64,000 nt of DNA, taken from assembly GCA_964199315.1 (NCBI GenBank), contig OZ116711.1, forward strand, positions 7,378,001 to 7,442,000. Direction: 5' to 3'. This stretch comes from Orbicella franksi (Eukaryota). Of the stretch, positions 1 to 64,000 are shown in pieces. Below the pieces are notes generated by a model, which saw only the letters and a list, made by a program, of their open reading frames with translations, was not told where the DNA came from and made no database searches. Positions within the stretch are counted from its first letter, which is position 1; each line of letters opens with the position of its first letter. The translations under genes were made by a program, and so were the position numbers.

Positions 1-1290
1 TAATAACTTTTTATGTAATAGCTTGGTACATTTTGTGTGAATTTCAAAATGTAAAACTCTCACGTAAAACTTCATCTCTTGATGGTAAAATCCCATCTCT
101 TCAACGGGTGAAAAAAGAATGATGTCAAACATCGGCCATGTTAGTCTAATATGGCCACCCTCTTGAAACGAAGTGCAACTTTTCTGGTCTAATAACTTTT
201 TATGTAGTAGCTTGGTAAATTTTGTGTGGATTTCAAGATGTAAAACTCTCACGTAAAACTTCATCTCTTAATGGTAGAATCCCATCTCTTAAACGGGTGA
301 AAAAAAGAATGATGTCAAACATCGGCCATGTTAGTCTAATATGGCCAAACTCTTGAAACGAAGTGCAACTTTTCTGGTCTAATAACTTTTTATGTAGTAG
401 CTTGGTAAATTTTGTGTGGATTTCAAGACGTAAAACTGTCATGTAAAACTTCATCTCTTAATGGTAGAATTCCATCTCTTCAACGGGTGAAAAAAAGAAT
501 GATGTCAAACCTTGGCCATGTTAGTATAATATTGCCACCATCTTGAAACGAAGTGCAACTTTTCTGGTCTAATAACTTTTTATTTAGTAGTTTGGTAGTT
601 TTTGCGTGAATGTTAAAATATAAAACTGTCATCTGAAAGTTCATCTGTCGATGGTAAAATCCCATCTCATCAACGGGTGAAAAAAAGAATGATAGGAATC
701 ATCGGCCATGTTAGGCTAATATGGCTGCCATCTTGAAACGAAATGCAACTTTTCTGGTCTAATAACTTTTTATGTAGTAGCTTAGTAGTTTTTAAGTGAA
801 TATTAAGATATAAAACTGTCACCTAAAACTTCATCTCTCAATGTTAAAACGCTATGTCTTCAGCGGGTGAAAAAAACGGATGATGTCAAACAACGGCCAT
901 GCATGTGAGTCTAATATGGCTGCCATCTTGAAACGAAGTGCAACTTTTCTGGTGTAACAACTTTTTATGTAGTAGCTTGGTAGTTTTTGTGTGAATATCA
1001 AGGTTTAAAAGTGTCATCTAAAACTTCATCTTTCGAGTATAGAATTTCTTCTCGTTAGCGGGTGAAAAAGACGATGATGTCAAACATCGGCCATGTTAGT
1101 CTAATACGGGCGTCATTTTAAAATGAAATTCAACAGCTCAGGTCTAATAACGTTTTTCTTAATACATTGCTAATTTTTTTTATTTACATCAAGACAGTGT
1201 ACTGTCGCCTGGAACTTCATCTGTCGATATTAGAATCCCATATTTTTGACGGGTTGAAAAGAGGATAAAGTCCAAACAGCAGCCTTGTTA
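1..1290. repeat. ~190-bp tandem satellite, about 7 copies, decaying rightwards and running off the left edge
   Basis: Anchor motif tAATAACTTTTTATGTA recurs at 1, 190, 380, 570, 760, ~955 and 1145. The short ORFs 233-454 and 480-665 are repeat translations. Confidence 0.95.
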
Positions 1291-1384
1291 GTCTACTTAG
1301 TAAATGACTATGTTCAGGTTCCATTCAATTTCAAGGTTATATTAATGTGACCAAAATAACTCAAAATACCGTGACTGAGCTCCT
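1290..1384. mobile_element. Right half of a TTAA-flanked AGGAGCT-terminus MITE (Kolobok/T2-like)
   Basis: Ends ACCGTGACTGAGCTCCT|TTAA and matches the subterminal sequence of full copies at 17560, 22297 and 32447. Confidence 0.8.
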
Positions 1385-1452
1385 TTAAGGTTTTGTTCTT
1401 TGAATACGTATGAAAATTTCTCAAATGGAAACGGGACTCACGTTTAAATATT

Positions 1453-1688
1453 AATAGGAACTTCAGATTTGAGAACGAGTACGAGATCGAGTACGAGAAC
1501 GACTTTTTAATTCTAGTTTGCAGGCTTCACATTATCACGTCACATACCCATCTCATCCCATGAGCTACCCTCTCTGCCTAAAACCAGCATGAAGAACTAG
1601 GGCTCTGGAAACGTCACTGGTTTGAACTTCGAAAATCGAACTCGTACTTAGTTTCGTGTTCGTATTCCAATGTAAAGGTCTCTAATAG
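1453..1688. mobile_element. Non-autonomous TIR element (MITE)
   Basis: Imperfect inverted ends: ATAGGAACTTCAGATTTGAGAACGAGTACGAG and CTCGTAC...CCAATGTAAAGGTCTCTAAT. Confidence 0.55.
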
Positions 1689-2450
1689 CACCCACATGAT
1701 CTCCCAAACGTACAACAAAATCTACTTGGAGCAAATGCACAGTTTCAAAACGTGCTCAAAGAGCTCTAGACTTCCAAAATTGTTTAGAGAAAAGTGTAAA
1801 AGCGCGTTTTCCTGTTTGGATTGATAACCGTCTGTTTGGAGTGATAACCGTCCTGTCAATCAACAGCATGACATGTGTCCAGGTCTAGCTTGCCTGATAG
1901 TTTTTCTTCTTGCCCAGATCTCTATGGCGCAAGAATTCTTTCCCGTACCAGAACGGAATTTGGGTTCGAGACAATAATGCCATTTTCAAAAGACGTCAGC
2001 AAATGTATTAAGTGAACCTTTTAAAAAACTTTCCTATTAATGAAAGCGTTTTTTACTGTTCCAGCTTTTCCTTTCCCTGGCGTGATGTTATTAGCCTCCA
2101 GACTTCGCGCGGCCATCACCATCAAGGTGGCCAGATTTTTCTCCGCCTATCACTCACTGAGGAGACATAGAGGACAAAGGCAAGTAGTCTTAATTTGTTA
2201 GCAGAGACTAAAAGATAGAAGTAACAGGCCTGAAATTTTAGGTGTCCTAAAGCCAAAACTCAGAAACAGTTTTCCTTATCCTTGGTCTTTCATGGAACAG
2301 CCAACAATAAGAAATCTGATCAAATTCACGAATGTTCAAAAGAAAACAATAAGCGCTAGCCGCTTATCTCAATCATACCAACATGGAAGTTAGTGTGTAG
2401 CGTTACCAATTCTTATCAGTAGTTTAAAGGAAGTTTTTATGGTCTGGACT

Positions 2451-2936
2451 TCATTTCGGACGAGGAAAAGTACGCGCATGCCGTCCATAACCATCATAAG
2501 ACATTCTCCTGTGGATGTCATCATAATCATCACTGCGCTCATCATTAAAACCCAGGCTGGGTACCTTGTGCTGGCTTGGATCCCTGTACTGGCTAGGATC
2601 TTTCTCCTGTATGTGCCTGTAATCGTCTTCATTTAGAATTCGTTCCCGTGGCCACATATCCATCTGTACCTGGTGCCGAGGCTCTCTCATTCTCATTTTC
2701 TTAAGAGTGAAGTTAAGCTTAGCTGCTTTATCGGACAACACTGTACATGACTTGGTCTCTGGTTCAAATCCTTTGGCGGAAACCGTGATCTCATAGGACC
2801 CTGGGACTAGCAAACGCCAAAAGTCTCCGTCACGCGATGAAAATACGTCATGACGACGGTTTGCAACAGTAATCCTCGCTCCATCGATTGGTTGGTCGTC
2901 TTCATCCTTTATAAACCCGTTCACACCTGAGTGAAC
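2451..2936 (-). CDS. Carboxypeptidase paralog 1 exon 2 (transthyretin-like domain plus polar tail)
   Basis: Acceptor TTAG|GTTCAC; VHSGVNGFIKD...[12 protein letters not shown]...LNFTL; TGA at 2451. Confidence 0.9.
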   Translation of the reverse strand, partial: VHSGVNGFIKDEDDQPIDGARITVANRRHDVFSSRDGDFWRLLVPGSYEITVSAKGFEPETKSCTVLSDKAAKLNFTLKKMRMREPRHQVQMDMWPRERILNEDDYRHIQEKDPSQYRDPSQHKVPSLGFNDERSDDYDDIHRRMSYDGYGRHARTFPRPK

Positions 2937-4551
2937 CTAACAGAAGGAGAATAAACATTACTATGTCATCTGATTTGTACGTAACTTGACATGAAAATAG
3001 TACTAAATAACGTCGATTAAGCATGTTACCGAAAAACGTTATTCGTAGACAAGCTAGAAAAAGGTCGACAAATGTCGGCGTTTCGAAACAATCAGAAGCC
3101 CAGATATCGCTTAAAAACCCTGCCCTGAAGTTTCCCCTTTAAAACTCGCGCCAATCCCCTGCCTTTTGCTTATCACTGCGGACTGATGTAAACATAGGAG
3201 CGACATTTGGCGTTTGAAGGAAGCCTCTCTCAAATTCCTTTTTTTGGGTTTCTCATGTAATGCTTACTTCAAACTCACGATCCTGTAGGAGACATTATGA
3301 AATGAAATTTCTATCTTAAGACTTACACGCTTACCACTCCAGTATTGTTCAATTTACCTGCTCAATATACTTCAGAAGTGCCTCTTTGTTTTCCCTCCAA
3401 TACTCCGGTAACTCAGTCGCATTAGGAAACTTCTGGCAGCCAAGTTCAAGCGTTATATCAAAGCAGTTCGAGTGCACGTAGTTGTAATCTTGCATTCCCC
3501 CTGACACACTGAACCACTTGGCGCCATTTGTTATCCCGTCTATGAAATGCTCTCGGGGGATGTCTTTACATTTCCAAGGGGCATTTGCGAGGTGCATTGT
3601 GGGATGGGCTTCTGAATAAGAGCGCGCCAATTGTCTGAACACGTCATCATCCGGGGTAGCACTGTACACGCTCTGTCCCGAGGGATTATCATCATACGGG
3701 TAATTTGCCACAAGTGCTCCACTGTGCAAACTCGCTGACAGCACAAAGGGAATAGAATTGATCCATTTCATGACCGCCCGTGTTTCCGGTTGAGGTGCTC
3801 CGTTAGTGCTTGGGAAAAATTGATCCGGGAAATTACGATTCAAGTCGATCCCGTTCGCGTTAGATCGACTTGACTTCCACTCTTCGTCTGAAAAGGTGGC
3901 GGCCATTTCATATCCATCCGGATTCATGCTCGGCATAATATGTATCCTTGTCGTGTCTATGATGTTGGTAACCCTGGGATTAACACCGTAGTTTTTGCAC
4001 AGGTATTTTATCAGGTGAAGTAACATCTCCCGTCCTATCGCTTCATCCCCGTGCATATTAGCAACGTACTTAAACTCCGGTTCCCCCGGTTCGTGTTTCC
4101 CTGGGTTATTGGAAATTTCCATGACCCACAGTTTGCGGTTTTGTACCGAGATACCGATGTCATACAAGTGCGCTATTTTGCTGTACTTTCTTGAATAATC
4201 CTTCAGTAGCCATGTCATTTCTTCATAGTTATGATGTCTAAAGCTGATATTCTTCTCATGTATTTCTTCTTTGGCATCGTTTTCTAATTCCTTTGGAGTT
4301 GTTCCGGTGACTACTTGGTTATGCTCCTTGAAATCGTCTCTTGCAACGTCCAGTTTGTGCTTGATGTCTTTGACGCCTGCAAAAGGTTCTTTCTTGTTGT
4401 TTGAAGACTTAGTCCGGGCGGATTCGGTTTCATGTTTATTTTCTTTGGCAAAAGATATCTTTTTAGCTGCTTTGTCGGGTGGCTTTCCCAAGGCAGAAAG
4501 TACCAAGCCTTGTAGAACCAAACAAAGTGCTAGGAGCTTCAGATGAGGCAT
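2451..4551 (-). CDS. Gene model: secreted M14B metallocarboxypeptidase (CPD/CPE/CPM-like), paralog 1; 2 exons, 559 aa
   Basis: Signal peptide MPHLKLLALCLVLQGLVLSALG. Motifs [35 protein letters not shown] and ITLELGC, then a transthyretin-like domain. Exons 4551-3358 and 2936-2451, phase 0. Confidence 0.92.
3358..4551 (-). CDS. Carboxypeptidase paralog 1 exon 1 (signal peptide, charged extension, whole catalytic domain)
   Basis: ORF 3349-4617 with the ATG at 4551 preceding the hydrophobic signal; donor CAG|GTAAAT. Confidence 0.92.
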
Positions 4552-5564
4552 AATTGATGTGCTCCTTGTTCTGATATCCAGCTGAAATGTCTGACAGTTT
4601 CGGTGAACACTGATCAATTTAGAGTTTGTTCATCGCTTCTGACATCACTAAAGGAGTGGTTAATAGCCTACCACACCTTTAAACATTTTAGTTATGATCT
4701 TTACCTTGTGCATCGCATCACTTCTACGAACGGCTAACCATTAGTGAACGATCGTGGTCGTGTTCAGCAATAACAGTTGAACAATAATTTACTTATTTAC
4801 TTGAATTAACACTATATCGATATCAAACCAAAGTATAGCTTTGCAGCTTAGTAAAAATATATTTTATTGCTTTTCAAGGAGTGTTTTTGTATAGCAACGC
4901 GGAATAGAAGTCCATGATCTGTTAACTAAGAGATTTTAAGTGCATTGGTTAGCCGGCCACCTGTTTTGAAGCGACAGGTAACAAAGTTACCTGCTCAGCA
5001 CCTTTGAACGCCAAATTTTGTTGAATAATCGTTTTTAAACGTGGATTTGTAATTCTTAATTTTTCCTAAACGTTTCTTAAAAAGCGTTTCCAATGATTTG
5101 CGCATACAATAACTAATTTATTTATTTATTTATTTAGAGTAAACATTTGCGACTAAACCTGTTTGTTTGATTTGTTTGATGAAGTACTGTTCAAATAAGC
5201 GAAAATTATGTTAAGACCAGTTAAAGTTTATTCTTCAGTGGAAATACAATGCGGCAGAAATGTTTGAAAATACAAGTGCAGTCTCAGTTTCTGTTGCACC
5301 AGATCGAGGAGATGGTTGTTGTAAAATGCGTAAACACTATAAATTACTTCTACGGCAAATAATTGTTTATCGCTTAACCACACCCAGTGAAAGGATAACA
5401 GCTAAATAAAGCGACTGAAAAAAGTTTTATCGATGACTGTCAGTTTATGGACAAATGATCTAATTGTCATATTAGACGGATTAAATTTCACAGTGAAAGT
5501 TGTTTGACCGCTCGAGATTTTAGGCGAAATATTTTATTGTCTGGCCGGTCGAAGAAACGTTAAA
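4552..5564. promoter_or_regulatory. Putative bidirectional promoter between the two carboxypeptidase genes
   Basis: 1013 bp between divergent start codons; no transcription start site data. Confidence 0.5.
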
Positions 5565-6365
5565 ATGTATCGCTTCTCGACTTTTGTAGTGTGTGGCATA
5601 ATTTTAACTTCGCACTTTGCAAACAGCAATCCTTTAATTAAGAAAGTTTTAGACATGATTCACGGCGGGGACCAAAAAGAATCAACTCACGACGAAAAGA
5701 GGAAGAGCGTCGACATTTTGAATGTCAATGAATTCAAGCACCATGATTATGAAGAGATGACATGGTTTTTGAAGTACTTTGCGCAGAAGTACTCAGACAT
5801 TGCTAGGCTGTACTCCATCGGTTATAGCGTACAAAACCGGAAGTTATGGGTTATGGAGATCTCCGACAATCCTGGTAAACACGAAGCTGGCGAACCGGAA
5901 ATCAAGTACATCGGGAATATTCACGGCAACGAAGCATTGGGTCGAGAACTGTTACTACAACTAATAAAGTACCTTTGCGAAAGTTACGAAAATGACCCTA
6001 AGATTAAGACCCTTGTCGACACAACTGGCATTCATATACTGCCAAGCATGAATCCAGATGGGTACGAGATGGCAGCGGTTCGCGGCAAGGGAAACAAGCT
6101 AGTCGGAAAGAGAAATGCTTACAGGGTGGACTTAAATCGCAACTTTCCGGATCAGTTTTTTCCCAGCACTACAGGCCCACCCCAGTCTGAAGTCAGGGCC
6201 GTAATGGAGTGGATCAAAACGTACCCATTTGTGTTATCTGCGAGCCTGCATAGCGGAGCCTTGGTCGCGCTTTACCCTTATGATGATTCTCCCTCAGGAC
6301 AGAGCCTGTACAGCGCTACACCTGATGATGACGTTTTTAGACATTTGGCCAAGACATACTCACAG
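5565..6365 (+). CDS. Carboxypeptidase paralog 2 exon 1
   Basis: Signal peptide [21 protein letters not shown]; N-terminal catalytic part; donor CAG|GTGCCT, phase 0. Confidence 0.92.
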
Positions 6366-9300
6366 GTGCCTTGTTGTTACTTGTTATTTTGGTGATTACA
6401 ACAAGAAATGGAAAATTGAAGGACTTTTAGGGCTAAAGTTTTAGGGACTCGCACAAGACAATTAGAGTTGGGCCCCAAAACAGTCCCTTTATAATTACTC
6501 CTATAGGATATTGACTAGTTCAGACGATTCTGTTACGTATAAGGCTCTTGAAATTGAATGTCACTATTAGTTTGAAACGGTAAAACAACTTCTCACATGT
6601 AGTAAGAAAGAAAAATTGAAACTTGAACACGATTTCGAACAATTTGAATGTAAACCATTTTTAATACTTAAAAACAACTTCATATATTGGTTACCACTGG
6701 AAAATAACTTTCACTGTTATATTAATGTTCAGAATCGGAAATTTGTCGAAAATATTTTACTCTTGAAGTGGAAAAAGTTAGTGAGAAGTTTCTGGTATCC
6801 GCGCGCCATTTTGGATTTTATGACGTCACACCAGTGCCCCTTTTCTTTAGAAAGAAAAATATTTGAAGAACTTAGCTTTCTTAAAATCTGGAGATAGCCG
6901 AAGGCTTAAAGGAGCTTAGTCACAATATTTTGAGTCATTTTGACCATGTACAAAATTCCTTTAAATTAAAGGAAACCTGAAAACAAAAGTTAAAAAAGAT
7001 AGAAAAACACCAAAGAGATAATAATAAAACACAAAGGAACAAGGATGGTTAGGATGGAGAAGATTAACACGGATTACAAAAGACAAACTTGAAAAATTTA
7101 AGCGCAAACCGTGGCGTAGCTCCTTTAAATCAAAATTTCAAATTGGAATATACCATTTGCATAAAAATACAGCATGTTACACTAACGAACATTCATAAAA
7201 CTACCCCTTGGAAAAAATTAAATTTTCACGACTTCCTTCTTTCAAAAGTCTGATTCCTTATTTGTGTCCTAGGAACATCCCGTGATGCATTTGGCCAACC
7301 CCAAGTGGAATTGCACAGACCAAAAGGAAGAGCACTTTATAGACGGCATCACGAACGGTGCCAGCTGGTCCAGCCTGTCAGGAGGCATGCAGGATTATAA
7401 CTATGTTCACTCCAACTGCTTTGAAATCACGCTAGAGCTAGGCTGCGATAGATTTCCTAAAAGCAGCGACTTAGAGAAGTACTGGCTCGATAACAAAAAG
7501 GCTCTTGTCGAGTTTGCACAGCAGGTAGGAAGTTGCTCTTAATTCTATTTTTTATATCTCGAAAGCATATATAAGCCAGCACTCGCAATTAAAGGGATTG
7601 TATAGACAATGCTCGCAAGAATCAAAGAAACTCGATACTTAGAAACATGAGAAGCGAAAAGTCGACCAGGAAACTAGTAATATATCACGTGGCTATCTCC
7701 AAGAGCAGGCAAGATATGACTGGTCGACCGATCGGACAAGATGGAGCCCTCGTATAGCGCGAACATTGGAGGTGCGGGAGAGGGTTCATGCATGATGGCC
7801 AATTCCCTTTCTGAGATGCACCTGCAGGGAATCATGGTAGTTGTATTCATCATCTAGGACTGGATATTTATTTTGATGGACACAATTACCATGGTTCTCT
7901 GCAGGCACTTCTCAGAGAGGGAAATGGCTATTACCGAAAAGTGTTAATAGACCGTCAAAATATCAATTTGTTGCTTTTAATTACAATATATCAAGCATCT
8001 CGGTTATGATCAGTTCGTTCTTATGTCTGTGATCTATTTACTCAGCGCCCATGAATTTCTTTTGTGAAAAATGTTGAATTCAGGTCATTTAAATTGTGTC
8101 TTAGGTACATTATGGCGTGAGTGGATTTGTTAAAAACAACCAAGGTGAGCCTCTCTCTGACGCGACCATTAGCGTCGCAGATCGTCGTCATGACGTCACT
8201 ACGTCAAAGGAAGGAGACTACTGGCGCCTGCTAGTTCCAGGCTCCTATGAAATCACGGCCAGAGCAAAAGGCTACCAACCTAAGACACATTTGGTGGAGT
8301 TACGCGCTTCTGAAGGAAAAGTCCTAAATTTTACGCTAAAACCAACTCAGGAAGACGGAACAAAACTGTCACTTGTGGCAGGAGAAGATGAATTGTTAGA
8401 CCGTGTCATGGTAAGCTCAAAAAATGCCTGTATATTCCTCATTGATTCTTAACCCTTCCTTTCTTATAACATAATTAAGACCCCATTCAAACCGACTAAA
8501 CTAGTTTAACTAAATCAAGTTTAGGTTTTTTCATTTGTTGATTACGCTTTGCAGTCATTTTTAGAAGACAAATTTCATACCACCTTGCTAACATATTTTA
8601 ATCAAACATGTTTTTACCTGGTTAAGTTGTGTGGTGTGTGAACGGTACGAGCAACTAAGTTTTAACCTAGTTTAGTTAAACCACTTTTACTAGTAAACAT
8701 ATTTAAGAGAGACAGGGTTAATAATTAAAATTATTTTAAGGCCGGTCGAATATTTTATCAGATTGGGGGGGGGGGGGGGGGAGGGGGGAGGGAGAATCTA
8801 CAGGTCTTTTTGATATCATAAAGTAGGCTTATAAAGCACTTATCAACCAAGCTAACTTTGGTCGTATTTTATATCAACCCGGCCCTGACATTCGGAACAC
8901 TTCCTTTTGGAGGGAGTACTTTCGTTGGTGGATAGGCGTTGTTTCACTGAAGGTTACTGTGTGTATCACTTGTTACACAGACTGGAAGCTACATAACCGA
9001 TGAAACCAGAGATCCGAGGGAACATCTAATACAAATAAGTCATAATGACAGAGACGAACAGTCGTTTAAAAGACACATCCTACACCCTGGGCTCGACGAC
9101 AGGTATGCTAGCTTTTAAAATTCAGGAAATAAAAGGTTTTGATTGAGAAGGTAGGCTCGATTTATGCCACTCTGTCGAGTCCAGTTCATCCCAAAAAAGA
9201 GTTCGGTGGGGCGGTAAGGGGCGGGGGGAGGGGGGGGGGGAGGGGGAGTCCACACTAAACCGTCACGAAAACGGAGCTTTTTGAAAACGCTCTTCAAACC

Positions 9301-10446
9301 GGAGGAATTTGCAGGCGTCGGCTTTGCGTTTTAGTGTGGACGGAAAACGTTTCGAAAACGGAGCTTTTCGAAAACGATGACGTCCCGATAATCAGGTGAT
9401 TTCCCTGTCCTTCAGTTAGCTGTTTTTCAGTTAAGCTACGGAAATGTGGAAATAATTCCAAGGAGTGTCAAAAGCACAGTTGATGATTAAAACAAGGATT
9501 AATTAGTAAAATCGGTCTGTGATCCATATGAGGAGTCTCGAAAATGGACCAGAACAAGAAAGTTCAACACGAAATGGCAAGCTGGGTGTCCTTGATTACG
9601 TGATACCGAAAAAAAAAACCGTTTGGTTTGTGAATCGAAAACCATTGGGGAAATTTTTTGGGTGAAGGGGAGGTATCTTTCTGGGCCAGTGAAAATTTTA
9701 CCGGGCTAGTGAGTTCTGAGAGTCACTTGCCGAATGGCGAGTGCTGTGAAAATTTAGTTTTCAACTCTGTTATATTAACAGTCACGGTTCCCAGATGACC
9801 TTCCATACTTCATGTAACAATTTTTGTTTGATTTTCTGCTTGCTTGTATTTAAGGACCAGGTTGTCTCTCGAGAAAGAGCTACTTCACGAGGAAACTGCG
9901 AAGGGGAGTGGATCGATCGAGGAAAACAAAACAGACGATTCGTCAGGAGAAGGAGGAGGGAGTGGTGACGAGAACTCTTCACGTATCAAACAGGAACCGG
10001 ACAGACCTGTTATTATCCAGAAACCGGCTAAACTAGTCAAACCTGCCAGTGTTCAGACACCAGCTAAACTCAGCAGCAACAAAACTAATGCGAAACCTCT
10101 TAAACAGAACACTGTTCAAATTGAGAAGAAGCCGGCACCCGTGGAGGCGAAGAAAGATGTACCAATGAAAGTAGCCGTCACAGACAAGCGATTTTCCAAG
10201 CTAATTGGCTCGAACGTGGCGTGCCGTGTGGTTGGAAAGAAGGGCTTGAAGAATGGCAACCTAAGATGGGTGGGTCATTTACCTCTCTTGCCGTTAGATG
10301 ACGCGCATCTCATTGCCGGTGTGGAGTTGTTAACGGATGACAAACTGGGAACTGACGGTACATACCGTGGAGTGAGATACTTTAAGAGCTCACCGAAGCG
10401 TGGATATTTCTTCAGGCTGAAGGACTGTAAAGCTGTCAAGCATTAG
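5565..10446 (+). CDS. Gene model: secreted M14B carboxypeptidase paralog 2 with C-terminal CAP-Gly domain; 5 exons, 690 aa
   Basis: Exons 5565-6365, 7273-7524, 8105-8410, 8981-9102 and 9855-10446 total 2073 nt in frame. Motifs [22 protein letters not shown] and ITLELGC. Confidence 0.85.
6910..7124. mobile_element. Complete TTAA-flanked MITE (Kolobok/T2-like)
   Basis: TTAA|AGGAGCT ... AGCTCCT|TTAA, ~215 bp. Confidence 0.85.
7273..7524 (+). CDS. Carboxypeptidase paralog 2 exon 2
   Basis: TCCTAG|GAACAT; [12 protein letters not shown]...GGMQDYNY...ITLELGC; donor CAG|GTAGGA. Confidence 0.92.
8105..8410 (+). CDS. Carboxypeptidase paralog 2 exon 3 (transthyretin-like domain)
   Basis: TTAG|GTACAT; [10 protein letters not shown]...[12 protein letters not shown]; donor ATG|GTAAGC. 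Confidence 0.9.
8981..9102 (+). CDS. Carboxypeptidase paralog 2 exon 4 (linker)
   Basis: ACACAG|ACT...GACAG|GTATGC; open phase 0 to phase 2, bridging exons 3 and 5. Confidence 0.7.
9246..9415. mobile_element. Partial copy of the GTCCACAC/GAAAACG MITE family
   Basis: Matches the internal part of the full copy at 27904-28283. Confidence 0.75.
9855..10446 (+). CDS. Carboxypeptidase paralog 2 exon 5 (Ser-Gly/acidic and Lys/Pro-rich linker, CAP-Gly domain)
   Basis: TTTAAG|G, phase 2; GNLRWVG...IAGVELL...[12 protein letters not shown]...GYFFRLKDC is a CAP-Gly signature. Confidence 0.8.
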
Positions 10447-11489
10447 GGGTCGTTACACGACGCGGTAACTAGAACCTGTGACTACCCAAGAGCCACCTTA
10501 TGCTAGAATGTCAAAAATTAACTTAAACACAGTGACAAGCTGAGTCACGTACAGCTTAACTGAAAAATATGTAGCCAAACTTCGGAAGAGACTCGTTAGA
10601 GATGTAAAGCATATTTGTATATGAAAAATGGGCGATACAGATGCATATATCATATCATATATCAAAGATTTTCAATTTCTTTGGAAGGATGGTTTATTTT
10701 GAAGGTTCGATTTCCGCCTTACTCTCGTTTCCGGTCCCCAGGCGTCCTCCCCGAGAAGAGGAAGGAGCGGCGGCGTTTCTCTCCCTTATCACCCGTCTCA
10801 GTCTTCCTCAATTTTAGGTATTCTTTTGTCTTTCTGGTTTATTGTTATCTCCTTGGTGTTCTTATACATTTGTCGTTTTGCACGACTTCCTTCGATATGA
10901 TAACATAATATTACTGTTTATACCATGCCATAGAAAATACAGCCAATCAGAGTACAGGAAAGCCGTTGTACATTCGTCACTTGCATTTGTACACCGAGGA
11001 AAATGCAAGTGACTGGTGGGATATTCCACGGTATACCAGTAATATATATTATGACAAACCTCTCGATATCGTGTGTAAGAACTGAGTGAACGGTACGCGG
11101 CAAACAGAGCAGCTGATGCCAGCTACTGAATGACGATGACATGGCAAGAACTAATCCAGTAATTGTTTTCAAAGGCTATAGATCATTTAGGGCTTAACTT
11201 TGCAGCGTTTGTAGCTTTTATTCATCTACGTTACCAATTAACGTGAAGAAAACATGGCGGCGAGCGTATCATGTAAACCTATAGCTAAGACCAAACATTT
11301 CGTATTCGAACAAGTAGAGGAAATATTAAACATTAAGTTTAAATTATGTTTTTCAATAAAAGAAGTTCAATATATTATCCGGTTCAGTTGACCGCCATCC
11401 TGAGTGGACTCGACTTTTGGCCCCTTACAGCCCCTTCCCCGTCTCGCCACCCGTGAACCGTGAATACAATGTGACTGCACTTACCTGGC

Positions 11490-11690
11490 TTAATCCCTTC
11501 ACCAACATAGCGTTAGGTCTGTCATCATGACACCTTTTCATCCGGTTCTGTCTTGTGCTTCTCTCTCAAAACTTCTCAACCTGTCGCCAGCTAGGTCTAC
11601 CACTCTCATCTCTCTTTCCACCCTCCTTTGTCAGCTGTTCACGGGCCGCCCTCCCTTCTGTTTCCTCTGCGGGTTCATCTCCAGGCGAGT
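11490..11690 (-). mobile_element. Degenerate 3' fragment of an RTE-type non-LTR retrotransposon
   Basis: Minus strand reads NPQRKQKGGRPVNS*QRRVEREMR...REAQDRTG*KGV, resembling the RTE ORF C-terminus (GKRxRGRP..TW.R..E.E....AQDR..W) with W codons mutated to stops. Confidence 0.7.
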
Positions 11691-13895
11691 AGTTTGGCTT
11701 ACAACGACTGTGCCCTCACCAACTCTAGCATCCACATGCATGGGCGGTACCTTCCATTATAAACTATAAATACTATGCACTATGAGTGGGGTGTCGCTGG
11801 AAGAGTATGGTTTGAGCTGTTTCAGTCCAAACCTATAAACAGAAAGATAAATAGTCAAAAAAGAGTTTTCCCAAAACGCAATGGAACCTGATCCCAAAAC
11901 CCGAAACGTAAATCGGAAAAACACAACTCATGCCTACGATAAATGTGAAAATGTCAACTTGATTCGATTTGTCGGGCCGATTTGACTACTGTTTGTTGTC
12001 ATCATTCGGTGTAGGACAAATGCTTGCGTTTAGAAGAATTATCAATAACAAAATAGATGATAAACATACGGCTATACCAAGACGATTGAACCCGTTGATA
12101 ATGTCTTATCCGTTCTGTCTTGCAAGTGACTGTTATCAACGATTCTTTACAACAGAACTGGGCTATTTTGAGAGAATTTTATTGCTTTTCTGCCCGAGCT
12201 AGATTAAAACGAACCAAAATCATGCACTCAATAAACGGCTTACGTGTAATTTACCTTTTAATGAAGCCTGTTTGCGTTCTGTCCTTCTTCAATGAGTAAT
12301 TTTTTAAGACGTTCAAACTAGAGACTGGAGAGTAGAACAAGACGCGCATGGTGTAGCAGCCGCGTTTTTGGCGCGAAAACACAACAAACCCAGGGAACCC
12401 CCTCCAGGGCTAACGTGGTTTTTCAAAATGGCGGCTCGTTGCTAGATCTACAGTCCAACACATACTTCATTAATACGATTAGATGTATTTTCGCAATCGT
12501 TTGTTTGAGTACAGCCAGCAATTATGCGCAGGGCTTTTTTCTTTCCAAATTGTAATTTAGTAATAATGTTTGCCTCATTGCGAGCTGGTCTGCGAAAAGT
12601 TTCTGGAGGAAACTTTGACAAAAACTGAACCGTGTATATTTTGAGGCCAAAAATGTATTCTTGCAAGAGGCCGCACTGGTTCAGCGGGAGAACTTGAGAA
12701 AACTATCTGAACGTGAAATAATTTTTTTTAGAAATAATACAGATCAATTCCGCCAAACTATTAATGCTTGATGAAAACGAAACGCGTAGACGTAAAACGT
12801 ACGTTTTGATGTCGTAAAACCAAAACACATACCAATTAAAACTACTCAGCCATTCTCGCACCGTAGCAAAACCAAAACCAAAGTAATTGCCTGATTACTT
12901 TAGACCCTCAATTGAAAACCGCTGTAACTATCGTCTTAGAACTTATCTCCCAATTCTAGCCAAATATTTCGTCACGTGACGTGGTTAGACCAATGGCGAG
13001 TTAGAAAAAGATATGTTATGGGTTATAATGACGTCTATCGGGATAAACGACTGGACATTGTAGTAGCTCTAGCTACAGCTTATAATTGGCCGAGGCAAAT
13101 TTGGTTTTGTTCAGTAACACTTCTCCCCAAAAAACGAACAAATGGATAATTCTCTTGTTCAGTAATAGTTTTGGGTTTGTGGAATGGACCAGAACTAGAC
13201 AGTAGTTGTAATTTGCAGCCGTTGTTTGCAGTGGTATGGAAAATGCGTTATCATAAGCCGATAAAGAAGGGGGAGGGGGAGAGGACTGCATCTCCCTTTT
13301 CTTCCTAAATTTTAGTTGTAACCAACATCTTTCAAATTTCTAAATCCGCAGCCCCTGCCTTGGTAACCCCAAACGGCGGTTGCAAAAAATACTTGGAGGC
13401 GGGGGAGGGGAAGAGTTGTGGTGGTACAAAAGCACTAAAAAGCAAGGCTGATATTATCTATATTCCTTTATTCCAGAGAGAACAACAATCTGTCCAGCTT
13501 AAATCAAGGATTTAAAACCGGAGAGTCGGAAGCTAAGCTTACATTATTAAATTTCATTATTTACAAGCAATATAAACTTCGCAGTCATTAAACAATGGTC
13601 GAAGCATACGACCAGGTCGGACCACTCGACCAATAAGAAAACACGAGCAGATCCACACTGCTCGACAACGATGGGTTCCTATCGTGACGTTTCGTGACAA
13701 CCATTGCCTGGATTGTCACGCAATGCGCCAGAAAGCGTAACGTGACGCAGTAGACCATTGCTGCCAGAATCTCAGTTGAACGTTCCTTAAAACAGGAACA
13801 AAACTCAATATCGTCAACGATTGTCTTGTGTTTACAATAATTTGTACAACTCGACGCAGTCTATTTGGAAGTCATACTTCTATTTCGTTTCTTTA

Positions 13896-14050
13896 TCAAT
13901 GTCTTTGCACTTGATGGACTGATGGGTCCGGTGAAGACATTGATCTTAGTCTCTCGGCGTCAATCAACAAGTCAAAATTTTCTACAGTAGTTTCCACATA
14001 TCCAACGATTCCTCTTATTGAACCTCTAAGTGGACCTACAATTTGCACAC
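13896..14050 (-). CDS. aGPCR terminal coding exon
   Basis: TTTCAG|GT in phase 1; GVQIVGPLRG...HQVQRH*. Confidence 0.75.
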
Positions 14051-17000
14051 CTGAAATAAAGAGCAACATGCAATCAATGCTTGTAAAACAATAAACTCGA
14101 CTAATTTTCACATTGGAAAAATTGGAATTGCGTCCAGAAAATAAAGCCTCTGGAACCATTTGGAAGTTTCTTTCGAAATTTCCAACGATGGCTCTGTCAA
14201 TTTTCAAGGGAGTCCCCCAAGGGGACAAGGTACAAAGAGGACACTTTCTTCGCAAGTTCATGGGAAAGATTATGGGTTTAATGCTGTACAAGGTGGTTAA
14301 AACTTTCGATGATGTCTAAGTAAATGTGTGACCATTCATATGAAAGCAATTGAATTATACTTTCATGTAATTTGGTTCTAGCTTTGAAGTCTGCGAATGA
14401 AACACTAGTGTGTGACCATTCAAATGAAAGCTATTGAGAAGTACTTTTATGTGGTATTGTTTATTATGCTGTACAAGGTGGTTCTAACTTTGAAGTCTGT
14501 GAATGAAACACTAGTGTGTGACCATTCAAATGAAAGCTATTGAGAAGTACTTTTATGTGGTATTGTTTATTATGCTGTACAAGGTGGGTCTAACTTTGAA
14601 GTCTGTGAATGAAACCCTAGTGTGTGACCATTCAAATGAAAGCTATTGAGAAGTACTTACATGTGGTACTATGCTCTACATGTTGGTTCTATTAAGTCTG
14701 CATATGAATCTCAAGTGTGTGGCCATTGAAATGAAAGCTATCGAGGAGTACTTGCAAGTGGCGGTACTGCTTATTATGCTGTAAAACGTCTAACTTTTGA
14801 GATCGTCGAGCATGAAACCCTAGCGTGTGATTCCTTGTGTGAAAGCTATTGAGTAGCACTTACAGGTTTCAATACGTTACAAAACAGAAGTCTCGAGCTT
14901 TTGTTTTTTCTTTGATCTGATGAAATTCAAACTTACCAAGGTTGTCAAATGGGAGACCAAGATGCTTCTTTATCGTGGGTGTTTGAGCCTCTGAGCTCAG
15001 CGATTCGCATGAAGTCTGATCACTGCATACGCTAAAATCTGCGCTAAACCGTGTATCATCAGCTAATGAACAAGCAGATTTAGTTCTTCTCAGAGACGAG
15101 CCCTTATTGGTCGGTCTCTGGACCTCGGGAGTGTGTGAAACGGTTCTTTTCAGAGTCTCTTTGACGGGCACACATTCGCGTGACCAGTTAAGAGCGCCAG
15201 CCGAACGCAGTCCATTGATGCGTGGTACCCGTAAAGCCTTTGGCGTCGGCTTCGCAGAATTCACCGTGACTTCAGAGCCGCGGACGCTCGGGTCTCGAGA
15301 TTGCCTGACAGTGATTGCGTGAGACCTGAGACTTGGTGACCTGGACGCAGAACCATATGACATTCCAGCAGAAAGTTCGTCCATAGATTCGTTGACTTCT
15401 ACTGCCTGGCTTCCGCTCAGCTCATAGACGCTTGGTTCAATCGATACAGTAGGCATCTGCGGTCGGTCGTCTTCGTAAACGATGTTGCTATGGTAATGAC
15501 AATTATTCGTGCCACCTTTTTCCCGAACCACATCCGGGACACTACTCACTTTACGTAACGGCATTTGAAGCACCTGAAATAACACAGAAAAGTGATTATG
15601 TTAGAAGTGTGATGGCCATCTAATAATGCTTCCATTGAGTTCAGCCTCAAAATACCTAAAAATACTTGAAATGTGAAAATACTCAAATCGCTACTGACCC
15701 TTTGAGGTTAGATCGAAACACTTGCAAAGACGAGCCCAAAGTGTTGGAGTGAACAGAAAAGATAGTAGTGACCCTAATTAGCCTTTTATATGAGGTTATT
15801 CTAAGGCGGGGGTTAACATAAAGGCCGTATTTTTGCTGGGTATTATGGTTTGAATGCAAATATCTCGTTCACGTTCCAAGCAGGGAAAAATCTCCCTGCT
15901 CATTTCACGTAGCTACGTTTTGGGCTGTTTTGTAAATTTTTTGGGGATTTTTGGGTATATTTGGGGATAAATAGTTTTTCTCAAAGGATTAGTAAAATTT
16001 ATCGAAATATGAAATTTTGAAGATTTGATGCTGTTTTAAAATTAGAATTTGAAGTTAGAAATTGGTAGACGTACATCAAACAGTTTCCCACCAATCCGGG
16101 GAGCCCTTTTGGGGGCAATCAACTGTCTGGTGGTGTTCCAAACCCCTTTTCTTCCTTTTAATCCCTCTTTAAACTTCCTAAAATTTCACTTAAATTCATG
16201 TTTACCCCCGCCTTGAGCGATCTATTGCATGGCCGAAAAACATCTAGATAACAAAATAAAATACATCATACAAAAGGTTAATAGTTTGCTACCAGGGTAA
16301 CACAAGCTAGACGCGAGGAGAGCGCACAGGAAATGTGTGTGCGGGGATAAAACTTACTCCTACGCGCGCCCAAATCTCGCGTGACCTATGCTACGAAAAG
16401 AACTTCTGGGACGATATCAGCAAACTAACAACAGAAACCCTGACAAAGAGGGACTCACTTGAGAAAGAGCGGTGTTGCTCCTGGCCCTCATAGCATCAAG
16501 CTGTACCCTGCTGGCTGATGACAACCGCCTGCGGTCGTAGGAGTCCGTGAACAGCGACTTCGACTTCTTGAGACTGCGTAGATTACATGTCAACAGAGCC
16601 CACCAACACTCACGGACTTTCTTCTGGATCACGCAATAAAACACGAAGATTGCAAAGCCTTGAAGGCTGTTGAAGATAGCGAAGAGATACTGGAACACGA
16701 GACGAGCTTCACTTATGGCAAAGAAACCAAACATCCACGTGATGCCGACCAGAATGAGAATTCCAAACGCTCTTTTGATTTTAAGCAGCCCTTCGGAGCC
16801 ACGTTCTGGGTCAGCGGCGTTTGGCGGGCGCGTCGCCAGTTTGTACATGATTAACGAGAACGTGACCGTGTTAATGAGAATAACAAGCAAAACAGGCGCC
16901 ATGAACGCCGCAAAGAACGCTATGTCTCCAAGACGACAACTGAAAAAAATGATACCAAAACGTGTTAATTCACGTTACTAAACACTGTAGCTATTCACTA

Positions 17001-20000
17001 TGTGCGAGCGTCGCTGTCTTAAAGTAGGCTCATGAAGTTAAGCAAGAATGCAGTCTTTTCTAGCAAAACTAATAGCGCACCATAATATATTTTCAAGTGC
17101 AATTTGGACAAAATAAGCGAATTTTTTTCATTAACTTCTAAGAAAAAATTGTGCTTCTGAAACCTGTGGTACTAAACTGCTCATTCATTTCAATTGCACG
17201 ATTAAAAACAATTTAGTAATCACTACAGCTACAAAGGTAAAGAGCAATAATTATCCTGGAAACCTTTCTAAGACCCTAATACTCGGGTTCTACTAAATTT
17301 ATTTTAGCGAACGTCGGTAAAGTCCAGAATTCCCGATAGCGTTAAAATACAGCTTCAAACATTTCTTTTAAAAAAGATTCCTTTAAATAGCGGGGTACAC
17401 CAGGTTTAGGTTCTTCTGATTACACTTACTAGTGTTTTCCACCATAACTACTTTTATCCACAGCAAGAGTGACAATTACAACGATGAAAGGCATACCTGA
17501 GTAAAAAAACAAGAAAAAGAAACTGTTATTTCAGAAGCCTCTACTCAATGAAGTGATAAAGGAGCTACCCACGGTTTGTGCATCTTCAAAAGTTTAGCCT
17601 AAATTTTTTAAGTTCGTCGTTTGTAATCAGTGTTAATCTTCTCCATACTTAACCATCCTTGTTCTTCTATGGGTTATTATTTTCTCTTTCAGTTGGTGTT
17701 TTTCTACCTTAGTAAACTACTATTTTCAGGTTTCCTCCAATAAAGGTAATTTTGTACGTGGACGAAATACCAGCAATACGTGACTGAGCTCCTTTAAGTT
17801 AAGATAGTTCTCGAATGACCAGCAGCAGTCACTGTCGATGCCAGTTACTACAGAGTGTTGTAAAAGTTAAACCAACAACAAAGTAATCACTCTGGCCAAT
17901 CACAGAGGACTCAGACAATCAAGTTGACCAATCAAAAATCGAAGGAAATACATGTAGCCGACAAAAAGCGCGGGAAAATGTCTGAGTCTAAGTGACGGAT
18001 GGTTTTGGTTGGTTGATTAAGTGGCGTGAGTTTTTTCAAACCAATCACCACTCGTAGTGAAAAGCAATCTAAAATGTTGCTCATACCAACTATATCGATG
18101 ACATGTACAAAAGACTCACCCCAACCCATTGCGGCACACTTCCACATGACGTAATCACCATAATCTCTGAACACTTTAACAAATGCTTGGTACATGAAGT
18201 AAGCCTCGATCAACATCCACAAAAACGCGACCAGTAGGAAATAATGAATGAGCGCTGCCACGATTCGGCATGCGTTCTCAGACACCCCACCCCTCTCCAC
18301 CCCTGCGACAAACACAATCAGCACACACAGAAGCGAGGCACACAGGTGTAACAGAATCTTGGCTGCAATCTGATCCTTTCGAAGCTTTCTGTGGTTATAT
18401 AAAAGAAAACAAACCACTATTAGAGCCAAATACAAACAAATGTCTATGAACATGTGAGGTTAGTGTAGTATATATTTGTTCTTTGATAAATATGACTTTG
18501 GATTGCCACGAAAATGGATATGTGAGGAAAAGTGAAAACTCTCTTTCAATCAGATGACTTCGGAACAGGCTTCAGTTTTCACGCTTCTATTCAATAATAC
18601 ATTTAAATGGAATTAGAATTAGAATACTTTGGTTTTTAGTTAAATCAGCCTTAACTGCCTACATTGCAACATAATAGAATTAGAACCCCTTGAATAAAAT
18701 AGTAAACAGCTCCGCAACAGCTTTCATTTGAATGGCCCCACACTAAGGTTTCATCTACAGACTTATACGTTAGAACCAACTAGTTCCGGATAATAAAGAG
18801 TTCCAGATGAAAGTGCTGTTCAATAGCTTTCGTTTGAATGGTCACACGCTTGGTTTTTATACACAGACTAAAGTTGGAACCAACTTGTACACCATAATTA
18901 GCAATACCACATGAACTGCTCAATAGCTTTTGTTTGAGTGATCACACGTAGGTTTCAAACACAGACTCAAATATCAGCCCAGCTCAAGGTTTAAATCTGA
19001 AATTGAAAAGGGTTAAAGAGAGCCTTACTTGAAAAATCCAAAAGTGAAAATGGTCAGCGTTAGTCCCAAAATAGACAGTGCGCAGCCTATGTAGCTAATG
19101 AGTGACAACACCATGGAATGTTTACCACACGCCTTGGTTGAAGGACCATCGACATCCTGTAAACAAGAACAGAAGCCGCTATGTTAGAGATTATTTAATT
19201 ATGTTTAAAGGAGCTCAGTCACGGTGTCTTGCGTTGTTTTGGCCCCGTACAAAATCTCCTTCAGTTGGACGGAAACCTGAAAATGGTAGTTTACTAATAT
19301 AAAATAGAAAATCACCAAAGAGATAATGACAAACCATTTAGGAACAAGGATTGTCAAGGATGGCGAGGATTGAAACGGATTACAAGCGACGAACTTGAAA
19401 GATTTAGCACAGACATTACTTAGCTCCTTTAAGAGCTGTAGCTGAATCCAAACAGGAATTCAAGAGAAAACGAGGACGTTCAATGGACCAAGACCTAAAA
19501 ACTTGGGTTCAAATTGAATTATCAGCCAAAGCGTTTTGCTTCTAGCGTTTGCTTTGACTGTCCTTCTTCTTTCAGGATCGCAATGAGTGAAGGAACCTTC
19601 AACATTCCCTATGCCTCAAAAGGCGTGTCTGTGCGAGCGAGGGGTTGGGTGGGTGAGGGAAGTTACGTCACAGTAAGTTAACTAGTGAATACTCACCACT
19701 AAAGCTGCAAAGTTGGTCATGTGATCACACTCGCAAATAATCGTGTCATTAACTATGCCGCGAAGAGAACAACCAGCCTTGGACCATCCATCTGGATTTA
19801 AAAAACAATACAAAATGCACAAATATCAGATTAGCTTGTAAAGGAGTGCTGTAACGAGGAGTGTTTTATCAAGAGACTCGGGGAGATTATGAGATCATAG
19901 TCTCTTAGTTTTACGAAAAAGATTTTTCTCGCAAAGTATGACCTTGAATAAACCAGAACATCTTCAAACTTAAAGCCAAACCGATCTCTGGATACGACAA

Positions 20001-23000
20001 AAAGAAGCAACAGAATGATCGCACTTACTCTTTTCGAAATCCCACCACACACATCTTGTGCTGTTTTCGATGATCTGTTTAGCAAAGGAACACACAAGTT
20101 ACTAAGGTGCTCTAGCAGAGTTTTTTTTTAAAAAAAGCAATAGGTCTTACCGTCGAGTAAATCATTAAACGCACGATGTCACGTAAAGTCACGCTATGTT
20201 ACACTACGTTACGTCGTAAGAAGGACGTTTCGTAATTCGTCCCAATTTCTTTTATTAATTTTTCATTTAACGCTTTAATGTTAGTTCTAGTGCATTTGCA
20301 TTGCCGCCCGTACGCTTTCCCGCCAAGATGACCCCGGTTCACACGCGCGTATTCTCACAACAATTACCATGGTTTTCCCGCCAAAATGACCCTGGTTCAC
20401 TCGTGCGTATTTACCACGTTTGCCGCCAAAATGACCAGGGTTTACATGCGTGTACACTGACAATGGCTTCCAGGTTTCTCCCGCCAAAATGACAGCAGTC
20501 GTTCTCACCCTTTGTAACTCACCTGGTCACGAGGCATTTGGAACTTGATAATAATGGGCGAGGAGAGGTTTGCCACGTGTCTTTTCCTCAAACTTGCAGC
20601 GAGCACTGGACTGCTCTCTGTGACAACATCACCACTGGAGTTTTCCATTGTATAACGCGAAGAAGGAGGCGACCGTTCCACTTTGGAGACCTTTTCTGTA
20701 GTAAAGCTATCCTCACAGACCTCAGTTCTGCGATATTCCGGCGCAAAAAGAACGCTTGTGCGATAGTAAACAACAATTAACGTAGTGTTATCGGTGGAGT
20801 TTAGAACCGACCTGGGTATTGTCACACTTGCTTCGTCTTCGCCGCTTGTGGAATTCACGGTCGCGTTAATAGCGATTTTGTCCTTGCTCGTTTGAACAGT
20901 CAGATGAATACCCCTGAAAGAGTCTTTAACTAACTCTCTGTGAACAGCAATGTTCGAGGTACTTTTGCTGAACTCTCCACCTTTCTCGATATAATCGTCA
21001 AGAATCTTGACAAATCTGGAAGGGGACAACAAAGAAATTTTTAATTGTTTTTTTAGGTATTGAAAATAGCAACATTTAAAACCTCTGCTTGATATCTTTC
21101 ATTTGAATGGTCACACACTAGGGTTTCCAGACTTAAAATTTGGAACCACCTTGCACAGCATAATAAACAGAACCACATAAAAGGAATACTCAATACGGCT
21201 TTCATTTCAACAGTCGCACACTAGGGTTTCAGACTTAAAAGTTATAACCACCTTGTATATCATAATAAACAGCACCACATGAAAGTACTGCTCAATAGCT
21301 TTCATTTGAATGGTCATGGATGTTAGCATCACAACACGTTCCCACTTCTTCAATTCTCGGGCATGATTTGTTGATATAAAAACGCTTTTAAATACTTACT
21401 TAGCGGATGTGTTGTACTGTTTTTGCGTTTTCTGCAGGACATCAGTCTTAGCGTCCATCACGTGACTAATGGTGTCTAACACGTGATCACCAACATCAGA
21501 TGACGTGGTGTTTGTCTTGACCACCTTGTGAAGAATGTGTGCTGTAATGGAGATATCCTTCTCTTGCAGTTCCGAAGATTTCGATGTAATATTTTTTACT
21601 TCTTTCATAACTTTAAGTGCATTGGTATCCGTTACTGGGACCTAGGAAAGATGAACAACAAGGGCGATTTATTGTGTTTATTTTACTTTTGTAAAGGTCT
21701 TAGAACAGATCTGGACAGGCGCTATACAAATATCTATTATCATCATTATCATCATCATCATTATCATTATCATTATCATTATTAATTACATCAGTTGCGT
21801 GACAGGTTTTTGTCCTTGTCATGCAATCTTTAGCCGGACGAAAACTGCGTGACGTGCACAAAGGAGGTCTAAATTGCTTTCATTTAATCGGTAAATATTC
21901 TTTCGCTTACCCTGTTGAGTTTCTCCAAAGCACGCGTTATTTCCGATCCTTGGTTAGTTTCCTCTGGAAAAGAAAAAAAAAAGATCACAATACTATTCAT
22001 CAAAAGCTCTGCAAAGAGTAAAAAAAACCATATGTCTACAGACCAATCCAAAACCACTCTACTAAGCCCCTCTTTTCCAAAAATAACGCAATTTTGTAAC
22101 AGCCTTAAAGCTTCAATGTAACATTTGCAATAAAGATTAACATAAAACAAACAAAACTTGATCAAACTGGCTTTGGAGTTAATACATTGAGAATCGTCTG
22201 TGTCAAGGCCAATTTCATTAACTCTTACGTTTGCACACAGCAAGCATAAGGAAAATTCTTCCCCACCCAAAAGGACCTACAGAGCTTTATTAATATAGCT
22301 ATGTCACGTTTTGCGCATCTTAAAAAATTTCGCCTAAATATTTCAAGTTCGTCGTTTGTAATCCGTATTAATCTTCTCCATCCTTTATCATCCTTGTTTC
22401 TTTATGGTCTATTATTATCTCTTTGGTGATTTTCTATCTTAGTAAACTCAGATTTTCAGGTTTCCTTCAATTTAAAGTTAATTTTGTACGTGGCCAAAAT
22501 AACTCAAAATACCGTGACTGAGCTCCTTTATGGAGCATCACCAATAGAGCATACAAGTTTTAGTAGACTCGGGTCTTTACCGTGCTTTAGAAGAGATCTT
22601 AAAGCAAAGAGCAGGAAGTCTAACGTTTTTATCGAATACAGTGTTTACTAGGAAAAAACGACGCAATTTTTCCTAACCTAAGAGGTATTTATTTGAGAGA
22701 AGACGTTTTCAATAAAACATTGAAATGTAGTTAGTCTCAATACCTGATAAATAAGTGAGATTGTTGCTGTAGGGCCCAGGCCCCACTCTTGTGTAAGCCC
22801 TCACACCTACGTAATACTGTTGATTAGTTTCCAGGCCACTAATGTCCTTTGACAGCGTCTTCTCCTCATTCACGTACGTTTCCATCTCGCCATTTGGTTT
22901 GTACAACACGACCTCGTATTTGGTGATTTTTCCATTGCTGTCCTTGGCACTAGGGATGGACCATGACACTCTGATGGTGTTTTTACCACGCGGTATTATG

Positions 23001-26000
23001 ACGACATCACGTGGGGGACCACTCGGGGCTACAAACCACGAGGGAAAGAAAGGAATATCGACCTTAACATTCTGCATACAAAATATCAACAATTTTCAAG
23101 ATCCAAGAGGGGTTCATGAGTCCATAACTCCAGGGAAAAAAACTACAAGACTGAGGAAAGGCTTCAAGACGAACAACGATTAGTGCTCCACGGATTCACA
23201 GAATAAGAATTGACAGAATTGACAGAATAAGAACACAGATTTTCGTCCAGGTTACAAGAAGAGAAAAGTGTTAAGCTCGGAGAACCAAATCGATAACATC
23301 AAGGACTCAGAGCTCTTAACAGCCCCCTCAGACCCCGCACCCTTTCCTCTTTCTTCATTCTACCCCCCCCTTTAGGTCCCTTGATTCCTGTATTTATAAA
23401 TTTCGCGGGCAAAGTCGATAGGGATTTTACTATTCAAATACGGCTGAAATGTATAACTATACAGCCTGTTCTAGTTTTCAAACCGTGTAGAATGGAAACC
23501 GAGTGAAGGGGCCTTTTGCTTCTTCAGTCCTGATCGCCTTTCTATCGTCTCTCGACAAATCCTATAAAAAATCTTATAAGAACCTTGTATCAGCTACAAA
23601 CAAAGAGCGTACCTGCTTGTTCTGTCGCAAACGAATGTGGTACACTATACGGTCCTTCGTCACCATCCTTGTATTGAGACGCTAACTCCATCAGGTACGT
23701 CGTGTAAGGGTGTAACCCGTCTAAGGTGATCACTGTAACACGAACTGCGCTGGTCTTGTTTCGTAAGACTGGTACCCAGTCTGAGTGAGATGAGCGTGTT
23801 TTATAGCGCACAATGTACTTCGCTGTGTCCGTGGGAGTAGGGTCTGTTACTCGAAGCTGTACCGTGCGGGACTGGATTCCAATGATAGCCATGACAGGGC
23901 GAGGAGCTGGGAACGAATTAATGATTCATTACAAGGTCTACTCAATAAGTGAAGAAGTCGTTACCAAGCTTAATCTAATTCAAAACTACACCTCTACAAC
24001 TGAAGAACGACTTATGGCAGAACTATCCAAAAGTCAAGCAACTCAACCACGTAAAATATATTGCTTGGATAAAGCTTTAGTTTTTAGCAGTTTGCAAACG
24101 CTTGCAATCAAATCCCGTTCTCATACTATAAAACATTGGTCGGAAGTAGTTGGAGACTTTTCAAAACAGTTGTCTCAAAGTCGAAAAGGTCATTGCCTAC
24201 TAAGAAATGTTGTTAAATATACGCGTTAGCTTTACTGTAAGGCGGGTGGGAAGGCCAAAATTCAACATCATAGGGCGGGGGGGGGGGGGGTTGTGAAATG
24301 GAGGAAGGGAAGGGGGATAGGGTGTGGAGAGGAGTCAGTTTCACTTAAATCAGGGTAAGTGTCTCAACCAGCACTCCTTAACCATGGGATCTAACAGTCT
24401 TCCATAATCAGTAAACAATATACGAGCGGTACCACATACCATGTACAAGAAGGTGAATATTCCGTGTCGAATTGATCGACAGTGAAGGATACCAGGCCGT
24501 ACAGGACACAATAGAGCCTCGATCTCTGTACTTGACACGTTTTAGAGTCAACACACTCTTTACGCTGCCGTTGCCATATCGTGTGCGACGGATGATGGAC
24601 AGGGGTGGGTCAGGGATCCGCAGTCCGTTCTTGTACCACTCCATATGTGCTCCCGGCTGACCGGAAACTAGACACGTCAAGTTGACGGAGCTCGTACGGT
24701 TCAGTTCTACTGTTTCACTCGGAGGGCTCACTTCCGGTACGCTTCCTACAAGAAAATAGGTACCGTTAGGTCACGATAAGCCCAGAGGTCGATTAACGCT
24801 TGTCTGCTAGTTTTAACTTACTAAGTTTAAGTGAGACGTGGTTGTCTAATGGTTGGCGCGCTGGCCTCGCGGAGCGGTTCGGATTCAAACCCTGGCCGGG
24901 ATCATTGTGTTGTGTTCTTGGGCAAGAACACCTCGCCTCTCTCCACGCAGGGGTATCGGTTAATTAAATGCTGGGGGTAGCCCTGCGATGGACTAGCATC
25001 CCAACCAGAGGGGAGCAGCTAAACTACTAGTCACTTCATGCTACAGAAACCGACAGACAGGTCGCCAGAGTATTCATTAAGCTTTCGGCATTTTTTCCCT
25101 CCAATTTAAAGATGTTCCACAGAAACACGAAAGAAATAATAATTGGTATGGAAACAGGAAATGACGGCAGCTTGTGTCACTGACATAAATATCTCTCTCG
25201 ATAATAAATCACTTTTAAATTGAATTCGAACCGGGCAGTAATCCAGGATGTGGCAAAAATCTTCCGGGTTCCAACGTTTTGCGATTTTGTGGTTTTCTTC
25301 ACGATTCGCTTGCAAAATGTTTTCACGCAAAACTTTACTCCACTCCGAAGAATATCAGCAAGAAAACAAACATTATATAACCCAGATAACCCTAATTTTA
25401 CTGTGGGATAATACGAGATTGCGTTAAAAGAACACAGGATCCTTGCGAGTTTTCTTTTTTTGGAGCAAGATCATAAGGTTGCTAAGGAACTCGCTGGGTA
25501 CGTGACGTACTAACGGAGCTTTTTTCCCCCGTCTAAGACTAAACAATCCGAGGTTGTCAAAACAGACTCGCCCCACAAATCTGTGCTGGAGGGAAAATGT
25601 GATCAATAGATAAAGGTGGATTATTAGAGATCCCTTACTCAAACAGTAATGGCTGTGCCAATGGAATAGGGTCGCTTGTTTACTGATCAGGGACCTTTCG
25701 AACGGGGATTGATTACGAGTAACACGTTTCAACGCAGAGCTTATGCTTTCGATTATCACGTTTCACATTAATCTGGTACTGAAAGTCTCCTATTCAACTG
25801 GTTGACGACAAGAAGGAGTCATGGCTCTAGGAACGTAACTGGATTAAAATTTGAAAGCTACCCTCGTACATGAGCTAGTACTGGTACTGTTTTCTAAAGA
25901 TCCCGATTCAAATGGGGCATTGATAGGAGAGGGGGCGATGTGTTGGAAGGAAGGCACAAAATGGAGTCAATAGACCTTTTTAGCTTGGGCGGTTTGTTGC

Positions 26001-29000
26001 CCCATTTCAGACCATGTGAAGATACTCTTGAGAATTCTTGCTTACAAATTTTCCCGTGTATGTAGATGAATTATTTTCAAATGTATAAAAGAAAATTCTC
26101 TAGAGAATATCACGTGGTCTGTAATGGAAAAACAAACCGCCCAAGGTAAAGAGGTCTAATATGAGATTTATTATCCAACGAAATCCAGACTTTGGACCCA
26201 GTTTTCCGTTGCGCGCGGCGGAAGATTCAACGACCACAACCAACCTGCTAAACCGGTTTCCCACAATACAAATATCGCGAAATATTTGTACTCGTTGGGC
26301 GCGTTACTTGCACTCTGAGTCGAGTTGGATAATAAAGCTCTTTATTATAAATTGTGACTACTAGTACAATTGTTATCCTACTCGGATTCAGCTATGTCAC
26401 TGTTAAATATTCTTCACAGATCCTTAGTTTTAACATTTATCTCAATATGCCGGCATACTGCCAGTGAACAGAGCACAAAGTTTGAGAAAAAATCTTCGTC
26501 AGCGTCACAGGAAAAGTTAGTTCAAAACACTTGTGTGGCGATAAATAAACCTTGATTTCTCTAAAACAGCAGGCGACATCTTTTGCCAAAAAATGATGGG
26601 ACTTTTAAGCTGTATGAATTAAACGAAAAAACTAAAATGCAAACGGATCAACGTCAAACAAAGTCAAATATGTACGACCTTAAAGAAACGAAATTACGAA
26701 AACAGAACGAAATTGTTCGATTGATTTTCTTGTTGTGATAAGCACGGCGACTCATAAGTCCAGTTCTGTCTCTCTCTATGTCACGCAACGCTAGGGAAAT
26801 AGCTTAGCGTTACGTGTCAGAGAGAGCGCCAAAACAGGACTACGTGTCTCTTACGGTATGTGCTTAACTTTCTGAAGCTCGAGTTTTGGACGAGAAGTTC
26901 TCTGTAAACGTTGTAAGAACTTATTTTTCCGGGTTATTTTACTCGTTAACGCATATATCAGTATTCTGTAAACATTGTTATTTCCTTATAAATGAACATG
27001 GAGGTATATCACTTAAAACTTAGAAGTGTCTGACTCTCTCGGCGTAATCCGTTTTCCTCCACTAGAGAGCCTTCCGAGCTTCTAAACGAAAAATTGCACA
27101 GCGATGACGCAACTCTACGAAGCTCTGTGCAGAGTCTTTGATTGGTTGTTACTTGCGCGCAAAAATTCAAAATCAAGAAACAACCAATCATAGGCGGCGT
27201 AGCAGAGTGACGTCATCACTATCAGCTTGGAAGTATCGCGACTGGACAAGAACTAAATACGCGAAGACAAATTTCTGTTTCAGCCTAACTTAGAAATGTC
27301 GTCATTAGCCTAAAAAAAGATTTAGTATATAATGAAGTAATTCCGCTTTCAAACACTTGATTGCTTGATTGTCCAGGAATATATCAAGCTTTACCTTTGG
27401 TTGGAAGGCATTCGTAGATCTCAACTCGCATGCAGATGTAGCCATTTGCGTTCCAAGTAACAGGGTTGAAGCGAATGTAACGCGCAAATATCCTCCTCGA
27501 GAACACTTTCTTTATGACTGTTTCGTTGTCCCAGTTACCGTGAAAAGTCTAAAGGCAAAACAAATTCCAAGTTAACCAAACTTTTCTACAGGATTTACTG
27601 TATTTTAGTCATTTATTTCCCATCTTGCAAGAAGCTCTTCCGACACGTCACGCAAGCTTGTAGCGGAGGAACGCGTGACCAGTCCACTGACTGTCTACGT
27701 ATAAGCTACAAAAGTCAAATGATTATCTATATTGAGTTCTTTATCGCCCCCTTTAACCGCCAATAGTAAGTTTAAGTTGAAACCGAGTAGACTTGATCCG
27801 CAAAAACAGAGTTCTTGTGTTATGAATAAATAAGTGCTCTTCTGCACAACTGTGGCTGTCGTTTGTTCGTGAATCCATTTCCTGACCTGTGACAACCCTG
27901 CATTAAGCAGCGTCCACACTACGCTGGAGTAAATTTGAAAACGCAGCTTTATTTCTACGGTTAGTCCTACCGTCCACACTAATCCGTCACGAAAACGGCG
28001 CTTTTCGAAAACGCTCTTCTAACCGGAGAAATCTGAAAACGCCGGGTTTTCATTTTCGTGTGGACGGAGCGCATGTTAGAAAACGGAGCTTTTCTAAAAC
28101 GATGGCGTCACGATAATCACGTGATTTACCTGCCCGGGTTTCTTCAAACACAAATGCAAAATGACCGGTGATTGTTGCGTTTTTAAATTCCGCCGGCGTA
28201 CTGTGGACGGAAAACATTTGATGCGTTTTCAGTGTGAAACTTCCGTTTTCAAATTTTTCCGGCGTAATGTGGACGGGGACTTGATTTCTCATACCTTGCT
28301 GCGACTGTCTCCTCTGTTCTTGTAGGAGCGCCACGTGTAACCATCAGTGCTGTAATTCACCCTGTAACTGGATACAAACATTCCCGACATGTAGCCTTGG
28401 GTTGCTACTCCGGAGAGGGACCGCACTCGACCCAGATCAACCTGAATGACACCAGATGAGCAATCACTGATAAGTAATGTAAAACGGCTTTAAGCTGAGT
28501 GTCGTAACACCATACTCAAAGTAGGTGTTACTCAAAGTAATCTCCCTGACCAGTCAAAAAGGACACTGACAATCCACTGAACCGATCAAAACTCGAAAAT
28601 ACACGCAACATGCAACTGACGCGAAGCGCGGGAAAATACTTGTGAGTCGCTCACGTTTGGTTTCGATTTTAATTCTGATTTGATGACGAAGTGGCGGGAG
28701 CATGGGACAACGCGGGACGGGACAAGCACAGGACAAAGCGGAACGGGACAAGTATGGGGCAACGCGGGACGCGACAAGAAAGGGACAACGCAGGACGGGA
28801 CAGGCCTGGACCGTCCAACTCTCCTAAATTAGCCTAAGCACAATGTTTACATAGCAAGGACGTTTTTCACTAACACTGACCTGCAAATACTGATTCTCAT
28901 CAAGCTTATCTGTACACCATCCTCCCCAAGTCAGATTACCGGAGCTGTCGACGCCGGCTTTATTGTTAAGTCGACCATTGGAGCCGTAATGTTGATTCCA

Positions 29001-32000
29001 GTGAGATGAGGCGGATATCTGCTGGTCTGAGATCTTGCGACTTTCAACGCCGACTGGAGTGTTACAATCTGCGAAATGCAAGAGAAAAAGGGAAGAGTCT
29101 TTTTTTCATAAAACACTACTGCTAACCTATTCTCCTTTAATCAAAACTTGTTCCCTCTTTCTCGGGTCGAGGTTTAAAATGATTTTAACCCGAAGATTCG
29201 GCTAGTTTAAGTTGCTTTCTTCAGAACTGAAATGAACAAAGTAAAAGTCAATATGGCGGACTAGCTTTCTTGCTTCGAAACATCTGCTTCTTCAGTCCGC
29301 CATATTGACTTTTACTTTCTTAATTTTCTAAAGATTCTCGGTAAAACTAGCTGAAACACAGATTTAAAATCATTCTTAACCTCAGAAGAATCCCGAGATT
29401 TTAATGTTCAAAATGAAAAGTGAAAGTTTCCGAGATTCAGTTGTTCTTCTTTATCCGCATAAACGAAAGGTTTCTTCTCGCCTGCTCATTTCTAGTGACG
29501 TTCTTCTGTGGAGAACAGGATCCACGTTTCTGATCGGTTGTAACTCCACGCGAAACTCGCAAATTCAAAGACACAGAAGGCGGTCAAACAGCTCCACTCG
29601 TGATGTTCATTGCCTTCACTTTTACAAGACTTCGAGACGTTAGCCACATTTTCGATCGCTGTGTTTTCTGTAGTTCGCATAGTGCGATCTTCTTAGTTTT
29701 CCCTCGGTGACTAACGTCGGACGAACGTTTCAGGACATGTCCTGGGCAATCAGAGATTTAGAAAGTTCTCCAAAGTTCCAAGCTTCTGATTACTACAAAT
29801 CAGTTATCCAAGAAGAAGTCTCTTAAAGTAGCTTCTATCATGTTAACGAAGTAGTAACATTTTAAACACTTTTGTTCGACTGACATTTGAAAACAAGTAG
29901 CCTAATCACGTAATCTTACCTTGCCCAAAGCGTGACGGGTCTGCTTACCTTAAGGAGGCTATCATTTAAAAGCATGTCAGAAAATGATCGTTCATATTAC
30001 ATATGTACTAACCTTCACTTGGTAGACAGCCATACAGCTCCACCCTAAGACAGGTTGACACAACAGGATCGTACACGGGGTAAAAACGAACAGCGCGAGC
30101 CGTGAGTGGCTGTGTTAGGTTATTCCATGCCGCCCGATATGGGTTTCTTGGACCCTTAAAATACTGAAAAATAACACAACATCAAGTTATCTTCTCTTAA
30201 AGGTCTCCTCAGCCAAAATTTGGCTGGTCAAGCAACGCTCGTTGATCGTCACGCAATCTCTTCTCTACGAGCTGGGAGGAGCGTTGAGTGACGCTATTGG
30301 CTAAAAGATAAGAGGGTACCAAGACAGCCCGTGAACAGGCTTCCGGCGAGCATGAAAAACTAAACGCTGTGTAGAATGTCTATTCTTAAACGGCTTAAGT
30401 GAGGCGCTGGAAAAGTAGCCTACTCTAAGCGCTCGGTTAGTTCACGAGCAGCCTAGAAAAAAGCCCTCGTCTATCTTTCTTCTAGCCATGTATTTCTAGT
30501 TGCTGTAGCCGTCAAACAGGCTTACCTGAGTCACAAGCGCGCAACGAGTGGACAGCGAGTCGGCGAGCGAGGCAGTCTGCCTGGGAGGCGCGGAAACGCG
30601 TATGTTCTCAGGGGCGTAGCCGGAATTTTTCAAAGGGGGGGTCACACTGTGTCAAGTGAGGGTACTCGCCAGATTGTCATAACGTTTTCTCCACCTGTTG
30701 TAGGTTGTTTGCTTCAGGCTTAGAAAACGGGGGGGGGGGGGGGTCACAGGAAACCCAGGACCCCCCTAACTACGCCCTTGGTTCTCCAAACGCCAGCCTG
30801 CCCGCAGGCCATCGTTACTGTTACCGTTCAAAAGTTTATTAGCTCCTCGATCGAAACATTACAATACACTTTCGTCAGGAATAAGGTAATGAGGACCATA
30901 AAATAAGGTCGTGCTTTATTGGGATCAACCGTTTCAATCACACCCGGTTTGGCTTGATGCCTTTGACGTGTCTTAATGAGACAATTTTCCAACCGTTCTC
31001 CGTTGAAACGCGAAAATTCCAGGAAATAGTCGTTACGTGAGCTACAACCACGCGACATAATCACGCAAATGATTTTTCAGTCGTTTCAACCTGGTTTGAG
31101 GCGAAAAGGTTTTTCAACTAAACCAACCGAAAACGGTTTTTCCCCATTACAACACAACAAAAAACAACTAACAAAACCAACCAACCAGAAACGGTTGATC
31201 CCAATAGAACGCGATCTAAGACACAAAACAAGAGAGGACCTTACAGATCCTTTAATCCACTTGTCACCTCTAAACCTACCTTCAGATTCCCGTTGACAGT
31301 GTAGTTAAACCATTTTATGTTATCGTAACTGAAGGCTAAGCTGAATTCCTTCACCCAGTTGCTCGCAGCTCCCTGTGTTGCCAGTTTGGTGATGGTGTGA
31401 GGCATCAGCAGGTCGATTTGAAGATACGGGTTTCTATCGTCTCGACGTGCACACCATCCTCTAAGACTAGAATAAGAACATATAATACCACTTAGATCGG
31501 ATGTGCAGTCTCGATGCAGTCGCGGTGGCCTCATGGTTAAAGCGCTCGCCTCGTCACGGTTCGAGCCCTGGCCGGGGACACCGTACTGTGTATATATGGG
31601 TACCGGCGAATTTCATGCTTGGGAGCACAACCATACTCTTTGTCGCTTCATGTTACTGAAACAGGAGATAAGCGCCGGCCTGATGGGCCACTTGGCTCGC
31701 ATGCAGACTTTGTTTACGTTACCTTATATAGTCGTTTAGAACCGTACTCAAACTACCATATACACTTTTTAAACAATAAGTCATTATAACCAATGAATAT
31801 ATGAAAGATTATATATTTGAATAACGTGATAAAGATTTAAAGACATTCTAGATAATCGCAGTTTTGTACGCATCCTAGACTAGGCAGCTGCGATAATAAA
31901 ACCCCAAATGAATTCAGGCTTAAACGGGATTCGAGCCCTTGACCTCCGTGATACCGCTGCAGTGCTCTAAGCGAAATGGGAGCTGGTCACGTTGTGAGTT

Positions 32001-33886
32001 CTTAATATACCCGTAGATGGTAAGCTACCGAAGTTGCGTACATAACTACCACGATCAGTCATTCAGTAGAAGGCCATTGGAGATAACTTACACTACTAGC
32101 TAATGACTAAGAAAACTCATTTCTTTGTTAAGATGTGCACTTTTCAATAACTGCATTTCATCCTAACTGGTTTCATCTATATAGCCTCTTCCAGGCGTTC
32201 AGTTCGTAAGGGCGTTCGCGTAGCGCGAACGGCGAGCGAAAAAAACAGGGAAGAAGTGCGAAGAGAAAGCTTCTTCTCGTCGCACTTCTCCTCTATTTTT
32301 CACTCGCGTTTTTCGCGCTGCACCCCTACTAACTCAACGCCTGGAAGAGGCTACCTTTTACATAAGACGTATGTGAATTGGCTGATTTCTTCGCACTTTG
32401 TTAAAAACATGTTTCCTGTTTTCGGATCAGAACTTCGGAACGTTAAAGGAGCTATGTCACGGTGTGCGCATCTTGAAAAGTTGAGCCTAAATTTTTCAAG
32501 TTTGTCGTTTGTAATCCGTGTTAATCTTCTCCATCCTTAACCATCCTTATTCCTTTATGGTTTATTATTATCTCTTTGGTGTTTTTCTATCTTAGTAAAC
32601 TATTATTTTCAGGTTTCCTTCAATTTAAAGGTAATTTTGTACGTGGCAAAAATTAAGTACACAAAATACCGTGACTGAGCAACTTTAAGGTTGTTTTTGT
32701 GCAAAACTGGCCAGTTCCAAAAGGGTTTCTACCCGCAAAGCGCGCTAGTGTCTACTAAGGTAAGTAACTTACTCCCTATCTTCGTTCAATCTTGCCAGAG
32801 ATGGTCTGGCTTGAAGAGATAATTGTGAGGAAGCCGAGATCTGGTTATCACCAATACTCGTAATATGACCTTTCTCCATTCCCAGAGCTGTAGAACAAGC
32901 TACCAAGATAAAAAAACAGATGCGTTCAAATGCTGTTGTTTTTGGTGGTCAAACAATGAGCTTAGCTATACATGGCTAGTTCACATGCATGCCACTTAAA
33001 CTGAAAGAAACAAATATATCAAATAAATACATTAGCCTTAAAAATCCCAACTGACGGGAGTGGCCAAGGAGTTGAACGAGGGTCTACCGAGAAACAACTC
33101 CAGCTTAGTGGTCAGAGCGGGACTTGAACCCGCAACCTCCGGATTTCAAGTCTAACCACTCGGCCACGCAGCCTTCAAAATAAAAAGATGTATTCACTTA
33201 TATTTATAATTAATAGAAAGCAAAACCCTGGGGTAAACACGACCCTGTATGGTTTATAAAAGCAAGGCAATCACTGAAGTTTAAGAAAACACTGAGAAAT
33301 GCAAGTAGAGAAACGTTTGAATTGTTGCGCCAATGTCTCTAAGCGTTTTTTGCAAGAGCTCTTTAAGATTTACGCAGTACATGGTAGCAAGAAGTGTAAA
33401 TACACATTCGGTATTATATTTTCATTTGAGTTCACCTTTGAAATAGAACATTAAGTCGGAAGAGAGAGAAACTAATCTCGTAAAAATTGAAAATCAACGT
33501 AACCCGCAAACCAAAGAAACTTTGTCGCTCAGAAAATGTTCCGTATAGGACAAAGTAGCAATGAAAACCGAGTACTAAAACATCTTGACAACAACTGTAA
33601 ATCGTATGATTTTCACGTTTTCAAGCATAGCAATACCCGGGTTGGAGAGAAATGTAAAATGAAAAGTTTTCCCGTCAGCTAGCACGCTAAGGGAATGGCT
33701 AAAATCACTGTAAAAGTCGACGAGATTTAACATATCTTTCAAAGACAATTTTTCTTGTGGTCACTGAATAACATACATCGATTCTGGAAATTCGTTAATT
33801 AACGCCCCCTAAAAGAGATTTAACCTACCGTAACACGCTGATTGTGTGATGAAAATCAAACCAGCTAACGTGGCCAAACGGGTCAT
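13896..33886 (-). CDS. Gene model: adhesion GPCR (signal peptide, 2x F5/8C, Ig, 2x FN3, GAIN/GPS, 7TM, Ser-rich tail); 22-23 exons, ~1543 aa
   Basis: All exons below join with GT-AG sites and consistent phases (4632 nt including the 21-nt microexon). GPS motif CVWWDF...GWSKAGC...CECDHMTNFAALV; secretin-family-like 7TM. Confidence 0.88.
14265..14860. repeat. Tandem array of a ~106-bp unit (dispersed family)
   Basis: CTAGTGTGTGACCATTCAAATGAAAGCTATTGAG recurs at 14405, 14511 and 14617. Confidence 0.9.
14937..15573 (-). CDS. aGPCR cytoplasmic tail exon
   Basis: TTTCAG|GTG; 212 Ser-rich codons; donor CTTG|GTAAGT. Confidence 0.85.
15806..16215. mobile_element. MITE-like element with short TIRs
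   Basis: AAGGCGGGGGTTAACAT and ATGTTTACCCCCGCCTT at the two ends. Confidence 0.55.
16459..16939 (-). CDS. aGPCR TM5-TM7 exon
   Basis: FMAPVLLVILIN...LVGITWMFGFF...QYLFAIFNSLQGFAIFVFYC. Confidence 0.92.
17430..17496 (-). CDS. aGPCR TM4-ECL2 exon
   Basis: GMPFIVVIVTLAVDKSSYGGKH. Confidence 0.85.
17560..17793. mobile_element. Kolobok/T2-like MITE copy
   Basis: AGGAGCT...AGCTCCT|TTAA; reverse orientation of the 6910 copy. Confidence 0.85.
17870..18075. mobile_element. Partial copy of the TAGAGCGG/CCAATCA MITE family
   Basis: Matches the internal part of 49267-49531. Confidence 0.65.
18120..18388 (-). CDS. aGPCR TM2-TM4 exon
   Basis: KILLHLCASL...CRIVAALIHYFLLVAFLWMLIEA...GWG. Confidence 0.92.
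18710..18970. repeat. ~106-bp unit family, 2-3 copies
   Basis: TCATTTGAATGG..CACAC...GGTTT motif repeated. Confidence 0.75.
19029..19156 (-). CDS. aGPCR TM1 exon
   Basis: LSLISYIGCALSILGLTLTIFTF. Confidence 0.9.
19209..19428. mobile_element. Kolobok/T2-like MITE copy
   Basis: TTAA|AGGAGCT...AGCTCCT|TTAA. Confidence 0.85.
19697..19791 (-). CDS. aGPCR GPS exon b (autoproteolysis site)
   Basis: GWSKAGC...IICECDHMTNFAALV. Confidence 0.9.
20029..20074 (-). CDS. aGPCR GPS exon a
   Basis: IIENSTRCVWWDFEK. Confidence 0.85.
20295..20500. repeat. Minisatellite of ~45-50 bp units
   Basis: CCCGCCAAAATGAC motif repeated 4-5 times. Confidence 0.8.
20523..21015 (-). CDS. aGPCR GAIN subdomain B exon
   Basis: ASVTIP...IVVYY.TS.LF...SPVLAASL...NLSSPIIIKF. 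Confidence 0.88.
21095..21320. repeat. ~106-bp unit family, ~2 copies
   Basis: CATTTGAATGGTCACACACTAGGGTTTC repeated. Confidence 0.8.
21400..21641 (-). CDS. aGPCR GAIN subdomain A exon
   Basis: VPVTDTNA...DISITAHILHKVV...VLDTISHVMD...NTSAK. Confidence 0.85.
21737..21783. repeat. (CAT/TAT)n microsatellite
   Basis: Seen directly in the sequence. Confidence 0.9.
21911..21963 (-). CDS. aGPCR small exon (start of GAIN region)
   Basis: Poly-T acceptor; ETNQGSEITRALEKLNR; |GTAAGC. Confidence 0.75.
22229..22276 (-). CDS. aGPCR small linker exon
   Basis: TGTAG|GT...AAAC|GTAAGA; phase 1-1, GPFGWGRIFLMLAVCK. Confidence 0.55.
22297..22527. mobile_element. Kolobok/T2-like MITE copy (left end eroded)
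   Basis: AGCTATGTCACG ... ACCGTGACTGAGCTCCT. Confidence 0.8.
22744..23028 (-). CDS. aGPCR FN3 exon 2
   Basis: APSGPP...VSWSIP...NGKITKY...GLE...Y.V.VRAYT.VGPGPYS. Confidence 0.9.
23613..23906 (-). CDS. aGPCR FN3 exon 1
   Basis: Y.VRY...GLHPYTTY...EGPYS; phase 1-1. Confidence 0.88.
24440..24745 (-). CDS. aGPCR Ig-domain exon
   Basis: VNLTCLVSG.P...EWYKNG...SVLTL...D.GS..SC; phase 1-1. Confidence 0.9.
24836..25060 (+). mobile_element. tRNA-derived SINE copy
   Basis: A/B-box-like head (TGGTTGGCGCG...GGATTCAAACCC) and body shared with 31520 and 62580. Confidence 0.75.
25969..26160. mobile_element. MITE with long imperfect TIRs
   Basis: AATAGACC...TTGGGCGGTTTGTT and AAACAAACCGCCCAAG...GGTCTAAT. 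Confidence 0.75.
27395..27548 (-). CDS. aGPCR F5/8C-2 exon c
   Basis: TFHGNWD...ARYIRFNP...ICMRVEIYEC. Confidence 0.88.
27904..28283. mobile_element. Full MITE of the GTCCACAC family (Harbinger-like termini)
   Basis: CGTCCACACTACGC ... GCGTAATGTGGACG inverted ends; internal GAAAACG repeats. Confidence 0.8.
28295..28441 (-). CDS. aGPCR F5/8C-2 exon b
   Basis: VDLGRVRSLSGVATQG...YSTDG...RGDSRSK. Confidence 0.88.
28700..28815. repeat. GGGAC-rich short tandem repeat
   Basis: CGGGACGGGACAAG-type units. Confidence 0.75.
28881..29068 (-). CDS. aGPCR F5/8C-2 exon a
   Basis: DCNTPVGVES...QISASS...GRLN...GGWC...QYLQ. Confidence 0.9.
29160..29400. repeat. Foldback/palindromic element
   Basis: Perfect 25-bp inverted repeat at 29238-29262 and 29294-29318, plus imperfect outer arms. 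Confidence 0.8.
29920..29940 (-). CDS. Candidate 21-nt phase 1-1 microexon (DPSRFGQ linker)
   Basis: GCAG|ACCCGTCACGCTTTGGGCAAG|GTAAGA; frame-neutral. Confidence 0.45.
30013..30163 (-). CDS. aGPCR F5/8C-1 exon c
   Basis: YFKGPRN...LTARAVRFYP...CLRVELYGC. Confidence 0.85.
30609..30780. mobile_element. MITE with CAGGGGCGTAG TIR and 5-bp TSD (GTTCT)
   Basis: GTTCT|CAGGGGCGTAG ... CTACGCCCTTG|GTTCT. Confidence 0.75.
31280..31466 (-). CDS. aGPCR F5/8C-1 exon b
   Basis: GWCARRDDRNPYLQIDL...ATQG...WVKEFSLAFSYD. Confidence 0.88.
31520..31715 (+). mobile_element. tRNA-derived SINE copy (internally deleted)
   Basis: GGCCTCATGGTTAAAGCGCTCG...GGTTCGAGCCCTGGCCGGGGACA head; shared 3' end. Confidence 0.75.
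31790..32030 (-). mobile_element. tRNA-derived repeat (second SINE-like family)
   Basis: GGGATTCGAGCCC is a reverse B-box; no complete cloverleaf. Confidence 0.55.
32182..32353. mobile_element. TA-flanked MITE with 18-bp perfect TIR
   Basis: TAGCCTCTTCCAGGCGTT ... AACGCCTGGAAGAGGCTA. Confidence 0.85.
32447..32684. mobile_element. Kolobok/T2-like MITE copy
   Basis: TTAA|AGGAGCTATGTCACGG ... CCGTGACTGAGCAACT|TTAA. Confidence 0.85.
32773..32899 (-). CDS. aGPCR F5/8C-1 exon a
   Basis: CSTALGMEKG...DNQISASS...ARLN; TAG| and |GTAAGT. Confidence 0.85.
33030..33175 (-). mobile_element. tRNA-derived SINE fragment
   Basis: GCGGGACTTGAACCCG (reverse B-box) and CTAACCACTCGGCCAC (reverse A-box). Confidence 0.6.
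33829..33886 (-). CDS. aGPCR exon 1 (signal peptide MTRLATLAGLIFITQSACY)
   Basis: ATG, hydrophobic core and donor G|GTAGGT in phase 1, matching the next exon. Confidence 0.75.
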
Positions 33887-35096
33887 AGTATAAAAAGACA
33901 GAGTGAGACACGTTTTCTGTCCGCTTCGCACTAGGTCGATTCAAATTCACAAAACTACGCACTCTTCTGTCAAAGCGCAGAAAAGAAATTTAATTTTAAT
34001 CATCTTTTACCGGAAAATACAAACACTGGGTGTGAAAAATACTACGCTAGTCATTGAAATGCTAATTTCGGGCATGAATGATACAACGAGGCAATCTTAG
34101 GAAACTGGTGTCAAACAAACACACGAAATTAGATCACCATTTGTGATTATTGCAACAAAAGAATCAAACGTTCTGCGCGTAAGAATCCGTGTTTGCGTCA
34201 ATAGATAAGGCCTTCAGTTTTCATCCCGTACTCACGTAGTGACTGTATCATTCAGCTATCACAAATATGCAAGACTTTTCCCTGTTGTTATTTTGAGGGA
34301 CTAATCCTTGGCAAATAAACTTTTCCGTTGAGTCAGACATCGTGACTAGTTGAAAGCCCAGCTCATCCGGTATTATTTAGCGAAGTTCGCATTTTTACGT
34401 CCTTGCGCTAACGAGTGGGAACTTTCGTAACCAAACTTTTCGTCCAAAACGAAAATAAAGACACAAAAACATCGCGGAAAACGTGGAAGATGTTCACATT
34501 ACAGTTTTAAGTTCATGTTGTACGCTACGTGACTAAATGAAGTCGACTGTATGACATCACTGACATATTTGCTTTTTCTCAATTCTTCTGGCTTGTCTGT
34601 TTTGAGAACTGGAACAAACACTTACACCTGACAAAGGTCACACGCAAATCGGTTCGATACAAGATTTTTCTTTACTAGCGTTCTTAGCATTCAATAATTT
34701 CCTTCTCCAACGCGAGGGAGGGCAAAACGACTTTAGACAATAACTTGCCAGTGAATGTAATGCGTTTCGATTCATAATTTTCATGGCAAAATCACAACGT
34801 TTAAAGGGTGCTAGTCGAGTGTTAGGGTGTGGACGATGCTCTGTAGACCAACCAGATCAATAAACGCTTCGACTTTTGTTTTGTTTCAATGGAGAGTTGT
34901 CAGCCATTTTACAGGACGTGCAGTGTTGGTAGTGCTGCAAAGAAAATAGCAATTTGTAGAATTCCTGCTAATAAGTCTCCGACCTAAGGCCGTTGCCAAT
35001 AATTTTTCTACGGTTCAATGCAATCTTTATAAACCGTTACAATCTATATATGTAATGAAGGCACAATTTTGAGATAAAAATCCTAAAAGCTAATAC

Positions 35097-35480
35097 ACTG
35101 TACTCTTTTATATTAGAGTGTTGTTTTTCCGGCCAAGGCTGTATATTCTTATTTTTCTGCCAATTTTAGGATGAAAATATTCTTTTGAATATTCTTAGAT
35201 CATAGCGTATGACATTTCTGTTTTCAAATGTATTTGGTGTAGTAATTTTGTAGCCAGACTGCCTGCCCGGCTAGTGCTGTTTTTTTTTTTGTTGCTTTCT
35301 GGCTAGTTTTGCGCTTTGGTAGTTACAAATTTTCAACACACAAAATTATATTGTTTAACTTCTTTTCAAAATCTCAGCCTCTTGTTTATTCCTAAAACAT
35401 TTTTAAAATGTCCATATTTAAGCCTCAATATTCTTATAAAATATATTCTTATATAATTTATATAAAAAAAGAGTGCAGTG
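35097..35480. mobile_element. AT-rich MITE-like element
   Basis: CACTGTACTCTTTTTATAT and ATATAAAAAAAGAGTGCAGTG at the two ends. Confidence 0.6.
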
Positions 35481-38400
35481 GAATGGTACTGAAAAAATAT
35501 TCCGTATTAAAGTAACGATCTAACAGCCTTGTCCCATCGCTTCTTTTGTAAGGTTTTCATACATACCCCATTTGAAGACCGATCAATCTTAATAATAAAA
35601 AAAAATGTTTTAAATTAAACTTCACGGAATGAAACAGCCCTTGTTTTATACATTAGGGCAATAGAGATAAATACTTTTGGAAGAAAATCTTACATCTAGA
35701 TAGACTTACTGTAATATACTACCTTTGTAGTATGGAATGTAAAATAAACATCAGCTCATTTTGGTACAGTTTGCTACATCTATCATTTCATTGATTATTT
35801 GTTGGAAGTCAAGTTATGCTTGAAGTTGTTCAGGACTTTCAGAATAAAACAGTTAATTTTTCCAATAAAAGTACAGATGAGGAACGTCACTTTTAAACTA
35901 TATGTAGCCTTATCAAACTGTAAATATATAATTATTTTCTTGTTCAAAATTGTCTGAGGAGATTAAATGGAGAAGGGGAAAGAATGACTTGCGAGGCTGT
36001 TAAGGTGGCCAAAATAGTTCATTTTCATACAATACCCACAAAGCACCTTCCTTTGCTGCAGTTTTGGGAGTTATAATTTTCACAATGTTCGCAATTAAAA
36101 CAAAACCCCTCAAAATTAAGTGTCATAAAAGCTTAACTATATTCAATGGTATCTTTTGTCAACAGTTTCCAATTGTCTTTAAAAAAATAGTTTCATATTT
36201 GATAAATATGGTAAATGCATGCAAAAAAGAGTGACAATAACATATTACGCGGTGTCAAACGAAAAGTTAGTTAATTTAAGTGGAAGACATTGAAAGTTTG
36301 GCCAAAACATTCTGTCCTCTAAATCAGTGTAAGCTCCACCCTTACCAGACTAACATCACATGTACCCATAAACTCACTGTACTAAAATGCATATAATTAT
36401 TATGCACATATGCAAGGATATCGAGTTAAAAGATTTTGAAATAATTTGTCGACCAATGCCACAATTTTCAGATTGGGTTTTCTAACATCTGTGATTTCTT
36501 TTCTTGACATCTTGCTTTTGAAAGTTAGAAAAAAGTTTTCAGATTGAATGTCATATGGTAAAAAAGAACAATTAAGTTCAATTTCACTATATCAAATGGT
36601 TCAAATAACTTCGTCAACTTATAGAAGAGCAACTGTTGACACCTTTTTTCTAGTAGCTGTTTGATTCCTTTTTTTCTCAGCATGTACTTTTAAGTGCAAA
36701 TTAAGTAGTCTTTTGTGAACTTGTATTTGCAGAAGGAAAAAAAAACAAACCACCGCATTTATTTTTTTTTTTTTGGTGTTGTTTTCTGTGAAAAGTGTTC
36801 TAAACAGGAAACTTCAGCTAAATCTATTTTGATGGCATGACTAATGCATATTATTACAAGATGAATAATAAATACCCATATCTTTTCAAAACACTACTAT
36901 ACTGAGCACAGTTAATAGAGGGAAATGGTTACAAATCCTGGCCAACAACAAAGGATTAAACAAAGACAACAAGGTTTATGTTAGAAGGTCCATGACCATG
37001 CACAATCTTTTGTCTTGCATTCATACATTATGTATGAGTTGGATAACCAAAACGTTTCTGTTGGTTAGTACCTCAGACAAAAGTAAACAACTTGTGTTTT
37101 GTGCATGGTCAAGGCCAAAAAAGGGAACAAAAACAGACAGCAATGAACTCTGTTGCCCTTTAAAACCATTCCCCTGTATCAACTATGTACGGAGTGACCG
37201 TGTTTTAAATTAATAGCTTGTGCCCTCTGTTCCACTACTTCCCTCTACCCTTCCAAACCCAGGAGGTCCTTGATAGGGCTTTTATACCTAAGTAGTACTC
37301 AATTAGTGGTTTGGAACTTATATTTCCATTTAGATATAACATACATGTATGTAAATTTAAAAACCCAAAGAAAACAATAAAGGTGGTAAAAAAAAATATG
37401 GATTATAATTAACTTAAGGGAGCTGCAAATTGCCTGCATCAAATTCACCAAGTAGGTTTTTCATTTAAATATACTAGCAAATCTTGGCATTCTAGGTCAG
37501 TTGAATGACGCAACGCAAATTTTAGGCAATGCTGAAGCCATGAATCATAACATAAAAGTTCAAAACAAAAGGCTGTATAAAAATTATGCAAAACATAATT
37601 AAGACGCTAAAAATAATTGTTCAATATGACATAAAGTGAAAGGCAAAATAACTTTTAGGCGTAATTGGATTATTTGCCTATGGTTAAACTGTCTGTTCTT
37701 TTCTTAGCTTTGTTCTTAATTAACTGCCAATTAAAATAGGTGGGTCCGCATGAAATGCCAAATTTGTTTACTCAACAAATAAAGCTGTATTCAGTCTCAA
37801 AATTCAGTTTTTGAATTTCATTTTAAAAGTTATCTTGGTTGGTTCATAAACCGTAGTGAATGCCATAATCTCCTTACCACGTATTTTGTCTGTCTCCAAA
37901 AGTCCGACAACTTTTTTCACTGAATTAAATATAACACTGACTAAGAAGTGAAATATTTTTCATGCTTTACATTTTCAGCTTTCCTCCTACACGAGCCGGC
38001 ACTCTTACAGGTGAAAACCTGCACTTACGAGATAAGTTCGTTCCGAATGCTACGGGAAATAACGTTTCATGTGGAAAAAAGGAAGAAACCTGATTAAAAA
38101 CGTGACTTCCAATACACAATAGCATAGGTGAGCGCCGAGCTTACATTTGAGCGAGATAAAACTGTTAAAAAACACTGAGTACGTTGTTGAATAAACATTT
38201 GAAAAGGCTTAGTTTAAATTGGAAGAGAAGTTCGGCATTGAAAGAGTAGAATTTCTCTGGTACTGGAAGGTCAGAATTGTGAATCTTTTCTGTCCTTGTC
38301 CATACCATGAATGATATAATGTCAAGTTTTTGTTGTTGCTTCTGCGCCGACGAAACAGTGAAAGGAAATTTAGCCCCCCGTGCGACTTGGATATTTTATC

Positions 38401-41400
38401 ACCAGATTACCGGTTTCTCTGTGAAACCCAATTACTTAGGATCCGCAACTCAGATTAGTTTTCCCACATAAATCTCGTACATTAAGCACAATTGCCGAAG
38501 CAAACAAAAGAGCGAAAAAGTGAAAAGTAATAATTGTTGGTTACATTTCCAATTCGCTAATGAGAAAGTGCAAATATTGAAAGGGTGGCTAAGCTGTATA
38601 ATGGACGTGTCAAAATTATTCCACGAGAAAAAGCTAAGCTTTATTTTGTAGTCTTTAACGCCTGGAGTTGCAAAAACGCCTTGTCGAGTGCTCATTCACA
38701 AACTTAAACCGAGCTTTAAGAAGTCTAAAGATAGCGGACACGGAAAGAATTGGGATTTCAAATCGGCCGATCTCACGGGAAAAGTGAGTTGATGTGGTCA
38801 CGCTTGCATTTCGCTGAGAGCTTTTCAGTGAAATTCCCCTTCTTGCATGAAACCCACTGAAGATTTACACTGCACGCTTGGAATCTTACCGAGAAAAAAA
38901 CTAAAGCTTTAGTAGCTTATGTCTAGTCGAATTTTGTTGAATAAACAACCCGGAGTGTCGCTGTCAACAGTGAGAACATACAGAGCTCGAGCTTGAGAAT
39001 TTCTACGAACTTCGCGTCTTTCGCAAAATTATTACTTTAGGCATTTCTAGCATTTATATTATATCAAACTGAAGGCAAAGAGACAAATGTAGACAAACTG
39101 GGCAGACATCAACAAACAACTTTTCTGATCGGGTCATATTATTCGTTCAACAAGAGACCGCGGTACGCTTCTCGTAGACAAAACAGGACTTCGATTTACA
39201 CTCCTAGAAGTCGCCATTAGCTCAACAAAAGGGTTGCAGTGATTTACCGAAGCTATCAACGGGCGAATGAGCAACGTTTTAAATCCCAACTTATACATTT
39301 TCGTGAAATAATTACCAAATACCGAAACAGCTCCGCATTTCCTTTCGAGGTATGTGACTCCATTAGCGCTAACTTCACACAAAGACTACTTCGAGATTCT
39401 TACCTCCATGAACGTCCCTCATCCATGAAATTAAGAGAAGTCCCCAAAGTAAGTATGGCTTTATCCTCATAACTCTTTGTAAAGCTTTCACGATTTAAAC
39501 TGATTCGTTTGTTCGGAGACAATTATTTCGATGTACAATTCGACAAGACATGCGTTTCACACAAAGGGGGCACACAAGACAGCTATTGTGTTTCAATCCA
39601 CTAATAGGATTTTTATTTTCGGTTTGATTGACATTTCGGGTGGAAATGACATAGGCACAAACACAAACAAAGCTATCAAGTCTCAAGGACATCCCAGAAC
39701 AATCAAGAACATCTAAATTCGACAGATCAACATTATTTATATTCAGAAGGGCTTAACGTTGGAATTAAAAAGCTGTGAAACAGTTTTGTTACCCTATGAT
39801 ATAAGTTTCATATTTAATCTGATATTAATAATTGACTACGAAACTGCTGAACATCAAAAACCAGACTGTCTGACAGAGCTCTTGCAGAGGGGTAGAAAAT
39901 CATCAATCATACGCTGGCTATAAATACGGGATGATACGCGAGGAATGAAAGATACAAAGGTCGGACAACTTTCACTCTTTCTAGCTATAAAACCTGCCGT
40001 GAAAACGCTGAGAAAGGGAAAAAAATCCAGAATTGTCAGAGAAGAGAACGATTGAGGTTGAAAAAGGTTATCTGTGCACGTAATTTACTTTTGATAATTT
40101 CCATCTTATGTTAGTTTGCTCAAAGACCAAAGCTCTTGTAAGTGACTGATCGGTCATGTCATACAATGGTTACACCTCCGGACATCTTTCAACGGGGTTG
40201 AGGGGTTACGTTTTCCGCGCCAATCGAAGGTGCGTGGTGATAGCGTGTTTCCGCCCACCTAGGAAGTTCGCAAACGACTCGACATCATACTTACGCGTTT
40301 GGCGGTTTGGAGAGGTTCTTAGAGTTCACTCTTGGTGGATCGATCGGCGGATCGCCACGCCACGATCGGAACTGCGATAAACCATAAACCACTCACACAT
40401 ATAGATATGGGTTACCAGTTTAGAATGTTGGAACCAAAAAAAAAAAAAAAAAAAAAAAATTGTGGGACAGAGAAAGGGAGTTGCGGTATCGGGGTACATA
40501 TTAAAGTGGTCTCACGTCCTACCAGATTATGTGCAGGCCTAATTAAAAGTGTATGTCTTTTAGTTGTGTAAACCCGAAAGAGTCATAGATTTTGCCTTTT
40601 CGGCCTAAAATAAGCTAGTTTGCTCTAGAATAATATATGAGATATATCGAATTTTTTTTATTTTCAAATATACAAGAGGGAATGAAAATTACTAACTCGG
40701 TTCCCACGTGGATATAATAGTGACGCCATTAAATTTAAAACGAAGTTAGGAAAATCTTGCTTTTTCCCTTTAATTATATTGGTTCTTACAAGCAGGGCTC
40801 AGATGCATGAAGCAGTCTGGTTCTGTTTTTGTGTGGACCTCTTCGTCCAAAACTGAACTGAAAAGTTTTTTATGGGTTCATATAGGTCTCATTCAAGCAG
40901 TACGGTATACTGACCATGGAACAGTACGACGGTCAAACAATCGTATAAAAAGTTGTAATTTCGCCCCGTTCTCGCGCTAACCGATCGATTGCCACGCAAC
41001 ATTTTATCAATCATTAAATAATCTAAGAATAACTTCTTTCCAGACTCGCAGATTCTCAAGAGAAAAAACGAACTGAAACAGTCTTTCTTCAAGTATCCTT
41101 CTCGTTAATTTTCTTCTCTCCCTGTTTCTTTTACCCGGCACGCAATCATAAATTGATTGATTGATTAATAAACAGCAAAGAAGACATTAAAACAAAGCCA
41201 AGTTTTGCCTTTACTTAGCGCATGTGTACGCCCGTTTTAACCCGTTAAATATCTCATCACTGAGCTGTCCATACGGCTGCCAGGATTTCCGCCACGTTGT
41301 TGTTTTTTTTTTTTACCAAAATTCTGCTTTATGATATATCAGGATATTTGTTCTTGAAAAGACTATTTAAAGTAGTTGTGTGTTCCAGTATTCGAGCTTG

Positions 41401-43910
41401 GTTGCCTGGAAACCTCGGGTCATGTGGAATTGCACGTCTCCGTTAGGACAACCGAGTCACAAGAATCGAGATACTTAACTTTGTCAAATTTATCTTAATT
41501 CTCGCTGACTTTGCTTTCGTTATATGTTACCAAGATACCTTAAAGATCCTTAAAATTTCCAAAAAGCCCTGGGCTTCGTATTTCAATTTGCTGGATAAAT
41601 CGTCAAGGTATTGGCAGCAGGTAGGAGAGAGACATCTAATCGGAAAAGTAAAAAAACTTGTACGTTTGAAAGAAAATGGTACGAACCATTTTACAACTTT
41701 AAAAAGAATAGGTATAAAAGAAAATATCGTATGGTACAAGTGTCTCAACATAAAATGATGAATCTCTAAAGTAACCCAAGTTAAGTTACATACTTGCAGT
41801 AAAATGTACAGCACGGCCGCATCTCTTACATACATGTGTTGAATGAAACGACTCTGAATTATAATCAAACAGAGACAACAGTTATAACGAAAAAGAAATG
41901 TCATTCATTCAAAATGATGGGAAATCATTGTGATCTGTATTCTGTATATTACTTTGTGCTGGTTCTTTACGGAGTTAAATCTATGAGCTTTTTTTTCAAT
42001 GGCATATAATAGCAGGGCTTTCTATGCCTGAGATTTGTGAGGCTTCAGGATATTTTATATGGTGGTAACAGACGGGCTGACGCCCGAATCGTCAGTGGCA
42101 TAGCTTTACATTGGCGGTCAATTTCTATAACAATGTCCAAGTTGAAAAAGAGACGATTTCAAGGTTTTGCCTTGTTCGCTAATACAGCAGAACAGTTTTG
42201 CTAGAAACCATTCCCCTTATCATCAGACAAAATTTCCTCCTAAGAAGTCGCGGAATGACGAATCGGTCTAACAAATAGGTCCGCAAATAGGAATGAACGC
42301 TGGACTTACACAGGTTACTTCCAGGCATGGACTCTGTCTCGGAAAGGCCTATAAAGACGAAGTTTGCTTCTAACGGTTAGGACGTACTACCTGGCCGAAA
42401 ATAAACATACGCATTTCTCGTGGTGACGGGGTGGGGGGCAGGGAGAGGGGAGGAAAGAAGAGTTAAATTGACGGGAAAGTGACACGGAAATTTCAATTTG
42501 TTATGACATCGGAAACAAACGTTTTTTTTGGGAGCCAAAACCTTTCTGTGACATTCATTAGGTCGGGTGGTGTTTTAAGAAACACTTTCGGGCTTAAGGT
42601 GAGGATTAGCGCATTTTATTGTGTCTATATGGAGTATCTTAGGGCATATTTGGACGTCTTATATTTATGACACGGGTATTTTAGGAGGTGTTTCAGTCTA
42701 GGCGCCGTCTGCACCTCCTCGTCTGTGTTATTATCTTTTTTTATCGTGTGTACACATGCTTGTCGCCTTTTTCCTCTGGGTATAAGATTCCTCCTGAAAA
42801 GGAAAGCTAGTAATATATCAAGTCTATTAATATAGCTTGTGGTAAGGGTTGCCTGTATCCGGAAAGGTTCCAGTTATGTTAAAAGAAACTTACACCAAGG
42901 ACGTACACATACCAATGACATGCCAGTGGTATTAATCGGATTGAGGCGGGAATTCCATTTTGCATCTTTTTGTGGAACAGTTAAGTTTGTGAGGTCAAGA
43001 ATACTATATCCGGATCGAGTACAAAAATAAAACTTTTATATTCTTTTGGGAACTCAAAGGAAAATGATGTTGATAGATAGAATACAATCGCTCACTACTA
43101 TCCTGCACTGAATACGCGGGGGAATAAGTATCAGTTAATGACGACATTTTCGTCACCGGCGTTGCTAAGCAACGTGACGTATACTTATTACGTTATGCTG
43201 GCGCGCCTGGTTGCGCAGTACTGGTACTCGTGAGTACTCGAGCTTGCTTTTGATTGGGTGACAAGATTCGGAAAAACTTTGAAAGGGTGACTCAACAAAG
43301 ATTTTCCAAAAAGAACAGTTGTTTCCGGGAATGAAACGACATTGCAGTGTTACATGTTGTGGGGAAAATAACATGCTAATTACTCCGTCATATGATCCTG
43401 GTCAGGACAATTTAAAGAAATTTAGTAAGTAGGTCATTTTTAATTTACCTTCAATATTGATTCAACGTTGTTTTTCCGGCTATTTTCCGGCGTTGTACGA
43501 TATATACATAATACCGAAGATTTTTTGTTGCGCCTTACACAAGGTCCGTTAAGGCTAATACATTGTTATAAGCAAAAATTTCTCCGGTTTTAATTTCCGG
43601 AAGGGTGAAGTACTTAGCAACCTCGTTTCCAGGGTCTTTTCCCTGGCAAAGTACTTAGTACTTAGTACTTAATGCTTAGTTCATTATAGATACCCTGCGG
43701 GAGTAAAATGCTTTGCCCAAAAAAAAACAAGAACTCTAACGAGGCTGGAACCTAGACCTCTCGATCTGATATTTGTAAGACTTTTATGGTTAGGGTATGG
43801 AATTTTAGTTATCAGTTAAATACTCGGCGATTTCTGAGCTACCAGTTCAAATTTGAGCCCATTTCTCAACTCATGCAACTGACTGCAACTTTCGGCCAAC
43901 GTTCTCTAGT

Positions 43911-43944
<34 letters not shown>

Positions 43945-43974
43945 GTAATAATAATGATGATGATGATGATGATA
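43911..43974. repeat. (ATA)n-(ATG)n compound microsatellite
   Basis: Seen directly in the sequence. Confidence 0.95.
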
Positions 43975-44952
43975 TTGACTTTATTACCGTGTCAGTTACA
44001 TCTAGCAGTGGAGAATCCCCACTGCTAATAGGGGACACCTAACAGAACTATCTAAAAATAATATGCAGAAAAGTCCTATAAGAGAAATTAAAATTATGAG
44101 TTACAAAGATGGCAGCCACTGCATCCATCTAGGATGTTGTCTAGATCTAGTCTCCGTACGTGGGTCTTAAACTGCTTGAAATTTTTGTCTAGTTCCACAA
44201 GCCTAAAGCCAACTATAAATTTCTAGCATTATGAGCACAGCTAAATACTTTTATTTTCTTACATGCAGTAAGGGCAGAATCCAGACTATTGAAAATTGCC
44301 GCTCCCGCACGATTGGTCAAAACATGTCACGTGACACGCGAGCTGAGCGAAATGAATAAAGTTGAGAGAAAGCAAGAGGTTTGAAAAAACATGTTCAAAA
44401 TCATAAAGTGAGTTGAAAAAATGAAAAAAAATACTGAACTAAATAAAAATGAAATAATTCTGATTCAACAAAGGAAAGTTACTAATAAGCTAGCTCGGTG
44501 ACTGCCAGAATACTCGAAAAAAACGAGTAGCTAATAGTTTGGCAAATTACTTAGGTGAACGGATTTCCGATGCTCTCCGGTATCTTCTATCATTCCAAAG
44601 TAGAAGCTCAATTTAATGGAATGATAGCTGAGGAATGGTTGGATGTTTCTATGATAATTTTGACCTCACGTTAGTTTCCAAGTCTGTACTTGGTAAGTAA
44701 GATTGACTGTTTACCGAAGAAGCTGCCTTATATTTTATCTTTTCATAAAACATCACGTAATTGAAACTAGCGCGCATACCAAAATGAGACAGAACGGTAA
44801 TTGACGAAGATTAATTATCTCTTTATTTGTCCGACCAGTCGGCTAGCATTACACAACGACCTACAACGAAAAGGTTACAGAAAAGGACTCGTTTTGTTTC
44901 TTCACAACTCGCCAATTATAAAAGGATAACCTGGACTATTGCTACGGAATAG

Positions 44953-45016
44953 ATGGCTGCATCTACAGGCGTTGTTATCGCTTTTATTCTTTCCTTCATC
45001 CACCATGTTGAGTCTG
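44953..45016 (+). CDS. F5/8C-GPI gene exon 1 (signal peptide MAASTGVVIAFILSFIHHVES)
   Basis: ATG, hydrophobic core and G|GTGAGT in phase 1. Confidence 0.78.
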
Positions 45017-48000
45017 GTGAGTACAATCGAGTCTTGAATGACTGTCTCTTAGATGGTTTTAGAAGTGTGCTTAAATAAGACTAAATAATATCTTAAAACT
45101 AAACCGAAAGTGCAGTGGAAAATCCCTACATAATCTACTAAAGAACACATGAGAACTCTGAACTCATTCTATATTTTGATAACATTGAACAATAAACTTC
45201 ATCAGAGATCAACATCAACATTATATTATATATACCTTCATTCTTACACAAAAAACATGTAAAATGTGCATCTTTAAGCTGTGAAGAAGGTCTTTCAATT
45301 CTATTCTAGTAAGAGATTCATATCATTTGTTACTACTGATACAATTGGGACAAGTTGACTGTTTATAAGTTGCAGTGACCGTGAGTGAATTGGCCGATAA
45401 ATTGCTGCAGTGAATCTTCGTTCCTGTTTTGGAGAATGAGAACGGACCTTCGCCGATTGCGCTTCGAAAAGCCGCGATAAAATCGTCAAATATACAACAA
45501 AGGATCATTTAAAACTCGAATACTATATTTGAGATGTTTGTATGATTTGTAGTTGGTGGCTGAGCAGAGTTTCCCTGCCCTTTTGTAGACTGATTCCGGA
45601 TCGATAGTTCCTTTGATAACCGGTTTTTCCTCTGCTAACAACAGAGGATTACAAAGAGATTAGTCACCTTGTTAGAGGTTCTCTGAAGTCAATATACTTG
45701 TCAACCTTAAAGTGCTACGTTTTCTTACAAAGGTTGTTACAATCAGGGAGTATATAATTCCTTGCGAAACAAGTGCTTTGCCGGTTTATGTAAACAAAAA
45801 ACCCAAGTGCATCGTTTAAAACAATTTCAGAATTATTTACGCGAAACCGAACATAACTTTGTTGGGCTGTAATGGACTTTAAATTTTAACGACAATGCCA
45901 TACACACAGAAAAAAAACAACAGAAAACATTTTGATATTTCATTGCCTGTTTTTAGGTTTTTAATCAGTGATTTTATTCGTGATAAGTAGAATAAGAATT
46001 AACTTGAAATATTTCGTCATGTTCTAAAATGCCTTCTGAATTTATGAGATAAGCAAAGCGTTCTTTGGGCGGCGCGTCATTTGAAATCTCCAAATGATTA
46101 ATTATGTGTAAATTTGGACGTTGCATGCTTTCCCGAGCGGCAGACATAAAATTGCCCCGGAAACCACTTTGAGATGGACTGTCAAGGAACAAGATTAATG
46201 ATTATTAATTACTGTCAACGGTCTAACCTTGGAAAACACTTGCGCTGTCAAGGCAGGTCACGTCATACATTTTCAGGATTATCACTGTATCACTGTGATG
46301 ATCTACTGAGTTAGACTAATTGTAAATCATGGAATTTCAACAATTAATACCTGAAGTAGAGGATAAGAAGCATTGAATGATGTTTTAATAATGATAGTTT
46401 TTCATTTGACACGCCTGTCTTTAGCTTCTGGAGAAGACTTTTCTGAACACAGGGGTAGGAATGGACACGCCTTCATTGAATATCAGTTCACTTTATCATC
46501 TTCTCGAATATTTTAACTTTATATAAATTAACTTTTACAGGATAAAATACTAAGTTAAGTTGAAGGAACGAATAAAGATATTGCAAATCGGTGTGAAAAT
46601 TGGATAAAGTACGAAAAAACTCTGGCTTAAATCGCCCGGTAATGACAAGTAAAAATTTGGAATTGAAGAGGTTAACCGTTCTCGAAAATCAGTTTTCTTC
46701 GCTCGAAATTGGAGTATTCCACTTACTTATGCACCGCTGTCTGCAAAGGTAAAAAAATTCTGAAACTTGGGAGGAAGAGTTCTAAACCGTATTCATGCTA
46801 ATTACGAATCATTGAACGAGCAGAGCTTGAAAATAAGTTAAAATTCCGTAGGCAACTGACCGAATTGCCTACCTCTAAATTACTACTAAACATAAGCCTG
46901 TGAAAAACAGGTCGTTTATTTTGAGCAGACTATAGCTACTTATCATTTATTTATTTAGTGAAGTAATAACTTGCCGGTGACCTATAACTTAAGCTACTTG
47001 TGAACAAAAGGCCTTTAAATTGTTTGCAGAGGTTTGAGTAGTGAAAATAAAGTGTGCACATCTTTATCAAGACAGCAAATGGATAATGAATGGCAATTAT
47101 TAAAGCAGGAGTTTAACTTTCCTGGGATCCACGCCGTTCTCTTTTCAGGAGACTAAATAAAACTGCATGAGAGAAAACCGTCAGCTCTTTGAAATGTTCG
47201 CATCCTTTACCACGGCTTCGTTTCCTGGCTAGCGCTCTGCTCAAGAAGTGAAAAGCTCGCTGAACAACTTTCTACCTAATATAACTTAGCTTTCCAACTG
47301 AACTAGACATTCCTTATTAATCATCCCACGTTGAGGACCTTTCATAACAGTCATGGAAAATTATTTTCGAATTCGCCGTACTCAAGTCAAAAAGAGAATT
47401 TGTGTTTCGACGGAGGTAAATGTTTCACTTGATAGAAAGTGAATTCCCAAGACTAGTCGGAAGACTGCCAGGTTCCAATTTCGCGAGATAATGGTTCAAT
47501 ATGTCCCGTTTTGGCACAGAGAAAATACTGACTTTTTTCTACGTTCTGAGAATAAACTTTCGCATGTTCTCACTGACATAATTGTCGAAAATAAAACACT
47601 CGCGAAAAGAAAAAACACAATAGTGATCAATTATTTATTGGAGAGCTTGAAAAAATAAATCAAACTCTGGCACTTGAACTGTAAATAACTTGTGGAATAC
47701 CAGTCATAGCTCAATCTAGATTCATTTCAGATACGCCTACTTTGTGATACCGCAATAGAACGGCTTAACATATGGCCCTTGTTGTACGTAAATCATAAAT
47801 CAACTGTGCGGGCCTACATTCGATCTCTATGGGGCTGCAAAACTACTCAAAATACCTACTTATCTCAATACTGTTTTTTTTCCCCTTGGTAAATTTGATA
47901 TTTCCGCACATTTTCACTTTCTAGCTTTGAGCGCGTATTATGGAGGTCGTTGATCGCACGTAGATCGTGAAAAATTTCCCACGTCATGTTTCTTAAATCA

Positions 48001-51000
48001 TCATTCGTAGTTCTTTTCAGTATTTCTTAACCTTAATTACCCTCATATTTCTTCGTGATTAATGATTGTTACGTTTTTATACTTTTCTAGCTCAGTTTAC
48101 TAAAGATTCGAGGCTTATTTTGTTATAAAGTTAATGGTGTTTTATTCCATTGTACAGACTGTAATCTTGCCTTGGGAATGGTCACGGGCGACATCCGGGA
48201 CTCTCAGATTACTGCCTCGTCTTCTAACTCGGTGTGGACGCAGCCTTTTGCCGGCAGACTCTGGAACAAAAGGTGAGCGGGAACCAGTGTGATGTTTAGT
48301 ACAGCACGCAATGTTTGTGAATTCCTTGGTTGGATTTTAATAAGATCTCCATGTTTCTTTTGCTTCAAAAAACCCAAAGCATTTTAACCGAAAAATTGCG
48401 TATTTTTTGTTGAATTCACCAACAAATACCTCGCAAGATGAAAGTCCAACTTACCACGTTAAAGCATTGCATGCTTAATAGTTTTCATTTTAGCGGTCAC
48501 ACACTAGCTAGGATTTTATTTACAGGCGAGACTTAAAAGTTTGAATCACCTTTCACAGCAAAATAAACATTACAACATCAAATTATTGCACACTTGGGTT
48601 TCGTGCACAAAAGTTGTAGCTCAATGTAAAGTACTGCTCAATGGCATTCATTGGAATGGTCACACACTAGGGTTTCATCAACAAACGTTAAAGTTAGGTT
48701 AAAACCACCTTGTACAGGAGAATATACAGCACCACATGAAAATACTGCACAACAGCTTTCATTTGAACGGTCACACACTAGGGTTTCATCCACAGACTTC
48801 ATAGTTAGAACCACTTTTTACAGCAGAATAAACAATACCACATGAAAGTACTGCACAATAGCTTTCATTTAAATGGTCACACACTAGGGTTTCACCTACA
48901 AACTTAAAATTAGAACCACGTTACAGAGTATGTGATAGTACTTCGTGAAAGTACTACTCAATAGCTTTCCTTTGAAAGGTCACACACTCGGCTTTCATCC
49001 ACCTTATTAATAGATAAGCATACACTTTCACGGAATTTTGATTTGTTTTGGCCACGTATAAAATTACCTTTAAATTGAAGCAAACTTGAAAATAATAGTT
49101 TACTAAGATAAAAAAACACCCAAAGAAAAGAAACAAGGATGGTTAAGGGTGGAGAAGATTAACACGGATTCCAAACGACGAACTTCAACAATTTATCAGG
49201 CTAAACTTTTCAAGATGTCCAAACCGTGACGTAGCTTCTTTAAGTACTTTAAATGCCATCATAGGATAGAGCATTTTACAACTGAGTGTCGTAAAACCAA
49301 AACCAAAGCAATTACTCCAGCAAATCACAAAGGACGCAGACAATTCAGTGAACCAATCAAAAACTCAAAGTAATTACATGTAGCTGACGCAAAGCGCGAG
49401 AAAACGAGTGCGAGTGAGCTTGGTTTTACTTCTGATTGGACGAAAAAGTGGCGCGAGTTTTTTAAGCCAATCGTGTAGCGTAGTTGGTGCAAAATCAGTT
49501 ACTTTTCGACACTCAAATGAAAACCGCTCTAATGTTAAATTAATTAACCCCGCGATGTTGTTTCTTTCGCTTTGAAAGATGAACAAACTTACTAACTGGT
49601 TCTTCGTGTTTTCCCGGTGTAGACGTATTCAGCACCAGACCTTTGGTGGTTGGTGTGCGATGGACTGGGACGATAATCCATACTTGCAGATTGATTTCGG
49701 CCAAGAAACAGTGATAACAGGCGTGGCCACGCAGGGCTTAGACTATCCACTGGGGAACTGGGTCAAAAAGTATTCGTTAAACTACAGTTGTGACGGCGGA
49801 GTGAGCTGGAAAACATATCAAACTTTTGACAAACACACGGTAAATATCCATATTCAGACAGCATTGCCTCTAAGAACAACAACAGCAACAGTAGCATAAA
49901 AAGAAAATCATTCAAGAATTGAAGAAAACAGAAACATGTGGAAATACTTTTGAACCCGAAATATGCATCACAGTTATTCAAGGTGGGAGCAATGGAAAAA
50001 ACAAACAAGAAAACAAAAACTAAAACAAAAGCCAAACTGGTTCTCTAAGTTGTAAACCTACAGTGTTAGAAGGAATCTGAGTCCACTAATTTACGCCCTT
50101 GTTTAAAATTGTTTTAAACATTGCAACAATGTCAACAAAACAGAAGATACAGGCAATATCATGTGAAAATGAATTGAGTGGTCAGAGCCCAGTCTGTCAT
50201 AATCTGAGAGACTCCAGCTTCTATAGGAGACGAGAGACCATTTCAGACATGTAACAAATTTCTAACGACATGCTGAATTTTTCGTAGGCACTGAAGGGAA
50301 ACAGCGATGACAATTCCGTCGTGACAAACAAGCTAGATGAGGCTATCATAGCACAAGTGATAAGAATCAGAGCATTGGAATGGAATGCACACGGCACCGC
50401 GTGCATGAGAGTAGAAGTTTATGGATGTAGCACGAAAGGTAAATTCAGATGAGTCCATAACTAGGAGATATCGCATCTCTGACTCTGAGTCTCTGCTAAT
50501 CACATTCATGAGTGGGTTATTTAAAAAAAAAAAAAACAGTTTCACTGAAAGAATTTAAAAAACAAAATACAATTCTATCTTAATTTTTGTTTGATGAGCT
50601 CAACGATTGGTTGAAAGAACGCATGCAAAGTGCCCTTACCAATCCTGGTGAGTTTGATCAACCAATCAGGATGGATCAATGTTTAAACTAGCCATGACTA
50701 GGCTGACGTGCGTTTTCCCGCGTTTGGGACGGGTTGTATGTTGTCCTGCCTTTAACCTGTTTTATTTCCCCGCGACAGACAAAGCTTGCATGTTTCCTCG
50801 CACTTGGCAAGGATACCATGTTTTTCCTCGCTTAGTGCGGGCCGCATGTTTTCCTGCCTTTGATACTTGTTAGATTTTTTTACGCGCCTGTAATTAATGC
50901 CTGCGTGCGCATGTTTCCTTGCACTTGGCACGGGTGGCATGTTTTCCTGCGCTTGACACTGGTGTTGCAAAAGCGCCTCGAGTTCTGATTGGTTTATTTG

Positions 51001-52828
51001 GTCATTTACATTTGCTGTGATTGGTCAGATGGCACTTTGGTGTCCAGCCTTTCAAAGCATGTTGGTATTCCAGAGTGTTTTTTTTGGTATTTCAGATGGT
51101 TTAAACGTATGGGTTAGTGATTTCAATAAATCAACACAAAGCACTAAGTTGATTCTTCTTTTCACTAATCCTTCGACAGACGGTCGCTACAAGGACTGCC
51201 GCGCTGCAGCAGGATTGGAGAAAAGGCAAATACCTGATGAACAGGTTTCTGCGTCCAGTTTTATCAAGGGACACCACCCGTCACAAGGCAGGCTCAATAA
51301 CGAGGTCAAACAAGTCAATGGTTCTACATTGTGGGGGAGCTGGTGTGCAAAGACTGAAGATGTGTTCCAATACATACAGGTACCAGTCCACACATCGTTT
51401 ATGTGTCAAACTTCCAACAACTGCAAAGAAAGCTTCGCTCATTCAAGATAAAGAATTGAATTGAACAAAGAACAAATTGCAGTTGGTATTTAGCAATTTT
51501 TCCAAGACACAAGGGTGGAATTTGAAACATTCTGCCCGAATTTTACAATTTGAGATTAAAACCTGGTGCATGTGAAATTCATGATAGCATCACTTAAATA
51601 GCTTAAATATTAAATGCACTAGTATAGTAATTTTTTAACAAAGCTACACAATTATTTGTAGTCTCCATTGATATAAATGTGTCTTTTGACTTTTAACGTT
51701 TCGAAGTCATGTTTATGATATAGCCCGTGAAGGTTTTAGTAAACATTTTACCATTTTCGCAGGTCGACTTAAAAAAGGTTCGGAACATCTCTGGCGTTGC
51801 GACTCAAGGTTCTTCGATGGGGACCTGGGTAACAGAATATACGTTAAATTACAGTTTGGACGGCTTACTGTGGGAAACCTACAGCAATCACTCTGGGAAG
51901 GCGAAGGTAAGAATAAGAGACAACGATATCTACTAAAATGCGACTTTCCCACTGTCGAGGTGCTGCAGCAAATTTTGTTATTGATTCACAGGTGTTCCGT
52001 GGAAACTGGGACGAGATGACAGTTAACAAGAACATGTTTGAGCGGCGAATCAGAGCTCGTTTTGTTCGATTTAACCCGAGGGCCTGGAGACTACTCGGTC
52101 AAATATGCATGAGGGTGGAAATTTACTTGTGCCAGGTTTACCAAGGTACGTTCCTTATAAAATCGAACCCAGCCCCTACTCTAGTGTGAAAATTCAACAT
52201 GGCGGCAACCGAGTGTTCCCTCCACTATCATGTATTAAAATTAAGACATATAAAGTAAGAAATAATGGTGTAAAGTAGCTATTAGTATTGCAAGTAGTAT
52301 AATGCAACTGGTTTAGTATCGTAAACAGTGTAAAGTAGCTGCATAAGTATTGTAAGTGGTGTAGAGTAGATGTGTTAGTATTGTAAACAATGTCAAGTAT
52401 TGCAAGTAGTGTAAAGTAGCTGTGTTCTATTCTACGTTGTGTCAGTAGATGTACTGTAAAGTTAGTCGCTAAGTATCAGTATTTTAAATAATGTAAGTAG
52501 ATGTATTGTATAAAAATATAAGTTTACTAAAGATGTATTAAAAAGACTAACTCAAACATATTTACTGCTTATGACCACTGCAGGATGTTCCAGGACGACA
52601 GACCCGCTTCCAAAAACGACGGCTGCAGCGTCCTCATCAGATCAGACACACACTGGTTTAGGAGCTGTCACATCAGATAAGACAATAAACACATTCACGC
52701 AACCGGAAAACCCGAGATTTTCAAAGGAAGTCAGGAGAATTTACTCAAACGGAGTAAGAAACACAGCGACTTACCCCGTGTGGCTAGCGACTGTATGGTT
52801 AATACTGATAACGTTTGTTATGAAATAG
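44953..52828 (+). CDS. Gene model: predicted GPI-anchored protein with two F5/8 type C (discoidin) domains and a Thr/Ser stalk; 8 exons, 429 aa
   Basis: Exons 44953-45016, 48158-48272, 49623-49839, 50288-50438, 51180-51379, 51763-51906, 51992-52145 and 52584-52828 total 1290 nt in frame. C-terminus YSNG, a spacer, then a hydrophobic tail ending at the stop. Confidence 0.87.
48158..48272 (+). CDS. F5/8C-GPI gene exon 2
   Basis: DCNLALGM...DSQITASS...AGRL. Confidence 0.88.
48480..48990. repeat. ~106-bp unit family, ~5 tandem copies
   Basis: GGTCACACACTAGGGTTTCA repeated at ~103-113 bp spacing. Confidence 0.85.
49021..49239. mobile_element. Kolobok/T2-like MITE copy (left end missing)
   Basis: Same internal sequence as 6910; ends CGTGACGTAGCTTCT|TTAA. 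Confidence 0.8.
49267..49531. mobile_element. Full TAGAGCGG-family MITE
   Basis: TAGAGCATTTTACAACTGAGTGTCG ... CGACACTCAAATGAAAACCGCTCTA. Confidence 0.8.
49623..49839 (+). CDS. F5/8C-GPI gene exon 3
   Basis: GGWC...PYLQIDFG...ITGVATQG...WVKKYSLNYS.DG. Confidence 0.9.
50288..50438 (+). CDS. F5/8C-GPI gene exon 4
   Basis: LKGNSD...IIAQVIRI...CMRVEVYGC. Confidence 0.88.
50690..51040. repeat. ~28-bp GCATGTTTTCCCGCGCTTGG minisatellite with a MITE-like arm
   Basis: Degenerate tandem units followed by TTCTGATTGG...GTGATTGGTCAG. Confidence 0.7.
51180..51379 (+). CDS. F5/8C-GPI gene exon 5
   Basis: DC...GLE...QVSASS...GRLNN...GSWC...QYIQ. Confidence 0.9.
51763..51906 (+). CDS. F5/8C-GPI gene exon 6
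   Basis: VDLKKVRNISGVATQG...YSLDG. Confidence 0.9.
51992..52145 (+). CDS. F5/8C-GPI gene exon 7
   Basis: VFRGNWD...ARFVRFNP...ICMRVEIYLC. Confidence 0.9.
52270..52500. repeat. Low-complexity GTAAAGTAG/AGTATTG tandem repeat
   Basis: Seen directly in the sequence. Confidence 0.7.
52584..52828 (+). CDS. F5/8C-GPI gene exon 8 (Thr/Ser stalk and GPI signal)
   Basis: CTGCAG|GA in phase 1; ...YSNGVRNTATYPVWLATVWLILITFVMK*. Confidence 0.82.
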
Positions 52829-53356
52829 CTGTTACAGGTGCATTGGCTCGAGTCGTGCCCAGACTTCCGCAGATGACTAGCGCTACGGAGCTCGCTTTCT
52901 GATAAGCGGCGAACAAGCGGCAAAGCATTGAATTGATCATAAAAGCAAATTTAAATATTGCGGAGTAAGGGAACCTACGCTCATCGACAGGTGGTTATTT
53001 CGTTAAGGCAAAGAAAAGAGACAGCTTAAAACGAAAATTAGCCACAAAAGGGATTTTTATAAAAAAAAATGTCCTTCAGTTAGTATTAAACAAGAAACAG
53101 AAACGCTGTAGAATTTCACACAAAAACACAGTCGCGTAATAAGCACAGCTCATTTATGTAAAAAGTTAAAAGTACAAACTATTACAAAGTAATAAAACTT
53201 AAATAAATAGGTATAAAAATAAATATCCTTCTTGTATATAGCAAAGTATTGAATTGCTGCAGAATTCTAACTATATCATGTTTGATCCAGACCATTTTAA
53301 CTTTATGCTATCTCCATCGAAAGGGCATTTTCTCTACAGAATCATTTCCCTTAATG

Positions 53357-53525
53357 GACCATATTCGTGTTCTCGGTACTGGACTGGAACTAGCTTGCAA
53401 TTGAGGCTCATGCGGGGGAATATCATTAAAAAGAGATTAATGTCATTTGCATTTGAAAAGACTCCCTGCATTAGCCTCAGTTGCAAGCTAGTTCCAATCT
53501 AATACCGGGAATACGGTTGTGGCCT
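53357..53525. mobile_element. MITE with long imperfect TIRs
   Basis: GGAACTAGCTTGCAATTGAGGCT and AGCCTCAGTTGCAAGCTAGTTCC. Confidence 0.75.
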
Positions 53526-53939
53526 ACTGCCCAACTAGCAACTACAGACCTTCTACTCCGGGAATTGCCTACATCCCTTAAGATGGCAAAGTCACAAGCT
53601 AGCTTTGATATTCTCATATTTACATTAAATTCTGGCATTTAGAAAAATTCAGTTTTCACAATTAACGTCGCAGGGTCTTTTAAATAATCCTGAACAAACT
53701 TAATAATCTGTTGGGAAGTGATCTGGTCGAGACGTGCCTGGACTCTAGTCCCCAGCCTCTGCATTTCCTCAATAGGAGGATAGAACGCGGCATGTTGGTG
53801 ATCCTGGTGTTGAATAATGCACAACCGGGGGTAGTGGTATAACGCTGGAACGTTCTCGGCTTGTCTTCCTAAATAAAGGGACAAGCTTTTGTTACAGGTT
53901 ACAAGGAAAAGGAACTCGGGAACCGAGCCAAATTTTAAA

Positions 53940-54131
53940 TGGACTACGAGTAGTTCCTTATTCGCTTAGTCCGTCGAGCGAGCACGGTAAATAAACCGCG
54001 AGTAAAAAATGGGTGGGAGAAATCCTGGCGCTTTTCGCCCCCAGGATTTCGCACAGCCCTTTTTTTTCTCGCGGTTTTCTTTCGCGTCACGCACGACGGA
54101 CTATGTGAAAGAGGGACTACTCGTGGTCTAC
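53940..54131. mobile_element. TA-flanked MITE (GACTACGAGTAGT family)
   Basis: GGACTACGAGTAGTTCCTT and AGGGACTACTCGTGGTCTA. Confidence 0.7.
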
Positions 54132-54257
54132 ACTTTAAATGGAAAAGGGCAAAACAAAAAGGTCCAAAAGAAAAAATCTACAGGCACAATAATTTGGTGT
54201 CCATGATTTCGTAGAATTATCCGTTTTTGTCTATTATGGCAGAAGTCTAAAAGACTT

Positions 54258-54389
54258 CTGGCCCAGGTTGTTCGAAAGGTGGATAACACTATCCACCGGA
54301 TAAATCACTATTCAGTGGATAGCGTGGTTTGTTTTGTTAACACTTATCCACTGGATAGCGTTATCAAGCCTTTAAACAACTGGGGCCAG
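54258..54389. mobile_element. Palindromic MITE (CTGGCCCAGGTTGTTC family)
   Basis: CTGGCCCAGGTTGTTCGAAAGG ... CCTTTAAACAACTGGGGCCAG; fragment also at ~57610. Confidence 0.75.
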
Positions 54390-56371
54390 GTTTTGGAAGC
54401 CGTTTATAGTGCAAAACAAACTAAATACAGTTGTAGGCCTAGTGTAAATCAGTATTTCACCCAGGTCACACTAAAACGTTCTAAAGACCTCTCCAAAACG
54501 TAGTGTGAACAATACGTTTCGAACCCGGTCCACATGCCACTTTTTATCGGATCCATAGCCAAATATTCATCATAAAATAGGATACAATTATTTGGCTTGT
54601 ATCTTGCTAATATATCTTACGAGTCTGACAAGTGGGAACAAAATTGTGTTCCCGCAAACTGTTGAATGAAATTCAGCTGGTTTGAATTCGAGGGTCATGA
54701 AGCAGGGACAAATGACGGCAGACTTCAATTTTAAATTTCGCATCGCGCGGACTGTTTTTGCAAACTGTCCCCGCTATACCATAGAAATGAACCAATATCC
54801 GCTACGTGTGCGCCAGCTTGCATACTGTCACTGAAACACGCGTCCTATGCGTACACATGAAGGAGCTTGTCCCAACTTCACTTCCCCGCACCATGTCCCC
54901 TTAGTATACGCCGATTTTTAACTGAAAATTGCCCACGTTATATCGATTTTTTTTTTATGAGACTTCTAAAGCTAATGAGTCAAACAAAGCTACTTACCAA
55001 AAGCATGCTTGGCATGATAGTCTTTGGGTACAAAGCGGCTCGCCCAGTGCGCAAACTCATCAATATCCAGGGTAACAAAAACCATCTCGCTATACATAGC
55101 GTAAGCTGACTCTGTAAGCTCCTAGGAAAAACAGCATACAGTTGAACTGCCTTTCGTTGGTCTGTCATTGAAACGTGACGTATCTGTCACGCAACTCCTT
55201 TAACTCAGGCGTGACATTTTGTTTTTCATACCTTGTAAAAAGAGCTGTCTTTGGATACGTTGTTTTTGTGTGCCAGTGCAAATAAAATGGGCAAGTTGTG
55301 TGCAAAGGGTTCAAAGTTTGCATTCTCCTCAGAACTGTAAAAGAAACAAAAGAAACTGTTACGATCAGTCAGAGAATGCAATTTAAGGGGGCACTGTCAC
55401 GAACATGCCTTTAAAACGTCAAAAGCCAAATGATATATTATATTTAAGAGGTTTTGTAATAAGCAATAGGTTTTGATCTTAAATAGTAAAAGTTGGGCAG
55501 GTTCTTTTCCCAGATTCTAAACATTTTGCCTTGAGAAAACTTCTAAAACCCTGTTTCAATCTGCTCTAATTTCGCAACCAATTCCGTAACATTTTCAACT
55601 TGATATTGGTTCTTGTCATATTTCGTGTATGAGCACAGGTAGTTATAATTTTAGCAACGTTTTGTCCACAAATGCACCAAAATCATCGTAACAGTAAGAC
55701 AGAAAAAAAAATCAATCTGCTATTATCGTTTGATCTTCCACTCTCTCTCACTCTTGCGCCGTCATCGAATATCAACCAGCTTAAATTTACACGAGAGTCG
55801 ACGGGAGTTCTCTCATTTGACGAGCATGCGTAGAAGAGGCCAACTCTCACCCGCTTTCAGCAAGTTTGACCACGCGCCGACGAAAGTAAATGAGAATTGA
55901 AGAAACCTCATTATCATTTAACAATCGTAGCTTAACTCTCGTTCACTCGTGTTTTCGCTTTCTTGCTCTCTTGTACTGACCCTAACTTGGTGTGAAATGC
56001 CGCTGACGTCATGTGAAGGACTGGAAGACGCCGGTGGTCTTGAACAAAGCGCACGGCAATGTCAGTGCAGATCTTGTGGTCGTGTTCACACTTGAAGTTC
56101 TTTGGCAAGTCGTATCTGAAACATCAAGTTCTGACGTGATTCAAGTTGCAATGCCGACTGCTTAGTTCAAATATAATTGACGTGTAATGATATAGATGTA
56201 TAAATAACATTATGCTTCACGAATTTTGAGTAAGTTCCCGATGAAAAACTTTTTTTAAAGTGGCTAAATGTAATTCAGGTTAAGTTAAACACGAAACAAT
56301 TTTGCTGACCAGCAGCTCCTTCAGGGTGGTGTACGGGGTGGCCGGGGAATTTGTGCAGGGAAACCGTGATT

Positions 56372-56489
56372 TTACAGCTCGACTTCGGGTGTCAAGTCAT
56401 TCCGCGTGTTTTCGCTGCTGGACAACCGGTTCAGTTTGCTGTTGGGCTCCACTTTCCATTCAGGCACCATTCTCCGAGCCCATTTATTG
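56372..56489 (-). CDS. Candidate terminal exon ending PEVEL*
   Basis: Only phase-compatible open exit found; the acceptor is weak. Confidence 0.35.
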
Positions 56490-59400
56490 CTGATGAGTTT
56501 ACTTAATTGTGGCGAACCTCAAAATCTGATAGCCATCGAATCTAGAAGAATACCAAAGAAGTCATGAGCTGAAATATTCCATACCCATGAAGTAGTCTCC
56601 GATTGGTTGTTTTTTCCTCATTTGACCAATCAGAGACGTTACACGGACCTCTCGCAGTAAGATAAGTGCTAACAAGAAGTCGACTTATGACAAGTCTACC
56701 ACCAATACCGCTAGATCCGTTTAGATGGTTAAGACAACTGAACGAATTCGACAGAACAAACCTGTGAGTGTCGTGAAACATGTGCAGTCTCGTGTCCCTC
56801 TGGTTGTTGATTAAAGATTCCACATTTTGACCCAACTGAAACACTTTGACTCGCACACCATCACTTCTTTGAAGCTCAAGCTAAAAACAAACGAGGAAAA
56901 AACAGATTAGAAATGATGCAACAAAGAGAATCTCGAAAAAAAAAGAATAAGCTAGAGTAACGCCCTCCCGACATATTCGGATCCTTTCATTTCAAATAGT
57001 AGTTATCTAATAGTTTGTGTTAATTGTGGAACTACAAAAAGTATACTGGCATGAATTTTTTTGACGTCGATGAAGATTGATAAGTCGATTCGTTTTGTCG
57101 TACGGGGATGTAGCTTCTGTCTTAATAGTGGGTTGTCCGCAAGGGCGAGAGTTGAAACTGTCTCTAACAACAGCGTGTCTTCTGCAAAGAACTCACCTTC
57201 GACAAAACAAGATCCTGATCTTTAGCGTTCACCTTGCTACCGTCATCGACAACATCTCGAGTGTACGTTACATAGCATGGTACTCGACCATAAAGAAGCT
57301 CGCAGACCAGCTGAAAACAGTTAAATGGATACCACTTGTTCACGAGAGTTGTCGCCAGATAGCGGCGAGCTAAGGACCGCGTGTACAAAGTACCAATTAA
57401 CCTGACATCCACATCCTGAAAAGAGAGAAGGAACTCAGATATTGAAGTACAGAGGGACAACAGTTTCACATAAATGTTAATTCACGTGGAGCTCGACATA
57501 AAACGCATTTCTATCGATTTTGGGTGGAACGTTTGCTTATAGTTTCAACAGGCCAGCGGCTAACTTAGTTTCTTTACCCAACCCCCGCCCCCCTCCCCCG
57601 CCCCGCCAAGGCCAGTTGTTCGAAAGGTGATTAACACTTATACCGAGTTTGCAGTAGATGAGAGATTTTAATCCTCTTCTAGAAAAACATCAAAACAAAA
57701 AAACAAGTGTTTTTTACTCCCAATATTTTGAGGAGTTCGACATAAGTAGTGAAAACTGAAAGACCTGAAATATTAACAGAAAAGCTCAATGGAAAGTTGC
57801 AAAACTGAAATCAAAGTTCATTATTATCGTCAACTAGCTTTAATAATCGTGTTTGAACCTAGGATGCCATAAGGAGTAGTGCTACTTCCCCCTTGATGGG
57901 AATGCTGTTTCATCACAGCATTTAATTCACCCACTACACTTCTCATCGAATACTAACAGAATCGCCACTATTAAACACCACACCCTTGCCAGTCATGGCA
58001 CTTATTTTGAGTCTAAAATGAGCCTCAGTGCCTGAATAGATTAATGAAGGTATTGAAGAACATTACAACAAATACCATGTCTGGAATTGAGTCAAACATG
58101 TGCGTTCTATCTACGACAGGTTGACTGATGTTTGATAACCACTCCAAAACATCTTTGGCCTGTTAATAAAGAAAAAAGGCAACATTACATGTATTTGAAT
58201 ATTTCATTAGAACAAAGTTTGGAAAAAATGTGATACAAAGATGTCATTATAAGGAATGGCATTGGCGATGTTCAGAAATCGTTGTCTTTGAGACAATTCA
58301 ACAACTAACACTCTCCTATGAATTCTTTGTCGTGGCTACAATTTGAGTCGAGCCACTACTTCACCCAATCAGGAGAAAAACAAAAATAATCCGTTTTTCT
58401 TAGAGTTTAACGATAGCACGTTTTCACGCGATTGGAACCTGTTGAATTCGCCCGCTTGGAGCCTGTTGCATGTTTTCGCGCGCTTGGAGCCTGCTGCACA
58501 TTTTCCCTCGCTTGGAACCCGTTGCAAGTTTCCGCGCGCTTGGAACCTGTTGCACGTTTACGCATGCTTGGAAGACGTTGCCTGTTTTCCCGCGCTGGAG
58601 CTTGCTCATTTTCGTGCGCTTGGAACCTGTTGCACGTTTCCGCGCGCTTGGAACCTTTTTGCACGTTTACGCGAGCTTGGAACTCGTTGCTTGTTTTCCC
58701 GCGCTTGGAACTTGTTGCACGTTTTCCTACTCTTGGAACCTGTTGCACGTTTTCGTGCGCTTGTCACCTGTTGCACCTTTTCCCGCGCTTGGAACCTGTT
58801 GCACTTTTTCCTGCGTTTGGAACCTGTTACACGTTTTCGCGCGCTTGGAACCTGTTGCACCTTTCCCGCGCTTGGAACCTGTTGCACCTTTTCCCGTGCT
58901 TGGAACCTGTTGCAAGTTTTCCTGCGATTGGAACCTGTTGCATGTTTTCCCGCGCTTGGAACCCGTTGTACATTTTCACGTGCTTGGAACCTGTTGCACG
59001 TTTTCGCGCGCTTGGAACACGTTGCTTGTTTTCCTGCGCTTGGAACCTGTCACACATTTTCGCGCGGTTTTGGCCGGTGGTACGTTTTTACTTTGATGCT
59101 TATAGGGCTAAACTAGCTGCTAAATTATGAAGTCTTACAAAGACAACTCCGTGGTAGTCAAGTCTGAGGTAAGTAGAGTGAGAACTTGAACAACTCTCAA
59201 CAGTAGACCAGCTGAGACTGCGGAATGCAGTGAGTGTAGGATAGCCTGTAATGCTGTATCTCTCACAGGTGAGCGGATCTGATGAACAGTTGTGCACGAA
59301 CACCGAAGCACCTATGAAGCAAACAAAACGACAATGATTAAGACAATGAGTTTATCATTCGAAATCTATCACAATCTTGCCCTTATCTCAACCATCCCTG

Positions 59401-62400
59401 GTCTTTACTGTTTTATTATTATATCTTTGGTATTTTTCTATCTTAGTAACCCATCATTTTGAAGTTCTCTTTCGTTTAAAGGTAGAATTTTGTACAACGC
59501 AAACATTCTTAACTTCACAACAATATTGCACGACAACTCTATTGAGCACCAGTCTTCATTCGTTGATACTTGAGCAGTAGACGTCGTAAAAGCGTTTCCG
59601 AAGAATGAATGACAACTTAACGTAAGTGTCAAGGCATTTAGCTCCATCTAGCTCCAAAATTCTACTTGAGGACACCAATGCTAAGCAAGATTTACCTATT
59701 TGAATATATCAAAATGGAATTCACAAATTTAACTATTAAATTTAAAACAACAATGCCATGCAACCCTGCGTAATCACAACATGACAAACTACTGTGTAAC
59801 AATTTTACAGTACTCACCTAAATACTTGGCATCCAGAGATACCTTCTCAATTGTTGGCAAAATCTTGGCACAGTAACCACAGCCATCTAGAAGAAAAACA
59901 ACCTACAGAAAAAGAAAAAGGAACCAGTGTTTACCCCAGTGCGACACGTGAGTCTTCCAACATCAAAAGCCTGCCACAGCATTCCTAGAGAATTATGATG
60001 TAATGTTACTGTTTCTCTATTACATCTGCAAAACTAGTGACTTTTCCTCTACTGTGCCACGTTTTGCCTCAAAAGCCACGTTTTCTAAGCTGCATGTTCT
60101 CCTAGACTACATCATTAATTATCAAGCGTCCTTAGTCAAAATTGCCGAGGAGCCATTTCTTTTCCCTTTTCCCACTTAGACGTGGCAACCTTGACTGTAA
60201 AGGGCCTGTCGCTACTCTGATATTCTTACTAAGCTAAGGCAGACTAAAGTCAGTCTACATGTAAACTTAACTAAACAATATCATCTAAATATGAAGGTTG
60301 TTGACTGGTTTTTAGCCAGAGGACTTGAGACAGTCCCTCACTCCCGCTACAACGGTAAAACAGGGTCTAAAATCTCTCCCCTCAATATTTTTGTCCGCCA
60401 CCCTACACCACCAAGAGTTTTCAACCCAATCCCACATGGTTTAATATTTCCCTCTTCATCAACTATAAACCGTAACAGTATATTGTAGAACCACACTAGT
60501 TGACTTTGAGGTTTGAAGCCGCAAGCGAAAGGTTCAAAACGAGTAGACTACGACTGTAAGTATGTATGCCTGTGGACGGTGAGTCGAATGGGCGAGTGCG
60601 CGCGCGAAAATCACCTTGCACGAGGAGACGCGACACGCGGGTATTCCTTTTCGTACACGTTAATTTGCTCACTCACTCACTTGGCTAGAATACCAAGTCG
60701 AATTCAACAGAGCTACAGACTTACCAAAGCTACAGAAAACAAACGAGATGATTGTTTCCTTGGTAGAGCAGAGTATGACTTCACTGGACCAACTGACTGC
60801 TCTATGAGTGAAGCCCAGGTCTGGTCATTTACATATTCAAATTGAAAAGTCTTCTTTTTCACCTTTGATTGAACTTTAGCCTAATAAAGACATTCAGACT
60901 TAACATCAGAATACGAAGTACAGTGCTAAAAAAGGTAGAATGGGCAAGTGGGTAAAATGCTTGGGAGTTTACATGGTTTAAAAAATGCCTTCTGGACAAA
61001 AAAATTGGCACATGTTAATGGAATTTTTTGAGTTCTTGTCTACACATTTCTGAGGTTAGTAGCCTTAAAAATGGAAGAGTGACCAGGATTAAAAGTCATC
61101 TTTGTAAAAAGGTTCTCTGGTTAAGAAATTTTTTTCAAAGGTAAGCTTTCGGCTTCAACTAGTTGAAGTTATAAACTTGTTGCCCACAGTTTAGAATTGG
61201 CCAGTTTCAATATATCAAAATTCAAATTTGGTCTGAGGTTTGGGGGAAAAAAACAAAAGAAATCAATTACTCCTCCCTCAACCTCGATGTGATTTCTCTC
61301 ATTTTATTCTCCTAAGCCTTGGGGCCAAGTTAGAATTAATAATATCTCAAAATTGGTCTTTTGTGGCCTCACGCTCAAATAATTTCCAAATTACTGAGCT
61401 GTATTATTATACTACGAGGCAAACATTAAGCAATAATTTTTCCAAAAGAGAATTTGCTATATCAATGCTCACCTTAGTCGGCCATGAAGGAGGAGGTAAA
61501 GGTGGCCCAAACATGACGTCATTCTGCTGAAAACCTGTCTTGTCTATTAATGTACTGTTATCTCCTATGGCGCACGCATCTTGTAGCAAAAGGTTGCACA
61601 CATTCTAGGAACCACATAATATCAAAATCACTGTTAAAAAGACTTTGCAATTTGTGATTGTAAGAGAATAATTTCAATTTCTGTTCTATCCATGAAGAAA
61701 ATTTTTTATGACATTTTTGAGGATTGACTAAAAGGGATCAGCCCTATCTTGGATAAGTCCAGATATGACCACATAGAGTTGAAGCCTGCTATCTCAAAAT
61801 CTTTAGGGAAACAAGAAATAGTTTAAGGTGCCGGATGTTCAAGATAGCCGATAGTAAATGACTGAAAAAGTACATTCAAGGGAAATGTCCGTAGTTTGAG
61901 ATAGCAGGGAGTTTGAGATGACAGAGTTTAAAATAGCGAGGTGCAACTGTAGTCCTGAAGACAGATCCCACTGACTTGTCCTCTGTCTCTCGATTAGGCT
62001 TGATTTCCAACGCTCTCTTGAGTCCAGCTTTTGTGGGAGGAGCACGGGCTCCTTTCCCGAACAGCAGCTGGTAATCAAGCCCATTACAGTTTCGGTGATC
62101 AGAGAAATAATTGTTAGTAGTAATTATTACAATTAATTATAATTATGATGATCTTCACAAAACCAATGAAAAATATGGTTCTGAATTAATTACTAGCTTC
62201 TAGTTGTTTCTAAAGACACACCTTGGTATCATCACTTTCTTTCCAAGGATTGTATGGCTCATCATCATCATCATTTTCTGGTAGAGCTGTGTACAGGTTG
62301 AGAGGCAGCATTTGCAGAAACTCAAACAGAAGCAGAGGTGTGGGAACGTCCCTGTCGAATACTTGTTGTTTGATTGTAAACCCTGTTTGTTCAATAAGTT

Positions 62401-63180
62401 ATCAAAATAGGCCAATAAGCATTAAGTAGTTTTTGCAGGAACAAAATTAAATATGAAACTGAATCTGAATGTAAAGTCTGCTCTCAAGCCAAAATCTCTT
62501 ATGCAGCCACACCTTTCCCTGGGATCTATAGCATGAAGCGAGGTGTATGTAGAGTATTGCTACCCCCCTCCCCCCACTGGAGGCACATTAGGTTTATGGT
62601 TAGTGCACTCAACCTCAGATTGAGCCCATTGTGTTGTGTTCTTGGGCAAGACCCTTTACTCTCGCAGTACCTCTCTCCAACCGGGTGTATAAATGGGTAC
62701 TAGCGAATTTAATGCTGGGGGTAACTCTGTGATGGACTACAGTGTAGCATCCCATCCAGGGGGAAGTAGAATATTCCTAGTTGCTTAATGCTACAGAAAC
62801 TGGGATAAGTGCGGGCCTGATGAGCCATTTGGCTCATATGTGGACTTTACCTACCTACCTTTGTTCAAACAATCTGCCACTAACCTAAATGTACCCCCAA
62901 CATTATCCAGGTCCAATTGCGAGTCATGAGATTGTTATACTTGGTTGTGTCAGGAATTTACCAGTGAGGATACTAGTAAATTCATGCATTAACTATCTAC
63001 AGCCATCAAATTTTATCACAACTTGTGTAGTGCCATTAATGATGTGTGGTTATAGAATTTTACAGTCACCAATTTACTTCTACACGTACTTACTCTGTGT
63101 AGTCAATTCTCTTTCCTGCCAGAAAACCACAGTAAATGGAACAGCATACACATCTGATGCATGTACATATCTTGACACCA
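56372..63180 (-). CDS. Gene model (3' part): thioredoxin/PDI-like multidomain protein with a CGYC motif; 5' end unresolved or outside the window
   Basis: Phase-consistent exons 61473-61604, 60725-60880, 59818-59902 (VVFLLDGCGYC), 59139-59311 (NC...CERYSITGYPTL), 58076-58159, 57197-57415 and 56762-56880. Upstream exons 62222-62382 and 63094-63180. The junction near 61.6-62.1 kb is unresolved. Confidence 0.7.
56762..56880 (-). CDS. Thioredoxin gene exon
   Basis: TTTTAG|CTT ... AG|GTTTGT. Confidence 0.65.
57197..57415 (-). CDS. Thioredoxin gene exon
   Basis: TTTCAG|GAT ... AAG|GTGAGT; inside ORF 57164-57469. Confidence 0.75.
58076..58159 (-). CDS. Thioredoxin gene exon
   Basis: AACAG|GCC; AKDVLEWLSNISQP. 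Confidence 0.72.
58405..59075. repeat. ~28-bp minisatellite (TTGGAACCTGTTGCACGTTTCCGCGCGC), >20 copies, intronic
   Basis: Direct tandem periodicity; source of the many overlapping ORFs here. Confidence 0.93.
59139..59311 (-). CDS. Thioredoxin-fold exon (cis-Pro GYPT)
   Basis: GASVFVHNCSSDPLTCERYSITGYPTLTAFR...YHG. Confidence 0.85.
59818..59902 (-). CDS. Thioredoxin-fold exon with CGYC active site
   Basis: CTGTAG|GTT; VVFLLDGCGYCAKILPTIEK; G|GTGAGT. Confidence 0.85.
60725..60880 (-). CDS. Thioredoxin gene exon
   Basis: TTAG|GCT ... TTG|GTAAGT; phase 0-0, open. Confidence 0.7.
61473..61604 (-). CDS. Thioredoxin gene exon
   Basis: CTAG|AAT ... AAG|GTGAGC; open. Confidence 0.55.
62222..62382 (-). 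CDS. Thioredoxin gene exon (acidic ENDDDDE stretch)
   Basis: ACAG|GG ... AAG|GTGTGT; open. Confidence 0.55.
62580..62855 (+). mobile_element. tRNA-derived SINE copy
   Basis: TTATGGTTAGTGCACTC head; body matches 24836 and 31520. Confidence 0.78.
63094..63180 (-). CDS. Thioredoxin gene exon
   Basis: TTCAG|TG ... A|GTAAGT; VYAVPFTVVFW resembles a Trx cis-Pro strand. Confidence 0.5.
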
Positions 63181-64000
63181 CTGAATATAATTATATAACA
63201 AAAGCAATAATTAATGTAATTTGTGATAAATACCAGTATATATTAACTTATCGGTAATGACATAACTTAATATTTTGCTGACATGGAACTGACAACTGGG
63301 TGCGAACATAGTATGCGATGGCACATGGTTATGTGCATTACATTATTTTGTTAAAAAGAAATGGTTGAAAAACTTGTGACATTCTACAGTCAGCCTTACC
63401 AATCGCAATTTCAGATAAGGTTAATTTAGTGTTGTGTGAATAGTGTTATTTAATTTGTCTTTCATGCTGTTTTTTATATACATGAAATAACCTTAAAACC
63501 CCAAAAGTTAACACCACTGCATTTTATCAAGGCAAATCGTCCCTGTGTTTCCTAATTAGAGGTTTTGGGGGTTTACATGTGTAGCTTTGGTGCATGGAGG
63601 ATATTGTTGATGTATTGTTATGCATCATATGTTGAACTCTTTTCTCTGGTCAAAGAGGTTGATCGTGAAGAGAAAAGATTAAGACTGAAGCAATTCTGAC
63701 TAGATTTTGATGAAAATTTCCTTTTGTTTCATGAATTTCTTATTTTCAGAGATCTTTACCTTAATTAATTAACAATGAAAATTAGCGATATGAAAAGTGA
63801 ACGACGTTCCGATGACTCCATGTCATCATTATGACTGGGAAAGTGAAAACGTACACTAACGCTAATACTGTTTTAAACAGCAAAGCGTTTACTTTCTGTT
63901 TAGTGTCCGTTTACTCTCCGTTTAAAACGGGTCATGACATTAAATAACATACCTTCTGGATGATCAACAATGTTGAGCATTCCAAATCGCAGAGAGACTT

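Follow-up and report, generated by a model that had tools for sequence, protein, structure and literature searches.

Gene structure and transcript

All coordinates refer to the window, the 64,000-nucleotide stretch of Orbicella franksi DNA that was analysed. On its plus strand, five exons were joined in frame into a coding sequence of 2073 nt, which encodes 690 amino acids and carries a single terminal stop, and GT..AG borders were found at every intron. The domain order of the product is a signal-like N-terminus, an M14B carboxypeptidase, a transthyretin-like domain, a linker of ~170 residues modelled at low confidence, and a C-terminal CAP-Gly domain. The features are as follows.

5518..5564, plus strand, 5' UTR; RNA contigs start at 5518 (X1) and 5538 (X2)
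5565..6365, plus strand, exon 1: start codon, hydrophobic signal-like segment (~aa 1-21), and the N-terminal two thirds of M14 with zinc ligands H120/E123/H229, N191-R192, and D240
7273..7524, plus strand, exon 2: end of M14, including the catalytic Glu, and the conserved sequon N280-C-T
8105..8410, plus strand, exon 3: transthyretin-like CarboxypepD_reg and the conserved sequon N426-F-T
8981..9102, plus strand, exon 4: linker, 122 nt, ending in phase 2
9855..10446, plus strand, exon 5, the last coding exon: acidic linker, then Lys-rich basic linker, CAP-Gly, and stop
10222..10425, plus strand, CAP_GLY Pfam match: aa 617-684, or residues 123-190 of the exon 5 translation
10222-10224, plus strand, codon of C617
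10345-10359, plus strand, LGTDG in place of GKNDG
10426..10428, plus strand, codon of C685, the second invariant Cys, five residues from the C-terminus
10447..11200 at least, plus strand, 3' UTR, with an RNA contig depth equal to that of the coding sequence

A genome-wide repeat lies within the 3' UTR at ~10816-11012.

Junctions 6365/7273, 7524/8105, and 8410/8981 were seen in RNA contigs from two runs, and junction 9102/9855 was seen in an RNA contig from one run only (X1). A single X1 contig of 2074 nt spans exons 1-5 via GT..AG joints, and the raw reads of run X23 gave no coverage of the gene. These results bear out the earlier note on this DNA, which had proposed that the M14B gene splices in frame through exons 4 and 5: its coordinates hold, the two junctions that it had singled out for an RNA check (those on either side of exon 4) are both spliced, and the CAP-Gly peptide that it had read is present in the exon 5 translation. 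Furthermore, metatranscriptome contigs of 2332-2396 nt encode full 690-aa proteins, and these contigs must be spliced because the gene extends over 4.9 kb. The 690-aa model is 99.86% identical to the NCBI protein "carboxypeptidase D-like [Orbicella faveolata]" (P0109), indicating that the gene is already in public annotation (RefSeq), and CAP_GLY is already among the precomputed Pfam matches of the RefSeq 'carboxypeptidase D-like' entry.

Carboxypeptidase core

The Pfam scan identified Peptidase_M14 in exon 1 (E 8.5e-60, 203 bits) and exon 2 (E 3.5e-12, 47 bits), with a gathering cut-off of 21.6 bits, and CarboxypepD_reg (PF13620) in exon 3 (E 6e-19), where the alignment runs through the end of 1H8L. 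The closest M14B structure was domain II of duck carboxypeptidase D (CPD), with an E value of 4e-140, and the M14B identity given in the earlier note held. HGNE, NRNF, the second zinc His, and ELGC are retained in comparison with duck CPD domain II, and H120, E123, H229, N191-R192, Y309, and E322 align with it; across 13 orthologs, each of these aligned residues is either invariant or conserved in at least 90%. D240, within YPYDD, aligns with YPFDD of 1H8L and is invariant across the 13 orthologs. We take D240 to be the counterpart of the acidic S1' residue for Arg/Lys specificity, presumably Asp192 of CPD-II. These motifs point to an intact M14B ('regulatory') carboxypeptidase core with a predicted specificity for Arg or Lys.

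CAP-Gly domain

The C-terminal domain matched CAP_GLY (PF01302) far beyond chance (E 9.6e-12, 45.1 bits with a gathering cut-off of 26.5 bits, profile positions 3-64 of 65). Its AlphaFold2 model had a pLDDT of 84, and in Foldseek the 45 best PDB matches were all CAP-Gly structures, the top one being CYLD CAP-Gly3 (7OWC_B, 1.4 Å), so the Pfam scan and the predicted fold agree on the identity of the domain. By sequence, the nearest solved relatives were likewise CYLD CAP-Gly3 structures (E 7e-8), with all other CAP-Gly structures at 7e-3 or worse, and the third CAP-Gly of CYLD, which the earlier note had named as closest, was therefore the nearest at both levels. The absence of GKNDG, the motif that binds EEY/F-COOH tails in canonical CAP-Gly domains, was also verified, since LGTDG occupies its position; across 39 cluster representatives this position reads (L/M/F)(G/A)(T/S)(D/N)G.

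C617 and C685 were invariant in 39/39 of these representatives, and the protein always ends 1-9 residues past the second Cys, with the CAP-Gly at the extreme C-terminus in every member. The first Cys replaces the V/I of the CYLD 'VEV' strand and the second is common to CYLD, and both lie in strands of the AlphaFold2 model. The domain is basic, with a median pI of 9.75 and a net charge of +6. We infer that C617 and C685 probably form a disulfide that staples the domain, an adaptation to a lumenal compartment. CYLD, which is cytosolic, keeps the second Cys unpaired, and this counts against the disulfide reading.

Topology and linker

Hydropathy analysis (Kyte-Doolittle, 19-residue windows) of the Orbicella protein gave a maximum of 1.31 in the N-terminal segment and no value above 1.1 after the N-terminus. 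A short hydrophobic N-terminal segment was present in all eight complete orthologs, and no later hydrophobic window above 1.2 was found in any full-length ortholog, as expected from the earlier claim that the protein has no transmembrane segment. The moderate hydrophobicity of the Orbicella h-region counts against the secretory reading. The N280-C-T and N426-F-T sequons are conserved among 13 orthologs. A hidden transmembrane exon between the transthyretin-like domain and the CAP-Gly was considered and rejected: the RNA contig runs directly from exon 3 to exon 4 to exon 5, and a second hydrophobic segment is absent from every ortholog. Because the N-terminus is signal-like and no segment spans the membrane, the CAP-Gly is expected in the secretory lumen or outside the cell, signal-peptide cleavage and the lumenal location being predicted from sequence.

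Full-length AlphaFold2 modelling (13 sequences) gave a mean pLDDT of 53.8 and was of little use as a whole. It did place residues 434-602 below 50, compared with ~70-80 for the CAP-Gly, suggesting that a long flexible or disordered linker ties the enzyme to the CAP-Gly. Mucin-like linkers rich in Pro and Thr occur in some members (P0006, P0010), and N-x-S/T sequons are abundant in the linkers of others. Scleractinian and medusozoan linkers repeatedly show an acidic SGxG motif; the look for SGxG was prompted by a weak Pfam match to a glypican GAG-attachment region (E 0.34), which is not counted as evidence.

Distribution and evolution

Members with the architecture were found in Scleractinia, Octocorallia, Hydrozoa, Scyphozoa, and Myxozoa, among them nine named cnidarian proteins. 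Outside Cnidaria, no named carrier of M14 plus CAP-Gly was found, ~30 representatives being without a taxon. Region-restricted word searches for non-cnidarian members reached close relatives only, the cluster look-up for such members gave Sanderia as its only name, and no large M14 plus CAP_GLY cluster was found in the Atlas.

In the M14 tree, the CAP-Gly-bearing enzymes all fell into one clade with a support of 98, and the sister of this clade was the neighbouring CAP-Gly-less paralog. In the CAP-Gly tree, the family grouped with CYLD3-type domains against all others (SH-aLRT 93). The exon order M14, transthyretin-like domain, CAP-Gly was repeated in another genome (L002). The fusion probably arose once, in the cnidarian stem lineage. 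Full-text literature searches found no paper describing an M14 plus CAP-Gly protein, in agreement with the view that the architecture is undescribed, and the gene itself was annotated already under its generic name.

Alternative readings of the fusion

The earlier note had offered two possibilities, an exported CAP-Gly or a signal-less cytosolic isoform, and the evidence leans to export. A signal-less product might arise if transcription started at an internal promoter, if initiation shifted to an alternative site, or if the signal peptide worked poorly; its CAP-Gly would be cytosolic, and the secreted form would be one of two products. Other CAP-Gly domains are cytosolic (PMC8511506). An X2 contig of 243 nt runs from intron 4 (9618) into exon 5, X1 coverage extends across 9634-9830, and shortly before the CAP-Gly there is an in-frame Met (Met598). 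However, the depth of the intron contig is 4.4, about 1/10 of the exon depth of ~38-47, which fits unspliced pre-mRNA, or else a repeat, X1 reaching a depth of 65 at 9741. An out-of-frame ATG lies at 9795, ahead of exon 5, and Met598 is not conserved, being Val in the nearest coral ortholog (P0111). Furthermore, every full-length transcript-derived protein begins with the signal-like segment, and both the extra Cys that sets the family apart and the linkers of glycosylation type suit a secretory route. A signal-less product therefore seems rather unlikely.

Slightly less probable still is that the linker together with the CAP-Gly serves as a pro-region or sorting region that is cut by furin or a prohormone convertase, so that the enzyme and the CAP-Gly act apart. 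All medusozoan members, and several other members, have a 'KR-x-(K)I-x-x-P' motif in their linkers (e.g. EKRAKISRP, SKRTKISRP, PKRSGIPKP), and the enzyme itself would remove the exposed C-terminal Lys-Arg, whereas the dibasic site is missing in the Orbicella protein and P0111 has only KQ. This reading still needs a lumenal CAP-Gly, and it therefore refines the main reading and does not replace it.

The fusion is very unlikely to be an annotation or assembly artefact in which read-through or a chimeric contig had linked a carboxypeptidase gene to a small CAP-Gly gene next to it. Two observations point that way: a single run showed junction 9102/9855, and among the database relatives of exon 5 the majority are free-standing ORFs of ~200 aa. 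However, P0001 begins MFLLSLRSRISLE, and the short ORFs start within the intron polypyrimidine tract, indicating terminal-exon calls by prokaryote-style gene finders; exon 5 as a separate small gene was rejected because the ~200-aa database 'proteins' are such calls. The GT..AG spliced joints link exons 3-4-5, full-length single-ORF transcripts occur in several species, L002 has the same exon order, and the architecture is common to the nine named cnidarian proteins.

Finally, a CaaX-type prenylation site that would make the C-terminus a cytosolic lipid-anchored end was rejected as highly improbable: the second Cys is exactly fourth from the end in 21/39 representatives (CSPV, CNPI, CHPI, CTPM), but this spacing is lost in corals (CKAVKH) and myxozoans, the a2 position is mostly Pro, which makes a poor prenyltransferase substrate, the Cys sits in a strand of the modelled domain, and CYLD orthologs, which continue beyond the domain, also have C-x-(P/K)-D, suggesting that the pattern is structural.

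Proposed role of the CAP-Gly domain

Taken as a whole, the explanation that we favor, and consider reasonably likely, is one real gene with one mRNA, encoding a lumenal or secreted carboxypeptidase whose exported CAP-Gly serves for binding or targeting. The enzyme would be a soluble secretory-pathway protein of the CPD/CPE/CPN type (M14B) that trims C-terminal Arg or Lys. Its CYLD-CAP-Gly3-type domain, at the extreme C-terminus and tethered by the long flexible linker, would lie in the lumen of a secretory organelle or in the extracellular space, and the family-specific second cysteine would probably provide a disulfide staple suiting a lumenal compartment. The CAP-Gly would most likely be a protein- or polyanion-binding targeting module; by analogy, its role would parallel that of the Frizzled domain in CPZ, the discoidin domain in CPX/AEBP1, and the C-terminal membrane-binding helix in CPE.

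More speculatively, and with considerable doubt, a CAP-Gly may have moved once to the secretory lumen in the cnidarian ancestor and become disulfide-stapled, serving as a basic dock for the CPD-type enzyme, either on a lumenal matrix of acidic character or on C-terminal cargo tails, possibly in the cnidocyst. 'Carboxypeptidase D(-like)' proteins are present in the nematocyst/venom proteomes of Chironex, Chrysaora, and Velella, where they are named without the paralog, and the carboxypeptidases listed in an Acropora paper are serine carboxypeptidases only. A cnidocyst site, if correct, would explain both these proteome entries and the retention of the architecture in the gene-poor Myxozoa.

In textbooks, CAP-Gly domains read microtubule-associated C-terminal tails in the cytosol, and M14B carboxypeptidases trim basic C-terminal residues in the lumen. 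If the fusion truly lies behind a signal peptide, phylum-wide, it would be the first CAP-Gly acting outside the cytosol and would give regulatory carboxypeptidases a new accessory module. It would also provide a concrete way to ask how a peptide-processing enzyme is positioned in cnidarian secretory granules or cnidocysts, and which non-tubulin ligands the groove of a CYLD3-type CAP-Gly can read. Because the gene is already public under a generic name, the gain is in recognising the architecture and putting it to the test, and not in a new gene.

Comparison with known systems

The CAP-Gly domains of CLIP-170, p150Glued, and TBCB have the same fold as the coral domain (TM 0.55-0.65, rmsd 2-3 Å), but in sequence they match with an E value of only ~1e-2, and the coral protein has LGTDG where they have GKNDG. 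In CLIP-170, p150Glued, and TBCB, GKNDG is the cytosolic binding motif for EEY/F-COOH tails, as carried by tubulin, EB1, and CLIP-170. To our knowledge, every characterised CAP-Gly is cytosolic, and a lumenal CAP-Gly would therefore be without precedent.

The best match, CYLD CAP-Gly3 (PDB 1IXD, 7OWC, 7OWD), shows 33-35% identity and shares GxxRWxG, AG(V/L)EL, TDGT(F/Y)xGxRYF, and a C-terminal K-x-C with the coral domain, and neither has GKNDG. The CYLD domain is cytosolic and internal, in a protein with three CAP-Gly domains and a USP domain, whereas the coral domain is terminal, single, and placed on an M14B enzyme behind a signal-like segment. The cnidarian family also has an extra invariant Cys at the CYLD 'VEV' valine. 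CYLD CAP-Gly3 binds NEMO and ubiquitin (PMC8511506), using Leu475 and a helical extension at its C-terminal side that contains Phe545. At the Leu475 position (the M/L of CYLD 'GS(M/L)VEV'), where the coral protein is polar or basic, the residues of the cnidarian family are N, S, R, H, K, or I, and the helical extension is absent, the protein ending 1-9 residues after the domain. Ubiquitin binding as in CYLD CAP-Gly3 was rejected for the family, since its determinants are not conserved there.

On the enzyme side, the coral protein resembles CPD domain II (duck gp180; PDB 1H8L/1QMU), CPN, CPM, and CPE, with catalytic and transthyretin-like domains that align end to end, common zinc ligands, catalytic Glu, substrate-binding residues, and Arg/Lys-specificity Asp. 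The coral protein also opens with a putative secretory, signal-like segment. Bilaterian CPD has three catalytic domains, whereas the coral protein has one; in contrast to CPD, the coral protein has no transmembrane segment or cytoplasmic tail but has the disordered linker of ~170 aa and the CAP-Gly.

Among the M14B clusters retrieved from the Atlas, none carried a CAP-Gly, and clusters with Fz or F5_F8_type_C accessory modules exist. CPE has a C-terminal membrane-binding helix as its accessory part. CPZ (Frizzled CRD) and CPX1/CPX2/AEBP1 (discoidin, F5_F8_type_C) combine a CPD-like core with a non-catalytic module that brings the enzyme to a ligand, matrix, or membrane in secretory or extracellular space, as the coral protein appears to do. 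Compared with those of CPZ, CPX, AEBP1, and CPE, the coral module is a CAP-Gly, placed C-terminally on a long disordered linker.

Structure and transcription of the CAP-Gly gene

The in-frame join of the five exons of the CAP-Gly gene gave 2073 nt, corresponding to 690 codons with one terminal stop, and all four introns were of the GT..AG type with pyrimidine-rich acceptors.

5565-6365, plus strand, exon 1
7273-7524, plus strand, exon 2
8105-8410, plus strand, exon 3
8981-9102, plus strand, exon 4
9855-10446, plus strand, exon 5

The Pfam scan proposed in the earlier note matched both parts of the suspected fusion: Peptidase_M14 in exon 1 (E 8.5e-60) and exon 2 (E 3.5e-12), and CAP_GLY in the final 68 residues of exon 5 (window 10222-10425; E 9.6e-12; 45.1 bits, with the gathering score set at 26.5). 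CarboxypepD_reg, the transthyretin-like (TTR) domain, was found in exon 3 (E 6e-19). The coordinates, quoted peptide and 690-aa length reported earlier were all correct on re-reading of the sequence.

Contigs from four RNA runs were placed on window 5300-11200. In coral run X1, a single 2074-nt contig covered 5877-6363, 7271-7522, 8103-8409, exon 4 and 9853-10752, with GT..AG joints at all predicted junctions; in run X2, a 1524-nt contig starting at 5538 linked exons 1-4. The splicing of exons 3-4-5 into the CAP-Gly domain, previously read from the sequence, was thus seen in RNA contigs, junction 8410/8981 in both X1 and X2 and junction 9102/9855 in X1 only among the four runs, the X2 contigs breaking at that point. 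Database proteins of 690 aa, 99.7-99.9% identical to the model, came from metatranscriptome contigs just 2332-2396 nt long, which must be spliced mRNAs with the signal-like N-terminus and the CAP-Gly domain in one ORF. The NCBI model P0109, "carboxypeptidase D-like [Orbicella faveolata]", differed by one residue (I538 vs T). Because the RNA joints, the spliced-length database contigs and P0109 agree, the carboxypeptidase/CAP-Gly fusion is real, and the gene is already in the public annotation under a generic name. An artefactual fusion was rejected on the basis of the RNA joints, the architecture in nine species and the exon order at L002, a locus in another genome.

The residue 538 change, the sole amino-acid difference between the window and RefSeq models, is an allele or sister-species difference: window position 9986 is T (Ile), against C (Thr) in RNA contigs from two runs and in the NCBI Orbicella faveolata protein. 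Further SNPs between the window and the RNA runs were seen at 5996, 8365, 9067, 10008, 10133 and 10335. Four intronic or 3'-UTR stretches (6876-7269, 7664-7860, 9240-9436 and 10816-11012) had RNA-contig depths of 100-2000 times the exon depth (approximately 16,500 at 6876-7072 and 19,800 at 9240-9436) and many loose ends; presumably they represent transcribed repeats in high copy number or pieces of transposons, one within the 3' UTR. Introns 3 and 4 contained long G-rich runs (G12-16 with A interruptions) at 8766-8795 and 9215-9250, and read placement left out 8756-8797 as a repeat.

Enzyme core and CAP-Gly domain

The closest match to residues 56-431, aligned over the full length, was domain II of duck carboxypeptidase D (1H8L; E 4e-140), followed by CPN, CPM and CPD. 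The zinc ligands H120, E123 and H229, as well as N191-R192, Y309, the ELGC glutamate and D240, the Asp of YP(Y/F)DD, were all kept, each being invariant or at least 90% conserved in 13 orthologs. By comparison with CPD-II numbering, D240 is the residue that sets Arg/Lys specificity. The protein is therefore predicted to be catalytically active and to remove basic residues from C-termini.

The structure prediction called for earlier returned a CAP-Gly fold (AlphaFold2 with 39 family representatives as input; pLDDT 84, pTM 0.72). The supposed kinship with the third CAP-Gly of the deubiquitinase CYLD (CYLD3) was upheld by Foldseek, in which this domain (7OWC_B) was the best PDB match at 1.4 Å over 79 columns, ahead of more than 40 other CAP-Gly structures, and by sequence matching (E 7e-8, against E 7e-3 or worse for all other solved CAP-Gly domains). 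A domain tree, built from few columns and a biased sample, separated the family plus CYLD3-type domains from CYLD1, CYLD2, CLIP-type and multi-repeat domains (SH-aLRT 93). As noted previously, GKNDG is absent, and LGTDG stands in its place.

Ubiquitin binding by CYLD3 depends on Leu475 and on a C-terminal extension that includes Phe545 (PMC8511506). These determinants are not retained in the carboxypeptidase family, which has a polar or basic residue at the Leu475 position and in which only 1-9 residues follow the domain (39 representatives). C617 and C685 were invariant (39/39) and lay in strands of the AlphaFold2 model; C685 is common to the family and CYLD, whereas C617 is family specific and replaces V/I of the CYLD "VEV" strand. 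To judge from the alignment and model, C617 and C685 probably form a disulfide that was gained as an adaptation to a non-cytosolic setting. A CaaX box at the terminal Cys was rejected on the comparison of the 39 representatives with CYLD. The family domain is basic (median pI 9.75, net charge +6).

Topology and linker

The sole hydrophobic stretch of the 690-aa protein was an N-terminal 21-residue segment (KD 1.31). No later window exceeded 1.1, in line with the reported lack of a transmembrane segment before the CAP-Gly domain. Full-length orthologs from Hydra, Hydractinia, Aurelia (by EukProt label), Sanderia, Dendronephthya and other corals and hydrozoans all began with a short hydrophobic segment, and the hydropathy scan found no second one (no later window above 1.2). 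Two sequons, N280-C-T and N426-F-T, were conserved in 13 orthologs. The linker (434-602; pLDDT below 50 in the full-length AlphaFold2 model) was acidic first (pI 4.7) and then Lys-rich (pI 10.2) and contained an acidic SGxG motif, GSGSG(L/M)DE in medusozoans; some members had Pro/Thr-rich mucin-like runs or many sequons. The N-terminal segment, absent transmembrane segment, sequons and linker make-up fit a secretory-route protein, which would undergo signal-peptide cleavage and glycosylation.

In medusozoans, a convertase cut at a KR site in the linker is possible; this site is missing from the Orbicella protein. A signal-less cytosolic isoform carrying the CAP-Gly domain is weakly supported: a 243-nt X2 contig (9618-9858; depth 4.4, exon depth approximately 38-47) runs from intron 4 into exon 5, and Met598 is available as a start, but this residue is not conserved, another ATG, at 9795, is out of frame, and the N-terminus is present in every full-length transcript.

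Distribution and origin

An exhaustive HMMER search with exon 5 gave 95 proteins, approximately 40 of them family-type and mostly terminal-exon ORFs; the start of database protein P0001 lies within the pyrimidine tract of an intron. Among the matches, P0004, P0007, P0011, P0014, P0017 and P0020 each had between 6 and 20 CAP-Gly domains in tandem and were as long as 2604 aa; a GxDG motif (GHDG or GNDG, for instance) occupied the GKNDG site, and the family Cys pair was missing. They surfaced only because many repeats sum in score.

Proteins P0041 and P0051 carried M14/TTR plus CAP-Gly. The search for this combination suggested in the earlier note, seeded with P0041, placed PF00246 + PF13620 + PF01302 in nine named cnidarian species or genera: Hydra vulgaris, Hydractinia symbiolongicarpus, Aurelia (by EukProt label), Sanderia malayensis (named by cluster look-up), Dendronephthya gigantea, Oculina patagonica, Orbicella faveolata, Myxobolus squamalis and Henneguya salminicola. 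The non-cnidarian M14B matches in the same list (fish CPZ, hagfish CPE, mammalian CPD fragments and Trichoplax) had no CAP-Gly, and the ESM Atlas had no large M14 + CAP_GLY cluster. At L002, the M14, TTR and CAP-Gly ORFs had the same order and orientation. In the M14+TTR tree (FastTree, midpoint root), all 18 CAP-Gly-bearing sequences formed one clade (support 98), in keeping with the domain having been gained once, in the cnidarian stem. The clade also contained three CAP-Gly-less rows, one annotated partial and the other two perhaps truncated; P0102 and P0103 (580 and 670 aa, hydrozoan-type), inside the clade without a CAP-Gly match, may come from truncated contigs or represent isoforms that lack the last exon.

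Head-to-head paralog and surroundings

A paralog (window 2451-4617) lies head to head with the CAP-Gly gene, approximately 950 bp upstream.

3349-4617, minus strand, complete M14 domain in one exon, with signal-like N-terminus MPHLKLLALCLVLQGLVLSALG
2451-2924, minus strand, TTR (CarboxypepD_reg) exon

Its tail is acidic and Tyr-rich, without CAP-Gly; over the core, its identity with the CAP-Gly gene product is 64%, and it forms the sister branch to the CAP-Gly clade (support 97). At L002, an M14 neighbour has the same divergent arrangement. A bidirectional promoter possibly serves both genes of the window pair.

Two minus-strand ORFs, 16417-16902 and 17932-18453, matched 7tm_2, the profile of secretin-family GPCRs (E 9e-15 and 4e-16); both probably belong to a single receptor gene of the adhesion or secretin type, as exons, downstream of the carboxypeptidase. 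A 190-bp satellite (6.1 copies, 86% matches) occupies 1-1157, past the 3' side of the paralog. Short tandem arrays of an approximately 102-106-bp unit at 14373-14668, 21092-21307 and 48628-49002, in both orientations, are probably one dispersed repeat family. A 28-bp minisatellite at 58416-59066 (23.5 copies, 77% matches) produces spurious long ORFs in several frames (58343-59130).

Proposed mode of action

One mRNA encodes an intact M14B core, no transmembrane segment and, at the very C-terminus, a CAP-Gly of the CYLD3 type that is basic and has two invariant cysteines; the proteins with this design form a clade that spans Cnidaria. The carboxypeptidase would enter the ER and act either inside secretory organelles or extracellularly, removing Arg/Lys that convertases leave behind. 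A flexible, probably glycosylated linker would tether the CAP-Gly domain, through which the enzyme would dock on a partner. Judging by its positive charge and conserved LGTDGTFxGKRYF/GYF surface, the domain may have a peptide or polyanion as ligand. "Carboxypeptidase D(-like)" entries, with the paralog not specified, occur in nematocyst or venom proteomes of Chironex, Chrysaora and Velella, and the CAP-Gly-bearing enzyme is retained in Myxozoa, making the cnidocyst a candidate site.

The earlier observation is therefore confirmed and its interpretation supported, including the supposition that the architecture is undescribed: full-text literature searches found no paper treating an M14 + CAP-Gly protein. 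This is a regulatory carboxypeptidase with an accessory domain undescribed for the M14B family, and, as judged from sequence, its architecture is conserved across Cnidaria and would be the first to place a CAP-Gly behind a secretory signal. As a docking module, the CAP-Gly domain would parallel other accessory modules of M14B enzymes: the Fz domain of CPZ, the discoidin domain of CPX/AEBP1 and the membrane-binding helix carried by CPE.
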